From: Macrostomum hystrix
Lineage: Eukaryota > Animalia > Platyhelminthes
NCBI GenBank assembly: GCA_950097015.1
Contig: CATNEN010000031.1
Coordinates: 2,232,001-2,296,000, forward strand
DNA length: 64,000 nucleotides
Reading direction: 5' to 3'
Both the position numbers and the translations under genes were made by a program. The notes beneath the pieces are model-generated. The model was not told the origin of the DNA, ran no database searches, and saw only the letters and a program-made list of their open reading frames with translations. Of this stretch, positions 1 to 64,000 are shown piece by piece. Each line of letters opens with the position of its first letter. Positions within the stretch are counted from its first letter, which is position 1.

Positions 1-2592
1 GCTGGCCTTTCGGCATGGCTCCGCAGCCAGCTGAGCCGGGACATGATGCGGCTGGCTCAGCTGACGGCCCAGCGGCTGAAGCGTCCAGGGATTGAACGAG
101 ACGTTGAACAGAGCAGCTGGTGCAGCCGAGCAGCCGTCGCCTACACCGCTGCTTGCCAGCGACGCCTGGGACGAACTGAACAGCTCGCTCAGCTCGTCAA
201 GCGAACCCAGAGACGATGACGCCGCCGTCTGTCTGGTCGTCAACGGCGTCGGACGAATGTCCAGTAGGTCGCAGTCAGGCTGCGTCACCTCCGGCTGAGT
301 CACCTCCGGCTGCGTCACCTCCGGCTGCGTCAGCTGCGGCTGCATCACATCCGGCTGCGTCACCTCCGGCTGCGTCACATCCGGCTGCGTCACCTCCGGC
401 TGCGTCACATCCGGCTGCGTCACATCCGGCTGCGTCAGCTGCGGCTCTGTCGCTTCCGGCTGATGAAAAGTCGACGAGTCACCACCGCCAACCCCAGCGA
501 AGTTTTCGCTGGACTGCTTCGATTCGCCCGCCGTTGCTTTCTAAGAATGACGCATGCGATTCGAGCTCTTATTATCGCTAGTTGCGCACTCAACTTCTAC
601 TTGTGATCAAAGAAATGAAATGGTAAGATCCATTTAATTGAGATGCATCTCACGCGTAACCAGCGAAAAACTCACTTCGGCTTCCTCGTCGCGGCTCTCC
701 TTGACCAAGCGAAACAACTCGCGCAGGTCCTGCATCAGCGGAGCTGCCTAGAATGACAAACAGGCGGAAACTGTCCTTGGTTACTGAGCAAAGCAATCGA
801 CTTCGTTCTTTCGTTCGACTATAGGATGGATTAGCAATCCATTCTCTTACTTCATCAATGGGATAGATTAGCAATCCATTCTACAACTTGATCCATGGGA
901 TGGATTAGCAATCCATTCTGCAACTTGATCCATGGGATAGATTAGCAATCCATTCTCTTACCTCATCAATAAGATAGATTAGCAATCCATTCTGCAACTT
1001 GATCCATGGGATAGATTAGCAATCCATTCTATTCCTTCATCCATTGGAAAGATTAGCAATCCATTCTGTTCCTTCATCCATGGGATAGATTAGCAATCCA
1101 TTCTATTCCTTCATCCATGGGATAGATTAGCAATCCATTCTGTTCCTTCATCTATGGGATAGATTAGCAATCCATTCTGTTCCTTCATCCATGGGATAGA
1201 TTAGCAATCCATTCTGTTCCTTCATCCATGGGAAAGATTAGCAATCCATTCTGTTCCTTCATCCATTGGATAGATTAGCAATCCATTCTGTTCCTTCATC
1301 CATTGGATAGATTAGCAATCCATTCTGTTCCTTCATCCATGGGAAAGATTAGCAATCCATTATATTCCTTCATCCATTGGAAAGATTAGCAATCCATTCT
1401 ATTACTTCATCCATGGGATAGATTAGCAATCCATTCTGTTCCTTCATCTATGGGATAGATTAGCAATCCATTCTGTTCCTTTATCCATGGGATAGATTAG
1501 CAATCCATTCTGTTCCTTCATCCATTGGAAAGATTAGCAATCCGTTCTGTTCCTTCATCCATGGGATAGATTAGCAATCCATTCTATTCCTTCATCCATG
1601 GGATAGATTAGCAATCCATTCTATTCCTTCATCCATGGGATAGATTAGCAATCCATTCTGCTCCTTCATCCATGGGATAGATTAGCAATCCGTTCTGTTC
1701 CTTCATCCATGGGATAGATTAGCAATCCCTTCTGTTCCTCATATTTTCAACTCAACACAATATCGTAATTGCACCCAAAGTTGACTGAAAACGATTAAAA
1801 CTATTGCACGGCGCAACTGAAGGCTCCCTACGGCTGTTCAGTCCATGGACTGGGGGAAAGCCACACCGAGGTCCCTGAGCTAGATTCCGCGGTGAGACCA
1901 CATTTATTTTGGAGCAGCCGCGGAGAGAAGGCTTTGGGGGCTCGTCGTGCAATTTACGCCCTTGAGGGCCAACCTTCATGGCACAGTGAAAGTGTACTCT
2001 GCCTGACGATGAGAAAGTCAGGGCAGATGTACACACCTGTGTGAGCATGTGCTCAGGAGTCAACGGAATGGGCAGAATGGCCTCCTCGCTGGCTGCGGGT
2101 CTAGTGTCACCAAATGATGTGCCATTGCCCACAGCCCTCCTGCATTTATTATTATTGTTATTATCCCCTCGTTAGATGATTTGATTCAAACCGATTTGAC
2201 GGTCCGGATGGCGTAAAACCGACTGACGGTGCGGCCCGGCGACTCAGGGTCCGGCTCCGTGCGCACCAGGCCGCAGCTGCGCTGATCTCGCGGCTCCTTG
2301 AACACGTAGGAGATCTCGCTGTGCCGGAAGGACAAATCAACCAGCTTTCGGTCGTTTGTCGTTGACGAAGGCGACGTCTCGCGAATCTGAACACCGTCAG
2401 ACAGCGATAGGCGAACCTCCAGACGCTCCTTCGGCTCCTTGCGGCCCTTCAGCCCGGCCAGGACCGTCTGCATGGCCTGCTGGCACAGCAGCTGGCTCTG
2501 ACTGTCCGCCAGCAGCGCTGTGCCCAGGAACTTGGCCGCGTGCGACACCCCGGCGCCATCGAATCGCGACGTCGTTTTCGGCGTCGGAGAAT
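1..2592 (-). CDS. DAB: Disabled (Dab)-family PTB/PID-domain endocytic adaptor, partial (exons 2592-2192, 747-676, 540-<1; 5' exon not resolved, 3' end off-window)
   Basis: The spliced translation RFDGAGVSHAAKFLG...LCQQAMQ...HSEISYVFKEPRDQRSCGLV...RFYAIRTVKS|AAPLMQDLRELFRLVKESRDEEAE follows the Dab1/Dab2 PTB pattern (RFKGEGVRYKAKLIG...EISYIAKD...RFVAIKT...VILDLRDLFQLI). Canonical GT/AG junctions at 2191/749 and 675/542 keep the phase, and the frame stays open to base 1. Confidence 0.85.
823..1740. repeat. 37-bp minisatellite (GGGATAGATTAGCAATCCATTCTGTTCCTTCATCCAT)n in a Dab intron
   Basis: Roughly 24 tandem copies are directly visible. Confidence 0.95.
1801..1853 (-). repeat. Dispersed ~55-bp element capped by the 14-bp palindrome CAGTCCATGGACTG (also at 3494, 19049, 36818, 56788; partial at 62063)
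   Basis: The palindrome plus AACAGC(C/A)GTA..AGCCTTCAG.TGCGCCG.GCAATAG is shared with 56788-56836. Shorter matches occur at the other sites. Confidence 0.7.
1862..2163 (+). mobile_element. tRNA-derived SINE family A, 5'-truncated copy
   Basis: Collinear with the 18506-18877 copy over ~280 bp; ends in an (ATT)n tail. Confidence 0.85.
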
Positions 2593-2669
2593 CTGCGTGA
2601 AGTTTTTGAGACACATGACACAACAGCGGGCGACGACAGCGGGCCGCATTGACTGTAGAAGTATGAGAT

Positions 2670-3390
2670 AGTGGAGAGATGAGAAAGAAAAGATGAGACA
2701 GAGGAGAGATAAGACACGGGAGAGATGAGACACTGGAGAGATGAGACACTGGAGAGATGAGACACTGGAGAGATGAGACACTGGAGAGATGAGACACGGG
2801 AGAGATGAGACACTGGAGAGATGAGACACTGGAGAGATGAGACACGGGAGAGATGAGACACGGGAGAGATGAGACACGGGAGAGATGAGACACTGGAGAG
2901 ATGAGACACTGGAGAGATGAGACACTTGAGAGATGAGACACTGGAGAGATGAGACACGGGAGAGATGAGACACGGGAGAGATGAGACACGGGAGAGATGA
3001 GACACTGGAGAGATGAGACACTGGAGAGATGAGACACTTGAGAGATGAGACACTGGAGAGATGAGACACTGGAGAGATGAGACACGGGAGAGATGAGACA
3101 CTGGAGAGATGAGACACTGGAGAGATGAGACACGGGAGAGATGAGACACTGGAGAGATGAGACACTGGAGAGATGAGACACTGGAGAGATGAGACACTGG
3201 AGAGATGAGACACTGGAGAGATGAGACACTGGAGAGATGAGACACGGGAGAGATGAGACACGGGAGAGATGAGACACAGGAGTGATGAGACACAGGAGAG
3301 ATGAGACCAAGGAGAGATGAGACCGAGGAGAGATGAGACACGGGAGAGATGAGACCGAGGAGAGATGAGACCGAGGAGAGATGAGACAGG
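2670..3390. repeat. 18-bp minisatellite (GGAGAGATGAGACAC(T/G)G)n
   Basis: Tandem array upstream of the Dab PTB exon. A degenerate relative lies at 20780-21010. Confidence 0.95.
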
Positions 3391-4439
3391 ATACTGTTGG
3401 TGTCGGAAGGGACCACTTGGGTTAGAGCATCGGTCCGAGGGGTCGCGATGCGGTAGTTGGGGCTAGAAATTGGGGTTGGTGGAGCGGCCACACCAGTCCA
3501 TGGACTGAACAGCTGTACGCTGTACGCATTCTCTACTCGTATTTCTTGGACTGAGATGGAAACATGCCAGTTAGAAGTACGAATCTCATTGAGCTACCTG
3601 AATAAATCACTTACAAATAATGAGAGCACTCACCAGCTTTCCCGTCAGCGTCTGTCATTATTGAGTAGTTTTGCCGTGAAATTTTGCAGAACCTTATGCT
3701 AGATAAATGACACTGATATTTTATTTATATATACAAAATAATTATTGACCCGATTGCAATAGGGGGGGTCACATGACAGCTTGGGACATGCAAACTTTCA
3801 CCTGTACCCTGTGCTCAATTTTTTTAGCTCCGGGCCACTTAGCAAGCCAGAACACTTAACCGCAGCGGTAGGTGATAAACATTGAGCTTGCTGCTTGATA
3901 AAGCAGATTTTCCGCCGGCAGGTGACAAGCATTTTTTTGTTCACAAAATATTTCGAATATTTTTTGTCACGAGTTCCAAGTAAGTGCCCGACCTTCGTGA
4001 CCTGAAGAGTCGGGAATGACATTTCTGTTGTAGCAGATAAACGCTGTGCTGAGCGACGAAAAGATATGAAATTTCATAACAACCTCAAAAAAATCTCAGG
4101 TAAGCATTTCTTACTTTGTGGCAACGCATGCAAACTCACAAAATCGGATATCAATTTTTGTTTTCTGGCATTTCTTTTTCAATATTTTTTTCGGTGACTT
4201 GAAAAGTCTAACAAAACGGAAAAATGTTTTGTTACACGAATAATTATAAAGTAATAGTTCAGTTTCATTGCCACGAGTTCTACTGAAAAATACAATGCTA
4301 GAACAACATGATTTGGCGGAGCATACAGCATCCGCAGTCAAAGTTTCAACACCTTTTAGCCACATCCGCTTCCCAATGCACCCACGGTTTCTGGTAAAAG
4401 CGTTTCTTCTCCCTGTATGCTTCTGTGATGGCCTTTTAT

Positions 4440-4945
4440 CCTCCATCTTCTTCCCCTCCATCTCCTTCTCCTCCATCTCCTTCCCCTCCATCTCCTTCCC
4501 CTCCATCTCCTTCCCCTCCATCTCCTTCCCCTCCATCTCCTTCTTCTCCATCTCCTTCCCCTCCGTCTCCTTCCCCTCCATCTCCTTCCCCTCCATCTCA
4601 TTCTTCTCCATCTCCTTCCCCTCCATCTCCTTCCCCTCCATCTCCTTCCCCTCCATCTCCTTCCCCTCCGTCTCCTTCCCCTCCGTCTCCTTCCCCTCCA
4701 TCTCCTTCCCCTCCATCTCCTTCCCCACCGTCTCCTTCCCCTCCGTCTCCTTCCCCACCGTCTCCTTCCCTTCCATCTCCTTCCCCTCCATCTCCTTCCC
4801 TTCCATCTCCTTCCCCTCCGTCTCCTTCCCCACCGTCTCCTTCCCCTCCATCTCCTTCCCCTCTATCTCCTTCCCTTCCATCTCCTTCCCCTCCGTCTCC
4901 TTCCCCACCGTCTCCATCTCATTCATCTCCTTCCCCTCCGTCTGC
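4440..4945. repeat. 15-bp pyrimidine-rich tandem repeat (CCCTCCATCTCCTTC)n just downstream of the GPCR-1 stop
   Basis: Direct tandem repetition. Confidence 0.95.
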
Positions 4946-4974
4946 TCCCATCCTTCCCGGACAGTCGCTGGAAG

Positions 4975-7900
4975 TCAGGTGGGTGCCAGGTACGCGTCGG
5001 CGGTGTTGCTGGCAGCGGCTGTCCGGCACCTGGCGAAGATGCCCTTGAACTCAGGCAGCCGGATGAAGTAGAGCAGCCAGTTGGTGCCACACTGCCAGAA
5101 GAATGGCCAGTTGAGCACCTGGGCCAGGCTGAACAGCAGGTCGGTCACAGCGCCGGTGTAATCATCCTGCTGCCAGGTGAGCTGCACCAGGGTGATGCTG
5201 AAGAAGCAGAGAGCCCTGGGCAGCGAGCAGGCCAGGTAATAGCAGCCGGCCAGCACCAGGGTGACGGCGCTGCGGGCCTCCTGGCTAGACGGTGCTAGGC
5301 CGCGGCGGCGCCGAATCCTGAATATCTTGACGGCCAGCAGGCAGTTGCACAGTAGGATGAGCAGGCCAGCCAGTACTCCGTTGACTACAAAGTTGGTGTA
5401 GGCCTGCAGCACACTGCGGAGCAGCGGGCTGGACAGGGTGACGTAATAGCAAGCCGGCTTGCCGCCGTAAGTGAAGGTCTCGAATAGGAATGCCGCGTGC
5501 ATGGAAGCTCCGAGCATGACGGCCAGGGTGGCAACTAGAACTGTGAGGTAGACTCGGCGGGTCATTCGGACTCGGTGATAGAATGGCGTCATCAGTGCCA
5601 GGACTCGGTCCATAGCCAGCAGACAGAGCAGATTAGTCGAGCTCAGTGTGCCGAAGGTCCAGGCCAGGCCGAACAGTTTGCAGAGCAGCTGATCGCTCTT
5701 ATGGAGCCCCGCAAACCCTGGCAGCACCTGGCTGCCCAGACCGTACGTTAAGAACTGCTCGCAAATGACGCTGCAACACGTGGGAGAGGTAGAAGCCGAT
5801 TAATGGCTTAGAAAATTTTGCAAAGGTGTGTGAAGGTGTGTGAATGTGTGTGTAGGTGTGCGGAGGTATGTTAATGAGTGTGAAGGTGTGTTAGTGTGTT
5901 TGAAGGTTTGTGAAGGTGTGTGGAGGTGTCTTCATCATCAGAGACTGCGCTACCTTCATCAGAGACTGCGCAGCTAAGCGTGCTTTTTGACAATGTCCCC
6001 CTTTCCTGACCACTTGTGGCCGGTGGCCATTGTATTGTATTGTGGAGGTGTCTGAAGGTGTGCGGAGGTGTCTGATAGTGTGTGAAGGTGTGTGAATGTG
6101 TGTGAAGGTGTGTGAAGGTGTGTGAATGTGTTTAAGGGTGTGTGAATGTGTGTGAGGGTGTTTGAGGGTGTGCGGAGGTGTGTGAAGGTGTGTGAAGGTC
6201 TGTGAAGGTGTGTGAAGGTGTGTGAAGGTGTGTGAATGTGTGCGGAGGTGTGTGAAGGTGTGTGAAGGTGTGTGAAGGTGTGTGAAGGTGTGTGAAGGTG
6301 TGTGGAGGTCTGTGAAGGTGTTTGAAGGTGTGTGAAGGTGTGTGAAGGTGTGTGAAGGTGTGTGAAGGTGTGTGAAGGTGTGTGGAGGTCTGTGAATGTG
6401 TGTGAAGGTGTGTGAAGGTGTGTGAAGGTGTGTGAAGGTGTGTGAAGGTGTGTGAAGGTGTGTGAATGTGTGTGAATGTGTGTGAAGGTGTGTGAAGGTG
6501 TGTGAAGGTGTGTGAAGGTGTGTGAAGGTGTGTGAATGTGTGTGAATGTGTGTGAAGGTGTGTGAAGGTGTGTGAAGGTGTGTGGAGGTCTGTGAATGTG
6601 TGTGAAGGTGTGTGAAGGTGTGTGAAGGTGTGTGAAGGTGTGTGGAGGTCTGTGAATGTGTGTAAAGGTGTGTGAAGGTGTGTGAAGGTGTGTGAAGGTG
6701 TGTGAAGGTGTGGGAAGGTGTGTGGAGGTCTGTGAATGTGTGTGAAGGTGTGTGAAGGTGTGTGAATGTGTGTGAAGGTGTGTGAAGGTGTGTGAAGGTG
6801 TGTGAAGGTGTGTGGAGGTCTGTGAATGTGTGTGAAGGTGTGTGAAGGTGTGTGAATGTGTGTGAAGGTGTGTGAAGGTGTGTGAAGGTGTGTGGAGGTG
6901 TGTGAAGGTGTGTTGAGGTCTGTGAAGGTGTGTGAAGGTGTGTGAAGGTGTGTGAATGTGTGTGAAGGTGTGTGAAGGTGTGTGAAGGTGTGTGAAGGTG
7001 TGTGAAGGTGTGTGGAGGTCTGTGAATGTGTGTGAAGGTGTGTGAAGGTGTGTGAAGGTGTGTGAAGGTGTGTGGAGGTCTGTGAATGTGTGTAAAGGTG
7101 TGTGAAGGTGTGTGAATGTGTGTGAAGGTGTGTGAAGGTGTGTGAAGGTGTGTGAAGGTGTGTGAAGGTGTGTGAAGGTGTGTGAATGTGTGTGAATGTG
7201 TGTGAAGGTGTGTGAAGGTGTGTGAAGGTGTGTGAAGGTGTGTGAAGGTGTGTGAATGTGTGTGAATGTGTGTGAAGGTGTGTGAAGGTGTGTGAAGGTG
7301 TGTGGAGGTCTGTGAATGTGTGTGAAGGTGTGTGAAGGTGTGTGAAGGTGTGTGAAGGTGTGTGGAGGTCTGTGAATGTGTGTAAAGGTGTGTGAAGGTG
7401 TGTGAAGGTGTGTGAAGGTGTGTGAAGGTGTGGGAAGGTGTGTGGAGGTCTGTGAATGTGTGTGAAGGTGTGTGAAGGTGTGTGAATGTGTGTGAAGGTG
7501 TGTGAAGGTGTGTGAAGGTGTGTGAAGGTGTGTGGAGGTCTGTGAATGTGTGTGAAGGTGTGTGAAGGTGTGTGAATGTGTGTGAAGGTGTGTGAAGGTG
7601 TGTGAAGGTGTGTGGAGGTGTGTGAAGGTGTGTTGAGGTCTGTGAAGGTGTGTGAAGGTGTGTGAAGGTGTGTGAATGTGTGTGAAGGTGTGTGAAGGTG
7701 TGTGAAGGTGTGTGAAGGTGTGTGAAGGTGTGTGGAGGTCTGTGAATGTGTGTGAAGGTGTGTGAAGGTGTGTGAAGGTGTGTGAAGGTGTGTGGAGGTC
7801 TGTGAATGTGTGTAAAGGTGTGTGAAGGTGTGTGAAGGTGTGTGAAGGTGTGTGAAGGTGTGGGAAGGTGTGTGGAGGTCTGTGAATGTGTGTGAAGGTG

Positions 7901-9622
7901 TGTGAAGGTGTGTGAATGTGTGTGAAGGTGTGTGAAGGTGTGTGAAGGTGTGTGAAGGTGTGTGGAGGTCTGTGAATGTGTGTGAAGGTGTGTGAATGTG
8001 TGTGAATGTGTGTGAAGGTGTGTGAAGGTGTGTGAAGGTGTGTGGAGGTGTGTGAAGGTGTGTTGAGGTCTGTGAAGGTGTGTGAAGGTGTGTGAAGGTG
8101 TGTGAATGTGTGTGAAGGTGTGTGAATGTGTGTGAAGGTGTGTGAAGGTGTGTGAAGGTGTGTGAAGGTGTGTGGAGGTCTGTGAATGTGTGTGAAGGTG
8201 TGTGAAGGTGTGTGAATGTGTGTGAAGGTGTGTGAAGGTGTGTGGAGGTCTGTGAAGGTGTGTGAAGGTGTGTGAAGGTGTGTGAAGGTGTGCGGAGGTG
8301 TGTGAAGGTGTGTGAAGGTGTGTGAAGGTGTGTGAAGGTGTGTGAAGGTGTGTGAAGGTGTGTGGAGGTGTGTGAAGGTGTGTGGAGGTCTGTGAAGGTG
8401 TGTGAAGGTGTGTGAAGGTGTGTGAATGTGTGTGAAGGTGTGTGAAGGTGTGTGAAGGTGTGTGAAGGTGTGTGGAGGTCTGTGAATGTGTGTGAAGGTG
8501 TGTAAAGGTGTATGAAGGTCTGTGAAGGTGTGTGAATGTGTGTGAATGTGTGTGAAGGTGTGTGAAGGTGTGTGAATGTGTGCGGAGGTGTGTGAAGGTC
8601 TGTGAAGGTGTGTGAAGGTGTGTGAAGGTGTGTGAATGTGTGCGGAGGTGTGTGAAGGTGTGTGAAGGTGTGTGAAGGTGTGTGGAGGTGTGTGAAGGTG
8701 TGTGGAGGTCTGTGAAGGTGTGTGAAGGTGTGTGAAGGTGTGTGAATGTGTGTGAAGGTGTGTGAAGGTGTGTGAAGGTGTGTGAAGGTGTGTGAAGGTG
8801 TGTGAAGGTGTGTGAAGGTGTGGGAAGGTGTGTGGAGGTCTGTGAATGTGTGTGAAGGTGTGTGAAGGTGTGTGAATGTGTGTGAAGGTGTGTGAAGGTG
8901 TGTGAAGGTGTGTGAAGGTGTGTGGAGGTCTGTGAATGTGTGTGAAGGTGTGTGAAGGTGTGTGAATGTGTGTGAAGGTGTGTGAAGGTGTGTGAAGGTG
9001 TGTGGAGGTGTGTGAAGGTGTGTTGAGGTCTGTGAAGGTGTGTGAAGGTGTGTGAAGGTGTGTGAAGGTGTGTGAAGGTGTGTGAAGGTGTGTGGAGGTC
9101 TGTGAAGGTGTGTGAAGGTGTGTTAAGCTCACCGGATCAGCACCACAAAGGTGTCACAGGCGGTGATGGCGAAGAGTACATAATCTTTGCCCTTAATTTG
9201 GCGCCAGTTGCGCAGCAGCACAATGGACACCAGCGCGCAGCCGCTGAGGCAGAAGGCCACTACAACGGGGCTGAAGTAGAGGCTCATCGCTTGATTCACT
9301 CTGTCTAGCATTCTCGCCGCCTCGTGCATCGCCTTCCAGGGACCGCCTGATGTGTGAATTAGGTCTGGGATCAATTATCACTTCTCTACCTGTCACTCAC
9401 AGCCTCTACCTGTCACTCCTTGCCTCTACCTGTCACTCCTTGCCTCTACCTGTCACTCCCAGCCTCTACATGTCACTCCTTGCCTCTACCTGTCACCTAC
9501 AGCCTCTACCTGTCACTCCCAGCCTCTACCTATCACTCCTTGCCTCTACCTGTCACTCCCAGCCTCTACCTGTCACTCCCAGCCTCTACCTGTCACTCAC
9601 CTGTCTGCGTCTCGTTAGTCAT
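4975..9622 (-). CDS. Rhodopsin-class (class A) 7TM GPCR-1, ~343 aa; exons 9622-9601, 9346-9133, 5770-4975
   Basis: Spliced product [39 protein letters not shown]...[10 protein letters not shown]...ACSLPRAL...GTNWLLYF has seven hydrophobic segments, a DRV motif in place of DRY and an N-terminal NET sequon. Both donors are GTGAG and the phases 1 and 2 match the acceptors. Confidence 0.88.
5822..9125. repeat. 3.3-kb 10-bp satellite (TGTGAAGGTG)n filling GPCR-1 intron 2
   Basis: Direct tandem repetition. Variant units recur 720 bp apart. Confidence 0.97.
9380..9600. repeat. 20-bp minisatellite (CAGCCTCTACCTGTCACTCC)n in GPCR-1 intron 1
   Basis: About 10 copies, starting at the splice donor. Confidence 0.9.
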
Positions 9623-10344
9623 GTTAGCCAGCAGAAAGGATGAAATTCCAGAAGAGCTCGGAAACTGAGGCGAGTGATTGACAGCTCAAGCCTTCTCAGA
9701 TTCGGATGGTTTTTAAGCGCTAGGTGAATGAATGAAAGCAGGCTAAATAATTACCCCTAGCAATGTATTTATTGGCTGCTTAGGAGACTTAAGGCGCCTC
9801 GGAGCAGTCATTTCACAGATCAAAACTGCTGCGGGGGGGCTAGATGCGGGCGCTCCTTATTGGGAGCGCGGACCGCTTTGGGCCTATTATGTGTAAACAA
9901 AGAGCTGAGATTGAGGAACAGGCAGCAATTCTTTAGCCCCGGTCACAGTGACAAGATTGATGCAGGTAGTGGCGCATTTATTAATTCATTTTTGTTTTAA
10001 TTTTCTTTTCTCTGTTTTTAATTGCTCCCGGTAAGGGGATTAGACAGCTACGCAAGGCTTGGACTGAATGAGGGACTAAAACATAGATAAGTAGAGGCAG
10101 GAAATTGGAAAACACATGCCCAGTTGATACCACGACAGTAAACTGTTTCTTTTTTAATAACTTTCACAGATTGTAAACTTCCGCTATTCTTAGCAAGCAC
10201 TTTATAAATCAATTATATTGGAAAATAAAATTACAAACATAATTTTTTCAAGAAATTCGGTGGATGAGAAGGGAGTCAGGTAGATGAGAAGGCAGTCAGG
10301 TAGATGAGAAGAGAGTAAGAAACAGAGAGAGGGAGGCAGGGATA

Positions 10345-10950
10345 CACGGAGGCAGGGAGGCAGAGGCAGGGAGGCAGAGGCAGGGAGGCAGAGGCAGGGA
10401 GGCAGAGGCAGGGAGGCAGAGGCAGGGAGGCAGAGGCAGGGAGGCAGAGGCAGGGAGGCAGAGGCAGGGAGGCAGAGGCAGGGAGGCAGAGGCAGGGAGG
10501 CAGAGGCAGGGAGGCAGAGGCAGGGAGGCAGAGGCAGGGAGGCAGAGGCAGGGAGGCAGAGGCAGGGAGGCAGAGGCAGGGAGGCAGAGGCAGGGAGGCA
10601 GAGGCAGGGAGGCAGAGGCAGGGAGGCAGAGGCAGGGAGGCAGAGGCAGGGAGGCAGAGGCAGGGAGGCAGAGGCAGGGAGGCAGAGGCAGGGAGGCAGA
10701 GGCAGGGAGGCAGAGGCAGGGAGGCAGAGGCAGGGAGGCAGAGGCAGGGAGGCAGAGGCAGGGAGGCAGAGGCAGGGAGGCAGAGGCAGGGAGGCAGAGG
10801 CAGGGAGGCAGAGGCAGGGAGGCAGAGGCAGGGAGGCAGTCAGGTAGATGAGAAGAGAGTAAGAAACAGAGAGAGGGAGGCAGGGAGAGGCAGGGAGGCA
10901 GAGAGGCAGGGAGGCAGAGGCAGGGAGGCAGAGGCAGGGAGGCAGAGGTT
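10345..10950. repeat. 14-bp purine-rich tandem repeat (GCAGGGAGGCAGAG)n
   Basis: Direct tandem repetition. The flanking 50-bp block is duplicated at ~10295 and ~10838. Confidence 0.95.
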
Positions 10951-11167
10951 TTGTTTTTTTAGCTAGTACAAATCAGTATTCACAGTTTCAGCCGTTCCGT
11001 TTTGTTAACGCCGTGATATTAAAAAAATAACAAAAAAACTCGCCGGCAGACACTACTTACAGTAGCATTTCGCAAGAGTTATAAATGGAAAACACTTCGC
11101 CGGCCATATTAGTATTAGACGCCAAGGGTAATAAAACTGTGCTGCTAGTAGCAAGGTAGCCTTCAAA

Positions 11168-11929
11168 TCAGGGTCTGCAGCAGGGCAGCAGGCACAGGGG
11201 GTTGCTAACAAAATTCTTAAGCGCCACCCGGAACTGCCTGTTGGCATAGGCGTAGATCAGGCCGTTGGTTGAAAAGTGCAAAAAGTACAAGGCCTGGGTG
11301 GCCATGCGCGCTATGTTGTACTTGTAGACTGAGGAGGCCTGGACTGGAGCGTCTATTAGCCAGTAGGTGAGCGCCGCGTAATGAGGCAGGTTGAGTGCCA
11401 GGTAGGCCAGGGAGAAGATCAGCAGCATCCGTGTGATCTGGTACTGGTGGCGCAGCAGCTCCTTCTCGTTCAGCTGCTGGGCGACGGTTGATAATGGCCG
11501 CATAGCGGAATGACTGCCATCACTCTGCTGCCGAAGCTGCTAGAAGGAGCATTTTTTTATAATGAGGTATAACAGAGACTGGGGAATGAATATGGTACAG
11601 TAAGTTAGTTTTTGCGACTCACATCGGACTCAACTTCGCGTCCGCTTACTGCCCAACTTGCGCCCGGCGACCTGTGCGACCTTCTCGACGTCGATTCAAA
11701 TTCGTCATCGACTTCCTCACCGTCATCCTCTCCATCGTACATTGCCGAACTGCCTGCGGCCTCGCCGCCGGCGTCGTGCAGATGACAGCGGCACTGGTGT
11801 GACGGCGACGATGAGGCGCGGAGCTGCGGCCGCGGCCGGAAGACGAAGCAGGCCCTGTAGGAGCCAGTGGAAATCGCACGACGATCGCTGGCACCCTCCA
11901 AGTTGCTGTGGGAATCTTGTCGCACCTGT

Positions 11930-11961
<32 letters not shown>

Positions 11962-13328
11962 CTGCTGGTCGGCCTGTTCCGCATCCTCGCGTACCGACTC
12001 GCCGAGCGCCTGTCTTCTCAGCCGAGAGTAGAAGGAGCGCACAGCGCAGCAGATGTAGCAGTTGGCCAGGCCGATGATTAGTCCCGGCGCGAACGAGCAG
12101 ACGACGGCGTCCATAGCAACCCAGGCCCGGTGGCTACTGCTGACCCGGCAGAATCGATGACGACTGCCTAAATCATTGGAGCTGCTGAACTCGATCAGCA
12201 GAAAGATGTGCACACTCCAGGCCAGACCGAGTGCCACCACGCCTAACTGAAGGCGACCGGCCTTAGCAGAATCGCCGCCATTGGCTGCGACGGCGTAGGT
12301 ACGGGGAGCGCAGAGGCACAGGCAGCGGTCCAGACTGATGCCGACAAGCAGCCAGGGGCTGAGGAAGGACAGCAGGCCCTGTGGAGCCGGCCAAGTAAGG
12401 ATGGAGAAATTTGCGAGCAGCATATTTAGAGAAATAAGAAACGGTGCTGTAGGAGGAGTAAGAGAAGGAAGAGGCGAGGAAAGGGTAAAAAAGAGGAAAG
12501 GAGGAAGAGGAGGAAGAGGAAGGAGAGGAGGAAGAAGAAGAGGAGGAAGAAGAAGAGGAGGGAGAGGAGAAAGAGGAGGAAGAAGAAGAGGAGGGAGAGG
12601 AGAAAGAGGAGGAAGAAGAAGAGGAGGGAGAGGAGACAGAGGAGGAAGAGGAGGAAGAGGAGGAAGAGGAAGAGGAAGAAGAGGAGGAAAAGGAAGAAGA
12701 AGAGGAGGAAGAGGAAAAAGAGGAAGAGGAGGGAGAGAAGGAAGAGGAAGAGGAGGAAGAGGAGGAAGAGGAGGAAGAGGAAGAGGAGGAAGAGGAGGGA
12801 GAGAATGAAGAGGAAGAGGAGGAAGAGGAAGAGGAGGAAGAGGAGGGAGAGGAAGAGGAAAAAGAGGAGGAAGAGGAGGAAGAGGAGGAAGAGAATGAAG
12901 AGGAAGAGGAGGAAGAGGAAGAGGAGGAAGAGGAGGAAGAGGAAGAGGAAAAAGAGGAGGAAGAGGAGGGAGAGGAGGAAGAGGAAGAGGAAGAGGAAAA
13001 GGAGGAATAGGAAAAGGAGGAAATACGAGTATTAGGTAATCAGGCGCACCTGCAGCAGAGTGCCCAGGTAGCAGACCAGGACGCCTCGATTATGCAGCCG
13101 GCCCAGAGCCTCGGCCAGGTAGGCCAGCAGCAGGAGGCAGTCCACGGCGCTAAGGAAGCGCAACACGCGGGACAGGTAGTGCCGCCGCACTGGGCTGTAG
13201 CAAAAGACGCAGAAGTTCATCAGGTTGATGACGGCGCCAGCAGCGGCGACGCTCACGTTCAAGTAAGAGAGGCCGCGCAGAGCGGTGTCGAATTTGGCGA
13301 TCGACTCCGAGTCTGTGACATTCGACAT
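11168..13328 (-). CDS. Rhodopsin-class 7TM GPCR-2, ~468 aa, with a long third intracellular loop containing poly-Q; exons 13328-13050, 12378-11623, 11539-11168
   Basis: MSNVT...GAVINLMNF (TM1), [10 protein letters not shown] (TM2), ISLDRCLCL (TM3), [10 protein letters not shown] (TM5), LALNLPHY (TM6), [15 protein letters not shown] (TM7/helix 8). Both introns are phase-0 GT-AG. Confidence 0.9.
12440..13020. repeat. GAG/GAA low-complexity purine tract in GPCR-2 intron 1
   Basis: Almost pure A/G run lying between the reconstructed donor (13049) and acceptor (12379). Confidence 0.9.
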
Positions 13329-13354
13329 TGTCCGGCCTGCGATGTGGATTCGAC

Positions 13355-13900
13355 TGGATAGGCTAGCAATCCATTCTCTGCATCACACACTGGATAGGCT
13401 AGCAATCCATTCTCTGCATCACACACTGGATAGGCTAGCAATCCATTCTGTTGCATCACACACTGGATAGGCTAGCAATCCATTCTCTTGTATCACACAC
13501 TGGATAGGCTAGCAATCCATTCTCTTGCATCACACACTGGATAGGCTAGCAATCCATTCTCTGCATCACACACTGGATAGGCTAGCAATCCATTCTCTTG
13601 CATCACACACTGGATAGGCTAGCAATCCATTCTCTTGCATCACACACTGGATAGGCTAGCAATCCATTCTCTTGCATCACACACTGGATAGGCTAGCAAT
13701 CCATTCTCTTGCATCACACACTGGATAGGCTAGCAATCCATTCTCTGCATCACACACTGGATAGGCTAGCAATCCATTCTCTGCATCACACACTGGATAG
13801 GCTAGCAATCCATTCTCTGCATCAGACACTGGATAGGCTAGCAATCCATTCTCTGCATCACACACTGGATAGGCTAGCAATCCATTCTCTGCATCACACA
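13355..13900. repeat. 36-37-bp minisatellite (CTGGATAGGCTAGCAATCCATTCTCTGCATCACACA)n immediately upstream of GPCR-2
   Basis: About 15 copies; shares the core GGATAG..TAGCAATCCATTCT with the 823-1740 array. Confidence 0.95.
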
Positions 13901-14920
13901 CTAAATACCAGTCCGTTAAATCCAGCATTAACATATTAAATATTTAATTAATATAATTATAAATATAATTAAATATAACATATTAAAGTCTGTTAGTATT
14001 AACAGACCAATCCTCACCTGTGACTAAGAGTCTGTTGAGTAGATTATATTTATTTTCTTCTGCAGTCTGGCCTGATTAAAGCGATATTACCGGACCGTGT
14101 GTCCTGACCAATGTGCCGGCAGGAACAGAGCAGTGACGAAAGTGTTTTTTATTTTAGAATTGTAAACAGCCCTTAAACAGGTTGGGGGGTAGAATAAGAA
14201 ACTAGCTAGGAGATATATTATGGGATATATTATATGGGGATATATTAGCCTAGTCCGGTCCGGCGTGGCTAGAATGCAATTCACGGTCTAGTAAAATATC
14301 CTATCCCACCAATACCCGTGGGACCCCGCCGCCACAACTGCACAGCCAATAAGATTTCAAGTTCTTTAGTCTCCGGGGCTGCAGCCACCCCAAACAGCCC
14401 ATAGAATGCTAGCCAAAGCCAGTGCTGTTCCAGTGACCAACTGGGGTTAGAAGGGGTGTGTTCTGCAACAAGCTAGCTACTGGGGCTACAGAGGAATATA
14501 GAAACAATTGATTCATTATCCTCGGAGTTCACAATTTGTGTAACACTGAGCTGGCTCATGGAATCGGGAATCAGGGAATTTAAAGAGTTTGAACCAAGTT
14601 AAATGTTTTTAAAGAAAATCCCTTGTGTCTGTGTTGAAAATCTGTAAATACACGATGACATTGTCTTTGGCTAGTAACTATGTTAGTGTGCAATTTCAGA
14701 GATTGTTTCCATGATTCAGGATGATAAAATGCATATAGAGCTTGGTTAAAAGCATATCTGCTCACATCACAGTAGGAAATAGCGCTGAGCAGTTCCGGTG
14801 AATCGAATCTAAATGCGCATTTCCTGTGTGAGCTGAACTTAGACCCAATAAAATAATTTGATGCCAAACCAGCCCTGTTGGCAACCAAACAGAAACTAAG
14901 ATAAGGTTATTTGCATTGCA

Positions 14921-15759
14921 GGCTGCAGAATTCAGATATGCATGAGACCAGCTCAGATATTCAAGGGAATGGCACAGATATTCAAGGGAATGGCACAGAT
15001 ATTCAAGGGAATGGCACAGATATTCATGGGAATGGCACAGATATTGACGAAAATGGCACAGATATTCATGGGAATGGCACAGATATTGACGAAAATGGCA
15101 CAGATATTCAAGGGAATGGCACAGATATTCATGGGAATGGAACGGATATTGACGAGAATGGCACAGATATTCATGGGAATGGCACAGATATTGACGAAAA
15201 TGGCACAGATATTCATGGGAATGGCACAGATATTGACGAAAATGGCACAGATATTCATGGGAATGGCACAGATATTGACGAAAATGGCACAGATATTCAT
15301 GGGAATGGCACAGATATTCAAGGGAATGGTACAAATATTCTAGGGAATGACACGGATATTCATGAGAATGGCACAGATATTCAAGGGAATGGCACAGATA
15401 TTCATGGGAATGGCACAGATATTCAAGGGAATGACACGGATATTCATGGGAATAATACAGATATTCAAGGGAATGGCACAGATATTCATGGGAATGGCAC
15501 AGATATTCAAGGGAATGACACGGATATTCATGGGAATAATACAGATATTCAAGGGAATGGCACAGATATTCATGGGAATGGGACAGATATTCAAGGGAAT
15601 GACACAGATATTCATGGAAAGGTCACAGATTTTAATAAGAATGACGGAACAGTTCCCGAAAATGACAAAGCTATTTCTGAAAACGGCGGAAAACAATGTT
15701 GCTTATGGTTATGGTCACAGATAAATATTTCACTGGGCAAAATTTACTGCATGAATTGA
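14921..15759 (+). CDS. Putative coding exon of 21-bp/heptad repeats DI(H/Q/D)(G/E)N(G/D/N)T with 31 consecutive N-x-T sequons; parent gene unresolved
   Basis: The frame is open for 849 bp and preceded by TTTGCATTGCAG. Variants are often synonymous in this frame (GGC/GGA/GGT/GGG, ACA/ACG, GAA/GAG), and the non-synonymous ones keep N-x-T. Confidence 0.55.
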
Positions 15760-16290
15760 CATCACAACCTTTTCATCGCGCGCTGGTGTTTTCACAGAAT
15801 CGAAATGTGAATAGTGTCAGATAGTGCAGTTGGTTTAGTCGAGTCACTGACACATGAGGTCGCATCCAGCTGTGGTCAGACGGACCGCAATTCCTATAGG
15901 TATAGAATTACACCCCTGGCCAAGCCACGTTAGTTGATGGGCCATAAAATTCAGGCTGAAATGTCAGGCCGTGCTGCTGAGGGTCTGCATACTTTGCTAT
16001 TTGGCGGACTATGAGGATTCGGGAATTTGTGAATATCGAAGTTACACGACCACACACACACAAGAATCCAGTGTATGCTAGTGTGCATTTAACTGCACAC
16101 ATAAACCACACTGTAACTCCAAGCAATAGTTATCCTAGCAAATCAAATGACTATTTCAGTTAGTGAGCGAGTATATCTGCGTGTGTTTGCGAATGTCTAA
16201 TTTTAGCCGGATTTAAAAATCGATAAAATACGCTCGTTAAAATATTCCGTTAAAAATCGAGGACCACAGGAAGAATAACGGGTCACTTCG

Positions 16291-16641
16291 TTTCTTGGAA
16301 AATTTATAAAAGGCCGATTTTCACGAACAATGCACTAGCAAGATGGGAACTGTTTAAGTTTTTCGCATTAAAATGTTGATAACTTTTTATTGGAAGCAGA
16401 TCCAGTGCTTTAAAAAAATAGCTATCTCGTGACTAACGTAATTTAAAAGTCAGTTTCTAATCAAGTATAAGTGTATCGCGAGAATTATGTAGATTTTTTT
16501 CATTGAGAAATCAGTACGCCAAACACAAGGCTAGTTTTATGTCTGCTTGGTTGCTTCATGATAGATAAACAAAATGAAAATTTCCTATCTCGCTAGTGTA
16601 TTCATCCGTGAAAATCTGCCTTTAATAAAATTTCCAAGAAA
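16291..16641. mobile_element. MITE-like element with ~60-bp imperfect inverted repeats
   Basis: TTTCTTGGAAAATTTATAAAAGGCCGATTTTCACG...CACTAGCAAGATGGGAA (16291-16349) mirrors 16582-16641. No TSD was resolved. Confidence 0.6.
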
Positions 16642-17599
16642 CCATATATAAACGAAATAATTATTACAGTGTTTACTTTTCAAAAGATCGTTTTAATTTT
16701 ATTTTTCCTGTAACGGACTGGGAAATGTAAGAAAAAAATTCTATGAAACATTCCTGTACATTCAGAGGCCGCTCACATTATGCCAGAAATTTTAATGGTA
16801 TTTCTAACTAAAAAACAAATCCACAAGAAATCAAATAATGATTTTTTTAATCTAGAGATGTGTCATTGTCGGTGTAAAGAACAGTTGTAGTGTCTAGAGG
16901 GCTGTCATTTGTCAATTCAGAAAGAAATTCTTTTGGTTTCCTAATGTCTCTGACTGTATTCGGATTGATCATCTTAGTTCCAATATGAATGCCCCATCTA
17001 ATACGATATAAAAGCACTAAAGGGCTAAAAGCATTGCTGGGCGGAAGATCATCTTTCATCCCGACAGCCAGCAGGGCTCTCGACTGTACAACTACCAACT
17101 CTTGACTGCAATTCCCTGAAGTGCGCCAGAGCGAGTCGCTGGATGGAGTCCAAGCACCAAATGCTCGGTTCCTTCTCCCTATCACAGCCCCTACTAGACG
17201 GGACCGCCTGAGAAACACCACCTCACCGGAGGTCGCGGTCCTCTCTGCCTAACCGCTGCATCCGCTCGGGCCGATGCACCCAGCAACCAACCGAAAGCCA
17301 AAAATAGTTTTTGCAGAGTGTTCTCGTGCAGTGTTATTCCATTTTTCAGTTTTCTCCATCCGCTGCTGCTTAACACAAGAAGTCACAATAAGTCTGTCTT
17401 CAATTGGTTCTTCTTTTGCTCTCAGCTATATAATTTTTTTTGCTTAATGAGTTAGCATTGGTCATGCTATGTCGAAGTCATCATCGACACATCCAAAGCG
17501 CTGTGTACACCGATTTAAATTTCTTCCCCAACTAATGCTGATAGCGATTTCTAAAACAATCGGGAATTCAGTGTCTGCTCATGGCACTCCACAAATGGT

Positions 17600-17670
17600 C
17601 TCCCCGTAGAAAGATTCGAACTACCGACCTCTCGATCAGAAGTCCGAAATTCCTAACTACTGGATTACAA
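17600..17670 (-). pseudogene. Degenerate tRNA-like sequence or isolated SINE head
   Basis: The minus strand has a B-box (GTTCGAATC) and a tRNA-like layout, but poor stems. Confidence 0.4.
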
Positions 17671-17734
17671 AAAAGTTTTCTCATAATTCGCTCTCAATTT
17701 CTTAGCAAGATGCAACATGGGTTCACGGGGAGTG

Positions 17735-17995
17735 AGTGGCAGAGCGATTAAAGTTTTCCCGCGGCGAGGCCGCATTAAATTGGGGCGCAGCCGCGGAGAA
17801 GGCTTGGGGGCTTGTCGTGCAATTTACGCCCTTGAGGGCCAACCTCCAAGGCACAGTGAGAGTGTGCACTGCCTGACGATGAGAAAGTCAGGGCAGATGT
17901 ACTCGCCTGTGTGAGCGTGTGCCTGCGGGTCGACTGTCACCAAATGATGTGCCATTCCCTTCAGCCCTCCTGCAATTATTATTATTATTAATATT
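17735..17995 (+). mobile_element. SINE family A copy with internal deletions
   Basis: A-box-like GTGGCAGAGCG, shared body and (ATT)n tail. Confidence 0.8.
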
Positions 17996-18505
17996 AATGC
18001 CCGTTCCCAACGTGTTGCCGAACCTTTGGTGCAGAATTTTGCTGTTGACAACTGAGTTAGCAAAAAGGGGCAGAAAATCTTTTTTAGGAGAAGGAGAGCT
18101 GCCTGCACAAAAAAACCTCATGCCGAGATTTGCCCTCAGGCCAATTGCCAACAGAAGGAATACCCTCGCAAGAGACAGTGGGCTTAGAATATTGGCCTAC
18201 AGTCCTAAATCGTCTGCTGGCTGATCTACGTAAAAGTTTCATGGACCGCAAGTACAATTTTAAGGAAATACTTGTACAGCCAACCGATTGGAGGGCAGAG
18301 AAAAAAAAAGAAAAAGAAAGGAAAGCTTGTCTTAGTGCTTTGCCGCAGTTGAGTTGAGTATAAGTACTCAAAAATCGAGGTATCAAGCCCCCAAGAAGAG
18401 ATAAGAAGGCAAATTGGGCGGAAATAGTGTCCCAAATCAGTTGACTAATACCTAACGGCTTATTGATTTGTGGTATAAAAAACCCTTAGGCCAACTCAGG
18501 TTATT

Positions 18506-18877
18506 GGGGGTCGGTGGCAGAGCGGTTATCGCGTTTGCCTCTCGCACCAAGGTCCCTAAGTTCGATTCCATGGCGAGGCCAAATTTACGAGCTATATGGG
18601 GCGCAGCCGCGGAGAAGGCTTGGGGGCTTGTCTTGCAATTTACGCCCTTGAGGGCCGACCTCCAAGGCACAGTGAAATGTACACTGCCTGATGAGAAAGT
18701 TAGGGCAGATGTACACACCTGTGTGAGCATATGCTTGCGTACGGTATCTGTGTGCGTGTGCTCAGGAGTCAGCGAAACGGGCAGAATTGCCTCCTCGCTG
18801 GCTGCGAGTCTAGTGTCACTAAATGATGCACCATTGCCTGCAGCCTTCCTGCAATTGTTATTACTATTATTATTATT
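18506..18877 (+). mobile_element. SINE family A, full-length copy
   Basis: A box TGGCAGAGCGG, B box GTTCGATTCC and (ATT)n tail. Flanked by a diverged TSD, AACTCAGGTTATT / AACTCAGGCTGTT (11/13). Confidence 0.9.
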
Positions 18878-19840
18878 AACTCAGGCTGTTGTTTCTAGGT
18901 GATTTCTTATAGTGTGGGACAGCATGATGGGTCGGACAGGACGTCAAATAAATTAAAAGAGAAACCTAACCCGACCCTGACAAGCGGTGGTTAATCAAAA
19001 TTAATTCATAAGGGCAAAAGCAGGCAAAAGTGGGTGTGGCAGCTTTTCCAGTCCATTGACTGAACAGCCGTAGAAATCCTTAAGGATGCCGCGCGATTAA
19101 AGGATCGATTTAAAAGTCACGCACGCAGAGCTTGTGAACAAAATGCATATAATCTTTTGCTCCCAGGGTCGACACCAAAGACTTGAGAAATGTGATGTGA
19201 TGCTGATTGATGTTTTAATTTGTTTAGAATCTAGCATTATGTCACTCCCTGACAAAGCATTGGAGTGATTGTTCATTCCTAACAGGAAATGTCACTTCCG
19301 ACTGGCAGCTTATAACATTTTGAACAGCTGTCACATCAGTTTATAATAACAATAATTTATTACACCTGCCCTAATTGGGCCAGATGTGCAGCCGACAGCA
19401 CAGCCGCAGTTATTGAGCGGCGAATCTGAAGGCGGATGCCAAACCCACCCTCAATGTACTAGTAAAATGAAGGCAGTGAAGGTATTAGGAAGTAAAACTT
19501 TTTTAATTTTATTTAGTTGATATTGTTGCGTGCATTGCTAGTTTCCTATTTGAGATAACATCAGTTTATTTTATGCACAGTAGATCAACTTGAATTCGCA
19601 TATTTTCAGTAGGAAAACTTGTTAGCCAATCAACAACATGCGCTCTTCTAGCTACTGAAAGTAGCTCACGAGAGTGCAGCTGGGAAATTTAGAAAAAAAG
19701 AACGTAGTTTCAAACTTAAGCTGCCAGGACGGTGGCAAAAGTACATTCATCCAACTGAAACTAACCAATTGCTTTGTCAATTGCTTTTCAATCAGATGCA
19801 TTTAACTAACAAATGCTAGAAGCAGGTGCTTCGAGTTGCG

Positions 19841-22800
19841 CTAAAGCAGGCCCTGACGCTTCAAATCCTCGAACACCTTCTTGGTGACAACATTGCCCAT
19901 GGAGTCTTCGAATTCTTCCTCGGCGTCCGGCCGCCAGCGCTCCTGCTCCTTCTGGGTGCGCAGCCGCTGCCACAGGGCGATGGCGTCCTCGATGCTGGTG
20001 ACATTGGCGAAGTGGGCCGTGTTGGGGATGCCAAGGCAGCGCATGCCGTGCGCGTGCCGCCATTCGGCGAAGTGACGCTGAAAAGCCTTCGGCCCCCTGT
20101 AGGTGTGGTTGCCGCAGATCTCGCAGGTGTAGTACAGGTTGAGGCCGTGCAGTTTGTACAGCCAATAGGGAATGGGCTTGCCGTCCCAGCCTAATGGCAG
20201 GTTCTTAGGATTGTACGGTACATCGTCGTCGTCCTGATCGTCGTCGTCGTTGTTGTCGTTGCGCGAGTCAAAGCCGCGGCCGGCGCCGTCAATCATTTCG
20301 ATGTCTTCTTCGTCTGAGTCGTCAGCCTGATGCGGAATAATGTAATTAAAGATTAAGCAAGGAGAAACGCAGCCAGCAAGAAGACAATTCTGCTTATTTG
20401 CTGACTCCTGAGCTTACTCACACGCACACAGATACCGTACGCAGGCACACGCTCACACAGGTGTGTACATCTGCCTGTATTTTCTCATCGTCAGGCAGTG
20501 CACACTCTCACTGTGCCTTGGAGGTCGGCACTCAAGGGCGTAAATTGCACGGCCAACCCCCCAAAACCTTCACTCAGCGGCTGCGCCCAAAATGAATGTG
20601 GCCTCGCCGCAGAATCGAGCTCAGGGACCTTGGTGCGAGAGGCACTCTCGTACTCTTAGACCGCTCTGCCACTCACACCCGCAATTGTAACTACACCTTC
20701 GAAGATGTTAACTTCTATAAAATAAACCACCGCATTTTCTAAACCAAGGGTTGGAATTATTAATTAACTCAGAGATAAGATAGAGCAATACACTCTAATG
20801 AGTAAGGAGAGAGACGACACGACATTAGACAGGGGAGAGATGAGACATGGGTAGAGAGAAGAGACACGGGAGAGATGAGACAGAGGAGAGAGTTGAGACA
20901 GTGGAGAGATGAGATATGGGTAGAGATGAGACAAGGGTACTGAGATGAGACCGCAGATGAGACACGGTAAGAGATGAGACGGCAGGTATGAGACATGGTT
21001 AGAGAGATGGGTCAGGAACGTTAAGGTGTTAAACGGTTAGAGGCTTGCAGCCCTGATCCAAAGCTGATTTAATAAAAACACAGAAGATCCTATTTCCAGG
21101 AGTCTATCTCTCTAAACACCTAGATCCTAGCAATAACTAAAAAATGCAAGCTGTTTGAGACGAAGCCAACCTTGTAATCCGCGCGCGCCTGTTTGCGCAC
21201 CGCTCGCTCTCTCGTGGCGGCCCGCTCCTCGCTGAGCAGTTCGCACAGGCGATAGACCCGAGCTTCGATGCTGGCCACATCGCGCTGGGCCTCAGTCCGC
21301 TGCTGCTGATGCCCGGTAACCGGGGCCGCAGAACTGGGCCGCTTAGCGAACAGGCCAGGCTCCAGGTCGGCCAGCCGGCGACCCTTCGTAGACCAGAGCC
21401 GGCGGGCCCGCTCCTCCAGGCTGCCGCCGCACTTCAGGCCCAGAGCGGTCAGCGCCGACTTCAGCCGGTCCAGGCCTAGCGAGGCCAGCTCCTCCCAGCG
21501 GGAGAAGGCGGCCAGATCCAGGTGGGCGCCCGTGTGAGCCATGGCCGAGGCGGCCTCTTTGGCCCAGCCGGGAAATTCGCCGGCCGGCCATTGCCGTTCG
21601 AAAGCGGCGTCGGCCGATGAGAATTCGGCATCCAAGTCGATCATGGGCCTGGCGCGCCGGCAGAAATCGGTTAAGTAGGCCAGCAGCTGCTGGACGTACT
21701 GGCGATAAGCGGCTGATGATTTGCGCTCGCGTGACAGGTCAAACAGGCGATCAAAGATAGCCAGGTAAGTGGCGTAGTCGATGCGATCGATGCCTTTCAA
21801 ATTGAGATAGCGATCGTGGCACAGGTGCAAGTCCAGGTAGCGGCCGTAGGCTTCTTCGTCGGAGAATTCCACAATCTGGGCGCCGGCCTCCTCTGGATTT
21901 TCGCGCATGCTGACGAAGCGCTCAAACTCAACTGACAGGGGGGCAGCGATTTCATCTGGCCTTCGGCGGTGATGCTCGCGGATCGCCTGCAGAGAGTATA
22001 ATTCACTGATAAACTACTCATGTCAGTAGTATTTCTGAGCTTATGCGGGAACTCAAACTCAAACTCACACGTGCCCTAGCAGTCGCAACGCTCAGACAGC
22101 TGGCTTAAAAATACCTGACAGCCAGCCCTACAAACTGAACATTAAGACAGCCAGCCCTACAAACTGAACATTAAGACAGCCAGCCCTACAAACTGAACAT
22201 TAAGACAGCCAGCCCTACAAACTGAACATTAAGACAGCCAGCCCTACAAACTGAACATTAAGACAGCCAGCCCTAGCCCTACAAACTGAACATTAAGACA
22301 GCCAGCCATACAAACTGAACATTAAGACAGCCCGCCACAGTGCTCATGGGAAGTCAAAATGGCACAAAAAATTGCCCAAGAAAATGATTTTGTAAACCAT
22401 ATACCAGAGCACCTCGTATACCCAGAACAGGTTTTTTTTAATCGTAAGTGCTTGTCCTAGCGTACAACAGACTTTTTATTTTGTTCGGCCAAAACAGGCT
22501 CTTAATTGCGACGTTGCTATGGGAAAAAACTTATTAAAATTGAATTAGTAAAAGCTTATGCATAGTAGTCTGTTTTAACAGCGTATTTTTTCAGAAAAAA
22601 ATTGTCACTTATAACCTTAAAACATAAATGTGAGCTACACATGAAAGCCATTGTAAGCAACAACAGCTCGGAGCAGTTCGTTTGGGAAAGTGCTGTGCTG
22701 CATGGGCACAGCATATCGCTGCCATGTTAGAGCGAAATCCCGGTGCACGCTCTCGAAGGCTTGCTCGCTAAACGTGCCTAGTGGTCTCCCAGTGACGGCG

Positions 22801-25800
22801 CAGAATGTTCCCACGTGGTGCAACAGCACATGCACTTTTGGGGAAATTGGCAAACCGAGCAGCTCGTATGTGGCCTTGAACTGCGCGATTCGGTCCTGGA
22901 AATCCGCGTGCAGTTCGGAGCCAAAGCAGCTGCTGACTACTGCATCAAAGCTCACCAGACAGGAGCCGTAGTGCTTCAGTTGCCGCGGCAGGCAATTCTG
23001 AAGCTCGGCATATCGTCGAAGCAGAGTGCGACACGCGTTTCCCTCCATGCTGCCGCCGCGGTATCCTACACGCACAATGCTACGATCATGCGCCCACTGA
23101 TAAGCGCAGTTGTCACCCCACGCCGTGTTCAAAGCATCGAAAATGCGATTTGTGATGCCAAGCATCAGGTGCAGCTCTGGTGGAGGCAGAATGAAGAGAA
23201 TTTCTGCGTCATCATCTGCCTGAAGCAGAGGAGCCTCGACGCAGTTGAAGAAATCCTTTGCAGTGTTTCGCACCTTGCCACTGCTGGCGAAATCCAGCGC
23301 CAGCTGCCGAATTCTGCCGATTGTCCGCACTGGACCGCAAGTGTCTAGCGGAACTGGAGTCTCGCAGTAGCAGCATGGATGCCTGGACGCATGCGATTGC
23401 AGTCCACAGATGAGATTGGCAACTTTCATATCGGCGGCTACTGCATTCACTGTGATGCCTCCAAGGCTCAAGAGCTGGAAGAGTGCCTTTATATTGTCGT
23501 AAGACTCGGCCATGTCGGGCACAGCAGCAAGCAGCAGCAGCTTCTTGACTCCAGAATCGGCAAAAAATTTGTGCTTGGTCGACTGATTTGGTTCGCTCTC
23601 ACTTCGAGGTAGTAAGCTGACACAGATCTTGAAGAACTCGCCACCTCCGTCAAGTCCAAGCTTCACATCGATATTGTCGTGACCTCTTTCAAAAGCAACC
23701 TTTTCGATTAAGCCTTGAACATCATTGCAAACGACAGCAATTTTTGAACCTTCGCTATCCACTTTCAGTAGACTGTGCACAAAAAAATCTTCCAGATGCC
23801 GACTTCTTACTGCGAGACTCGCTCCCAAGTTCGATTGTACAGCCTTTACTGTGCCGGCTCCCATCCGCAAGATGCTAGCCGCTCGTAGAGTTTGCCTGTT
23901 GCTCAGATTGAGTGCGACTTTCAGTTGAAGCATCGTGGCTGTGGTCGCTTGAGCCAATTGTCCTGAGCTGCTGGCTGCTTCCACACAGTGACCCACAGTG
24001 ACAGCCAGAGGCCTGCCTCCATGTGGTCTTTTCAAAGTCACTGTGCTAGATCCGGCTGCTTGCAGCTTGGCAGCGATTGCGGTGCTGGCCACTTGCTCTG
24101 TCGTTCCAGGGCTCAGCTGGGTGCTCAAGTTAATCAGCCGCGTCGCCTTGTTGCAGCGATGAGTCTTTCCTTTACCAATGGGCGAGTGGCAGCCAGAACA
24201 CAGCCGTTCAGGAGTCTGAGGTGCATCGCCGCAAGATGATGGTCGGCCCCTCGTACAGTTTGGCGAACTAGTTGCATAGATACTGCATGGATCTGAGTTT
24301 TTGTGCAGGTTGCTGCGAGCAATCCTGCAGATCTCACATGGGCAGTCGGGCTGTGATCTTCTGCTGACTGGGATGCTGCTCAAGTCTTATAGCATTTGCT
24401 CGTAGAGAAGTCTTGGCGGCAAAGGACGAGGCGATGGGCCAGCTAGCGAAGACACGATTCGGCGACAGCCCTCACACACTCCAGCAGGAAGAAAATGCTG
24501 CACAGATGAGAAGTTTGGCAGGATGTAGTGCTCAATCGCTGCTGCATCGTTTACACAGCGCTCAGCCTTGCGTAGGCAAAGCAGGCACACACTACGAAGG
24601 CACTCATCGTGGCTCTTTGGGCTGTTGGGCATTTTTCTGAATTCGAATAGAACGTTTGAGCTATGCATAGATGCAAGGAACAATTTATGTCACAGGACAG
24701 ACAATATCAGACTTTATTTTCAAGTGAGGTGACTAGCCGCATATGTACAGTGCTTTCTACAACTTTGTACACTGCCATATCACATCTGTGATGCATTACA
24801 CAAAAGTCATGATACAATCTCAGCAGTCAATATTTATTGTACTTTTTCCTGCCGTCCCTAATCAAAACTAAATACTCTGTGCGTTGCAGGATCAGCATCT
24901 ATCTAATGCTGATATCTATTCTTGTTTTCAGCTTGTGCGCAGTGAGGCTCCAGTGCCAATTTTAATGATTGCATCGGAGCCAGTTTTGATAACGAACTGA
25001 TAAGAACTCACAGGGAGGCTACCCAGAGGGTAGCGAAGGCAGCTAGTCCTTCCTATATACTAAAATTCAAAACTATATTTCTATCTATATCATTGTACAA
25101 AGCCAGAACTTTGAGAATTCATTTTATAAGGCTGATTTCTGCACCCACTAACCAACAGTCGGAATAGCCGATGTGTAGGCACTAGGAATAGGTTAGGCTA
25201 GGCGAGGCGAAGTGTCCCTGGTTCGACTCTGCACTGCGTCAAATCATTTAAACTAATAGTCAGCCAGTAGTGATCAAAGATTATTTTAATTTTCTTTTCA
25301 ATTCGTAAATAAAATATCATTTTATTTGATATTCAAACCAGAGTTTGAATTCAAAACTATATTTCTATCTATATATATATACGAAAAATTGATTTTCTCC
25401 CGAACGGCTCAACCGATTTTCACCATTTCTTCACCAAAAGATGCCAAATATGGGGACAATTATACACGTATTTTTATTAAGCTTAACTTTATTGCTAAGG
25501 GGATTAAATATTCGAAAAACATGATTTTTCAAAGGTCAAACCATCTTGGCCTATTGAGAATTTCACTGACAGCCACTGAGTTAGAATTGCATCGTCGAAT
25601 TGCGCAACAACCCCTAGCTGATTGAATTTGAAGCCTGCACTCTGGAGACAAATTAGAAATAAATGTACACAACCAACCGCGAGACTGAGTGTACTCTATT
25701 TTCTTACTTCATTGTACAAAGCCAGAACTTTGAAAATTCATTTTATAAGGCAGATTTTTGCACCCACTAACCAACAGTCGGAATAGCCGATGTGTAGGCA

Positions 25801-28800
25801 CCAGGAATAAGTTAGGCTAGGCTAGGGTTCGATTCTGCACTGCGTCAAATCATTTAGACTAATTTTCAGCCAGTAGTGATTGAAGATTATTTTAATTTAT
25901 TTTTTTCATTTCGTAAATAAAAAATCATAAATCATAGCAAATCTGAGTTTGAATCATGGCTAAACCAGATTTTGAATCATGGCTAAATCAGAGTTTGAAT
26001 CATGGCAAAGCCAGAGTTTGAATCATGGCTAACCCAGAGTTTGAATCATGGCTAAACCAGAGTTTGAATCATGGTAAAGCCAGAGTTTGAATCATAGCTA
26101 ACTAGAGTTTGAATCAAGGCTAAACCAGAGTTTGAATCATGGCTAAACCAGAGTCTGAATCATGGCTAAACCAGGGTTTGAATCATAGCTAAACCAGAGT
26201 CTGAATCATGGCTAACCCAGAGTTTGAATCATGGCTAAACCAGAGTTTGAATCATGGTAAAGCCAGAGTTTGAATCATAGCTAACTAGAGTTTGAATCAA
26301 GGCTAAACCAGAGTTTGAATCATGGCTAAACCAGAGTCTGAATCATGGCTAAACCAGGGTTTGAATGAAGGCAAAAAAATTTTTTTGTCATTGTATCGAA
26401 TTCTCTAACTTTTGATTTTGTTATCTTATAACATCATAATGATATTCAATTAATTCATTTATTTGTTGTTCTCAATTTTCTACAAAAGCAGCTAATATAA
26501 ATATTCAACTGGCAAAAATTGTCAACTGAGGATCATTATCAATAGGGAGTAATCATCAAATGAGGGATCATGGTCAACTGGGGGATCATCATCAATGGGG
26601 ATTGTCATCAAATCTGGGATCATGGTCAACTGGGGGATCATCATCAATGGGGATTGTCATCAAATCTGGGATCATTGTCAACTGGGGGATCATTGTCAAC
26701 GGGGGGAACATTGTCAACTGGGGATCATCATCAATGGGGATTATCATCAAATCGGGGATCATGGTCAAATGGGGGATCATCATCAACTGGGGGATCATTG
26801 TCAACGGGGGGAACATTGTCAACTGGGGATCATCATCAATGGGGATTGTCATCAAATCTGGGATCATTGTCAACTGGGGGATCATTGTCAACGGGGGGAA
26901 CATTGTCAACTGGGGGATCATTGTCAACTGGGGATCATCATCAATGGGGATTATCATCAAATAGGGGATCATGGTCAACTGGGGGATCATGGTCAACTGG
27001 GGGATCATGGTCAACTGGGGGATCATTGTCAACTGGGGATCATTGTCATCTGGGGATCATTTTCAACTGGGGATCATTGTCAACGGGGGGAACATTGTCA
27101 ACTGGTGATCATCATCAATGGGGATTATCATCAAATAGGGAATCATGGTCAACTGGGGGATCATGGTCAACTGGGGGATCATGGTCAACTGGGGGATCAT
27201 TGTCATCTGGGGGATCATTTTCAACTGGGGGATCATTGTCTACTGGGGATCATGGTCAACTGGGGATCATTGTCAACTGGGGGATCATTGTTAACTGGGG
27301 GATCATTGTCAACTGGGGTATCATTGCCAACTGGGGGATCAATCTCATCTGGGGGATCAATGTCATCTGGGGGATCATTGTAGCTTTAAAAAGCTGTAAA
27401 TTCAGCTGCTTAAAAGTATATACTAGACGAATTAAAATTATTTCTGCTCCCCGAAGGGGGGCAAAACTTGCTAGTATATATACGAAAAATTGATTTTCTC
27501 CCGAACGGCTCAACCGATTTTCACCATTTCTTCACCAAAAGATGCCAAATATGGGGACAATTATACACGTATTTTTATTAAGCTTAACTTTATTGCTAAG
27601 GGGATTAAATATTCGAAAAACATGATTTTTCAAAGGTCAAACCATCTTGGCCTATTGAGAATTTCACTGACAGCCACTGAGTTAGAATTGCATCGTCGAA
27701 TTGCGCAACAACCCCTAGCTGATTGAATTTGAAGCCTGCACTCTGGAGACAAATTAGAAATAAATGTACACAACCAACCGCGAGACTGAGTGTACTCTAT
27801 TTTCTTACTTCATTGTACAAAGCCAGAACTTTGAAAATTCATTTTATAAGGCAGATTTTTGCACCCACTAACCAACAGTCGGAATAGCCGATGTGTAGGC
27901 ACCAGGAATAAGTTAGGCTAGGCTAGGGTTCGATTCTGCACTGCGTCAAATCATTTAGACTAATTTTCAGCCAGTAGTGATTGAAGATTATTTTAATTTA
28001 TTTTTTTCATTTCGTAAATAAAAAATCATAAATCATAGCAAATCTGAGTTTGAATCATGGCTAAACCAGATTTTGAATCATGGCTAAATCAGAGTTTGAA
28101 TCATGGCAAAGCCAGAGTTTGAATCATGGCTAACCCAGAGTTTGAATCATGGCTAAACCAGAGTTTGAATCATGGTAAAGCCAGAGTTTGAATCATAGCT
28201 AACTAGAGTTTGAATCAAGGCTAAACCAGAGTTTGAATCATGGCTAAACCAGAGTCTGAATCATGGCTAAACCAGGGTTTGAATCATAGCTAAACCAGAG
28301 TCTGAATCATGGCTAACCCAGAGTTTGAATCATGGCTAAACCAGAGTTTGAATCATGGTAAAGCCAGAGTTTGAATCATAGCTAACTAGAGTTTGAATCA
28401 AGGCTAAACCAGAGTTTGAATCATGGCTAAACCAGAGTCTGAATCATGGCTAAACCAGGGTTTGAATGAAGGCAAAAAATTTTTTTTGTCATTGTATCGA
28501 ATTCTCTAACTTTTGATTTTGTTATCTTATAACATCATAATGATATTCAATTAATTCATTTATTTGTTGTTCTCAATTTTCTACAAAAGCAGCTAATATA
28601 AATATTCAACTGGCAAAAATTGTCAACTGAGGATCATTATCAATAGGGAGTAATCATCAAATGAGGGATCATGGTCAACTGGGGGATCATCATCAATGGG
28701 GATTGTCATCAAATCTGGGATCATGGTCAACTGGGGGATCATCATCAATGGGGATTGTCATCAAATCTGGGATCATTGTCAACTGGGGGATCATTGTCAA

Positions 28801-31800
28801 CGGGGGGAACATTGTCAACTGGGGATCATCATCAATGGGGATTATCATCAAATCGGGGATCATGGTCAAATGGGGGATCATCATCAACTGGGGGATCATT
28901 GTCAACGGGGGGAACATTGTCAACTGGGGATCATCATCAATGGGGATTGTCATCAAATCTGGGATCATTGTCAACTGGGGGATCATTGTCAACGGGGGGA
29001 ACATTGTCAACTGGGGGATCATTGTCAACTGGGGATCATCATCAATGGGGATTATCATCAAATAGGGGATCATGGTCAACTGGGGGATCATGGTCAACTG
29101 GGGGATCATGGTCAACTGGGGGATCATTGTCAACTGGGGATCATTGTCATCTGGGGATCATTTTCAACTGGGGATCATTGTCAACGGGGGGAACATTGTC
29201 AACTGGTGATCATCATCAATGGGGATTATCATCAAATAGGGAATCATGGTCAACTGGGGGATCATGGTCAACTGGGGGATCATGGTCAACTGGGGGATCA
29301 TTGTCATCTGGGGGATCATTTTCAACTGGGGGATCATTGTCTACTGGGGATCATGGTCAACTGGGGATCATTGTCAACTGGGGGATCATTGTTAACTGGG
29401 GGATCATTGTCAACTGGGGTATCATTGCCAACTGGGGGATCAATCTCATCTGGGGGATCAATGTCATCTGGGGGATCATTGTAGCTTTAAAAAGCTGTAA
29501 ATTCAGCTGCTTAAAAGTATATACTAGACGAATTAAAATTATTTCTGCTCCCCGAAGGGGGGCAAAACTTGCTAAGTATATATACGAAAAATTGATTTTC
29601 TCCCGAACGGCTCAACCGATTTTCACCATTTCTTCACCAAAAGATGCCAAATATGGGGACAATTATACACGTATTTTTATTAAGCTTAACTTTATTGCTA
29701 AGGGGATTAAATATTCGAAAAACATGATTTTTCAAAGGTCAAACCATCTTGGCCTATTGAGAATTTCACTGACAGCCACTGAGTTAGAATTGCATCGTCG
29801 AATTGCGCAACAACCCCTAGCTGATTGAATTTGAAGCCTGCACTCTGGAGACAAATTAGAAATAAATGTACACAACCAACCGCGAGACTGAGTGTACTCT
29901 ATTTTCTTACTTCATTGTACAAAGCCAGAACTTTGAAAATTCATTTTATAAGGCAGATTTTTGCACCCACTAACCAACAGTCGGAATAGCCGATGTGTAG
30001 GCACCAGGAATAAGTTAGGCTAGGCTAGGGTTCGATTCTGCACTGCGTCAAATCATTTAGACTAATTTTCAGCCAGTAGTGATTGAAGATTATTTTAATT
30101 TATTTTTTTCATTTCGTAAATAAAAAATCATAAATCATAGCAAATCTGAGTTTGAATCATGGCTAAACCAGATTTTGAATCATGGCTAAATCAGAGTTTG
30201 AATCATGGCAAAGCCAGAGTTTGAATCATGGCTAACCCAGAGTTTGAATTCATGGCTAAACCAGAGTTTGAATCATGGTAAAGCCAGAGTTTGAATCATA
30301 GCTAACTAGAGTTTGAATCAAGGCTAAACCAGAGTTTGAATCATGGCTAAACCAGAGTCTGAATCATGGCTAAACCAGGGTTTGAATCATAGCTAAACCA
30401 GAGTCTGAATCATGGCTAACCCAGAGTTTGAATCATGGCTAAACCAGAGTTTGAATCATGGTAAAGCCAGAGTTTGAATCATAGCTAACTAGAGTTTGAA
30501 TCAAGGCTAAACCAGAGTTTGAATCATGGCTAAACCAGAGTCTGAATCATGGCTAAACCAGGGTTTGAATGAAGGCAAAAAATTTTTTTTGTCATTGTAT
30601 CGAATTCTCTAACTTTTGATTTTGTTATCTTATAACATCATAATGATATTCAATTAATTCATTTATTTGTTGTTCTCAATTTTCTACAAAAGCAGCTAAT
30701 ATAAATATTCAACTGGCAAAAATTGTCAACTGAGGATCATTATCAATAGGGAGTAATCATCAAATGAGGGATCATGGTCAACTGGGGGATCATCATCAAT
30801 GGGGATTGTCATCAAATCTGGGATCATGGTCAACTGGGGGATCATCATCAATGGGGATTGTCATCAAATCTGGGATCATTGTCAACTGGGGGATCATTGT
30901 CAACGGGGGGAACATTGTCAACTGGGGATCATCATCAATGGGGATTATCATCAAATCGGGGATCATGGTCAAATGGGGGATCATCATCAACTGGGGGATC
31001 ATTGTCAACGGGGGGAACATTGTCAACTGGGGATCATCATCAATGGGGATTGTCATCAAATCTGGGATCATTGTCAACTGGGGGATCATTGTCAACGGGG
31101 GGAACATTGTCAACTGGGGGATCATTGTCAACTGGGGATCATCATCAATGGGGATTATCATCAAATAGGGGATCATGGTCAACTGGGGGATCATGGTCAA
31201 CTGGGGGATCATGGTCAACTGGGGGATCATTGTCAACTGGGGATCATTGTCATCTGGGGATCATTTTCAACTGGGGATCATTGTCAACGGGGGGAACATT
31301 GTCAACTGGTGATCATCATCAATGGGGATTATCATCAAATAGGGAATCATGGTCAACTGGGGGATCATGGTCAACTGGGGGATCATGGTCAACTGGGGGA
31401 TCATTGTCATCTGGGGGATCATTTTCAACTGGGGGATCATTGTCTACTGGGGATCATGGTCAACTGGGGATCATTGTCAACTGGGGGATCATTGTTAACT
31501 GGGGGATCATTGTCAACTGGGGTATCATTGCCAACTGGGGGATCAATCTCATCTGGGGGATCAATGTCATCTGGGGGATCATTGTAGCTTTAAAAAGCTG
31601 TAAATTCAGCTGCTTAAAAGTATATACTAGACGAATTAAAATTATTTCTGCTCCCCGAAGGGGGGCAAAACTTGCTAGTAAAATACTAAAAAGATGGGAA
31701 TGCTTCATTTTTCGTTGCAACTTCACAATAAAGGACCTGTTTAAGCTGAATAAAATAAAAAGTCTGTTGTACGCTAGGACAAGCACTTACGATTTAAAAA

Positions 31801-32666
31801 AAACCTGTTCTGGGTATACGAGGTGCTCTGGTATATGGTTTACAAAATCAGTTTCTTGGGCAATTTTTTGTGTCATTTTGACTTCCCATGAGCACTGTGC
31901 CGCCCTACAAATTGAACATTAAGACAGCCAGCCCTACAAACTGAACATTAAGACAGCCAGCCCTACAAACTGAACATTAAGACAGCCAGCCCTACAAACT
32001 GAACATTAAGACAGCCAGCCCTACAAACTGAACATTAAGACAGCCAGCCCTAAAAACTGAACATTAAGACAGCCAGCCCTAAAAACTGAACATTAAAACA
32101 GCCAGCCCTACAAACTGAACATTAAGACAGCCAGCCCTACAAACTGAGCATTAAAACAGCCAGCACTACAAACTGAACATTAAGACAGCCAGCCCTACAA
32201 ACTGAACATTAAGACAGCCAGCACTACAAACTGAAACTTGAGTCTTTAAATTGACAGCTAGCACTACAATCTCACCTTTCAGACACACGCTATCCCAACA
32301 ATTGATCATGCTTTAGAAAGTGGTGCAACAACAGGGGATAACATGACTGCTGCTCTAAAAATGTTCTGCGATGCATGAATGAACAGTGTGACATTGTACC
32401 TGAAGTCTGTCATTGAGTTCGGCAAACTCATTAGGCCCACTTAGAGCTTGAATATCGGCTTTCCTCAGTCCGTCCTTGTCCTCGTAGAGCTCCTTCAGCT
32501 GCCTGCTGACTTCCCGGTGCCTGTCTAGCATGGCCCTAAGTCTGTGATCGCTGTTTACCCGTTCCCTGTGGGTTCGCGGCTGGAATTTCTTCTCCCGGCA
32601 GATTTCGTTGAGTAAGCGCTCTCGCTCCTCATGCAAACGGCGTTGCAACTCTAGCACTGTCTCCAT
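19841..32666 (-). CDS. SF3A3: Splicing factor 3A subunit 3 (SF3a60/Prp9), ~522 aa; exons 32666-32400, 21986-21171, 20326-19841
   Basis: [18 protein letters not shown]...NSDHRLRAM...SGPNEF; [16 protein letters not shown]; [23 protein letters not shown]; [25 protein letters not shown]...CEICGN...[10 protein letters not shown]. Both introns are phase-0 GT-AG. Confidence 0.97.
20365..20682 (-). mobile_element. SINE family A copy in SF3A3 intron 2 (3' end degenerate)
   Basis: Reverse-complement match to the 18506-18877 head and body. Confidence 0.85.
20780..21010. repeat. Degenerate GAGATGAGAC-type minisatellite in SF3A3 intron 2
   Basis: Same motif family as 2670-3390. Confidence 0.7.
22118..22335. 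repeat. 29-bp minisatellite (ACAGCCAGCCCTACAAACTGAACATTAAG)n, left part (split by the transposon)
   Basis: About 7 copies; the array resumes in register at 31900. Confidence 0.95.
22635..24632 (-). pseudogene. Chapaev transposase (~665 codons) with one in-frame TAA at 24389-24387
   Basis: N-terminal H-x7-C-x2-C...C-x2-C...C-x-C-x2-C zinc finger. Catalytic D-x72-D-x~221-E (LGLDGGG, AADMK, FSEQAFE), plus CCYC and HVLLHH zinc ligands and [10 protein letters not shown] and EGNACR motifs. The two track ORFs share one frame, separated by TAA-GAC. Confidence 0.88.
24898..25046 (+). mobile_element. Short Helitron-like piece: 3' hairpin plus CTAG terminus (5' end uncertain)
   Basis: Hairpin GCTACCC-AGA-GGGTAGC (25018-25034), then 8 nt, then CTAG|T at 25043-25047. 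Confidence 0.55.
25368..31678 (+). mobile_element. Head-to-tail trimer of a ~2.1-kb non-autonomous Helitron (25368-27474, 27475-29576, 29577-31678) with internal 23-bp and 18-19-bp minisatellites
   Basis: 5' end A|TCTATATATATATACG...AACGGCTCAACCGATTTT; 3' hairpin GCTCCCC-GAA-GGGGGGC, 8 nt, then CTAG|T. Three near-identical units with a period of 2101-2102 bp and no Rep/helicase ORF. Confidence 0.85.
31900..32237. repeat. 29-bp minisatellite, right part
   Basis: About 11 copies of the same unit as 22118-22335. Confidence 0.95.
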
Positions 32667-35600
32667 GGTAACTAGCTAGATGGGTGCAGTGAGCAGATGG
32701 CTGATATAATTGTATCTGAGATAAGCCACAATCTGAAAAAGTTTTATTGAAGTACACAAGTAAGAAACTTTTTATATTTAGGCTGACAGTAAAGGTAATA
32801 AGCATGTTAATAAAGTAGTGTAGGGCAAGGTGAGCAGATGTATTTATTTACAAGAATATACACACTTACTTATGGTAGATTTTATGCACTTTAAGTTTTT
32901 TCTTTTTTTGGTTTCTTTTCTCAAGTCATAAGACATTCAAATGTCTAACTGCACATTTTTTCTGTATCCTAACCATCCAGAATGCATATATTTAAAGCAG
33001 TGTTTTGCAGTCATTTACACACTTTTGTTTGCTTGGTTAGCATGTGTTTAATTTAGTGACACACATTGGAAGTGAATACTGACATAGTACCATACTGCAC
33101 ATATGTAATATATATCATATGCAAATATTGAATACTGTTGAATATTGTATTGTGTTGTACTTCTATTGTATTGTATTATGCATGGCATTTTTAAAGATTC
33201 TAGGGTGAATATTTCTGTAGCAATTTATGTGCATGCATCCAATAAATTAAAAAAATTAATGAAGCAATAAAGTACATAAGTTTGGAACTAGTCATAGACT
33301 TTAGCCTATGACTTTGACAATAGACTACAAATAGTTTATACTGCTCATTAAGTAGGAAGTCATAAGCACATAAAATAGGACAATAATTCAAAAGAATGAC
33401 ACCAAACTTGTAAGAATTGGTCCAATCAAAACAATTTATGAAAAAAATTTCAAATAAATAATTTATCTGCCCAAATATATATTTTCTAATACACTAGGCC
33501 TACTTCCATAAGAATTTGTGAAAATTCTTGACACTAAAAGGGGCATAACATTTTTCCTTGACTAATTTTAATAAATGAGGCCAATTTGAAACCATGTGAC
33601 CAAGATCTATACAGGTAAGTAACAAAATTAAAAAACTCACTGGAACCCCTACCTTGGCAGTTGACATGGCTAATCTTAGTATAGAATATAATACATTATG
33701 AATAAATACATTATGAATTGTCTTCAACTGAATAAACTTAGCTAGCTAAACCTATGATAAAAGTATTCATTTGAAACCAGAAGTCAGAACAAGGAGAAGT
33801 GACCAAAAGTCTATGCCATATTATTATAGAGTATTAAGTAAAGTAATTACAAGTTTTACAACTTATAAGAATATGATTTTGAGTTAGTCAAAGAGAATTA
33901 AAAATGATGTAGACAAACAGAATTTAACAGACTAACTGAAAAATCGGGCTACTGTAATTACTGTAATGTAATTAGTAAGTCTTGATTATGGAAGTTTAGA
34001 GCAGCAAAATATGACAATCTAATGGTTCAAACAAAGTATAGGTCAGTCGTCATCAGAAGACTAGGCAATAGCTTGAATAGCTCTTTCAATAAAACTTTAA
34101 TTACATTGTTGTGCCTCGGATGTAAAATCAATTCGGTCATTTAAAATGGAGTAACAAATGAGTATATCGTTTTCTCATGTCTGTTGGTGAATTTTATGAG
34201 TTACAATGTTGACTGACAAAAAGATAAATTTTAAAGTCTGAATACGGAGCTTTTCATAATTCAAAACTTGCGCGAGTTCTATGAAATTGTATAACGAGTG
34301 AATACACTAACTACGACGAAAATATATTTGCGCTTTCTAAAAGCTATAAAGTAAAAGGAGTACATTATACATAGGACTACTAAAAAGCACTAAGTAGTAT
34401 TTGAAAAAGTTTCACTAAGCTCGATTTGAGTGTCCTGTGTTGTTTTGTCGTCCTTGGTACATACCAGTCGAGAACTTCAATAACTAAACTAAGGACTTCT
34501 AGGTTAACGAGTGGTCCTTGATTCCATGGTTCAAGCAGGTCCTCACTTAACATATTGGGTTTAACATACTGGTGGCTTGAAGAAGCTACGGTTGAAACAG
34601 TGTAACATTAAATCCAACAGCAGAGCGTATCCTTCTATAGTCAGCGAGGTTGGATGCAATGGGCAGAGGAAAGCTGAGCAATGAGTGCGTTGGGCTCGAT
34701 GTAGGCTGGCTTCGGAGCGATCAATTTCAGGTGGCAGGTGCCCTGCAAGATGCCGAGCTTAAACGTGGTGAACTCTGTCAAAAGCTTTTTTGAGAAAGTG
34801 AGCGACTGCAGGAGGCTGCGATCGGCAGGCTTGCGACAGTTAAGCCCATTGCTGATGAATTGCACAAGATTCGAGAGCATTGGAGGTGTAGAGTGGCTCG
34901 ATCTGAAGCAGTGTTGCTAAGTCAGGTAACGGTAAATGGCGATGGGAAATGAGGGAGCAAATTTTAATTGCTGCAGACAGGATGTGACTGCATGGGAGAT
35001 AGGAGCTGCCAATGCTAACAATAGCGATCATCTCATTGTAATATAAAAAAGCAAAAATTTACTCTCTCCGTAGTGTACTTCTTCGGTAAAAACCAGTCGC
35101 CAAAACTAAAAAAAGACGTATAGTTTCCGTCCTTATCATCCTATTGGTCCTTAGAAAAACCTTAACAAAAATTGACTAAGGAAATACATTTTTGCTAGGC
35201 ATATCTGTTGTCAATACTGCAGCTATGACTCTCTGGACTGCCAGACCATTCTATCAACGATTGTACTTTAATTTCTAATAAAATTAAAAAGAACTCATGC
35301 ATGAAAAAGCCATTTGGGATTAAATTCTGTTTAAATTATAAAACACCAAAACGGTTGCTATAGCTACTAATTAACAACTATGCCGGCAAATCTTGGTTGC
35401 CAAGGTGTCGATTCAACTTATAGAACCATAATTAGCGTAACAAAGGGAATGAAACTGACAAAAATGAGGCAGACGGAATCTAAATGCCCATGATGGACCT
35501 GCGGAATTAGCAATTAGCAATTCGTTTTAGCAATTTAGCAATTACTTTTATCCACTTGACGAGCCATGATAAACTGCGGAATTTTTTTTAAGTTAGTCTA

Positions 35601-35771
35601 GAAGAGTAGCACATTATATACCATAATGCATATTGCGACAGAGGACTAACTCTTTGAGAATCGTTAAACTAAACGTCAACACTGCTCGACATACATGTAT
35701 AGTGTTCCAAATAATGTTTCAAGGAGGCGCTTAATGTTTAGCGCTCATGCACAACGGTCTTTGAATGCATC

Positions 35772-36345
35772 TTACTTTACTTAATTGCAGGGGGGCCTGG
35801 GGCACTTGACGCACAAGCGCAGGAACGGCATGCCCCCAGGCCGGCGAACTAGGCGGGAGTCGCCCATCGTGCCATCTAGACCCCTGAACACAGGCACCTC
35901 ATACACAGCCGCAAGCCAAGCGGGGAAGGGGGCGGCAGCCGGAGTGCCTCTCACCCCAGGCCCGCAACACGCACAGAGCCGACCAAACCAGGGGAGGACT
36001 TACATGCCTGAAGGGTAGGGACGAGAGGACCAAGCCACGCGCGCAGACGGCTGGTGAAACCTCGCCGCTCAGAGCACGCATGGCTGGTGCACTACCCCCC
36101 CACCCCCCATACAACGCCTCACACCCGGCCCAACGCACAAACACAAACAAGCAGGCATGCAGAAGGCAGGAGCGAAGCTATTATTTCAAGCTTTGATTGC
36201 ACGAAATATGGTGCACCTCCGCCGGTCGCTACTGTCCAAACCCCCCCAACAAGTACCGAAATTAATCGTGACTTGAAGGGTGAATCGAACTAGCGTCCTT
36301 TGGAGTGCGAGGCAGCGACGTTAGCCGCTGACCCCACTCGCCGCC
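35772..36345 (-). mobile_element. tRNA-derived SINE family B, 574 bp, with a perfect 13-bp TSD
   Basis: CTTTGAATGCATC at 35759-35771 and 36346-36358. The head GGCGGCGAGTGGGGTCAGCGG...GTTCGATTC resembles family A, and the 3' end is CCCCTGCAATTAAGTAAAGTAAG. Confidence 0.85.
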
Positions 36346-37249
36346 CTTTGAATGCATCACTTCTAATTAGGTCTCCTCACCTAATTTACAAACCACCATG
36401 CACTTCAACTGTAGCTTTTCTGCTGGCTTTCTTGTTGTGAGTTATTGGGGCAGCATATGCTCAATTAAAGTATATATAGTATATTACTATGTATATATAT
36501 AGTTAATATACATAGCACCACGGCTCATTCAAGCATAGCCGCGATTAGCGAGTGACTCAAATTTGTTTGAGATGGCGGGATTTCTATAACTAGATAATTC
36601 ACAGAGCTCATGCAGTTCAATCGTCAGTAGTAAAACGAGTACATAATATGAATAGCACAGAATGTGATGCTCTCTGTTGAACAGATAATTTTTCTTAAGG
36701 ACAAAGAATATTGCTAGAAATAGATAGAAATAAATAGATAGATTTAAATTACAACTTACCCTGCACCTAGCCCAGTTGGGCCAACAGCACTGTCAAGGCT
36801 GTGTACAGATCGCTGTTCAGTCCGTGGACTGGGAAGGCCCACCATTTCCCATGGCCTATACACAAATGCTGGTACTCAGTGTTACAAAACTGAAACCCTC
36901 GGTAATTAAGTGTTTTAGGCTTTAGGACCCAAATAGTCTCCATTGGTGTTTAGATTGGAACTCCCTACCTCTCTCAATCAAGCTCAAACAATTGGGCTGC
37001 AAGCTTCCTACAAGCTACAAAGACTAACAAGAAACACTACGATCACCTTGATCCTTGTTTTTAGAAGCATCAAAGCTCTCAAATTGGCCTCGAAAATGTA
37101 TTTGTTGACGGGCTTAGGGTGCTAATGAAAATGTACTTTTTAAAAGTTGCTTATTAGTTTTTTACCAAAACTGTTCGATAACAAAAATATTTCAAGTCAT
37201 GACGAGCCAAGTCCTCAACTTGGTTTGATTTGAAGAGGCCTTCACAGCC

Positions 37250-37972
37250 TCAGAAGTACTGTTTGGCATACTTTTGCCAAGCTGAATTATTCTCGATCGC
37301 CACCCCGACGCTGGAGTCGGCGAATTCCAGCATGCGGCAGGCTCCGGTGGCGGTGTTGTGCAGCACGGCCCGGCACTCCCAGCGCTTTATGCACTCCCAG
37401 AGGCACAGCAGCTGCGACGTCGCCGCTGGGACACCCGCAGTTTCCAAGTCAGTGAAGCAGTATACCGGGCTGATGTTGCCCAGCTGCAGGAATTCTTGGC
37501 GGCGCAGCAAGCTGCTGTTAGGCGTGACAATCGGCTGGCAGGCGAAGTAGTAGCTTCCGCGACCAATCTCCGCGTCAGTCAGCCCGCCCAATCCGATCAC
37601 CATCGAGTCGTCCTCCGCGGCTTGGTTGTTTGGCTTGTTGATGGCCCAGTCTGCATCGCCCAGCTCGGGAAACAAGCTGCCATTAGCGAAGCGCCAACCA
37701 GAGCGACCCTTCTGGCGCTCGACCAGCAGGTCGGTGACGCCAGTGTACACGTAGTTCTTTATTCGGTTGACTGCTCGGATTGCTGGCAACTCGGTGAGAA
37801 GCTCTCCACCGATGGAAAGACAGTAGGCTGCAGCGCTGCACCACGGAGTGGTGAAGTTGCTGATGTGCACGCACTGGCCGGAATAGTCGGTGTATGGCCC
37901 AGGGCAGGCGGCTCGCGGACAAACAGGCAGCAGCAGTAGAAATGTGAACAGCGGCTTTGAAAATAAAAACAT
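37250..37972 (-). CDS. Secreted C-type-lectin-domain plus PAN/apple-like-domain protein, intronless, ~240 aa
   Basis: Signal peptide MFLFSKPLFTFLLLLPVCPRA. CTLD pattern CP..Y....GQC...W..A..YC...GGEL...TGVTD...GWRFANG...W....KPNN...YFAC. The C-terminal C..EC....EC.A..H.....C pattern is PAN-like. Confidence 0.85.
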   Translation of the reverse strand: MFLFSKPLFTFLLLLPVCPRAACPGPYTDYSGQCVHISNFTTPWCSAAAYCLSIGGELLTELPAIRAVNRIKNYVYTGVTDLLVERQKGRSGWRFANGSLFPELGDADWAINKPNNQAAEDDSMVIGLGGLTDAEIGRGSYYFACQPIVTPNSSLLRRQEFLQLGNISPVYCFTDLETAGVPAATSQLLCLWECIKRWECRAVLHNTATGACRMLEFADSSVGVAIENNSAWQKYAKQYF

Positions 37973-38225
37973 TCTGCAGCTCACGAGTTGATGTCAGAAA
38001 GTTTTTTACTCGCAACTTTGTGCAATAATTGTCTTGAGCAGCAATTCAGCTTGGTAGGCATTGTTTGTCAGCGTTCTGATTGGTTGAGAGACTGCAGCCA
38101 ATAGAACTGCGCGTTGGATTAACGCTGAAGGAAAGCCATAGAAAAGATTGTGATAAAAAAGATAGTTCTGACATGGATGGCGGAAATGGAGACTAAACAC
38201 AGAGGGCAGGACGCACGAGACAAGT

Positions 38226-38365
38226 AGGACTGGAGGACTGGAGGTGAGGACTGGAGGTGAGGACTGGAGGTGAGGACTGGAGGTGAGGACTGGAGGTGAG
38301 GACTGGAGGTGAGGACTGGAGGTGAGGACTGGAGGTGAGCACTGGAGGTGAGGTCTGGAGGACTG
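38226..38365. repeat. 13-bp tandem repeat (GGACTGGAGGTGA)n
   Basis: About 10 copies. Confidence 0.9.
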
Positions 38366-39149
38366 CTGTATGACAGCATGGACAAAATATTTGACAGTTC
38401 AACACTTACACCAACACATAGAATGGAAAAATGGTACATTTTAAGCACTGCAGGATTTTAATTGTCCGATTCATGGATGCCTTAAGAAGGCAGGTAGAAG
38501 TTCAAAAGTTTAAAATTAACCTTTAATCCCATAATCAGATGTTGCATAAACCCGATACAGATAAATTCCATTCAACACACAAAAACACCAAGCTACGAGC
38601 GCAATGGTGACTTAGCGGTGTCTTTCATAAGGCAGTGCGCGCGTTCAAAATTGCCACGCTACCGTGCCAAAACTGTTGCAGATTCTTGCTACGCTAAACT
38701 AAATGTAAACTAAAGACGTGCCTTCAAATCAAGAAATATTTGGCCGCTAACTTTTCCGATTAACTTTATTGGTTTTATAGCCTCGCTCGCAAGCTGCCGC
38801 TCATTTAGAAAGACAAGCAACAGGCAACTTGATGTAATTAGTCAGAAAGCTTCGCTTATTCGAGCGCTGCATCCGATTCGGTCATGTGTCTCAAACCTAC
38901 ACCAGTGACGTTGCTGCTTCTGTAAACAGAAGGGGTTGGGCAGATTTCTTTACGCACAATTTGGCTTCCTTGGCCTCTTATAATTTGAATGACCCAACTG
39001 AACAACGCAACAAGGCCAAAGGTTTTAGTTGAAAAGGTTCACCTACTGATCGTGCCTGCTTCTGCGAATATTCAACTTTGTGAGTTTGTTATCAAACTTT
39101 CCAACTCCTAGGAACTTTAGTACCGGAATGACTAGCAGCATGATTATAA

Positions 39150-39472
39150 TAAATAAAATTAATTATAATCATAGTTGCCGGAGGGCACGCTGGGGGAAAG
39201 GCGCATCATTTGGTGACACTAGACCCGCAGCCAGCGAGGAGGCAATTCTGCCCATTTCCGCTGACTCCTGAGCACACACTCACACAGGTGTGCACATCTG
39301 TCCTGACTTTCTCATCGTCAGGCAGTGCACACTCTCACTGTGCCTTAAAGGTCGGCCCTCAAGCGCGTAAATTGCACGGCCAACCCCCAAAACCTTCTCT
39401 CAGAGGTTGCGCCCCAAGTGAATGTGGCCTCTCCGCGGAATCGAGCTCAGGGACCTTGGTGCGAGAGACCGC
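39150..39472 (-). mobile_element. SINE family A copy, 5'-truncated
   Basis: Reverse-complement match to the body and tail. Confidence 0.85.
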
Positions 39473-40173
39473 AGACATTCATTCAGCTTGGAATTGAGAA
39501 AACGTGACAAAAATTTGCGTTGCAGCTAAATGGTCCTCCTATTTTCTTTGCGGAAAATAAATCCTGTTTATAAGGGAGACAACAGTTAAAAAGTGCACGG
39601 TGAAGTCTGTATACATTACGTTGATTTTAAATTCTGCAAGACTCCACGAGCCACAGTAGAGAGGATAGATTAAGGAAGGACCCTGTTTCGCATACCCTTC
39701 ACAGCTAGCGCGCTCTTTTCTATCTGGGGTTCCTAATGTACAGCCGAATGTACATCATACATCTACAAACGGGCTTGGCAGGGGAGGAAGGGTGCGGGCA
39801 GTCTCACCCCAGCCAAAATAGAATTGATTTGAATGGAAAGTTGCCTAGTCTTTTTAAATTAGGTTTTTAAAGATAATTTTTTAATTAAGCCAAGATCAGG
39901 AAGGCAGGAGGGCAAATAGATCACTTGTTTGGGTCAAAGACAACTATAACGCTGTCTATTTATAACTTAAGTAAAGAAATCTGACAAGCTATGGACTCGA
40001 ACAAAGCGACTCAAAAGCCTTGTGAAGTTGGTTGTCAGATCGCTTCGTAGAATTTTACTTTTAATGCCATGTTATAAATGTTACAATCCTAAAATTCCTA
40101 ATGAGCCACTGCACATGTTGCCCTTTTTTAGCGTGATTCGGTGCTATTAGATTTGAACGAAAAGAACGAGGCA

Positions 40174-43100
40174 ATGTCCGAGCTGCTCTATCCGTCTCAA
40201 CAACGATTTCGACCGGGTTTACGTACACGCAGTCGAAGATGGCTGCTTGTTCTGCTGCTGTACCTCACGTCCTGCGCCGGTAAGTTCTGATCAAAGAGAA
40301 TTCTGACAATTTTTAGCTGACACAGCTTAGTAAAACTCACGTTAATTATCTTTGTACTCTATATCTAAGACTCTGGCCTTGTACCGCTTTACGCTTATAA
40401 TTAAATAAATAATATTAGTAATTGCAGGAGGCTGCGGGCAATGGCACATCATTTGGCGACACTAGACCCGCAGCCAGCGAGGAGGCAGTTCTGCCCATTT
40501 CGCTGACTCCTGAGCACACACTCACACAGGTGTGCACATCTGTCCTGACTTTCTCATCGTCAGGCAGTGTACACTCTCACTGTGCCTTGGAGGCTGGCCC
40601 TCAATGGCGTAAATTGCACGACAAGCCACCAAAACCTTCTCTCAGAGGTTGCGCCCCAAGTGAATGTGGCTTCGCCGCGGATTCGAGCTCAGGACCTTGG
40701 TGCGGGAGGCAAACACGTTAACCGCTCTGTTACTCACCCCTTTTTCGCTTAGGGCAACTTTTTTGTTGGTATTTTTATGCATTAGCCATTACATAACGAG
40801 CTTGTTTGAGCTTGAATCAAAGGTCGGGAGTTCAGTTGTGGGCCAAGGGAAAAAATTTGTGTGCTTGAGCAAGATGCTTTAAAATTGCCAATCATGGGAA
40901 ACTTAAGTAACGTATATCAGGACACAGCACTTGTTTTATGGAAATTACTCTGACATCTAAAGGCTACTTTCCTCGAAAATTAGATCGCCAATCTTCAACA
41001 TTGTATTACGGGAGTACTGTATCAGGTCAGATTGTGCATTTCTTCTTCTAGATCATTTTTTTCTATTTATCCCAATCCCTTTACAGGCAAAAGAGTTGCA
41101 GTACAACAGTCGCTGGTTGCCCAGTCCTGGCAGTCCAGTGTGTACATTGGCAACGAAGAGCACTGCTTCCTGTCCAAGCCGACTAGCCAGGAAAATTCAT
41201 GGGCCTATTTTCACTCTGGCGACGTGCCCGACGCTAACGGCTATCAGTGGCTGCTGTTGAAGCTCGCCCAGCCAGTCCGAATGGTGTCAGTGACCATCTT
41301 TGCTAGGCCGGGCGAAGGTCTGTGTCAGCTGCCTTCTCATTGTGATGTTTCTGTTTTGCTGAATGTTAATTAATGTTCATAACCGTTGAAAATACATGAT
41401 ATTGAGCCTGGCATACAGTTAATTTGAAATTTGTCAATCACTTGCCACGCAGTCAGCAGGCGGGTAGTCGGCACCGAGGTTCTGCTGGGTACCGCTCTGC
41501 CGGATGATCTGCTTCAGCCACGAAAGGACTCCCGCTGCTTGGCTAACCTGAGCAGTATGGCGGTGGCTAATGGGGCCTTCACCAATTCGTGCAGCCGGTC
41601 CGCGGGCCACGCCGAGCTGGACAGTTTGAAAATGGAATTCGCCTGCTTCAGGACCGATTGCGCCAGGGTATGTCCACTTGTTTGTCCCTGTGTCCACTTG
41701 TTTGTCCCTGTGTCCACTTGTGTGTCCCTGTGTCCACTTGTTTGTCCCTGTGTCCACTTGTTTGTCCCTGTGTCCGCTTGTTTGTCCCTGTGTCCACTTG
41801 TTTGTCCCTGTGTCCACTTGTGTGTCCCTGTGTCCACTTGTTTGTCCCTGTGTCCACTTGTTTGTCCCTGTGTCCACTTGTTTGTCCCTGTGTCCACTTG
41901 TTTGTCCCTGTGTCCACTTGTTTGTCCCTGTGTCCACTTGTTTGTCCCTGTGTCCGCTTGTTTGTCCCTGTGTCCACTTGTTTGTCCCTGTGTCCGCTTG
42001 TTTGTCCCTGTGTCCACTTGTTTGTCCCTGTGTCCGCTTGTTTGTCCCTGTGTCCACTTGTTTGTCCCTGTGTCCACTTGTTTGTCCCTGTGTTCACTTG
42101 TTTGTCCCTGTGTCCGCTTGTTTGTCCCTGTGTCCACTTGTTTGTCCCTGTGTCCACTTGTTTGTCCCTGTGTCCACTTGTTTGTCCCTGTGTCCGCTTG
42201 TTTGTCCCTGTGTCCACTTGTTTGTCCCTGTGTCCGCTTGTTTGTCCCTGTGTCCACTTGTTTGTCCCTGTGTCCACTTGTTTGTCCCTGTGTCCACTTG
42301 TTTGTCCCTGTGTCCACTTGTTTGTCCCTGTGTCCACTTGTTTGTCCCTGTGTCCACTTGTTTGTCCCTGTGTCCGCTTGTTTGTCCCTGTGTCCACTTG
42401 TTTGTCCCTGTGTCCGCTTGTTTGTCCCTGTGTCCACTTGTTTGTCTGTGTCCACTTTTTTCCATGTGTCCACTTTTTTCCATGTGTCCACTTCATTGTC
42501 CGTGTGTCCACTTCATTGTCCGTGTGTCCACTTCATTGTCCGTGTGTCTATTTCTTTGTGTGTGTCCGCTTGTTTGTTTGTGTGTCCACTTGTGCATCTT
42601 CCTGATACTATTGAGTGTGGATCATTTCACCTCTCCTTTTCTTTACTGCCAGTCTGAACAGTTTACAAAGTGTATTACGTGTAAAGACTGGAATTGAAAG
42701 AAACTGCATTACCTGCCACATGTTTTCTATAGGAGACTCGCTTCATTCTTGTTCGACGTCTGGTGCGCACGCCAGAGACAGACAAAATCTTCAACTTTAT
42801 CGGAATGGAACTGGAAGAAGGTAAACACTTTCTTGAGGATGCTGGAATGGGAGAATGGCAGGTTGGGGATGCTGGAATGGGAGAATGGCAGGTTAGGGAT
42901 GCTGGACTGGGACTGAGAGAATGGCAGGTTGGGGATGCTGGACTGGGACTGGGAGAATGGCAGGTTGGGGATGCTGGACTGGGAGAATGGCGGGTTGGGG
43001 ATGCTGGAATGGGAGAATGGCAGGTTAGGGATGCTGGACTGGGACTGGGAGAAAGGCAGGTTGGGGATGCTGGACTGGGAGAATGGCAGGTTGGGGATGC

Positions 43101-46100
43101 TGGACTGGGAGAATGGCGGGTTGGGGATGCTGGAATGGGAGAATGGCAGGTTAGGGATGCTGGACTGGGACTGGGAGAAAGGCAGGTTGGGGATGCTGGA
43201 CTGGGAGAATGGCAGGTTGGGGATGCTGGACTGGGAGAATGGCGGGTTGGGGATGCTGGAATGGGAGAATGGCAGGTTAGGGATGCTGGACTGGGACTGG
43301 GAGAATGGCAGGTTGGGGATGCTGGACTGGGACTGGGAGAATGGCAGGTTGGGGATGCTGGACTGGGAGAATGGCAGGTTGGGGATGCTGGACTGGGAGA
43401 ATGGCGGGTTGGGGATGCTGGAATGGGAGAATGGCAGGTTAGGGATGCTGGACTGGGACTGGGAGAAAGGCAGGTTGGGGATGCTGGACTGGGAGAATGG
43501 CAGGTTGGGGATGCTGGACTGGGAGAATGGCGGGTTGGGGATGCTGGAATGGGAGAATGGCAGGTTAGGGATGCTGGACTGGGACTGGGAGAATGGCAGG
43601 TTGGGGATGCTGGACTGGGACTGGGAGAATGGCAGGTTGGGGATGCTGGACTGGGAGAATGGCAGGTTGGGGATGCTGGACTGGGAGAATGGCGGGTTGG
43701 GGATGCTGGAATGGGAGAATGGCAGGTTAGGGATGCTGGACTGGGACTGGGAGAATGGCAGGTTGGGGATGCTGGACTGGGACTGGGAGAATGGCAGGTT
43801 GGGGATGCTGGACTGGGACTGGGAGAATGGCAGGTTGGGGATGCTGGACTGGGACTGGGAGAATGGCAGGTTGGGGATGCTGGACTGGGAGAATGGCGGG
43901 TTGGGGATGCTGGACTGGAAGAATGACAGGTTGGGGATGCTGGACTGGGAGAATGACAGGTTGAGGATGCTGGACTGGGAGAGTGACAGGTTGGGGATGC
44001 TGGACTGGGAGAATGACAGGTTGGGGATGCTGGACTGGGAGAATGACAGGTTGGGGATGCTGGACTGGAAGAATGACAGGTTGGGGATGCTGGACTGGGA
44101 GAATGACAGGTTGAGGATGCTGGACTGGGAGAGTGACAGGTTGAGGATGCTGGACTGGGAGAATGACAGGTTGGGGATGCTGGACTGGGAGAATGACAGG
44201 TTGGGGATGCTGGACTGGGAGAATGACAGGTTGGGGATGCTGGACTGGAAGAATGACAGGTTGGAGATGCTGGACTGGGAGAATGACATGTTGGGTATGC
44301 TGGACTGGGAGAATGGCAGGTTGGGGATGCTGGACTGGGAGAATGACAGGTTGGGGATGCTGGACTGGGAGAATGACAGGTTGGGGATGCTGGACTGGAA
44401 GAATGACAGGTTGGGGATGCTGGACTGGGAGAATGACAGGTTGGGGATGCTGGACTGGAAGAATGACAGGTTGGAGATGCTGGACTGGGAGAATGACATG
44501 TTGGGTATGCTGGACTGGGAGAATGGCAGGTTGGGGATGCTGGACTGGGACAATGACAGGTTGGGGATGCTGGACTGGGAGAATGACAGGTTGGAGATGC
44601 TGGACTGGGAGAATGGCAGGTTGGGGATGCTGGACTGGGAGAATGGCGGGTTGGGGATGCTGGACTGGGACAATGACAGGTTGGGGATGCTGGACTGGGA
44701 GAATGGCAGGTTGGGGATGCTGGACTGGGAGAATGGCGGGTTGGGGATGCTGGACTGGGACAATGACAGGTTGGGGATGCTGGAAAGTGCTGAAACTGGG
44801 AGAATGTGTGTCCAACTGTAATGTCGAAATGTTTTCAACGCACATCATCCGTGACTTGCTGAAGCTCCGCAGGCTGAGTTTCTGACTTGCTCCTTCGCTA
44901 CTCACGATGATAGCTGCTTGCGCAACGGCCTGCAGGTGCTTCGGTCCGGTCGGGATATAGAAATAGTAAAAGCTTGCCTGCCCTGCCAACCAATGGGAAT
45001 GGAATCAGTCGGTGCGCCCATCTGCCGGCTCAGCAAAAACAGGGACCGCCGACTGCGGATGGTCAGTACACCACAATGAGCAATTGTTTTAGCGACACTA
45101 GCTATCACTGAGAATCAGGTGTGGGTACACCTGTGTGCACTGGTCACTTACTGAATATTTTATCCCTCAACTGCCTGCAATTTCAGCGCATTACTAATAA
45201 AACGCTACCGGAGTTCAAAGTGATCGTTCCGCACTGTCCCCTGTGCGAACTGAAGTGCAACTACAGATGCGTTGGTCAGCCGGACGTGCTTAATGAACTC
45301 TCTGAGATTCTTCGTTTACAAGGTAGGTCTGTGCCAAGAGATTTGTTTGAGTAACATTGAAGGTCACTAAATGAGCAAGTGGTGACATAAAAAATACTAG
45401 ATGATTGAGAAAAATAATAGACTCTTGAAAATCACTGGATGATTGAGTGAGATACTGGGGACCTTGAAAATCACAGGATAATTGAGAGAGATACTAGTGA
45501 CCTTGAAAATCACAGGATAATTGAGTGACATACTGGTGACCTTGAAAACCACTGGATGATTGAGTGACATACAGGTGAGCTTGAAAATCACTGGGTGATT
45601 GAGTGACATACTGGTGACCTTGAAAATCACAGATGATTGAGTGAGATACTGGTGACCTTGAAAATCACTGGATGATTGAGTGGCATACAAGTGACCTTGA
45701 AAATCACTGGATGATTGAGTGGCATACAAGTGACCTTGAAAATCACTGGGTGATTGAGTGAGATACTGGTGACCTTGAAAATAAATTTTTCGCGTGACAT
45801 GATTGCGGCCTTGGAAATCATAAGTCGGGTGAGCTAATTGGGACCCGGAAAATCGCTGCACGGCCGGTTAAAGATGACGATGACCTTGACAAGTTACTAT
45901 AGCGCTAAATTATTTTAAAGCGACTATGAAAAGTGAAAAGTAATTGATTATCTGTAAGCTTGTCGTTGTAACTGCCTGCCCACCCCAAAATCTGATTGAT
46001 TATAGTAAAGCCGCGCGCTGTCAAGCTGCAATTCGGCGAAGGCAACTTGGCTGGGCATCAGCAGCAGCTGCTGCAGCGCTTTTGGCCAGCGAACACTGAT

Positions 46101-49100
46101 GCAATATTCCTATTCTTCACTGAGTCCGGCCTACCAAAGCCTGAGCACAGCTGTGTACTCACTGGCGGCCAGTGCGCCCTTGGCGGCACAGTGCTCATCC
46201 CTGAACAAGAGAGTGTAAGCATTTCTGCATGGATTGGGGTGGCGCTGGTGTACAACCAATTAATATTCAGTAAGCCAATTTATTTTAGGTTCAAGCAGAG
46301 AACGGCCTGGGTTCGAGCCTGACTTACAGCCTGTCCAGCAAGTATCGCCTGTTCGCCAATGCTTCCATTGAGCATTGCGTCTTGGTGTGCGTGACGCAAC
46401 AGCCTGGCACCGATTGGAGCGTCACTAAGCGGGAAAACATGCCCCAGCTTGTCTGTGAGCCTCTCTTTGTACCTGATCTAAAAACTGACTTTTAGAAGAC
46501 AGGCTTGAGTAGATGAGGGAGACAGGCTTTGAGGCCTAATTAGTTGAGGGAGACAGGCTTTGAGGCTTAATTAGTTGAGGGAGACAGGCTTTGAGGCTTA
46601 ATTAGTTGAGGGAGACAGGCTTTGAGGCTTAATTAGTTGAGGGAGACAAGCTTTGAGACTGCAGTAGTTGAGGTAGACAGGCTTTGAGACTGCAGTAGTT
46701 GAGGGAGACAAGCTTTGAGACTGCAGTGGTTGAGGGAGACAAGCTTTGAGACTGCAGTAGATGAGGGAGACAGGCTTTGAGACTGCAGTAGATGAGGGAG
46801 ACAAGCTTTGAGACTGCAGTAGATGAGGGAGACAAGCTTTAAGGCTTAAGTAGTTGAGGGAGACATGCTTTAAGGCTTGAGTAGTTGAGGGAGACAGGCT
46901 TTGAGACTGCAGTAGATGAGGGAGACAAGCTTTGAGACTGCAGTAGATGAGGGAGACAAGCTTGAAGGATTGAGTAGATGAGGGAGACAAGCTTGAAGGA
47001 TTGAGTAGATGAGGGAGACAAGCTTTAGGGATTGAGTAGATGAGGGAGACATGCTTTAAGGATTGAGTAGATGAGGGAGACAGGCTTTAGGGATTGAGTA
47101 GATGAGGGAGACAAGCTTTAAGGATTGAGTAGATGAGGGAGACAAGCTTGAAGGATTGAGTAGATGAGGGAGGCAAGCTTTAAGGATTGAGTAGTTGAGG
47201 GAGACAAGCTTTAAGGATTGAGTAGATGAGGGAGGCAAGTTTTAAGGATTGAGTAGATGAGGGAGTCAAGCTTCAAGGATTGAGTAGTTGAGGGAGACAA
47301 GCTTTAAGGATTGAGTAGTTGAGGAAGACAAGCTTTAAGGATTGAGTAGATGAGGGAGTCAAGCTTTAAGGATTGAGTAGATGAGGGAGTCAAGCTTTAA
47401 GGATTGAGTAGATGAGGGAGACAAGCTTTAAGGATTGAGTAGATGAGGGAGGCAAGCTTTAAGGATTGAGTAGATGAGGGAGACAAGCTTTAAGGATTGA
47501 GTCGATGAGGGAGACAAGCTTTAGGGATTGAGTAGATGAGGGAGACAAGCTTTAAGGATTGAGTAGATGAGGGAGACAAGCTTTAAGGATTGAGTAGATG
47601 AGGGAGACAAGCTTTAGGGATTGAGTAGATGAGGGAGACAAGCTTTAAGGATTGAGTAGATGAGGGAGACAAGCTTTAGGGATTGAGTAGTTGAGGGAGA
47701 CAAGCTTTAGGGATTGAGTAGATGAGGGAGACAAGCTTTAAGGATTGAGTAGATGAGGGAGACAAGCTTTAAGGATTGAGTAGTTGAGGGAGACAAGCTT
47801 TAAGGATTGAGTAGTTGAGGGAGACAAGCTTTAAGGATTGAATAGATGAGGGAGACAAGCTTTAGGGATTGAGTAGATGAGGGAGACAAGCTTTAAGGAT
47901 TGAGTAGTTGAGGGAGACAAGCTTTAAGGATTGAGTAGATGAGGGAGACAAGCTTTAGGGATTGAGTAGTTGAGGGAGACAAGCTTTAAGGATTGAGTAG
48001 ATGAGGGAGACAAGCTTTAAGGATTGAGTAGTTGAGGGAGGCAAGCTTTAAGGATTGAGTAGATGAGGGAGACAAGCTTTAAGGATTGAGTAGATGAGGG
48101 AGACAAGCTTTAAGGATTGAGTAGATGAGGGAGACAAGCTTTAAGGATTGAGTAGATGAGGGAGACAAGCTTTAAGGATTGAGTAGATGAGGGAGACAAG
48201 CTTTAAGGATTGAGTAGATGAGGGAGACAAGCTTTAAGGATTGAGTAGATGAGGGAGACAAGCTTTAGGGATTGAGTAGATGAGGGAGACAAGCTTTAAG
48301 GATTGAGTAGTTGAGAGAGACAAGCTTTAAGGATTGAGTAGATGAGGGAGACAAGCTTTAAGGATTGAGTAGATGAGGGAGACAAGCTTTAAGGATTGAG
48401 TAGATGAGGGAGACAAGCTTTAAGGATTGAGTAGTTGAGGGAGGCAAGCTTTAAGGATTGAGTAGATGAGGGAGACAAGCTGTAGGGATTGAGTAGATGA
48501 GGGAGACAAGCTTTAGGGATTGAGTAGTTGAGGGAGACAAGCTTTTAGGATTGAGTAGATGAGGGAGACAAGCTTTAAGGATTGAGTAGTTGAGGGAGAC
48601 AAGCTTTTAGGATTGAGTAGTTGAGGGAGACAAGCTTTAGGGATTGAGTAGATGAGGGAGACAAGCTTTAAGGATTGAGTAGTTGAGGGAGTCAAGCTTT
48701 AAGGATTGAGTAGATGAGGGAGACAAGCTTCAAGGATTGAGTAGTTGAGGGAGACAAGCTTTAAGGATTGAGTAGATGAGGGAGACAAGCTTTAAGGATT
48801 GAGTAGATGAGGGAGACAAGCTTTAAGGATTGAGTAGATGAGGGAGACAAGCTTTAAGGATTGAGTAGATGAGGGAGACAAGCTTTAAGGATTGAGTAGA
48901 TGAGGGAGACAAGCTTTAAGGATTGAGTAGATGAGGGAGACAAGCTTTAGGGATTGAGTAGTTGAGGGAGACAAGCTTTAAGGATTGAGTAGATGAGGGA
49001 GACAAGCTTTAAGGATTGAGTAGATGAGGGAGACAAGCTTCAAGGATTGAGTAGTTGAGGGAGACAAGCTTTAAGGATTGAGTAGATGAGGGAGACAAGC

Positions 49101-52100
49101 TTTAAGGATTGAGTAGATGAGGGAGTCAAGCTTTAAGGATTGAGTAGATGAGGGAGACAAGCTTTAAGGATTGAGTAGATGAGGGAGACAAGCTTTAAGG
49201 ATTGAGTAGATGAGGGAGACAAGCTTTAAGGATTGAGTAGATGAGGGAGACAAGCTTTAAGGATTGAGTAGATGAGGGAGACAAGCTTTAAGGATTGAGT
49301 AGATGAGGGAGACAAGCTTTAAGGATTGAGTAGATGAGGGAGACAAGCTTTAAGGATTGAGTAGTTGAGGGAGACAAGCTTTAAGGATTGAGTAGATGAG
49401 GGAGACAAGCTTTAAGGATTGAGTAGATGAGGGAGACAAGCTTTAAGGATTGAGTAGATGAGGGAGACAAGCTTTAAGGATTGAGTAGATGAGGGAGACA
49501 AGCTTTAAGGATTGAGTAGTTGAGGGAGGCAAGCTTTAAGGATTGAGTAGATGAGGGAGACAAGCTGTAGGGATTGAGTAGATGAGGGAGACAAGCTTTA
49601 AGGATTGAGTAGATGAGGGAGACAAGCTTTAAGGATTGAGTAGTTGAGGGAGGCAAGCTTTAAGGATTGAGTAGTTGAGGGAGGCAAGCTTTAAGGATTG
49701 AGTAGATGAGGGAGACAAGCTTTAAGGATTGAGTAGATGAGGGAGACAAGCTTTAGGGATTGAGTAGTTGAGGGAGACAAGCTTTAAGGATTGAGTAGAT
49801 GAGGGAGACAAGCTTTAAGGATTGAGTAGATGAGGGAGACAAGCTTTTAGGATTGAGTAGTTGAGGGAGGCAAGCTTTAAGGATTGAGTAGTTGAGGGAG
49901 ATAAGCTTTAAGGATTGAGTAGATGAGGGAGGCAAGCTTTAAGGATTGAGTAGTTGAGGGAGATAAGCTTTAAGGATTGAGTAGATGAGGGAGACAAGCT
50001 TTAAGGATTGAGTAGTTGAGGGAGACAAGCTTTAAGGATTGAGTAGTTGAGGGAGATAAGCTTTAAGGATTGAGTAGTTGAGGGAGACAAGCTTTAAGGA
50101 TTGAGTAGATGAGGGAGACAAGCTTTAAGGATTGAGTAGTTGAGGGAGGCAAGCTTTAAGGATTGAGTAGTTGAGGGAGACAAGCTTTAAGGATTGAGTA
50201 GATGAGGGAGTCAAGCTTTAAGGATTGAGTAGTTGAGGGAGATAAGCTTTAAGGATTGAGTAGTTGAGGGAGACAAGCTTGAGAATTCGAGGGAGACTTT
50301 GAGACTGCGTAATGATTAGAGTGGGCGTTGGTCCTTGCAGATAAATGCAAAACTAAATTTGAGCTGACGCCAAGTGCGAACTGGGTCGAAGGCGCGACAG
50401 TCAATATCGTTGTTGATTCCTCTGCAAACAATGTTGTGCCTACAAGCCACACGTGTCACCTACGGACTACAAAAGGCGGAGTTGTCAGCCTGAGTGCTGT
50501 TGAGGTAAAGAAATAGGGAATATGAGGTATTGGATTTAACTGCACGGGGCTAGAGGAAAGTTGATACATCGCATAATGGAATCCAATTATTATCCTGCGG
50601 TCGAAAAAATTGTAACGTAATTTAGTGGAAAATTGTAGTGGAATACAGTTGAAAATTGTAGTGAAATCCAGTGAGAATTGTAGTGGAATCCAGTGAGAAT
50701 TGTAGTGGAATCCAGTGGAAAATTGTAGTGAAATCTAGTGAGAATTGTAGTGAAATCCAGTGGAAAATTGTAGTGAAATCCAGTGAGAATTGTAGTGAAA
50801 TCCAGTGAGAATTGTAGTGGAATCCAGTGGAAAATTGTAGTGAAATCCAGTGAGAATTGTAGTGGAATCCAGTGGAAAATTGTAGTGAAATCCTGTGAAA
50901 ATTGTAGTGAAATCCAGTGAGAATTGTAGTGAAATCCAGTGAGAATTGTAGTTGAATCCAGTGGATAATTGTAGTGGAGTCCAGTGAGAATTGTAGTGAA
51001 ATCCAGTGAGAATTGTAGTGGAATCCAGTGGAAAATTGTAGTGAAATCCAGTGAGAATTGTAGTGGAATCCAGTGGAAAATTGTAGTGAAATCCTGTGAA
51101 AATTGTAGTGAAATCCAGTGAGAATTGTAGTGAAATCCAGTGAGAATTGTAGTTGAATCCAGTGGATAATTGTAGTGGAGTCCAGTGAGAATTGTAGTGG
51201 AATCCAGTGAAAATTGTAGTGAAATCCAGTGAGAATTGTAGTGAAATCCAGTGAGAATTGTAGTGAAATCCAGTGAGAATTGTAGTGAAATCCAGTGAGA
51301 ATTGTAGTGGAATCCAGTGGAAAATTGTAGTGGAATCCAGTGAGAATTGTAGTGGAATCCAGTGGAAAATTATAGTGAAATCCAGTGAGAATTGTAGTGA
51401 AATCCAGTGAAAATTGTAGTGGAATCCAGTGGAAAATTGTAGTGAAATCCAGTGAGAATTGTAGTGAAATCCAGTGAGAATTGTAGTGGAATCCAGTGAG
51501 AATTGTAGTGAAATCCAGTGAGAATTGTAGTGAAATCCAGTGAGAATTGTAGTGAAATCCAGTGAAAATTGTAGTGGAATCCAGTGGAAAATTGTAGTGA
51601 AATCCAGTGAGAATTGTAGTGAAATCCAGTGAGAATTGTAGTGAAATCCAGTGGAAAATTGTAGTGAAATCCAGTGAGAATTGTAGTGGAATCCAGTGGA
51701 AAATTGTAGTGAAATCCAGTGAAAATTGTAGTGAAATCCAGTGAGAATTGTAGTGAAATCCAGTGAGAATTGTAGTTGAATCCAGTGGATAATTGTAGTG
51801 GAGTCCAGTGAGAATTGTAGTGGAATCCAGTGAAAATTGTAGTGGAATCCAGTGGAAAATTGTAGTGAAATCCAGTGAGAATTGTAGTGAAATCCAGTGA
51901 AAATTGTAGTGGAATCCAGTGGAAAATTGTAGTGAAATCCAGTGAGAATTGTAGTGAAATCCAGTGAGAATTGTAGTGAAATCCAGTGAGAATTGTAGTG
52001 AAATCCAGTGAAAATTGTAGTGGAATCCAGTGGAAAATTGTAGTGAAATCCAGTGAGAATTGTAGTGAAATCCAGTGAGAATTGTAGTGGAAATCCAGTG

Positions 52101-55100
52101 GAAAATTGTAGTGAAATCCAGTGAGAATTGTAGTGGAATCCAGTGGAAAATTGTAGTGAAATCCAGTGAAAATTGTAGTGAAATCCAGTGAGAAATTGTA
52201 GTGAAATCCAGTGAGAATTGTAGTTGAATCCAGTGGATAATTGTAGTGGAGTCCAGTGAGAATTGTAGTGGAATCAGTGAAAATTGTAGTGAAATCCAGT
52301 GAGAATTGTAGTGAAATCCAGTGAGAATTGTAGTGGAATCCAGTGAGAATTGTAGTGGAATCCAGTGAGAATTGTAGTGGAATCCAGTGGAAAATTGTAG
52401 TGAAATCTAGTGAGAATTGTAGTGAAATCCAGTGGAAAATTGTAGTGAAATCCAGTGAGAATTGTAGTGAAATCCAGTGAGAATTGTAGTGGAATCCAGT
52501 GGAAAATTGTAGTGAAATCCAGTGAGAATTGTAGTGGAATCCAGTGGAAAATTGTAGTGAAATCCTGTGAAAATTGTAGTGAAATCCAGTGAGAATTGTA
52601 GTGAAATCCAGTGAGAATTGTAGTTGAATCCAGTGGATAATTGTAGTGGAGTCCAGTGAGAATTGTAGTGAAATCCAGTGAGAATTGTAGTGGAATCCAG
52701 TGGAAAATTGTAGTGAAATCCAGTGAGAATTGTAGTGGAATCCAGTGGAAAATTGTAGTGAAATCCTGTGAAAATTGTAGTGAAATCCAGTGAGAATTGT
52801 AGTGAAATCCAGTGAGAATTGTAGTTGAATCCAGTGGATAATTGTAGTGGAGTCCAGTGAGAATTGTAGTGGAATCCAGTGAAAATTGTAGTGAAATCCA
52901 GTGAGAATTGTAGTGAAATCCAGTGAGAATTGTAGTGAAATCCAGTGAGAATTGTAGTGAAATCCAGTGAGAATTGTAGTGGAATCCAGTGGAAAATTGT
53001 AGTGGAATCCAGTGAGAATTGTAGTGGAATCCAGTGGAAAATTATAGTGAAATCCAGTGAGAATTGTAGTGAAATCCAGTGAAAATTGTAGTGGAATCCA
53101 GTGGAAAATTGTAGTGAAATCCAGTGAGAATTGTAGTGAAATCCAGTGAGAATTGTAGTGGAATCCAGTGAGAATTGTAGTGAAATCCAGTGAGAATTGT
53201 AGTGAAATCCAGTGAGAATTGTAGTGAAATCCAGTGAAAATTGTAGTGGAATCCAGTGGAAAATTGTAGTGAAATCCAGTGAGAATTGTAGTGAAATCCA
53301 GTGAGAATTGTAGTGAAATCCAGTGGAAAATTGTAGTGAAATCCAGTGAGAATTGTAGTGGAATCCAGTGGAAAATTGTAGTGAAATCCAGTGAAAATTG
53401 TAGTGAAATCCAGTGAGAATTGTAGTGAAATCCAGTGAGAATTGTAGTTGAATCCAGTGGATAATTGTAGTGGAGTCCAGTGAGAATTGTAGTGGAATCC
53501 AGTGAAAATTGTAGTGGAATCCAGTGGAAAATTGTAGTGAAATCCAGTGAGAATTGTAGTGAAATCCAGTGAAAATTGTAGTGGAATCCAGTGGAAAATT
53601 GTAGTGAAATCCAGTGAGAATTGTAGTGAAATCCAGTGAGAATTGTAGTGAAATCCAGTGAGAATTGTAGTGAAATCCAGTGAAAATTGTAGTGGAATCC
53701 AGTGGAAAATTGTAGTGAAATCCAGTGAGAATTGTAGTGAAATCCAGTGAGAATTGTAGTGGAATCCAGTGGAAAATTGTAGTGAAATCCAGTGAGAATT
53801 GTAGTGGAATCCAGTGGAAAATTGTAGTGAAATCCAGTGAAAATTGTAGTGAAATCCAGTGAGAATTGTAGTGAAATCCAGTGAGAATTGTAGTTGAATC
53901 CAGTGGATAATTGTAGTGGAGTCCAGTGAGAATTGTAGTGGAATCCAGTGAAAATTGTAGTGAAATCCAGTGAGAATTGTAGTGAAATCCAGTGAGAATT
54001 GTAGTGGAATCCAGTGAGAATTGTAGTGGAATCCAGTGGAAAATTGTAGTGAAATCCAGTGAGAATTGTAGTGGAATCCAGTGAGAATTGTAGTGGAATC
54101 CAGTGAGAATTGTAGTGGAATCCAGTGGAAACTTTTTATAAAATCCGGTAGAATTTGTAGTGTAATCCGGTAGACAATTGTAATGGAATCCGGTGGAATA
54201 TTGTAATGGAATCCGGTGGAATATTGTAATGGAATCCGGTGGAAAATTGTAAAGGAATCCGGTGGAAAATTGTAATGGAATCCGGTGGAAAATTGTAATG
54301 GAATCCGGTGGAAAATTGTAATGGAATCCAGTGGAAAATTGAAATGAAATAAGTGGATAATTGAAATGGAATCCGGTGGAAAATTATAATGAAGTAAGTG
54401 GATAATTGAAATGGAATCCGGTGGAAAATTATAATGAAATAAGTGGATAATTGAAATGGAATCCGGTGGAAACTTATAATGAAATAAGTGGATAATTGAA
54501 ATGGAATCGTCATTGAAATGGACGGTGATTTCCGCCTATTTCAGAACAGAGGCCAGACAAGCACCTTTAGGTTGACACTGAGCCGCCACTGGGGCCAGAG
54601 AGTGTCCATTGCCTGCCAAGTCAACCAGTCTGGCTTGCTTGTGGCCGAAGAAACTCACCTGCTGCCCGATGTCATGCGTGAGTTTTGGCTAGCGGAAACT
54701 GCAGCTACGCTCATATTTGATGTTTCTGATCATCATTTGCCAATCCTAACTAGGTTTGATTTCTTTCAGACAAAGCGGAGGCCCAGATTTCTAGTTGCTA
54801 TGCTGACCTTGACAGCATTAAGATCACTGTGGTGACAACCGGTGGCACACCGACACCTAAATCCGTCCTGTGTGCCATTGGCAAGGACAAAAAATCGGTA
54901 AGCTTATTTCTGATCACGTAGATATTTGAGGGGTTTTTTGAATCCATCAGGATTATTATAATTTTTGGTACTATCGGATTCACGGAGATTATCAGAATCG
55001 GTGGGATTAACTGAATCGGTGGGATTAGCAGAATCGGTGGGATTAGCTGAATCGGTGGGATTATCAGAATCAGTGGGATTAACTGAATCGGTGGGATTAA

Positions 55101-57728
55101 CTGAATCGGTGGGATTATCAGAATCGGTCCGATTAACTGAATCGGTGGGATTAGCAGAATCGGTGGGATTAGCTGAATCGGTGGGATTACCAGAATCAGT
55201 GGGATTTCCAGAATCAGTAGGATTGCCAGAATCAGTGGGATTGCTAGAATCAGTGGAATGGCAAAATCAGTGGGATTGCCAGAATCAGTGGGATTTCCAG
55301 AATCAGTAGGATTGCTAGAATCAGTGGGATTGCCAGAATCAGTGGGATTATCAGAATCAGTGGGATTGCTAGAATCAGTGGGATTGCCAGAATCAGTTGG
55401 ATTATCAGAATCAGTAGGATTATCAGAATCAGTTGGACTATCAGAATCAGTGGGATTACCAGAATCAGTGGGATTACCAGAATCAGTGGGATTACCAGAA
55501 TCAGTTGGATTATCAGAATCAGTGGGATTATCAGAATCAGTGGGATTATCAGAATCAGTGGGATTATCAGAATCAGTGGGATTGCCAGAATCAGTGGGAT
55601 TGCCAGAATCAGTGGGATTATCAGAATCTGTGGGATTGCCAGAATCAGTGGGATTGCCAGAATCAGTGGGATTACCAGAATCAGTGGGATTGCCAGAATC
55701 AGTGGGATTGCCAGAATCAGTGGGATTACCAGAATCAGTGGGATTTTCAGAATCAGTGGGATTGCCAGAATCAGTGGGATTACCAGAATCAGTGGGATTA
55801 CCAGAATCAGTGGGATTAGCTGAATCAGTGGGATTAACACACCTAGTGGGATGTTCAAAATGCTGGGAATTTTCCGCGCTAGACAGTGGAGAGTCGATAA
55901 GATAACTAGCCCAATAACCTATTTGAATGCTGCAAACTCAGGTGAACGCCAGCAGCTTCAGACTGAACTCAATCGGCTCAATGACTTGGGACTTCAGGCC
56001 GACTCATGCGCGGCTTATGCCCTCTGGCGGCAAGATTTATTGCACGGTGACGCAAATCGGCCAGACTGACAAGGCCAAAATTGCAACTGTCCACGATGCC
56101 ACCTTTAAGACTGTGCCACCGTGCGAAGGTGAAGTGTTATTTCAGACATTTTTTCTAGAGCAAAGGCAAGGTCAGCCATCAAAGGCGTAACTAGATGTGG
56201 ATTTATTAGTTTCAAACTTGCTATTCTCTATCACATTTAGTTCCTTGGTTAACTGAAATCTACGGTGAGTAGTAAGTTTGCAGCTTGGTGCAGCACTAAT
56301 AAGGGGTTGCAGCTAGGTGCAGCACTAACAAGGGGAGTTGCAGCTAGGTGCAGCACTAATAAGGGGTTGCAACTTGGTGCAGCACTAATAGGGGGGTTGC
56401 AGCTTGGTGCAGCACTAATAAGGGGGTTGCAGCTTGGTGCAGCACTAATAAGGGGGTTGCAGCTTGGTGCAGCACTAATAAGGGGAGTTGCAGCTTGGTG
56501 CAGCACTAATAAGGGGGTTGCAGCTTGGTGCAGCACTAATAAGGGGTTGCAACTTGGTGCAGTACTAATAGGGGGGTTGCAGCTTGGTGCAGCACTAATA
56601 AGGGGGTTGCAGCTTGGTGCAGCACTAATAAGGGAGTTGTAGCCTAGGGGTTAGTGTCGGACTCATAACTTAAGGGTCGGGGGTTCGATTCCTGACTCCA
56701 CAAAGACCAATCTCAGATGTTTTCATGACACTAAACTTTGCATTTCTTCAGATCATCCTGCTGTTAGATGGGTTAGCTGTTGTCTCCCAGTCCATGGACT
56801 GAACAGCAGTACGCAGCCTTCAGATGCGCCGCGCAATAGCTGCGGCTGTGCTGTCGGCTTCACATCTGACCCAATAGGGACAGTTATAAACTATTAATAT
56901 TTTTTATTAGCAAGTTTGTTCACTATATTGTGAAAGCGAAATCAGCGTTCACAGATGAATATGACATTAATTGTTAACAAAACTAGTAACAAAAAGAGCT
57001 TACAGAAAGTGCAACTACACTCACCCATTATACTCGTAGTATTTGCAGGGGCTGTAGGCTCTGGCTCGTCATTTTTTAACAGCCGACCCCAGCTACTCTG
57101 CCCATTCCGCTAAGATACTCGTAGGCACATGAGTACATCTGCCCTGACTTTCTCGAGCTCTCTACGACTGCTCCTTTGGGTTGTTACTGTGTGGATTCGA
57201 GCCCGCGTTAACCCGCTCCGCCACTGAATTCGCCTCGCAGATGGAATCAACCTCTGGAAGGTGGGCATCATAGTGATTGCGGCGGTATCGATCGGGCCGT
57301 TCCTAATCGCCTGGGTGTACTCCCTGGCGCGCCTCTCGCGCAAGGCTCTGCTCAAGCACCGCCGCGGCAGCTGGACTCCATCGCAGATCCACATGGCCAC
57401 CTACGAGCGTCAGGGCAGCGTTGATGAGGACGGCTTCTCCGAATGGGGCCAGCTTGGCCGCGGTGCTCAATCCAGCGGTTCCAACTTGGCCGCGTCCACC
57501 TGCAACACCTTGGTGGGGCCGGTAGATAGCGCCAGCCAAATGAACTGCTGCGGCAATGAGTTACAGCATCGGCTCGAGCCGCAGAAGGCTGTCTATACCA
57601 AAGTTGTCTCTGTTGAGCAGTGCAAGAATGAGGTGAGCAGATCTAGCGCCAGCTTGAACACGGAATACGTGGATATTGTCGGCTGTAGTTCCACTGCTCA
57701 AAAGGCCCTGCAGAACAACACTGCCTGA
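40174..57728 (+). CDS. Type I membrane receptor, ~815 aa: signal peptide, F-type-lectin/discoidin-like domain, divergent Ig-like domains, TM, ITIM-like/ITSM tail. Exons 40174-40279, 41087-41317, 41453-41667, 42733-42820, 44865-45061, 45187-45322, 46006-46214, 46289-46454, 50341-50504, 54545-54677, 54770-54897, 55942-56128, 57241-57728
   Basis: All 12 introns are GT-AG with matching phase, and the exons sum to 2448 nt (816 codons) with no internal stop. Hydrophobic leader WLLVLLLYLTSCAG; QWLLLKLAQPVRMVSVTIFAR (FTP-like); YRC, GLPKP, VQAENGLG, SIACQVNQ, GGTPTP, KIYCTVTQ (Ig-like); TM GIIVIAAVSIGPFLIAWVYSLA. The acceptor at 44864 (AAG) is the weakest junction. Confidence 0.75.
40410..40742 (-). 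mobile_element. SINE family A copy in receptor intron 1
   Basis: Reverse-complement match including head and tail. Confidence 0.85.
41670..42600. repeat. 20-bp minisatellite (TGTCCACTTGTTTGTCCCTG)n, receptor intron 3
   Basis: Begins 2 nt after the GT donor at 41668. Confidence 0.95.
42837..44783. repeat. 30/36-bp G-rich minisatellite (GATGCTGGACTGGGAGAATGGCAGGTTGGG)n, receptor intron 4
   Basis: Direct tandem repetition with two sub-domains of variant units. Confidence 0.95.
45425..45780. repeat. 39-bp minisatellite (GACCTTGAAAATCACTGGATGATTGAGTGAGATACTGGT)n, receptor intron 6
   Basis: About 9 copies. Confidence 0.9.
46497..50300. repeat. 31-bp minisatellite (GAGGGAGACAAGCTTTAAGGATTGAGTAGAT)n, 3.8 kb, receptor intron 8
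   Basis: Direct tandem repetition; the unit changes along the array (GAGACTGCAG-type at the left end). Confidence 0.97.
50620..54510. repeat. 22-23-bp minisatellite (GTGAAATCCAGTGAGAATTGTA)n with a 1672-bp higher-order duplication, receptor intron 9
   Basis: Rare variants AAATCTAGTG (50731, 52403) and AATTATAGTG (51368, 53040) recur 1672 bp apart. Confidence 0.95.
54985..55835. repeat. 18-bp minisatellite (GAATCAGTGGGATTACCA)n, receptor intron 11
   Basis: Direct tandem repetition. Confidence 0.95.
56275..56642. repeat. 30-31-bp minisatellite (GTTGCAGCTTGGTGCAGCACTAATAAGGGG)n, receptor intron 12
   Basis: About 12 copies. Confidence 0.93.
56637..56702 (+). pseudogene. tRNA-Met-like SINE head or tRNA pseudogene (related fragment at ~61885-61953)
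   Basis: GTAGCCTAGGGGTTAG...CTCATAA...GGTTCGATTCC gives an A box, a CAT anticodon-like loop and a B box, but no complete acceptor stem. Confidence 0.45.
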
Positions 57729-60046
57729 TGCGGCAGTTCTGGCTGATTTTTATTTTATCATGATCAAATTGATTGATTACATTAAATGCTAGGTATTTGT
57801 ACCGAAACTTGATTCTCGTAGTTACACGAGTAACTACATAGTTTGGAGTACATACCGACGATAGCAATGGTCAGACAATTGCTTTGGTTAATACTCTATT
57901 AGAGTGTCCAGGTATACATGCACATTTAGTTTTTCCGTGGCGACAATAACGTTCAAGTAGCTCATAACGCAGGTTTCTTATTGATTTTGATTTACGTAAT
58001 CGATCAAAGCAACATTATAGTGATAAACTTTTCGAATCCAGTCGCAAACAAATATAAATAAAACAGTAATGAGCAAGTGCAGTACAAGCGAAAAGCGTTT
58101 GTAACCGTTATATCCTTCAAAAGATGTTACTTTCTTGTGATTTTTTGAAAACACGGGCTTTTTCACCATTCGCTGCCTAAGTTTATTGTCAGAACAGTAG
58201 ACGCAACGAAACGAGGAAGTTAGGCCACTACTTGTGCTTCTGTGGAATCAGTCTGATAGGGTTAAGGCAAAACTTGCTAGATTATTTAGGGAGGCAAAAC
58301 ACAGACAAACGCCATGCCCCAGCGCCTAGCTACAAAAGCAAAACCGACGACAGGAGGCAAGCCAGCTTAGTTGCATGAGGAATAACAGAAATATAAAAAA
58401 GACACCAATCCGTATGGAAATTAATTGTTTCTGAAGACGCAGAAAAGCACGCCCATTGAAGTATGCCGGAGACAAAACACTACTGAGACAAAATCTGAAC
58501 AGCGATAACGCTCCGATTGACATTTTAAATTGAAGTAGAATTGTAAAGTAAAATAATTAACAAATATAGTGCCGCAGATGCAGCGGATAGATTCTGCATT
58601 AAAAAACAGAACTTTAATCTGAAAAAAAGGCTAAAATTAACTCTGACAAATGTTTTTGAGTGGTAATAAACCCACATGCTGTTTTTTTCGAATAACTTTT
58701 TGCTTGCCTCTGGCAACACCAGCATTTCATATGCTAAAAATAAATACAAAAAGACGCTTAAATAATAACTCCATTTAGGCGTATATGGGTTTGGAAAGCG
58801 CTAATCTATGCTTTTAGACAGCTCTAACACAGTTTAGTACAGCAATACTGCAGTGATTGGTGACAGCAACCAATCCAGTGTCTCGGTAAGAACAATCCAC
58901 AATTAATCTAGGCTTGCGGAATGCCTAGCAAGTCTGAATTACCCTATATCTGTTTTAGCGTAAGTTTTATGTGCGGTCTTTAACAGAGCACGGGAAATCT
59001 AATTTTCTACTGAGTAAATAATTAAAAATGGAAAAATACAAAAAGGCGAAAAGTGCCTGCAATCTCTAACCTAGGATAGAGAATATTGGGGATAGCACTT
59101 GCAAAAGACGTGGTCTTAAAGTCTATAGTTACCGAATATTACCCTAATCTGAAACGATTAATTAATAAAGAATAAATCTAACTTCATACTATTAGCGACT
59201 CACGCATTTGCAAGCGCCATAAAAGCTGAATAGTAAACTTATTATAAGAGACACACAGATAACGGAACAACGGAAATTAAACGGAAATACAATCGTTAAA
59301 GCCATCGGAACACTAGCCGGCATTTGGGGGGGTTACAATCAGCCTAGGATTGGCTCGCCTCAAAGTACCGACATTCAGATGGAGCAGTTGCAGAGAGCAG
59401 CTCCGGCACAAACCAGCTTTGAAAACTGAAAATGTAACCAACAGACCAGCTGGCTTTTTTTAAGTTCGAGCGAATCAGTAAAGAATATTTTTTTGGAGTT
59501 AATTAATGAAAACAACTGGCTCGGGGCTTTTTGTTAAGAACAAGAAAACACCAGGCGAATTTGTTTGTTTTGCAATTTTTTTGTTTTCAAGTCCACGCCG
59601 AGCTGAGACAGACAATACGGTCTCTATCAAATACCTTTAATTTTAATTGTTAGTTTTTTTTTTAATTTTTAACGTTTATTCAATTGACGAATTAAGACAA
59701 TTGATCGTTCGACCTTCATAGTTCTCTGCTCAGCGGGAACTCAAAGATTTTTAAGCATAGAAGACGCGTTAATGAGGGCACGACACGAATATGTGTGCGC
59801 AGAAATGACAGTTTATTAGCGATGCGAACTTATGAGGTTATAAACGAGGAGCTGTCAAACAGGTGGACGCAACCAAGGCAGTGGTGTGGTAATTTTTTTG
59901 TTAAAAAACGCAAACAATCTTTTAAACCAGGGTTTAGTGGGTCTTTTGGAACAAACACGCAGAAACTACTAGCCCTTCAAATGACGCTTGAAAAAAGAAG
60001 CATTGACCAAAATATGTGCCCGTAGCAATCGCAGCTTCATCTTTCA

Positions 60047-63671
<3,625 letters not shown>

Positions 63672-64000
63672 CTAAATAGGAAGTGTAAAAGAATGATGAG
63701 AGCATGTTAAATTTCATTGTCTAATATACTAAGCAGTATTAAGTCAAGTCTAAATAAGTTAAGATAGCATTACTCTCTCATGTGAAACCTGAATAAAAGC
63801 TATTTGTTGCAGTAATAAGTAAGTGACATTTTCTATAATCAATTTGTTATAAAAATACTTAAAGGGAAAATGTGCATTACTTTGTTGAGTACACAGTAAT
63901 AACTGAGGCAATGATATATAACACTAGAGATAAAAATAATTTCTGAAATGTAAACCATATTTTTAAAGGAACACACTTGCTAATTATCTAATGGCTACAA

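Follow-up and report, generated by a model that had tools for sequence, protein, structure and literature searches.

The origin of the RSS, and with it the two-part recognition of heptamer and nonamer by RAG1, is usually traced back only to Transib and RAG-like transposons. A locus of the flatworm Macrostomum hystrix, contained in the 64,000-nucleotide stretch of DNA analyzed here (the window), raises the question of whether a transposon from the more distant Chapaev branch carries ends of the same construction, and whether their likeness to the RSS goes beyond chance. Overall, our observations make it probable that the locus holds a recently active, low-copy cut-and-paste transposon of Chapaev type, which combines a predicted RAG1-like core with Transib-like bipartite ends in a flatworm host.

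Structure, insertion site and copies of the element

The element copy in the window spans positions 22336-31899 and is bordered on both sides by inverted repeats of ~200 bp. Specifically, the arms at 22333-22441 and 31794-31902 are 97% complementary over 109 nt, and those at 22432-22526 and 31708-31802 are 85% complementary over 95 nt. Its main features are as follows.

22332-22335, unstranded: left target-site duplication (TSD) CCGC, the same as at 31900-31903
22336-22526, plus strand: left terminal inverted repeat (TIR), ~190-200 bp, 97% in the outer 109 nt and 85% in the next 95 nt
22635-24683, minus strand: transposase open reading frame (ORF), 682 codons long where intact, but split in the window copy by a TAA at 24387-24389
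24899-31678, unstranded: nested insert outside the canonical element, a 6.8-kb repeat abundant elsewhere in the genome
31708-31899, minus strand: right TIR, pairing with the left arm
31900-31903, unstranded: right TSD CCGC, the flank matching the left CCGC

The insertion lies within a 29-bp satellite, which can serve as a proxy for the empty site. Deleting the element together with one CCGC brings back the satellite period with a single substitution, and the 4-bp target duplication reported by the first-pass annotation is therefore well supported. The borders given there also stand, but the resulting length of 9.56 kb was misleading, as 24899-31678 is a nested, genome-wide repeat. This insert consists of three tandem units of ~2.1 kb of a dispersed repeat, with 18-bp and 23-bp minisatellites; a genome search returned 649 first-look candidates, and most scored copies are 93-98% identical. 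A T-arm-like string inside the repeat was considered as a tRNA, and that reading was rejected. The canonical element measures 2774-2781 bp (~2.77 kb) and comprises the two ~200-bp TIRs around a single intronless transposase gene. No RAG2-like gene is present, in keeping with the earlier claim: the canonical 2.77 kb is one ORF with no room for a second, and the additional 6.8 kb of the window copy is repeat DNA.

Six copies of the element, 0.27-0.59% apart, are found in the genome. Five are full-length and the sixth is truncated, and the ORF is broken in 4 of the 5 full-length copies. The window ORF had been described as needing repair, which is correct, but the damage amounts to one private codon: the TAA at 24387-24389 is its sole break and reads AAA (Lys) in four other copies. 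An intact ORF of 682 aa lies on a different contig from the window (L012:801-2849, minus strand), at a site with no TSD. At the copies other than that in the window, the duplications are TCCC/TCCC, ATCG/ATCA and an apparent 6-bp CGCGGC, and one copy is without any, such that target duplications are mostly 4 bp and mostly GC-rich.

These copies also bear on the idea that the element has lost its mobility, whether through domestication or as a decaying relic. The low copy number, the prevalence of broken ORFs and the missing TSD at the sole intact copy are what such an element would show, yet the copies are no more than 0.6% apart, have perfect termini in all cases and lie at different loci with different TSDs. 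Moreover, a 10-bp deletion and a C-to-A change in the A-box are common to C25 and C7, two copies that occupy different sites with different TSDs. A frameshifted copy thus moved anyway, which means that mobilization in trans occurred. We consider loss of mobility highly improbable, and the element is a young, recently active, low-copy cut-and-paste DNA transposon.

Older relatives are present in the same genome, one rearranged and with 71-80% aa identity (C12) and one with 31-42% aa identity (C5). TIRs were looked for around both, and none were detectable.

Terminal sequences and their conservation

Both ends of the element read CACAGTG, a 21-nt spacer and ACAAAAAAT, and the left and right ends differ only by G/A at spacer position 27. 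The layout of heptamer, spacer and A-box proposed in the first-pass annotation is accordingly real, and the ends are symmetric as had been stated.

22336-22342, plus strand: left heptamer CACAGTG, matching the RSS heptamer at 7/7 and the Transib consensus CACAATG at 6/7
22364-22372, plus strand: left A-rich subterminal box ACAAAAAAT, matching the RSS nonamer at 7/9 at spacer 21
31863-31871, minus strand: right A-rich box ACAAAAAAT, same as at the left end
31893-31899, minus strand: right heptamer CACAGTG, same as at the left end

With respect to Transib, the published end consensus is CACAATG, 22-23 bp and AAAAAAATC, with key positions at 1-3, 34 and 35; these do not vary among 21 Transib families and are essential in the RSS (Kapitonov and Jurka 2005, PMC1131882). 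Symmetric spacers of 20-22 bp have also been reported (PMC8355894). Shifting the box of our element one base inward, to a spacer of 22, gives CAAAAAATT, which agrees with the Transib nonamer AAAAAAATC at 7/9. The A-run occupies element positions 31-36 and places an A at positions 34 and 35, as in Transib and the RSS, so that all five key positions are satisfied. The CACAGTG tip is identical at 11 of 11 ends of the family in the genome. The fit to a 12/23 RSS is poorer, since the RSS nonamer fits best in a register with a 21-nt spacer and the two ends are alike rather than an asymmetric pair; at the canonical 12/23 (±1) spacers, the best match to the RSS nonamer is only 5/9.

This last value is one reason to ask whether the likeness to the RSS past the CAC might be coincidence, in which case the TIR would simply be A-rich with several AAAAT-type tracts, the AGTG at positions 4-7 would be fortuitous in this one family, and the A-box would be neither fixed in position nor specific in function. 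For sequences that start with CAC and share the base composition of the repeat, the probability of the exact heptamer is 0.004; across spacers of 10 to 25, the nonamer is matched at 7/9 or better with a probability of 0.06 (6% of shuffles). The joint probability of ~4e-4 argues against coincidence, although the finding was picked from a scan of very many windows. In addition, the bare end pattern occurs 7 times in the genome outside the element family versus 5 times in the control, as coincidence would have it. One lone look-alike end (CACAGTGCTAATGG..., 23-nt spacer) lies on C9; being single-copy and partnerless, it was set aside as chance or relic. MITE-like derivatives were not found in a genome search allowing up to 3 mismatches to the first 26 nt.

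More distant relatives provide evidence of both kinds. A search by family alignment in genome contigs and viral contigs returned none, and a metagenome scan yielded 25 relative loci, with both ends readable only at L039. This locus (43% aa identity) has the tip CACAGTT, a TSD of CACC and A-runs at 32-37 and 29-36, which lie within 1-2 nt of the position of the element's own A-run despite a different spacer sequence. The ends at L047, L037, L038 and L056 are partial or decayed, and the remaining metagenome loci gave no ends. L047 has a T-run at 33-36 in place of the A-run, L038 has no A-run after the common AAGTCAAAATG, and L056 and L037 share a common CAAAA..TTGCCCA motif ~8 or more bp further inward. 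The A-tract, whose conservation the earlier note had put forward as a check, is therefore retained in L039 and shifted, replaced or absent in the other readable relatives. The tips among relatives, CACAGTT and CACACTG, together with the missing A-run of L038, favor coincidence; on the other side stand the A-run of L039 and the fact that five RSS-essential, Transib-invariant positions are matched in an enzyme with the same predicted fold (see below). In our estimation coincidence is unlikely, albeit with an appreciable chance of being correct. The heptamer, ~22-bp spacer and A-box correspond to the already described bipartite ends of Transib, and shared ancestry or binding geometry is a more likely source of the likeness than chance.

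Transposase motifs and predicted fold

The transposase carries the motifs expected of a DDE enzyme of this group. Across 16 family members, the residues D345, D418, C437, C440, L504, H505, H618, H623 and E640 are invariant; these comprise the catalytic triad (D345/D418/E640), a C437-x2-C440 and H618-x4-H623 zinc site, and an LH motif (L504-H505). In RAG1, the residues numbered D708 and C727 are 19 positions apart, a gap equal to that between D418 and C437. The N-terminal region is rich in cysteines conserved in the family, namely CxxC (residues 33/36), CxxC (70/73), CxCxxC (114-119) and CxxC..HxC (162-177). Upstream of the core, an AT-hook-like RGRP motif is also conserved in the family, and RAG1 has an AT-hook-like GGRPR motif upstream of its own core.

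Searches of Pfam, PHROGs, PDB sequences and PDB profiles with the transposase returned nothing significant. The Pfam RAG1 model PF12940 likewise matched neither this protein nor anything else in the genome. Weak matches of single members to DUF1280 and zf-AD were seen and are treated as leads only. There are 27 protein homologs, the best of them 48% identical and from Macrostomum lignano, with Hydra also among them. The nearest protein clusters are cnidarian and poriferan, and RAG1 clusters lie at 0.86-0.87.

The likeness to RAG1 is instead apparent in the predicted structure. The AlphaFold model aligns with residues 459-996 of RAG1 with Z 24.6 and an rmsd of 3.6 over 407 residues, followed by HzTransib (Z 22.2), BbRAGL (Z 21.3), P element (Z 13.6) and Hermes (Z 8.7). 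In the fold search, all top rows are RAG1, BbRAGL or HzTransib (E 5e-11 to 1e-5), with P element following as the next family at 1e-2. Taken together, these matches suggest that the C-terminal 440 residues adopt the whole RAG1/Transib core, with predicted DDBD, pre-RNase H, RNase H, ZnC2, ZnH2 and CTD. The RAG1/Transib-like catalytic core first proposed from motif layout is thus now backed by a fold match. Residues 1-250, modeled separately (pLDDT 77), matched no solved fold, the best hit being a ZAD domain at Z 2.9. The identity that the first-pass annotation gave to this region, a Chapa-type zinc finger of the kind Chapaev shares with the RAG1 N-terminus, is putative. No NBD chain was matched by this model and the structural alignment begins at RAG1 450-461, which is weak as evidence that a RAG1-type NBD is absent.

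Placement of the element and proposed recognition of its ends

Chapaev transposons, reportedly treated by Kapitonov and Jurka in 2007, are filed under the CMC group, and certain authors place them as a clade within the Transib superfamily. The hallmarks of Chapaev and Chapaev3 are TSDs of 3-4 bp, invariable 5'-CAC...GTG-3' termini and the motifs C(2)C, LH and H(4)H (Zhang et al. 2014, PMC4079192). Our element displays each of these, in support of the original assignment to Chapaev: its TSDs and that of L039 are 4 bp long apart from one 6-bp copy and one without, all 11 genome ends are CACAGTG, and the DDE motifs are invariant. A single ORF of ~550-700 aa, a cysteine-rich N-terminus and animal hosts that include cnidarians are further points in common with Chapaev. 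Compared by eye, the published Chapaev3 protein Garfield_BM has the same string D-x-K-x6-GLQ-x6-PC-x2-C, as well as PPLH, KVHxLxxH and SE(E)Q..H.D. Published Chapaev3 ends include near-perfect heptamers (CACTGTG, CACTATG; PMC4079192), and with the layout itself being the Transib norm, the original emphasis on a full heptamer with a nonamer-like box was overstated. Chapaev3 ends are short (11-19 bp), with an A-rich stretch right after the heptamer and TWA duplications, whereas our element has ~200-bp TIRs, GC-rich 4-bp targets and an A-box ~22 bp further in.

The same comparisons raise the possibility that the element would belong instead with Transib, as a divergent member, or would form a new sister clade. 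It shares with Transib (HzTransib, 6PQN and 6PQX) the predicted whole-core fold, the CxxC and Hx4H zinc site, an end architecture of heptamer, 20-23 bp spacer and A-rich nonamer at mostly symmetric ends, and a GC-rich target preference; in addition, a 2026 preprint describes Transib relatives with 2-3 bp TSDs. Transib differs, however, in its 5-bp TSDs, its ~38-bp TIRs and the absence of a cysteine-rich N-terminal domain from canonical members (PMC4411706). The LH motif and the string shared with Chapaev3 also stand against this filing, as does the silence of PF12940; the RAG1-like core is visible in the predicted fold and escapes HMM-based sequence comparison. We therefore regard a Transib filing as improbable and retain the Chapaev assignment.

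In relation to RAG1 and the 23-RSS, the element has in common the DDBD-to-CTD fold, the 7/7 heptamer, the 7/9 nonamer and an upstream GRP motif. It differs in having no detected NBD-like fold, no RAG2 partner, a 21-nt spacer without 12/23 asymmetry and a 4-bp instead of a 5-bp TSD, and in being mobile. ProtoRAG (BbRAGL, 6B40) is similar in core fold, in the CAC-type heptamers at its ends and in having an A-rich region inside its TIRs, and dissimilar in encoding RAG2L and in its asymmetric TIRs and 5-bp TSDs.

By analogy with these systems, the RAG1-like core would engage the terminal CACAGTG and cleave at the border of the CAC, in the manner of RAG1 and Transib. The DNA would first be nicked and its flank then closed into a hairpin, a course suggested by the relatives only. 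A second contact may be made at the A-rich box ~22 bp inward, with the N-terminal part of the protein as its reader; the most plausible candidates there are the conserved RGRP motif, which resembles an AT-hook, and the adjoining CxxC...HxC finger. As no solved fold corresponds to the first 250 residues, this choice of A-box reader is conjecture. A broader proposal, which we put forward tentatively and consider rather unlikely, is that bipartite end recognition predates the Chapaev/Transib split. The core would read the CAC-heptamer while an AT-hook just upstream of it would read the A-tract, about two helical turns inward, via the minor groove; the present family would then keep an NBD-less version, made of AT-hook plus zinc fingers, of what later became nonamer recognition by the RAG1 NBD. 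If this is true, the naturally intact copy would be a tractable system for studying the origin of the nonamer and of the spacer rule.

Prior publications cover the Chapaev group, its connection with RAG1 and the occurrence of RSS-like ends across the wider superfamily; the element refines this existing picture and opens no new one. It adds a member to the Chapaev group and could serve as a test system, but it is not a novel type of element. Its significance lies in the pairing, on this more distant branch, of ends that match all five RSS/Transib positions with a core predicted to be of full RAG1 type. Given its youth, its recent movement and its one naturally intact gene, simple biochemistry on the roles of heptamer, spacer and A-box is feasible.

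Element anatomy, target duplication and recent mobility

Both termini of the window copy, a Chapaev-type transposon at window 22336-31899, have the symmetric organization proposed in the first-pass annotation: in the raw sequence, each consists of a CACAGTG heptamer, a 21-nt spacer and a nonamer-like box, ACAAAAAAT, and the sole mismatch between the left and right ends is a G/A difference at spacer position 27. The features of the locus, in window coordinates, are as follows.

22117-22336 and 31902-32235: host satellite array, 29-bp unit GACAGCCAGCCCTACAAACTGAACATTAA, split by the transposon
22333-22441 / 31794-31902: outer inverted arms, 109 nt, 97% complementary (repeat finder, window)
22432-22526 / 31708-31802: inner inverted arms, 95 nt, 85% complementary (repeat finder, window)
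22364-22372 (left) and 31863-31871 (right, minus strand): A-box, the A-rich subterminal box inward of the heptamer
22635-24683, minus strand: transposase ORF
24387-24389: TAA codon cutting the ORF
24899-31678: three ~2.1-kb tandem units, each with 23-bp (about 19 copies) and 18-bp (about 49 copies) minisatellites

The tetranucleotide CCGC lies on either flank, and in-silico excision of the window copy together with one CCGC brings the satellite back to its unit length, a single substitution aside. The regained periodicity serves as an empty-site proxy, and bears out the earlier proposal of a target site duplication (TSD) of 4 bp. The terminal boundaries first assigned to the element also hold, but the interval between them is not all transposon. 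In the window's own assembly (220 Mb, 42 contigs), 11 transposon ends resolve into six copies, three of which are only 2774-2781 bp long and correspond to window-element positions 1-2563 plus 9344-9564. Since these shorter copies lack it, the segment at 24899-31678 is an insert. A genome-wide search with its sequence gave 649 first-look candidates, the copies being mostly 93-98% identical, and hundreds of sites match its non-satellite part, which makes the insert part of a dispersed repeat that is both abundant and young. At the same point, the transposon copy of contig C33 carries another insert, of 1.35 kb.

The element has moved recently: divergence among copies is 0.27-0.59%, and the TSDs are CCGC, TCCC, ATCG/ATCA and an apparent 6-bp CGCGGC. 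The C33 copy (L012, G000 C33:1641121-1645271) has perfect ends and no TSD, its flanks being GCTT and CACA; recombination between copies or flank deletion may account for this. In the copies on C25 (L014, G000 C25:1201808-1204581) and C7 (L015, G000 C7:10490408-10493181), the ORF has lost the same 10 bp and the A-box has the same C-to-A change. Their loci and TSDs nevertheless differ, so a copy with both a frameshift and an altered A-box was mobilised all the same. The defective copy was hence moved in trans, after both changes had arisen.

With respect to coding capacity, the stop codon of the window copy reads AAA in the other four full-length copies, from which it differs by a TA/AT swap. 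An intact 682-codon frame is found only in the C33 copy (L012:801-2849:-), and this natural ORF, without sequence repair, was used for all protein analyses. The canonical element leaves no space for a second gene and thus has no RAG2-like ORF, as first noted.

A RAG1-type transposase core in a Chapaev-type family

Sequence searches with the transposase against Pfam, PHROGs and PDB, including a family profile, gave no match. A word search recovered 27 protein relatives of 444-735 aa, none with a Pfam domain; the closest, at 48% identity, is from Macrostomum lignano, and the set extends to Hydra. Invariant positions in a 16-member alignment include D345, D418, C437, C440, L504, H505, H618, H623 and E640. 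An AlphaFold model built on this alignment (mean pLDDT 79; core mostly >85) returned RAG1, BbRAGL or HzTransib as top Foldseek rows (E 5e-11 to 1e-5), followed by P element (1e-2). With VIA-align, model residues 243-682 superpose on mouse RAG1 459-996 with Z 24.6 and rmsd 3.6 Å over 407 residues, the corresponding Z values being 22.2 for HzTransib, 21.3 for BbRAGL, 13.6 for P element and 8.7 for Hermes. The modelled match spans the entire RAG1 core after the nonamer-binding domain (NBD), beyond the RNase H fold alone. The RAG1-like core proposed initially, with its DDE triad and zinc site, is thereby upheld. As a lead only, unnamed cnidarian and poriferan clusters headed the ESM Atlas list, with RAG1 clusters next (0.86-0.87).

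Chapaev hallmarks (Zhang et al. 2014, PMC4079192) are a 3-4-bp TSD, invariable CAC/GTG termini and, in the DDE transposase, the motifs C(2)C, LH and H(4)H; the flatworm element displays all of them. By eye, it also shares D-x-K-x6-GLQ-x6-PC-x2-C, PPLH, KVHxLxxH and SE(E)Q..H.D with the Chapaev3 element Garfield_BM (PMC4079192 supplement); the Chapaev assignment is based on these hallmarks and motifs. Chapaev and Chapaev3 have been placed as clades of the Transib superfamily, with an N-terminal "Chapa" zinc finger that RAG1 has in common with them (Kapitonov & Koonin 2015, PMC4411706). The N-terminus of the present family is conserved and cysteine-rich (CxxC, CxxC, CxCxxC, then CxxC..HxC). Modelled separately (pLDDT 77), residues 1-250 matched no solved fold (Foldseek E above 1; best VIA Z 2.9, a ZAD domain), and no NBD-like fold was found among solved structures. 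Taken together, these data define a real and very young Chapaev-type family, a newly found member of a known group.

Two other loci in the assembly hold relatives of the transposase: one (L063, G000 C12:2766502-2768685; 71-80% aa identity) is older, partly inverted and riddled with stops, and the other (L062, G000 C5:5195559-5197164; 31-42%) is distant. Terminal inverted repeats were not detectable at either.

Likeness of the ends to recombination signals and Transib

The full heptamer with a nonamer-like box had been singled out as notable. When CAC was fixed and positions 4-60 were shuffled, the exact heptamer arose in 0.4% of shuffles, a box scoring 7/9 or better against the nonamer, with any spacer of 10-25, in 6%, and both jointly in about 4e-4; with a canonical spacer, the nonamer reaches 5/9 at best. 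Elsewhere in the genome, the bare pattern occurs at chance frequency (7 matches vs 5 in the control). More telling than these statistics is the comparison with Transib, whose consensus is CACAATG, a 22-23-bp spacer and AAAAAAATC, and whose end positions 1-3, 34 and 35 are common to the V(D)J recombination signal (RSS) and essential in it (Kapitonov & Jurka 2005, PMC1131882). The flatworm element agrees at all five, and its box at spacer 22, CAAAAAATT, matches the Transib nonamer at 7/9. Its symmetric spacers are likewise those of most Transib ends (20-22 bp; PMC8355894). The heptamers CACTATG and CACTGTG are known from published Chapaev3 ends, so a near-RSS heptamer is not unusual for the group. 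The RSS-like end is real and conforms to a pattern already published for Transib.

A solitary look-alike end on C9 (L079, G000 C9:1472111-1472149), CACAGTGCTAATGG...CAAAACACAAAAAAT with a 23-nt spacer, is single-copy, and no partner was found within the 3 kb of its locus; it is a chance resemblance or else the remnant of a related element.

Conservation and putative recognition of the A-box

Ends were compared across 25 metagenome loci with transposase relatives, few of them with readable ends. Both can be read in L039 alone (43% aa identity); it begins CACAGTT, has the TSD CACC, and carries A-runs at 32-37 and 29-36, close to 31-36 in the flatworm element. The single readable end of L047 (29% identity), CACACTG, has TTTT at 33-36 and AAAA at 38-41, L038 keeps AAGTCAAAATG with no A-run behind it, and in L056 and L037 the motif CAAAA..TTGCCCA is retained but lies farther inward by roughly 8 bp or more. 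Overall, an inner A/T-rich box recurs within the family, its position only partly fixed.

In terms of mechanism, we infer from RAG1 and Transib that cleavage would occur at the CAC border as a nick and then a hairpin, with the A-box as a putative second contact. This box may be read by a conserved AT-hook-like motif, RGRP (residues 148-151), which lies in a disordered linker and is followed by the CxxC..HxC finger; GRP is found at the RGRP position in about 9/16 aligned members, some with canonical RGRPK. The NBD of RAG1 starts with GGRPR, which inserts into the nonamer's minor groove, and the parallel with RGRP is suggestive only. A second, semi-conserved motif, GG(R/K)P, lies at residues 222-225 (L012:804-2849:-), just upstream of the part aligned with the DDBD, a RAG1 core domain. 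The flatworm family is of moderate value, mainly as a tractable system for the evolution of RSS recognition.

What the first reader, a model, noticed from the sequence alone, without database searches (positions are those of the whole stretch)
40174..57728. Hidden 13-exon receptor: F-type-lectin-like + Ig-like ectodomain with an inhibitory-type tail (Siglec-like logic in an invertebrate)
The gene is invisible in the ORF track because its exons are 88-488 bp islands among kilobases of satellite. Yet 12 consecutive GT-AG introns join in phase into one 815-aa frame. The architecture is signal peptide, FTP/discoidin-like domain, about 4-5 highly divergent Ig-like segments (many lacking canonical Cys/Trp), TM, and a ~130-aa tail with paired tyrosine motifs. 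The fucose-binding H...RxD...R signature is not intact, so the ligand may not be fucose. I know of no described protein family with this exact combination. Functional analogues would be Siglecs, or cnidarian Alr allorecognition receptors (analogy only). This is the best candidate here for an undescribed recognition or immune system.
Basis: partly seen in the sequence, partly recalled or inferred. Interest (0 to 1): 0.85.

Follow-up and report, generated by a model that had tools for sequence, protein, structure and literature searches.

The report
Flatworm lectin-headed Ig membrane receptor gene
A real, transcribed 13-exon gene hidden among satellite-filled introns encodes a Macrostomum flatworm surface receptor with a fucose-lectin-type head, antibody-like stalk domains, one membrane span and a conserved tyrosine-motif tail, a domain combination I found in no lectin review, whose ligand and role are untested.

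Summary
The product aligns end to end with a 804-aa Macrostomum lignano "hypothetical protein" (46% identity, 652 bits). That protein comes from a locus with the same exon breaks and the same PABP neighbour.

Spliced RNA contigs of the same species, in three runs, join exons 4 to 9 exactly as modelled.

- **Head:** a divergent F-type lectin domain. Its profile matches only FBP32 and eel agglutinin in the PDB, and the fold search agrees. The strict fucose motif is broken, but the His/Arg/Arg triad seems kept.
- **Stalk:** three units are Ig-like. The fourth, cysteine-rich module is unassigned.
- **Tail:** TEYx[DE]I[VI] is conserved in the orthologue and two paralogues.

Inhibitory signalling rests on motifs alone. 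No credible relative was found outside Macrostomum.

This scan already found tandem clusters of the same receptor family on other DNA of this genome. This gene is a solitary member with a longer stalk and a positional orthologue.

Verdict: real gene, new variant of known kinds, function inferred only.

The parts
40174..40279 (+). Exon 1: first in-frame ATG after a stop, then a basic n-region, a hydrophobic core (WLLVLLLYLTSCA) and small residues, which reads as a signal peptide. The donor is GTAAGT and the junction is phase 1.
   Evidence: The 0.32 word share in RNA runs fits exons 1-3. The signal peptide is inferred from the sequence; no predictor was run.
41087..41317 (+). Exon 2: first part of the F-type lectin domain. 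It holds the SWQSS start, the conserved His78 (41212-41214) and Arg109 (41305-41307).
   Evidence: 63% identity to M. lignano P0001, E=1.7e-25; profile alignment to FBP32 and eel agglutinin. Coordinates.
41453..41667 (+). Exon 3: middle of the F-type lectin domain. It holds Arg116 (41461-41463), the equivalent of AAA Arg86.
42733..42820 (+). Exon 4 (88 bp): the last strands of the lectin domain (TRFILVRRL...IFNFIGMELEE). It ends in phase 1.
   Evidence: 75% identity to the orthologue. An RNA loose end joins 42820 to 44865.
44865..45061 (+). Exon 5: first half of a cysteine-rich module of about 110 aa (aa 214-324). Its fold is not assigned.
   Evidence: RNA contig piece and joint. Orthologue alignment. 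hhalign against the Ig-like units is negative. Only a weak Ig lead.
45187..45322 (+). Exon 6: second half of the cysteine-rich module.
   Evidence: RNA joints 45061>45187 and 45322>46006, both GT..AG, in three runs.
46006..46214 (+). Exon 7: first half of Ig-like unit A (aa 325-449), with ...FLFFTESGLPKPEHSC....
   Evidence: RNA pieces. hhalign of unit A against unit B gives E=1e-4.
46289..46454 (+). Exon 8: second half of Ig-like unit A.
   Evidence: RNA joint 46214>46289. The loose end behind 46454 equals the start of exon 9.
50341..50504 (+). Exon 9: first half of Ig-like unit B (aa 450-548).
   Evidence: RNA loose end. The orthologous unit models as an Ig-like sandwich, pLDDT 89.4, and its top matches are IgSF domains.
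54545..54677 (+). Exon 10: second half of Ig-like unit B (E-F-G strands, ...VSIACQVNQSG...).
54770..54897 (+). Exon 11: first half of Ig-like unit C (aa 549-653).
   Evidence: 64% identity to the orthologue. hhalign of unit C against unit B gives E=2e-4.
55942..56128 (+). Exon 12: second half of Ig-like unit C. The orthologue alignment favours the donor at 56128 over the alternative at 56170.
57241..57728 (+). Exon 13: linker, TM helix (aa 658-683, 57252-57329), cytoplasmic tail of about 130 aa, and stop. The tail holds the conserved blocks RRGSW[TS]PS (57360-57383) and MATY (57393-57410).
   Evidence: The 0.63 word share in RNA runs fits this exon plus a 3' UTR.
57588..57605 (+). Proximal tyrosine motif AVY772TKV. 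The orthologue has VVYAQV, a canonical ITIM. The motif here has Ala at -2.
57660..57680 (+). Distal tyrosine motif TEY796VDIV (ITSM-type, TxYxx[V/I]). It is conserved as TEYTEIV in the orthologue, TEYLDIV in paralogue P0013 and TEYLEII in P0016.

Best explanation
Window 40174-57728 (+) is one transcribed 13-exon gene for an 815-aa type I membrane protein.

**Architecture**
- Signal peptide.
- A divergent F-type lectin domain (FTLD, aa ~36-213).
- A cysteine-rich module of unassigned fold (aa 214-324).
- Three Ig-like units (aa 325-653), each encoded by two exons and bounded by phase-1 introns.
- One TM helix.
- A tail of about 130 aa.

It is the positional orthologue of M. lignano Mlig012130/Mlig034318. 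It belongs to a receptor family, FTLD head plus Ig stalk plus tyrosine tail, for which I found relatives only in Macrostomum.

**Most likely mechanism (inferred, not shown)**
The membrane-distal FTLD binds a glycan ligand through the retained His78/Arg109/Arg116 triad, possibly a fucose-type one. On engagement, tail tyrosines are phosphorylated, above all the family-wide TEYx[DE]I[VI] site and the Y772 site 24 residues upstream. They then recruit SH2-domain proteins. The pair fits a tandem-SH2 phosphatase of the SHP-2/Csw type, which would make it a modulatory, probably inhibitory, receptor analogous to CD33-type Siglecs or PECAM-1.

**Confidence by part**
- Gene and architecture: about 0.95.
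- Glycan binding by the head: about 0.5.
- SH2 or phosphatase signalling: about 0.35.
For: **Gene**
- All 12 introns are GT-AG with an intact 815-aa frame.
- The model is colinear with the 804-aa orthologue at 46% identity.
- The orthologue locus has the same exon breaks and the same PABP-like downstream neighbour.
- Spliced RNA contigs in three runs confirm junctions 4 to 8.

**FTLD**
- The family profile hits only FBP32 (E=3.5e-8) and eel agglutinin (E=1.6e-3) among 177,635 PDB sequences.
- The AF2 model (pLDDT 63, pTM 0.67) has 1k12 as its top Foldseek match. VIA gives Z 9.6-9.8 over 110-119 residues to 3cqo, 1k12, lectinolysin and SpX.
- In the FBP32 alignment the family's invariant His, Arg and Arg fall on the fucose triad. 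The triad is defined in PMC5712786.
- The head is the best-conserved domain (58%).

**Ig units**
- Unit B models at pLDDT 89.4. Its top matches are IgSF domains at TMq 0.6-0.69.
- The unit profile weakly matches Ig constant domains.
- Units A and C match unit B at E=1e-4 and 2e-4.

**Tail**
- TEYxxI[VI] is conserved across proteins only 19-25% identical overall.
- The two motifs lie 24-27 residues apart. By my knowledge of PECAM-1, PD-1 and the Siglecs, that is the range used by tandem SH2 domains.
Against: - No Pfam model reaches threshold on the orthologue.
- The strict motif HX24RXDX4(R/K) fails. Here it reads H-x30-R-x-G-x4-R. The Ca motif h2DGx reads VYIGN, and the Cys82-Cys83 pair is absent. 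So binding may differ from fucose or be lost.
- The His assignment is alignment-dependent. HMMER's alignment to 1k12 places AAA His52 on a Pro.
- The FTLD model has only middling confidence. CBM32 and CBM62 score as high as F-type lectins by fold.
- The proximal motif here is not a canonical ITIM.
- Both tyrosine motifs also fit YxxPhi sorting signals.
- Nothing tested here shows phosphorylation, an SH2 partner, the cell type of expression, or any immune role.
Confidence: 0.55

Rival explanations
1. It is an adhesion or endocytic (scavenger-type) receptor. The lectin-fold head and Ig stalk mediate cell-cell or cell-matrix contact or cargo capture. The tyrosine motifs act as YxxPhi sorting signals for AP-2 rather than as SH2 docking sites.
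For: YTKV and YVDI both fit YxxPhi. IgSF stalks are typical of adhesion molecules. The galactose-binding-like fold also serves protein and lipid binding, as in discoidin and C2 domains (PMC5712786; fold matches to DDR1, SUN and muskelin). The head is conserved, not diversified.
Against: Conservation extends to Thr at -2 and Glu at -1 (TEY) across distant paralogues. YxxPhi recognition does not need these positions, whereas SH2 recognition of ITSM-type sites uses -2. The profile similarity is specifically to F-type lectins, not to discoidin receptors.
Confidence: 0.27
2. It is a gamete or mate-recognition receptor, by analogy with oyster bindin, which is built of F-type lectin domains, in a hermaphrodite genus with fast-evolving reproductive traits.
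For: F-type lectin domains act in fertilisation in oysters (PMC5712786 and PMC12221842). Overall identity to M. lignano is only 46%, while the neighbouring PABP gene is about 85-95% identical in tblastx pieces.
Against: The lectin head is the slowest-evolving part (58%) and the tail and Cys-rich module the fastest (39%). This is the reverse of what sexual-conflict diversification of a binding head predicts. No expression data were obtained. PABP is an unfair baseline.
Confidence: 0.08
3. It is a polymorphic allorecognition or diversified immune recognition gene, as the reader suggested by analogy with Alr.
For: The family has tandem, locally hypervariable clusters elsewhere in this genome according to earlier scan notes. 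I did not check these.
Against: This member is solitary in the window and has a positional orthologue in conserved synteny. The three full-length M. lignano copies in the 90%-identity cluster differ at few positions, with P0012 98% identical to P0001. The three RNA runs showed no variant letters over 708 exonic bases, although contigs drop rare variants.
Confidence: 0.05
4. The model is an artefact of chaining chance open frames, or it merges two genes.
For: In-frame GT-AG chains are easy to obtain in this locus. Junctions 1-3 and 9-12 were not seen directly in RNA.
Against: The orthologue is colinear across all junctions. RNA contigs span exons 4-9, and their lengths fit 640 nt of CDS upstream and 1100 nt downstream plus UTRs. 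The exon structure is the same in M. lignano.
Confidence: 0.02

Closest known systems
F-type lectins (eel agglutinin AAA, PDB 1k12; striped bass FBP32, PDB 3cqo)
   Same: The head shares profile-level sequence similarity and the jelly-roll fold. It has the QSS start, the W..L core, the Arg pair in the CDR4 region and the closing strand ...LE[VI]EE. The basic triad His/Arg/Arg appears kept.
   Different: The strict HX24RXDX4(R/K) spacing is not met: 4 extra residues follow the His, and Asp is replaced by Gly. The Ca motif is altered and there are no vicinal cysteines. Classical F-type lectins are soluble, single or tandem FTLDs. Here one FTLD caps an Ig stalk on a membrane anchor.
Drosophila Furrowed / CG9095 (membrane proteins with an FTLD)
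   Same: It is a single-pass membrane protein carrying one FTLD in a mosaic ectodomain (PMC5712786).
   Different: Those proteins combine the FTLD with a C-type lectin domain and CCP (sushi) repeats. Here the partners are Ig-like units and a Cys-rich module. No CTLD or CCP hit was found, and the tail differs.
CD33-related Siglecs
   Same: It works like them in layout: lectin head, Ig stalk, TM, then a proximal ITIM-type and a distal TEYxE[IV]-type motif about 20-25 residues apart. From my knowledge, the distal motif of CD33 and Siglec-7/-9 reads [TN]EYSE[IV].
   Different: It is not a family member. In Siglecs the lectin is a V-set Ig domain with an essential Arg for sialic acid. Here the lectin is an FTLD. 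There is no sequence relationship, so the resemblance is convergent at most.
PECAM-1 and other IgSF ITIM/ITSM receptors
   Same: It has multiple Ig-like domains, one TM span, and paired ITIM plus ITSM-type tyrosines at SHP-2-compatible spacing.
   Different: Those receptors have no lectin head and have canonical Ig disulfides. Here the units lack the B-strand Cys and carry Cys in strands C and F instead.
Lectin-Ig mosaic immune proteins of invertebrates (snail FREPs, amphioxus VCBPs)
   Same: They are lineage-restricted families that combine IgSF domains with a carbohydrate-binding domain.
   Different: FREPs and VCBPs are secreted and use fibrinogen-like or chitin-binding domains. This protein is membrane-anchored, with an FTLD and a signalling-type tail.
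M. lignano PAA49974.1 / A0A267DMT8 (hypothetical protein BOX15_Mlig012130g1) and its paralogues A0A1I8GPA9, A0A267H4Q8 and A0A1I8J1S8
   Same: PAA49974.1 is the orthologue: 46% identity, the same exon breaks and the same neighbour. The paralogues share the head and, in two cases, the TEY tail.
   Different: All are uncharacterised, and several carry misleading automatic names. The paralogues have one to several Ig units instead of the stalk seen here.

Membership tests
F-type lectin family (FTLD) | Sequence similarity to bona fide FTLDs | tested here: met
   A profile of the head (A2) hits only 3cqo FBP32 (E=3.5e-8) and 1k12 AAA (E=1.6e-3) in the PDB sequence set. Pfam F5_F8_type_C and F5_F8_type_C_2 are only sub-threshold in paralogues.
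F-type lectin family (FTLD) | F-type jelly-roll fold | tested here: met
   AF2 model of the orthologue's head has pLDDT 63 and pTM 0.67. The top Foldseek hit is 1k12. VIA Z is 9.6-9.8 to 3cqo, 1k12, 3le0 and 2j1r, but CBM62 and CBM32 score equally.
F-type lectin family (FTLD) | Fucose motif HX24RXDX4(R/K) (PMC5712786) | tested here: not met
   Here it reads His78-x30-Arg109-Pro-Gly-x4-Arg116. The spacing is longer and Asp is replaced by Gly.
F-type lectin family (FTLD) | Basic triad His/Arg/Arg that contacts fucose | tested here: inconclusive
   In the alignment to the FBP32 C-domain, the invariant family His and both Arg fall on the triad. In the alignment to 1k12, His52 falls on a Pro five residues later. 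All three residues are invariant in every family member aligned.
F-type lectin family (FTLD) | Ca-binding motif h2DGx and the vicinal Cys82-Cys83 | tested here: not met
   VYIGN replaces AIDGN, with Asp lost, and the segment is deleted in paralogues. Glu-Val stands at the Cys-Cys positions.
F-type lectin family (FTLD) | Binds L-fucose or fucosylated glycans | not testable with these tools
   Needs recombinant protein and a glycan array.
Immunoglobulin superfamily | Ig-like beta-sandwich fold | tested here: met
   Unit B of the orthologue has pLDDT 89.4 and pTM 0.78 with 8 strands. Top PDB matches are basigin, sDscam Ig1, CD8a and nectin-2, at TMq 0.6-0.69. Units A and C are homologous to B by hhalign, E=1e-4 and 2e-4. 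The module of exons 5-6 is not.
Immunoglobulin superfamily | Canonical B-F disulfide and C-strand Trp; match to Pfam Ig models | tested here: not met
   There is no Cys in the predicted B strand. Cys sits in strands C and F. No Pfam Ig hit on the orthologue. Paralogue P0006 is borderline for C2-set_2, at 21 bits against a cut-off of 21. The unit profile matches Ig C domains only at E about 1e-3.
ITIM/ITSM-bearing inhibitory receptors | ITSM TxYxx(V/I) in the cytoplasmic tail | tested here: met
   TEY796VDI. It is conserved in the orthologue and in paralogues P0013 and P0016.
ITIM/ITSM-bearing inhibitory receptors | ITIM (I/V/L/S)xYxx(I/V/L) | tested here: not met
   AVY772TKV has Ala at -2. 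The orthologue's VVYAQV does fit.
ITIM/ITSM-bearing inhibitory receptors | Tyrosine phosphorylation and recruitment of SH2 phosphatases | not testable with these tools
   No proteome-wide search was left to look for a Macrostomum SHP-2/Csw. A search of earlier scan notes found none.
Siglecs | N-terminal V-set Ig domain that binds sialic acid through a conserved Arg | tested here: not met
   The N-terminal domain is an FTLD, not a V-set Ig. The resemblance is one of layout only.
Furrowed/CG9095-type FTLD membrane proteins | FTLD combined with a C-type lectin domain and CCP repeats | tested here: not met
   No CTLD or sushi hit on the orthologue or paralogues.

The most novel reading that the evidence does not exclude
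Macrostomum flatworms independently built a lectin-checkpoint system. It would be a genus-restricted family of receptors that read cell-surface or microbial glycans with an F-type lectin head and damp signalling through a conserved ITSM/ITIM-type tail and an SHP-2-like phosphatase. That would be a convergent counterpart of vertebrate Siglecs. This solitary gene, shared by position with M. lignano, would be the conserved core member, and the tandem clusters found elsewhere would be its diversified offshoots.
Probability: 0.2. Interest if true: 0.8.

Novelty: new variant of a known kind. Interest (0 to 1): 0.55.

Why it matters
F-type lectins are described as soluble proteins, or in mosaics with pentraxin, C-type lectin, CCP and FA58C domains. 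The two reviews I searched for "immunoglobulin", "Ig-like", "ITIM" and "transmembrane" (PMC5712786, PMC12221842) returned no FTLD on an Ig stalk and no tyrosine-motif tail.

If the head binds glycans and the tail recruits SH2 phosphatases, flatworms would have a lectin-plus-ITIM receptor logic that arose independently of Siglecs. That bears on how often inhibitory glycan sensing evolved.

M. lignano is a laboratory model with RNAi and transgenesis (from my own knowledge). It carries a clear orthologue, so the question can be tested directly.

The case also shows that real genes in this genome can hide as 88-488-bp exons among kilobases of intronic satellite.

Tried and rejected
- **Own splice-chain search.** The first run was too strict and returned nothing. 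The second returned over-long, wrong in-frame chains of 13-16 exons. I rejected it as evidence; it shows that phase-consistent GT-AG chains alone prove little.
- **Pfam on single exon translations and on the orthologue.** Nothing reached threshold.
- **Word-indexed protein search with the tail exon.** Blank, but length-limited.
- **Same search with the whole orthologue.** It found only itself and missed known paralogues, so it says nothing about the family's range.
- **MAFFT of exon fragments against the full orthologue.** Fragments were misplaced, so I did not use these for folding.
- **hhalign of the exon 5-6 module against the Ig-like units and of unit A against unit C.** Neither was significant.
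- **Atlas feature search on the exon 5-6 module.** Ig-type clusters scored 0.77-0.79, below the level that means anything.
- **Relative's RNA run X11.** It laid nothing on 44790-46500 at 90% likeness.
- **Paper searches for the M. lignano gene ids and for FTLD plus Ig or ITIM.** Nothing relevant.
- **Hits P0004 (Strongyloides) and P0008 (actinobacterium).** They have multiple short stretches and low-complexity-type Pfam noise, so I treated them as spurious.
- **dN/dS against M. lignano.** Not attempted, because 46% protein identity means saturated synonymous sites.
Full report
**Setting.** Earlier notes of this scan place the window in a Macrostomum-type flatworm genome. The region 40-58 kb is dominated by tandem arrays with periods of 18-39 bp. 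These arrays are G-rich on the + strand. A mechanical ORF list therefore shows mostly repeat translations.

**Is the gene real?**

They sum to 2448 nt and give one 815-aa frame. All 12 introns are GT..AG.

A chain of this kind is not in itself significant. My own crude splice-chain search returned several different, longer in-frame chains that include spurious exons. Three independent lines settle the question.

1. **Orthologue.**
   - A search of 1.84 billion representative proteins with exon 2 alone returned an 804-aa protein at 63% identity. It is M. lignano PAA49974.1 / A0A267DMT8, annotated 'hypothetical protein'.
   - The 13-exon product aligns with it colinearly over 802 residues, at 46% identity and 652 bits. 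Every junction is bridged without an indel except a 5-residue difference at exon 11/12.
   - This alignment also chooses the donor at 56128 over an alternative at 56170.
   - tblastn of the orthologue finds exons 2-13 in order and nothing else in the 64 kb.
2. **Orthologous locus.** The M. lignano locus (L001, gene 4223-15969) breaks the protein at the same positions. It is followed by a PABP-like gene. That gene matches window 60858-63717 at 84-96% in translated pieces. The two genes are therefore positional orthologues.
3. **RNA.**
   - Runs X4, X7, X13 and X14 of the same species hold 0.31-0.32 of the sampled words of 40100-41670, and X4-X7 hold 0.63 of 56900-57900. Both shares fit the exon content.
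   - Laid on 44790-46500, one contig per run (2871, 2936 and 4317 nt) shows the joints 45061>45187, 45322>46006 and 46214>46289, with no mismatches.
- The loose ends are unique matches to 42787-42820 (end of exon 4) and 50341-50370 (start of exon 9).
   - Contig coordinates leave 640 nt of CDS plus a 75-174-nt leader upstream of exon 5, and 1100 nt of CDS plus a UTR downstream of exon 8. This is as expected for one mRNA.

**The head.**

No single exon and no full-length family member reaches a Pfam threshold. Two paralogues show sub-threshold F5/8-type-C hits.

I built a profile from the orthologue's head, the three window exons and four M. lignano paralogues (A2). Searched against all PDB sequences, it returned only two credible matches, both F-type lectins: striped bass FBP32 (E=3.5e-8) and eel agglutinin (E=1.6e-3).

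The AlphaFold model has middling confidence (pLDDT 63, pTM 0.67). Its best Foldseek match is 1k12. VIA-align gives Z 9.6-9.8 over 110-119 residues to FBP32, AAA, lectinolysin and the pneumococcal fucose module, level with some CBM32 and CBM62 modules. Fold alone therefore says 'galactose-binding-like jelly roll'. The sequence profile is what makes it specifically an F-type lectin domain.

The published motif is HX24RXDX4(R/K), with His52, Arg79 and Arg86 contacting fucose, Cys82-Cys83 stacking on it, and a Ca motif h2DGx (PMC5712786). Compared with that motif:
- Here the sequence reads His78-x30-Arg109-Pro-Gly-x4-Arg116.
- The vicinal cysteines and the Ca-site Asp are missing.
- However, His, Arg and Arg are invariant in every family member aligned.
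- In the better-scoring alignment, to the FBP32 C-domain, they fall on the triad, with a 4-residue longer loop after the His.
- The alignment to AAA instead puts His52 on a Pro, so this point stays inconclusive.

**The stalk.**

Domain borders all fall on phase-1 introns, and each module is split once more, by a phase-0 intron in each stalk module. This is the classic pattern of shuffled extracellular modules.

- **Unit B (exons 9-10).** Folded with an alignment of 17 repeat units, it gives a confident eight-strand sandwich (pLDDT 89.4). Its best PDB matches are IgSF domains: basigin, sDscam Ig1, CD8a and nectin-2, at TMq 0.6-0.69. The unit profile weakly matches Ig constant domains over the E-F strands.
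- **Units A (exons 7-8) and C (exons 11-12).** They match unit B by profile-profile comparison at E=1e-4 and 2e-4.
- **Cysteines.** The units lack the canonical B-strand cysteine and carry cysteines in strands C and F.
- **Module of exons 5-6.** It has 10 Cys in 111 aa and shows no profile similarity to the units. It has only sub-threshold language-model leads to Ig clusters.

I therefore count three Ig-like units plus one unassigned module, not '4-5'.

**TM and tail.**

One strong hydrophobic span covers aa 658-683. The tail is 39% identical to the orthologue's overall but has conserved blocks:
- RRGSW[TS]PS;
- MATY;
- AASTCNTL;
- [AV]VY[TA][KQ]V;
- SAASL[NA]TEY[VT][DE]IV.

The last motif recurs as TEYLDIV and TEYLEII near the C-terminus of paralogues P0013 and P0016. 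P0013 is only 19-25% identical to the orthologue, overall and in the head. A short motif kept across that distance is very probably functional.

It fits the ITSM consensus TxYxx(V/I). The proximal motif fits ITIM in M. lignano but not here, where Ala stands at -2. The 24-27-residue spacing suits tandem SH2 domains. That last statement rests on my knowledge of PECAM-1, PD-1 and the Siglecs, not on a test. Both motifs also fit YxxPhi sorting signals.

**Family and range.**

All credible hits of the exhaustive search are M. lignano proteins. The two others look spurious.

Earlier notes of this scan report seven tandem clusters of lectin-head/Ig/TM/tyrosine-tail receptor genes elsewhere in this genome, some with locally hypervariable heads. 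Follow-up agents judged that family undescribed and genus-restricted. I did not see those sequences.

What I tested myself is consistent with this. M. lignano has several paralogue groups with one to several Ig units.

This gene differs from the clustered members as described there:
- it is solitary in its window;
- it has the longest stalk;
- it has a positional orthologue;
- its head is its most conserved part, at 58% against 39-50% elsewhere.

That argues for a conserved ligand rather than diversifying recognition for this member.

**Mechanism.**

Shown:
- one transcribed gene;
- a type I layout;
- an FTLD head;
- Ig-like stalk units;
- conserved tail tyrosines.

Inferred:
- the head binds a glycan, possibly fucose-type, through the His/Arg/Arg cleft;
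- clustering leads to phosphorylation of Tyr796, and of Tyr772;
- SH2 proteins dock there, and a tandem-SH2 phosphatase would make the receptor inhibitory.

The main rival is an adhesion or endocytic receptor that uses the same tyrosines as sorting signals. The conserved Thr-Glu before the Tyr favours SH2 recognition, but weakly. Gamete recognition and allorecognition are less likely for this member (see rivals).

**Comparison with the known.**

It works like a Siglec or PECAM-1 in layout but is a member of neither family.
- The head is a divergent member of the F-type lectin fold family that fails the strict motif.
- The stalk is IgSF-like by fold, without the canonical sequence hallmarks.
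- My term searches of two F-type lectin reviews (immunoglobulin, Ig-like, ITIM, transmembrane) showed pentraxin, CTLD, CCP, TM and FA58C as partners. They showed no Ig stalk and no ITIM-type tail.
- The protein exists in databases only as 'hypothetical' or under misleading automatic names.
- I found no paper on the M. lignano genes.

**Verdict.**

The functional reading ('inhibitory', 'immune') is a reasonable but untested inference.

I rate it a new variant of known kinds: a new domain combination in a genus-restricted family. The orthologue in a laboratory model makes the hypothesis testable.

Noticed in passing
window 41671-42593, 42833-44784, 45424-45782, 46501-50280, 50628-54393, 54987-55836, 56278-56643; L001 4322-14244: Seven of the 12 introns are filled by minisatellite arrays (units of 18-39 bp, up to 3.8 kb) that are G-rich on the sense strand (GC skew +0.3 to +0.7). 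The M. lignano orthologue also has arrays in most of its introns. Their units are unrelated (26-, 54-, 34- and 22-mers, TCTG, TTAG), and several are also G-rich on the sense strand. So the arrays turn over while 'an array in the intron' persists.
   Followed up: partly
window 39210-39497 and 40422-40721: Two copies of a roughly 290-bp interspersed element give nearly the same ORF-like translation (...[42 protein letters not shown]...). One lies upstream of the gene and one in intron 1. It looks like a SINE-like repeat. My naive exon chainer wrongly took the intron-1 copy as coding.
   Followed up: no
window 60858-63717 (- strand by the orthologue's annotation); L001 18042-25969: The downstream PABP-like gene (RRM domains plus MLLE) is conserved in position and orientation between the two species. 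It is 84-96% identical in translated pieces, against 46% for the receptor.
   Followed up: partly
window 57360-57410: Juxtamembrane tail blocks RRGSW[TS]PS and MATY[ES]R are conserved with the orthologue. RRxS is a basophilic-kinase-type serine site, so the tail may also be regulated by Ser phosphorylation.
   Followed up: no
M. lignano proteins P0011 (676 aa) and P0002 (331 aa): P0011 equals the orthologue up to the middle of the TM helix and then ends in 7 unrelated residues. That could be a tail-less isoform or an assembly or annotation break. P0002 skips part of the lectin head. Neither was checked against RNA.
   Followed up: no
Read laying record 3 (run X7, 4317 nt): This contig runs about 1.8 kb beyond the stop, against about 250-400 nt in X13 and X4. 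It may be a longer 3' UTR, read-through, or a chimeric contig. AATAAA/ATTAAA-type signals lie at 57781 and 58057.
   Followed up: no
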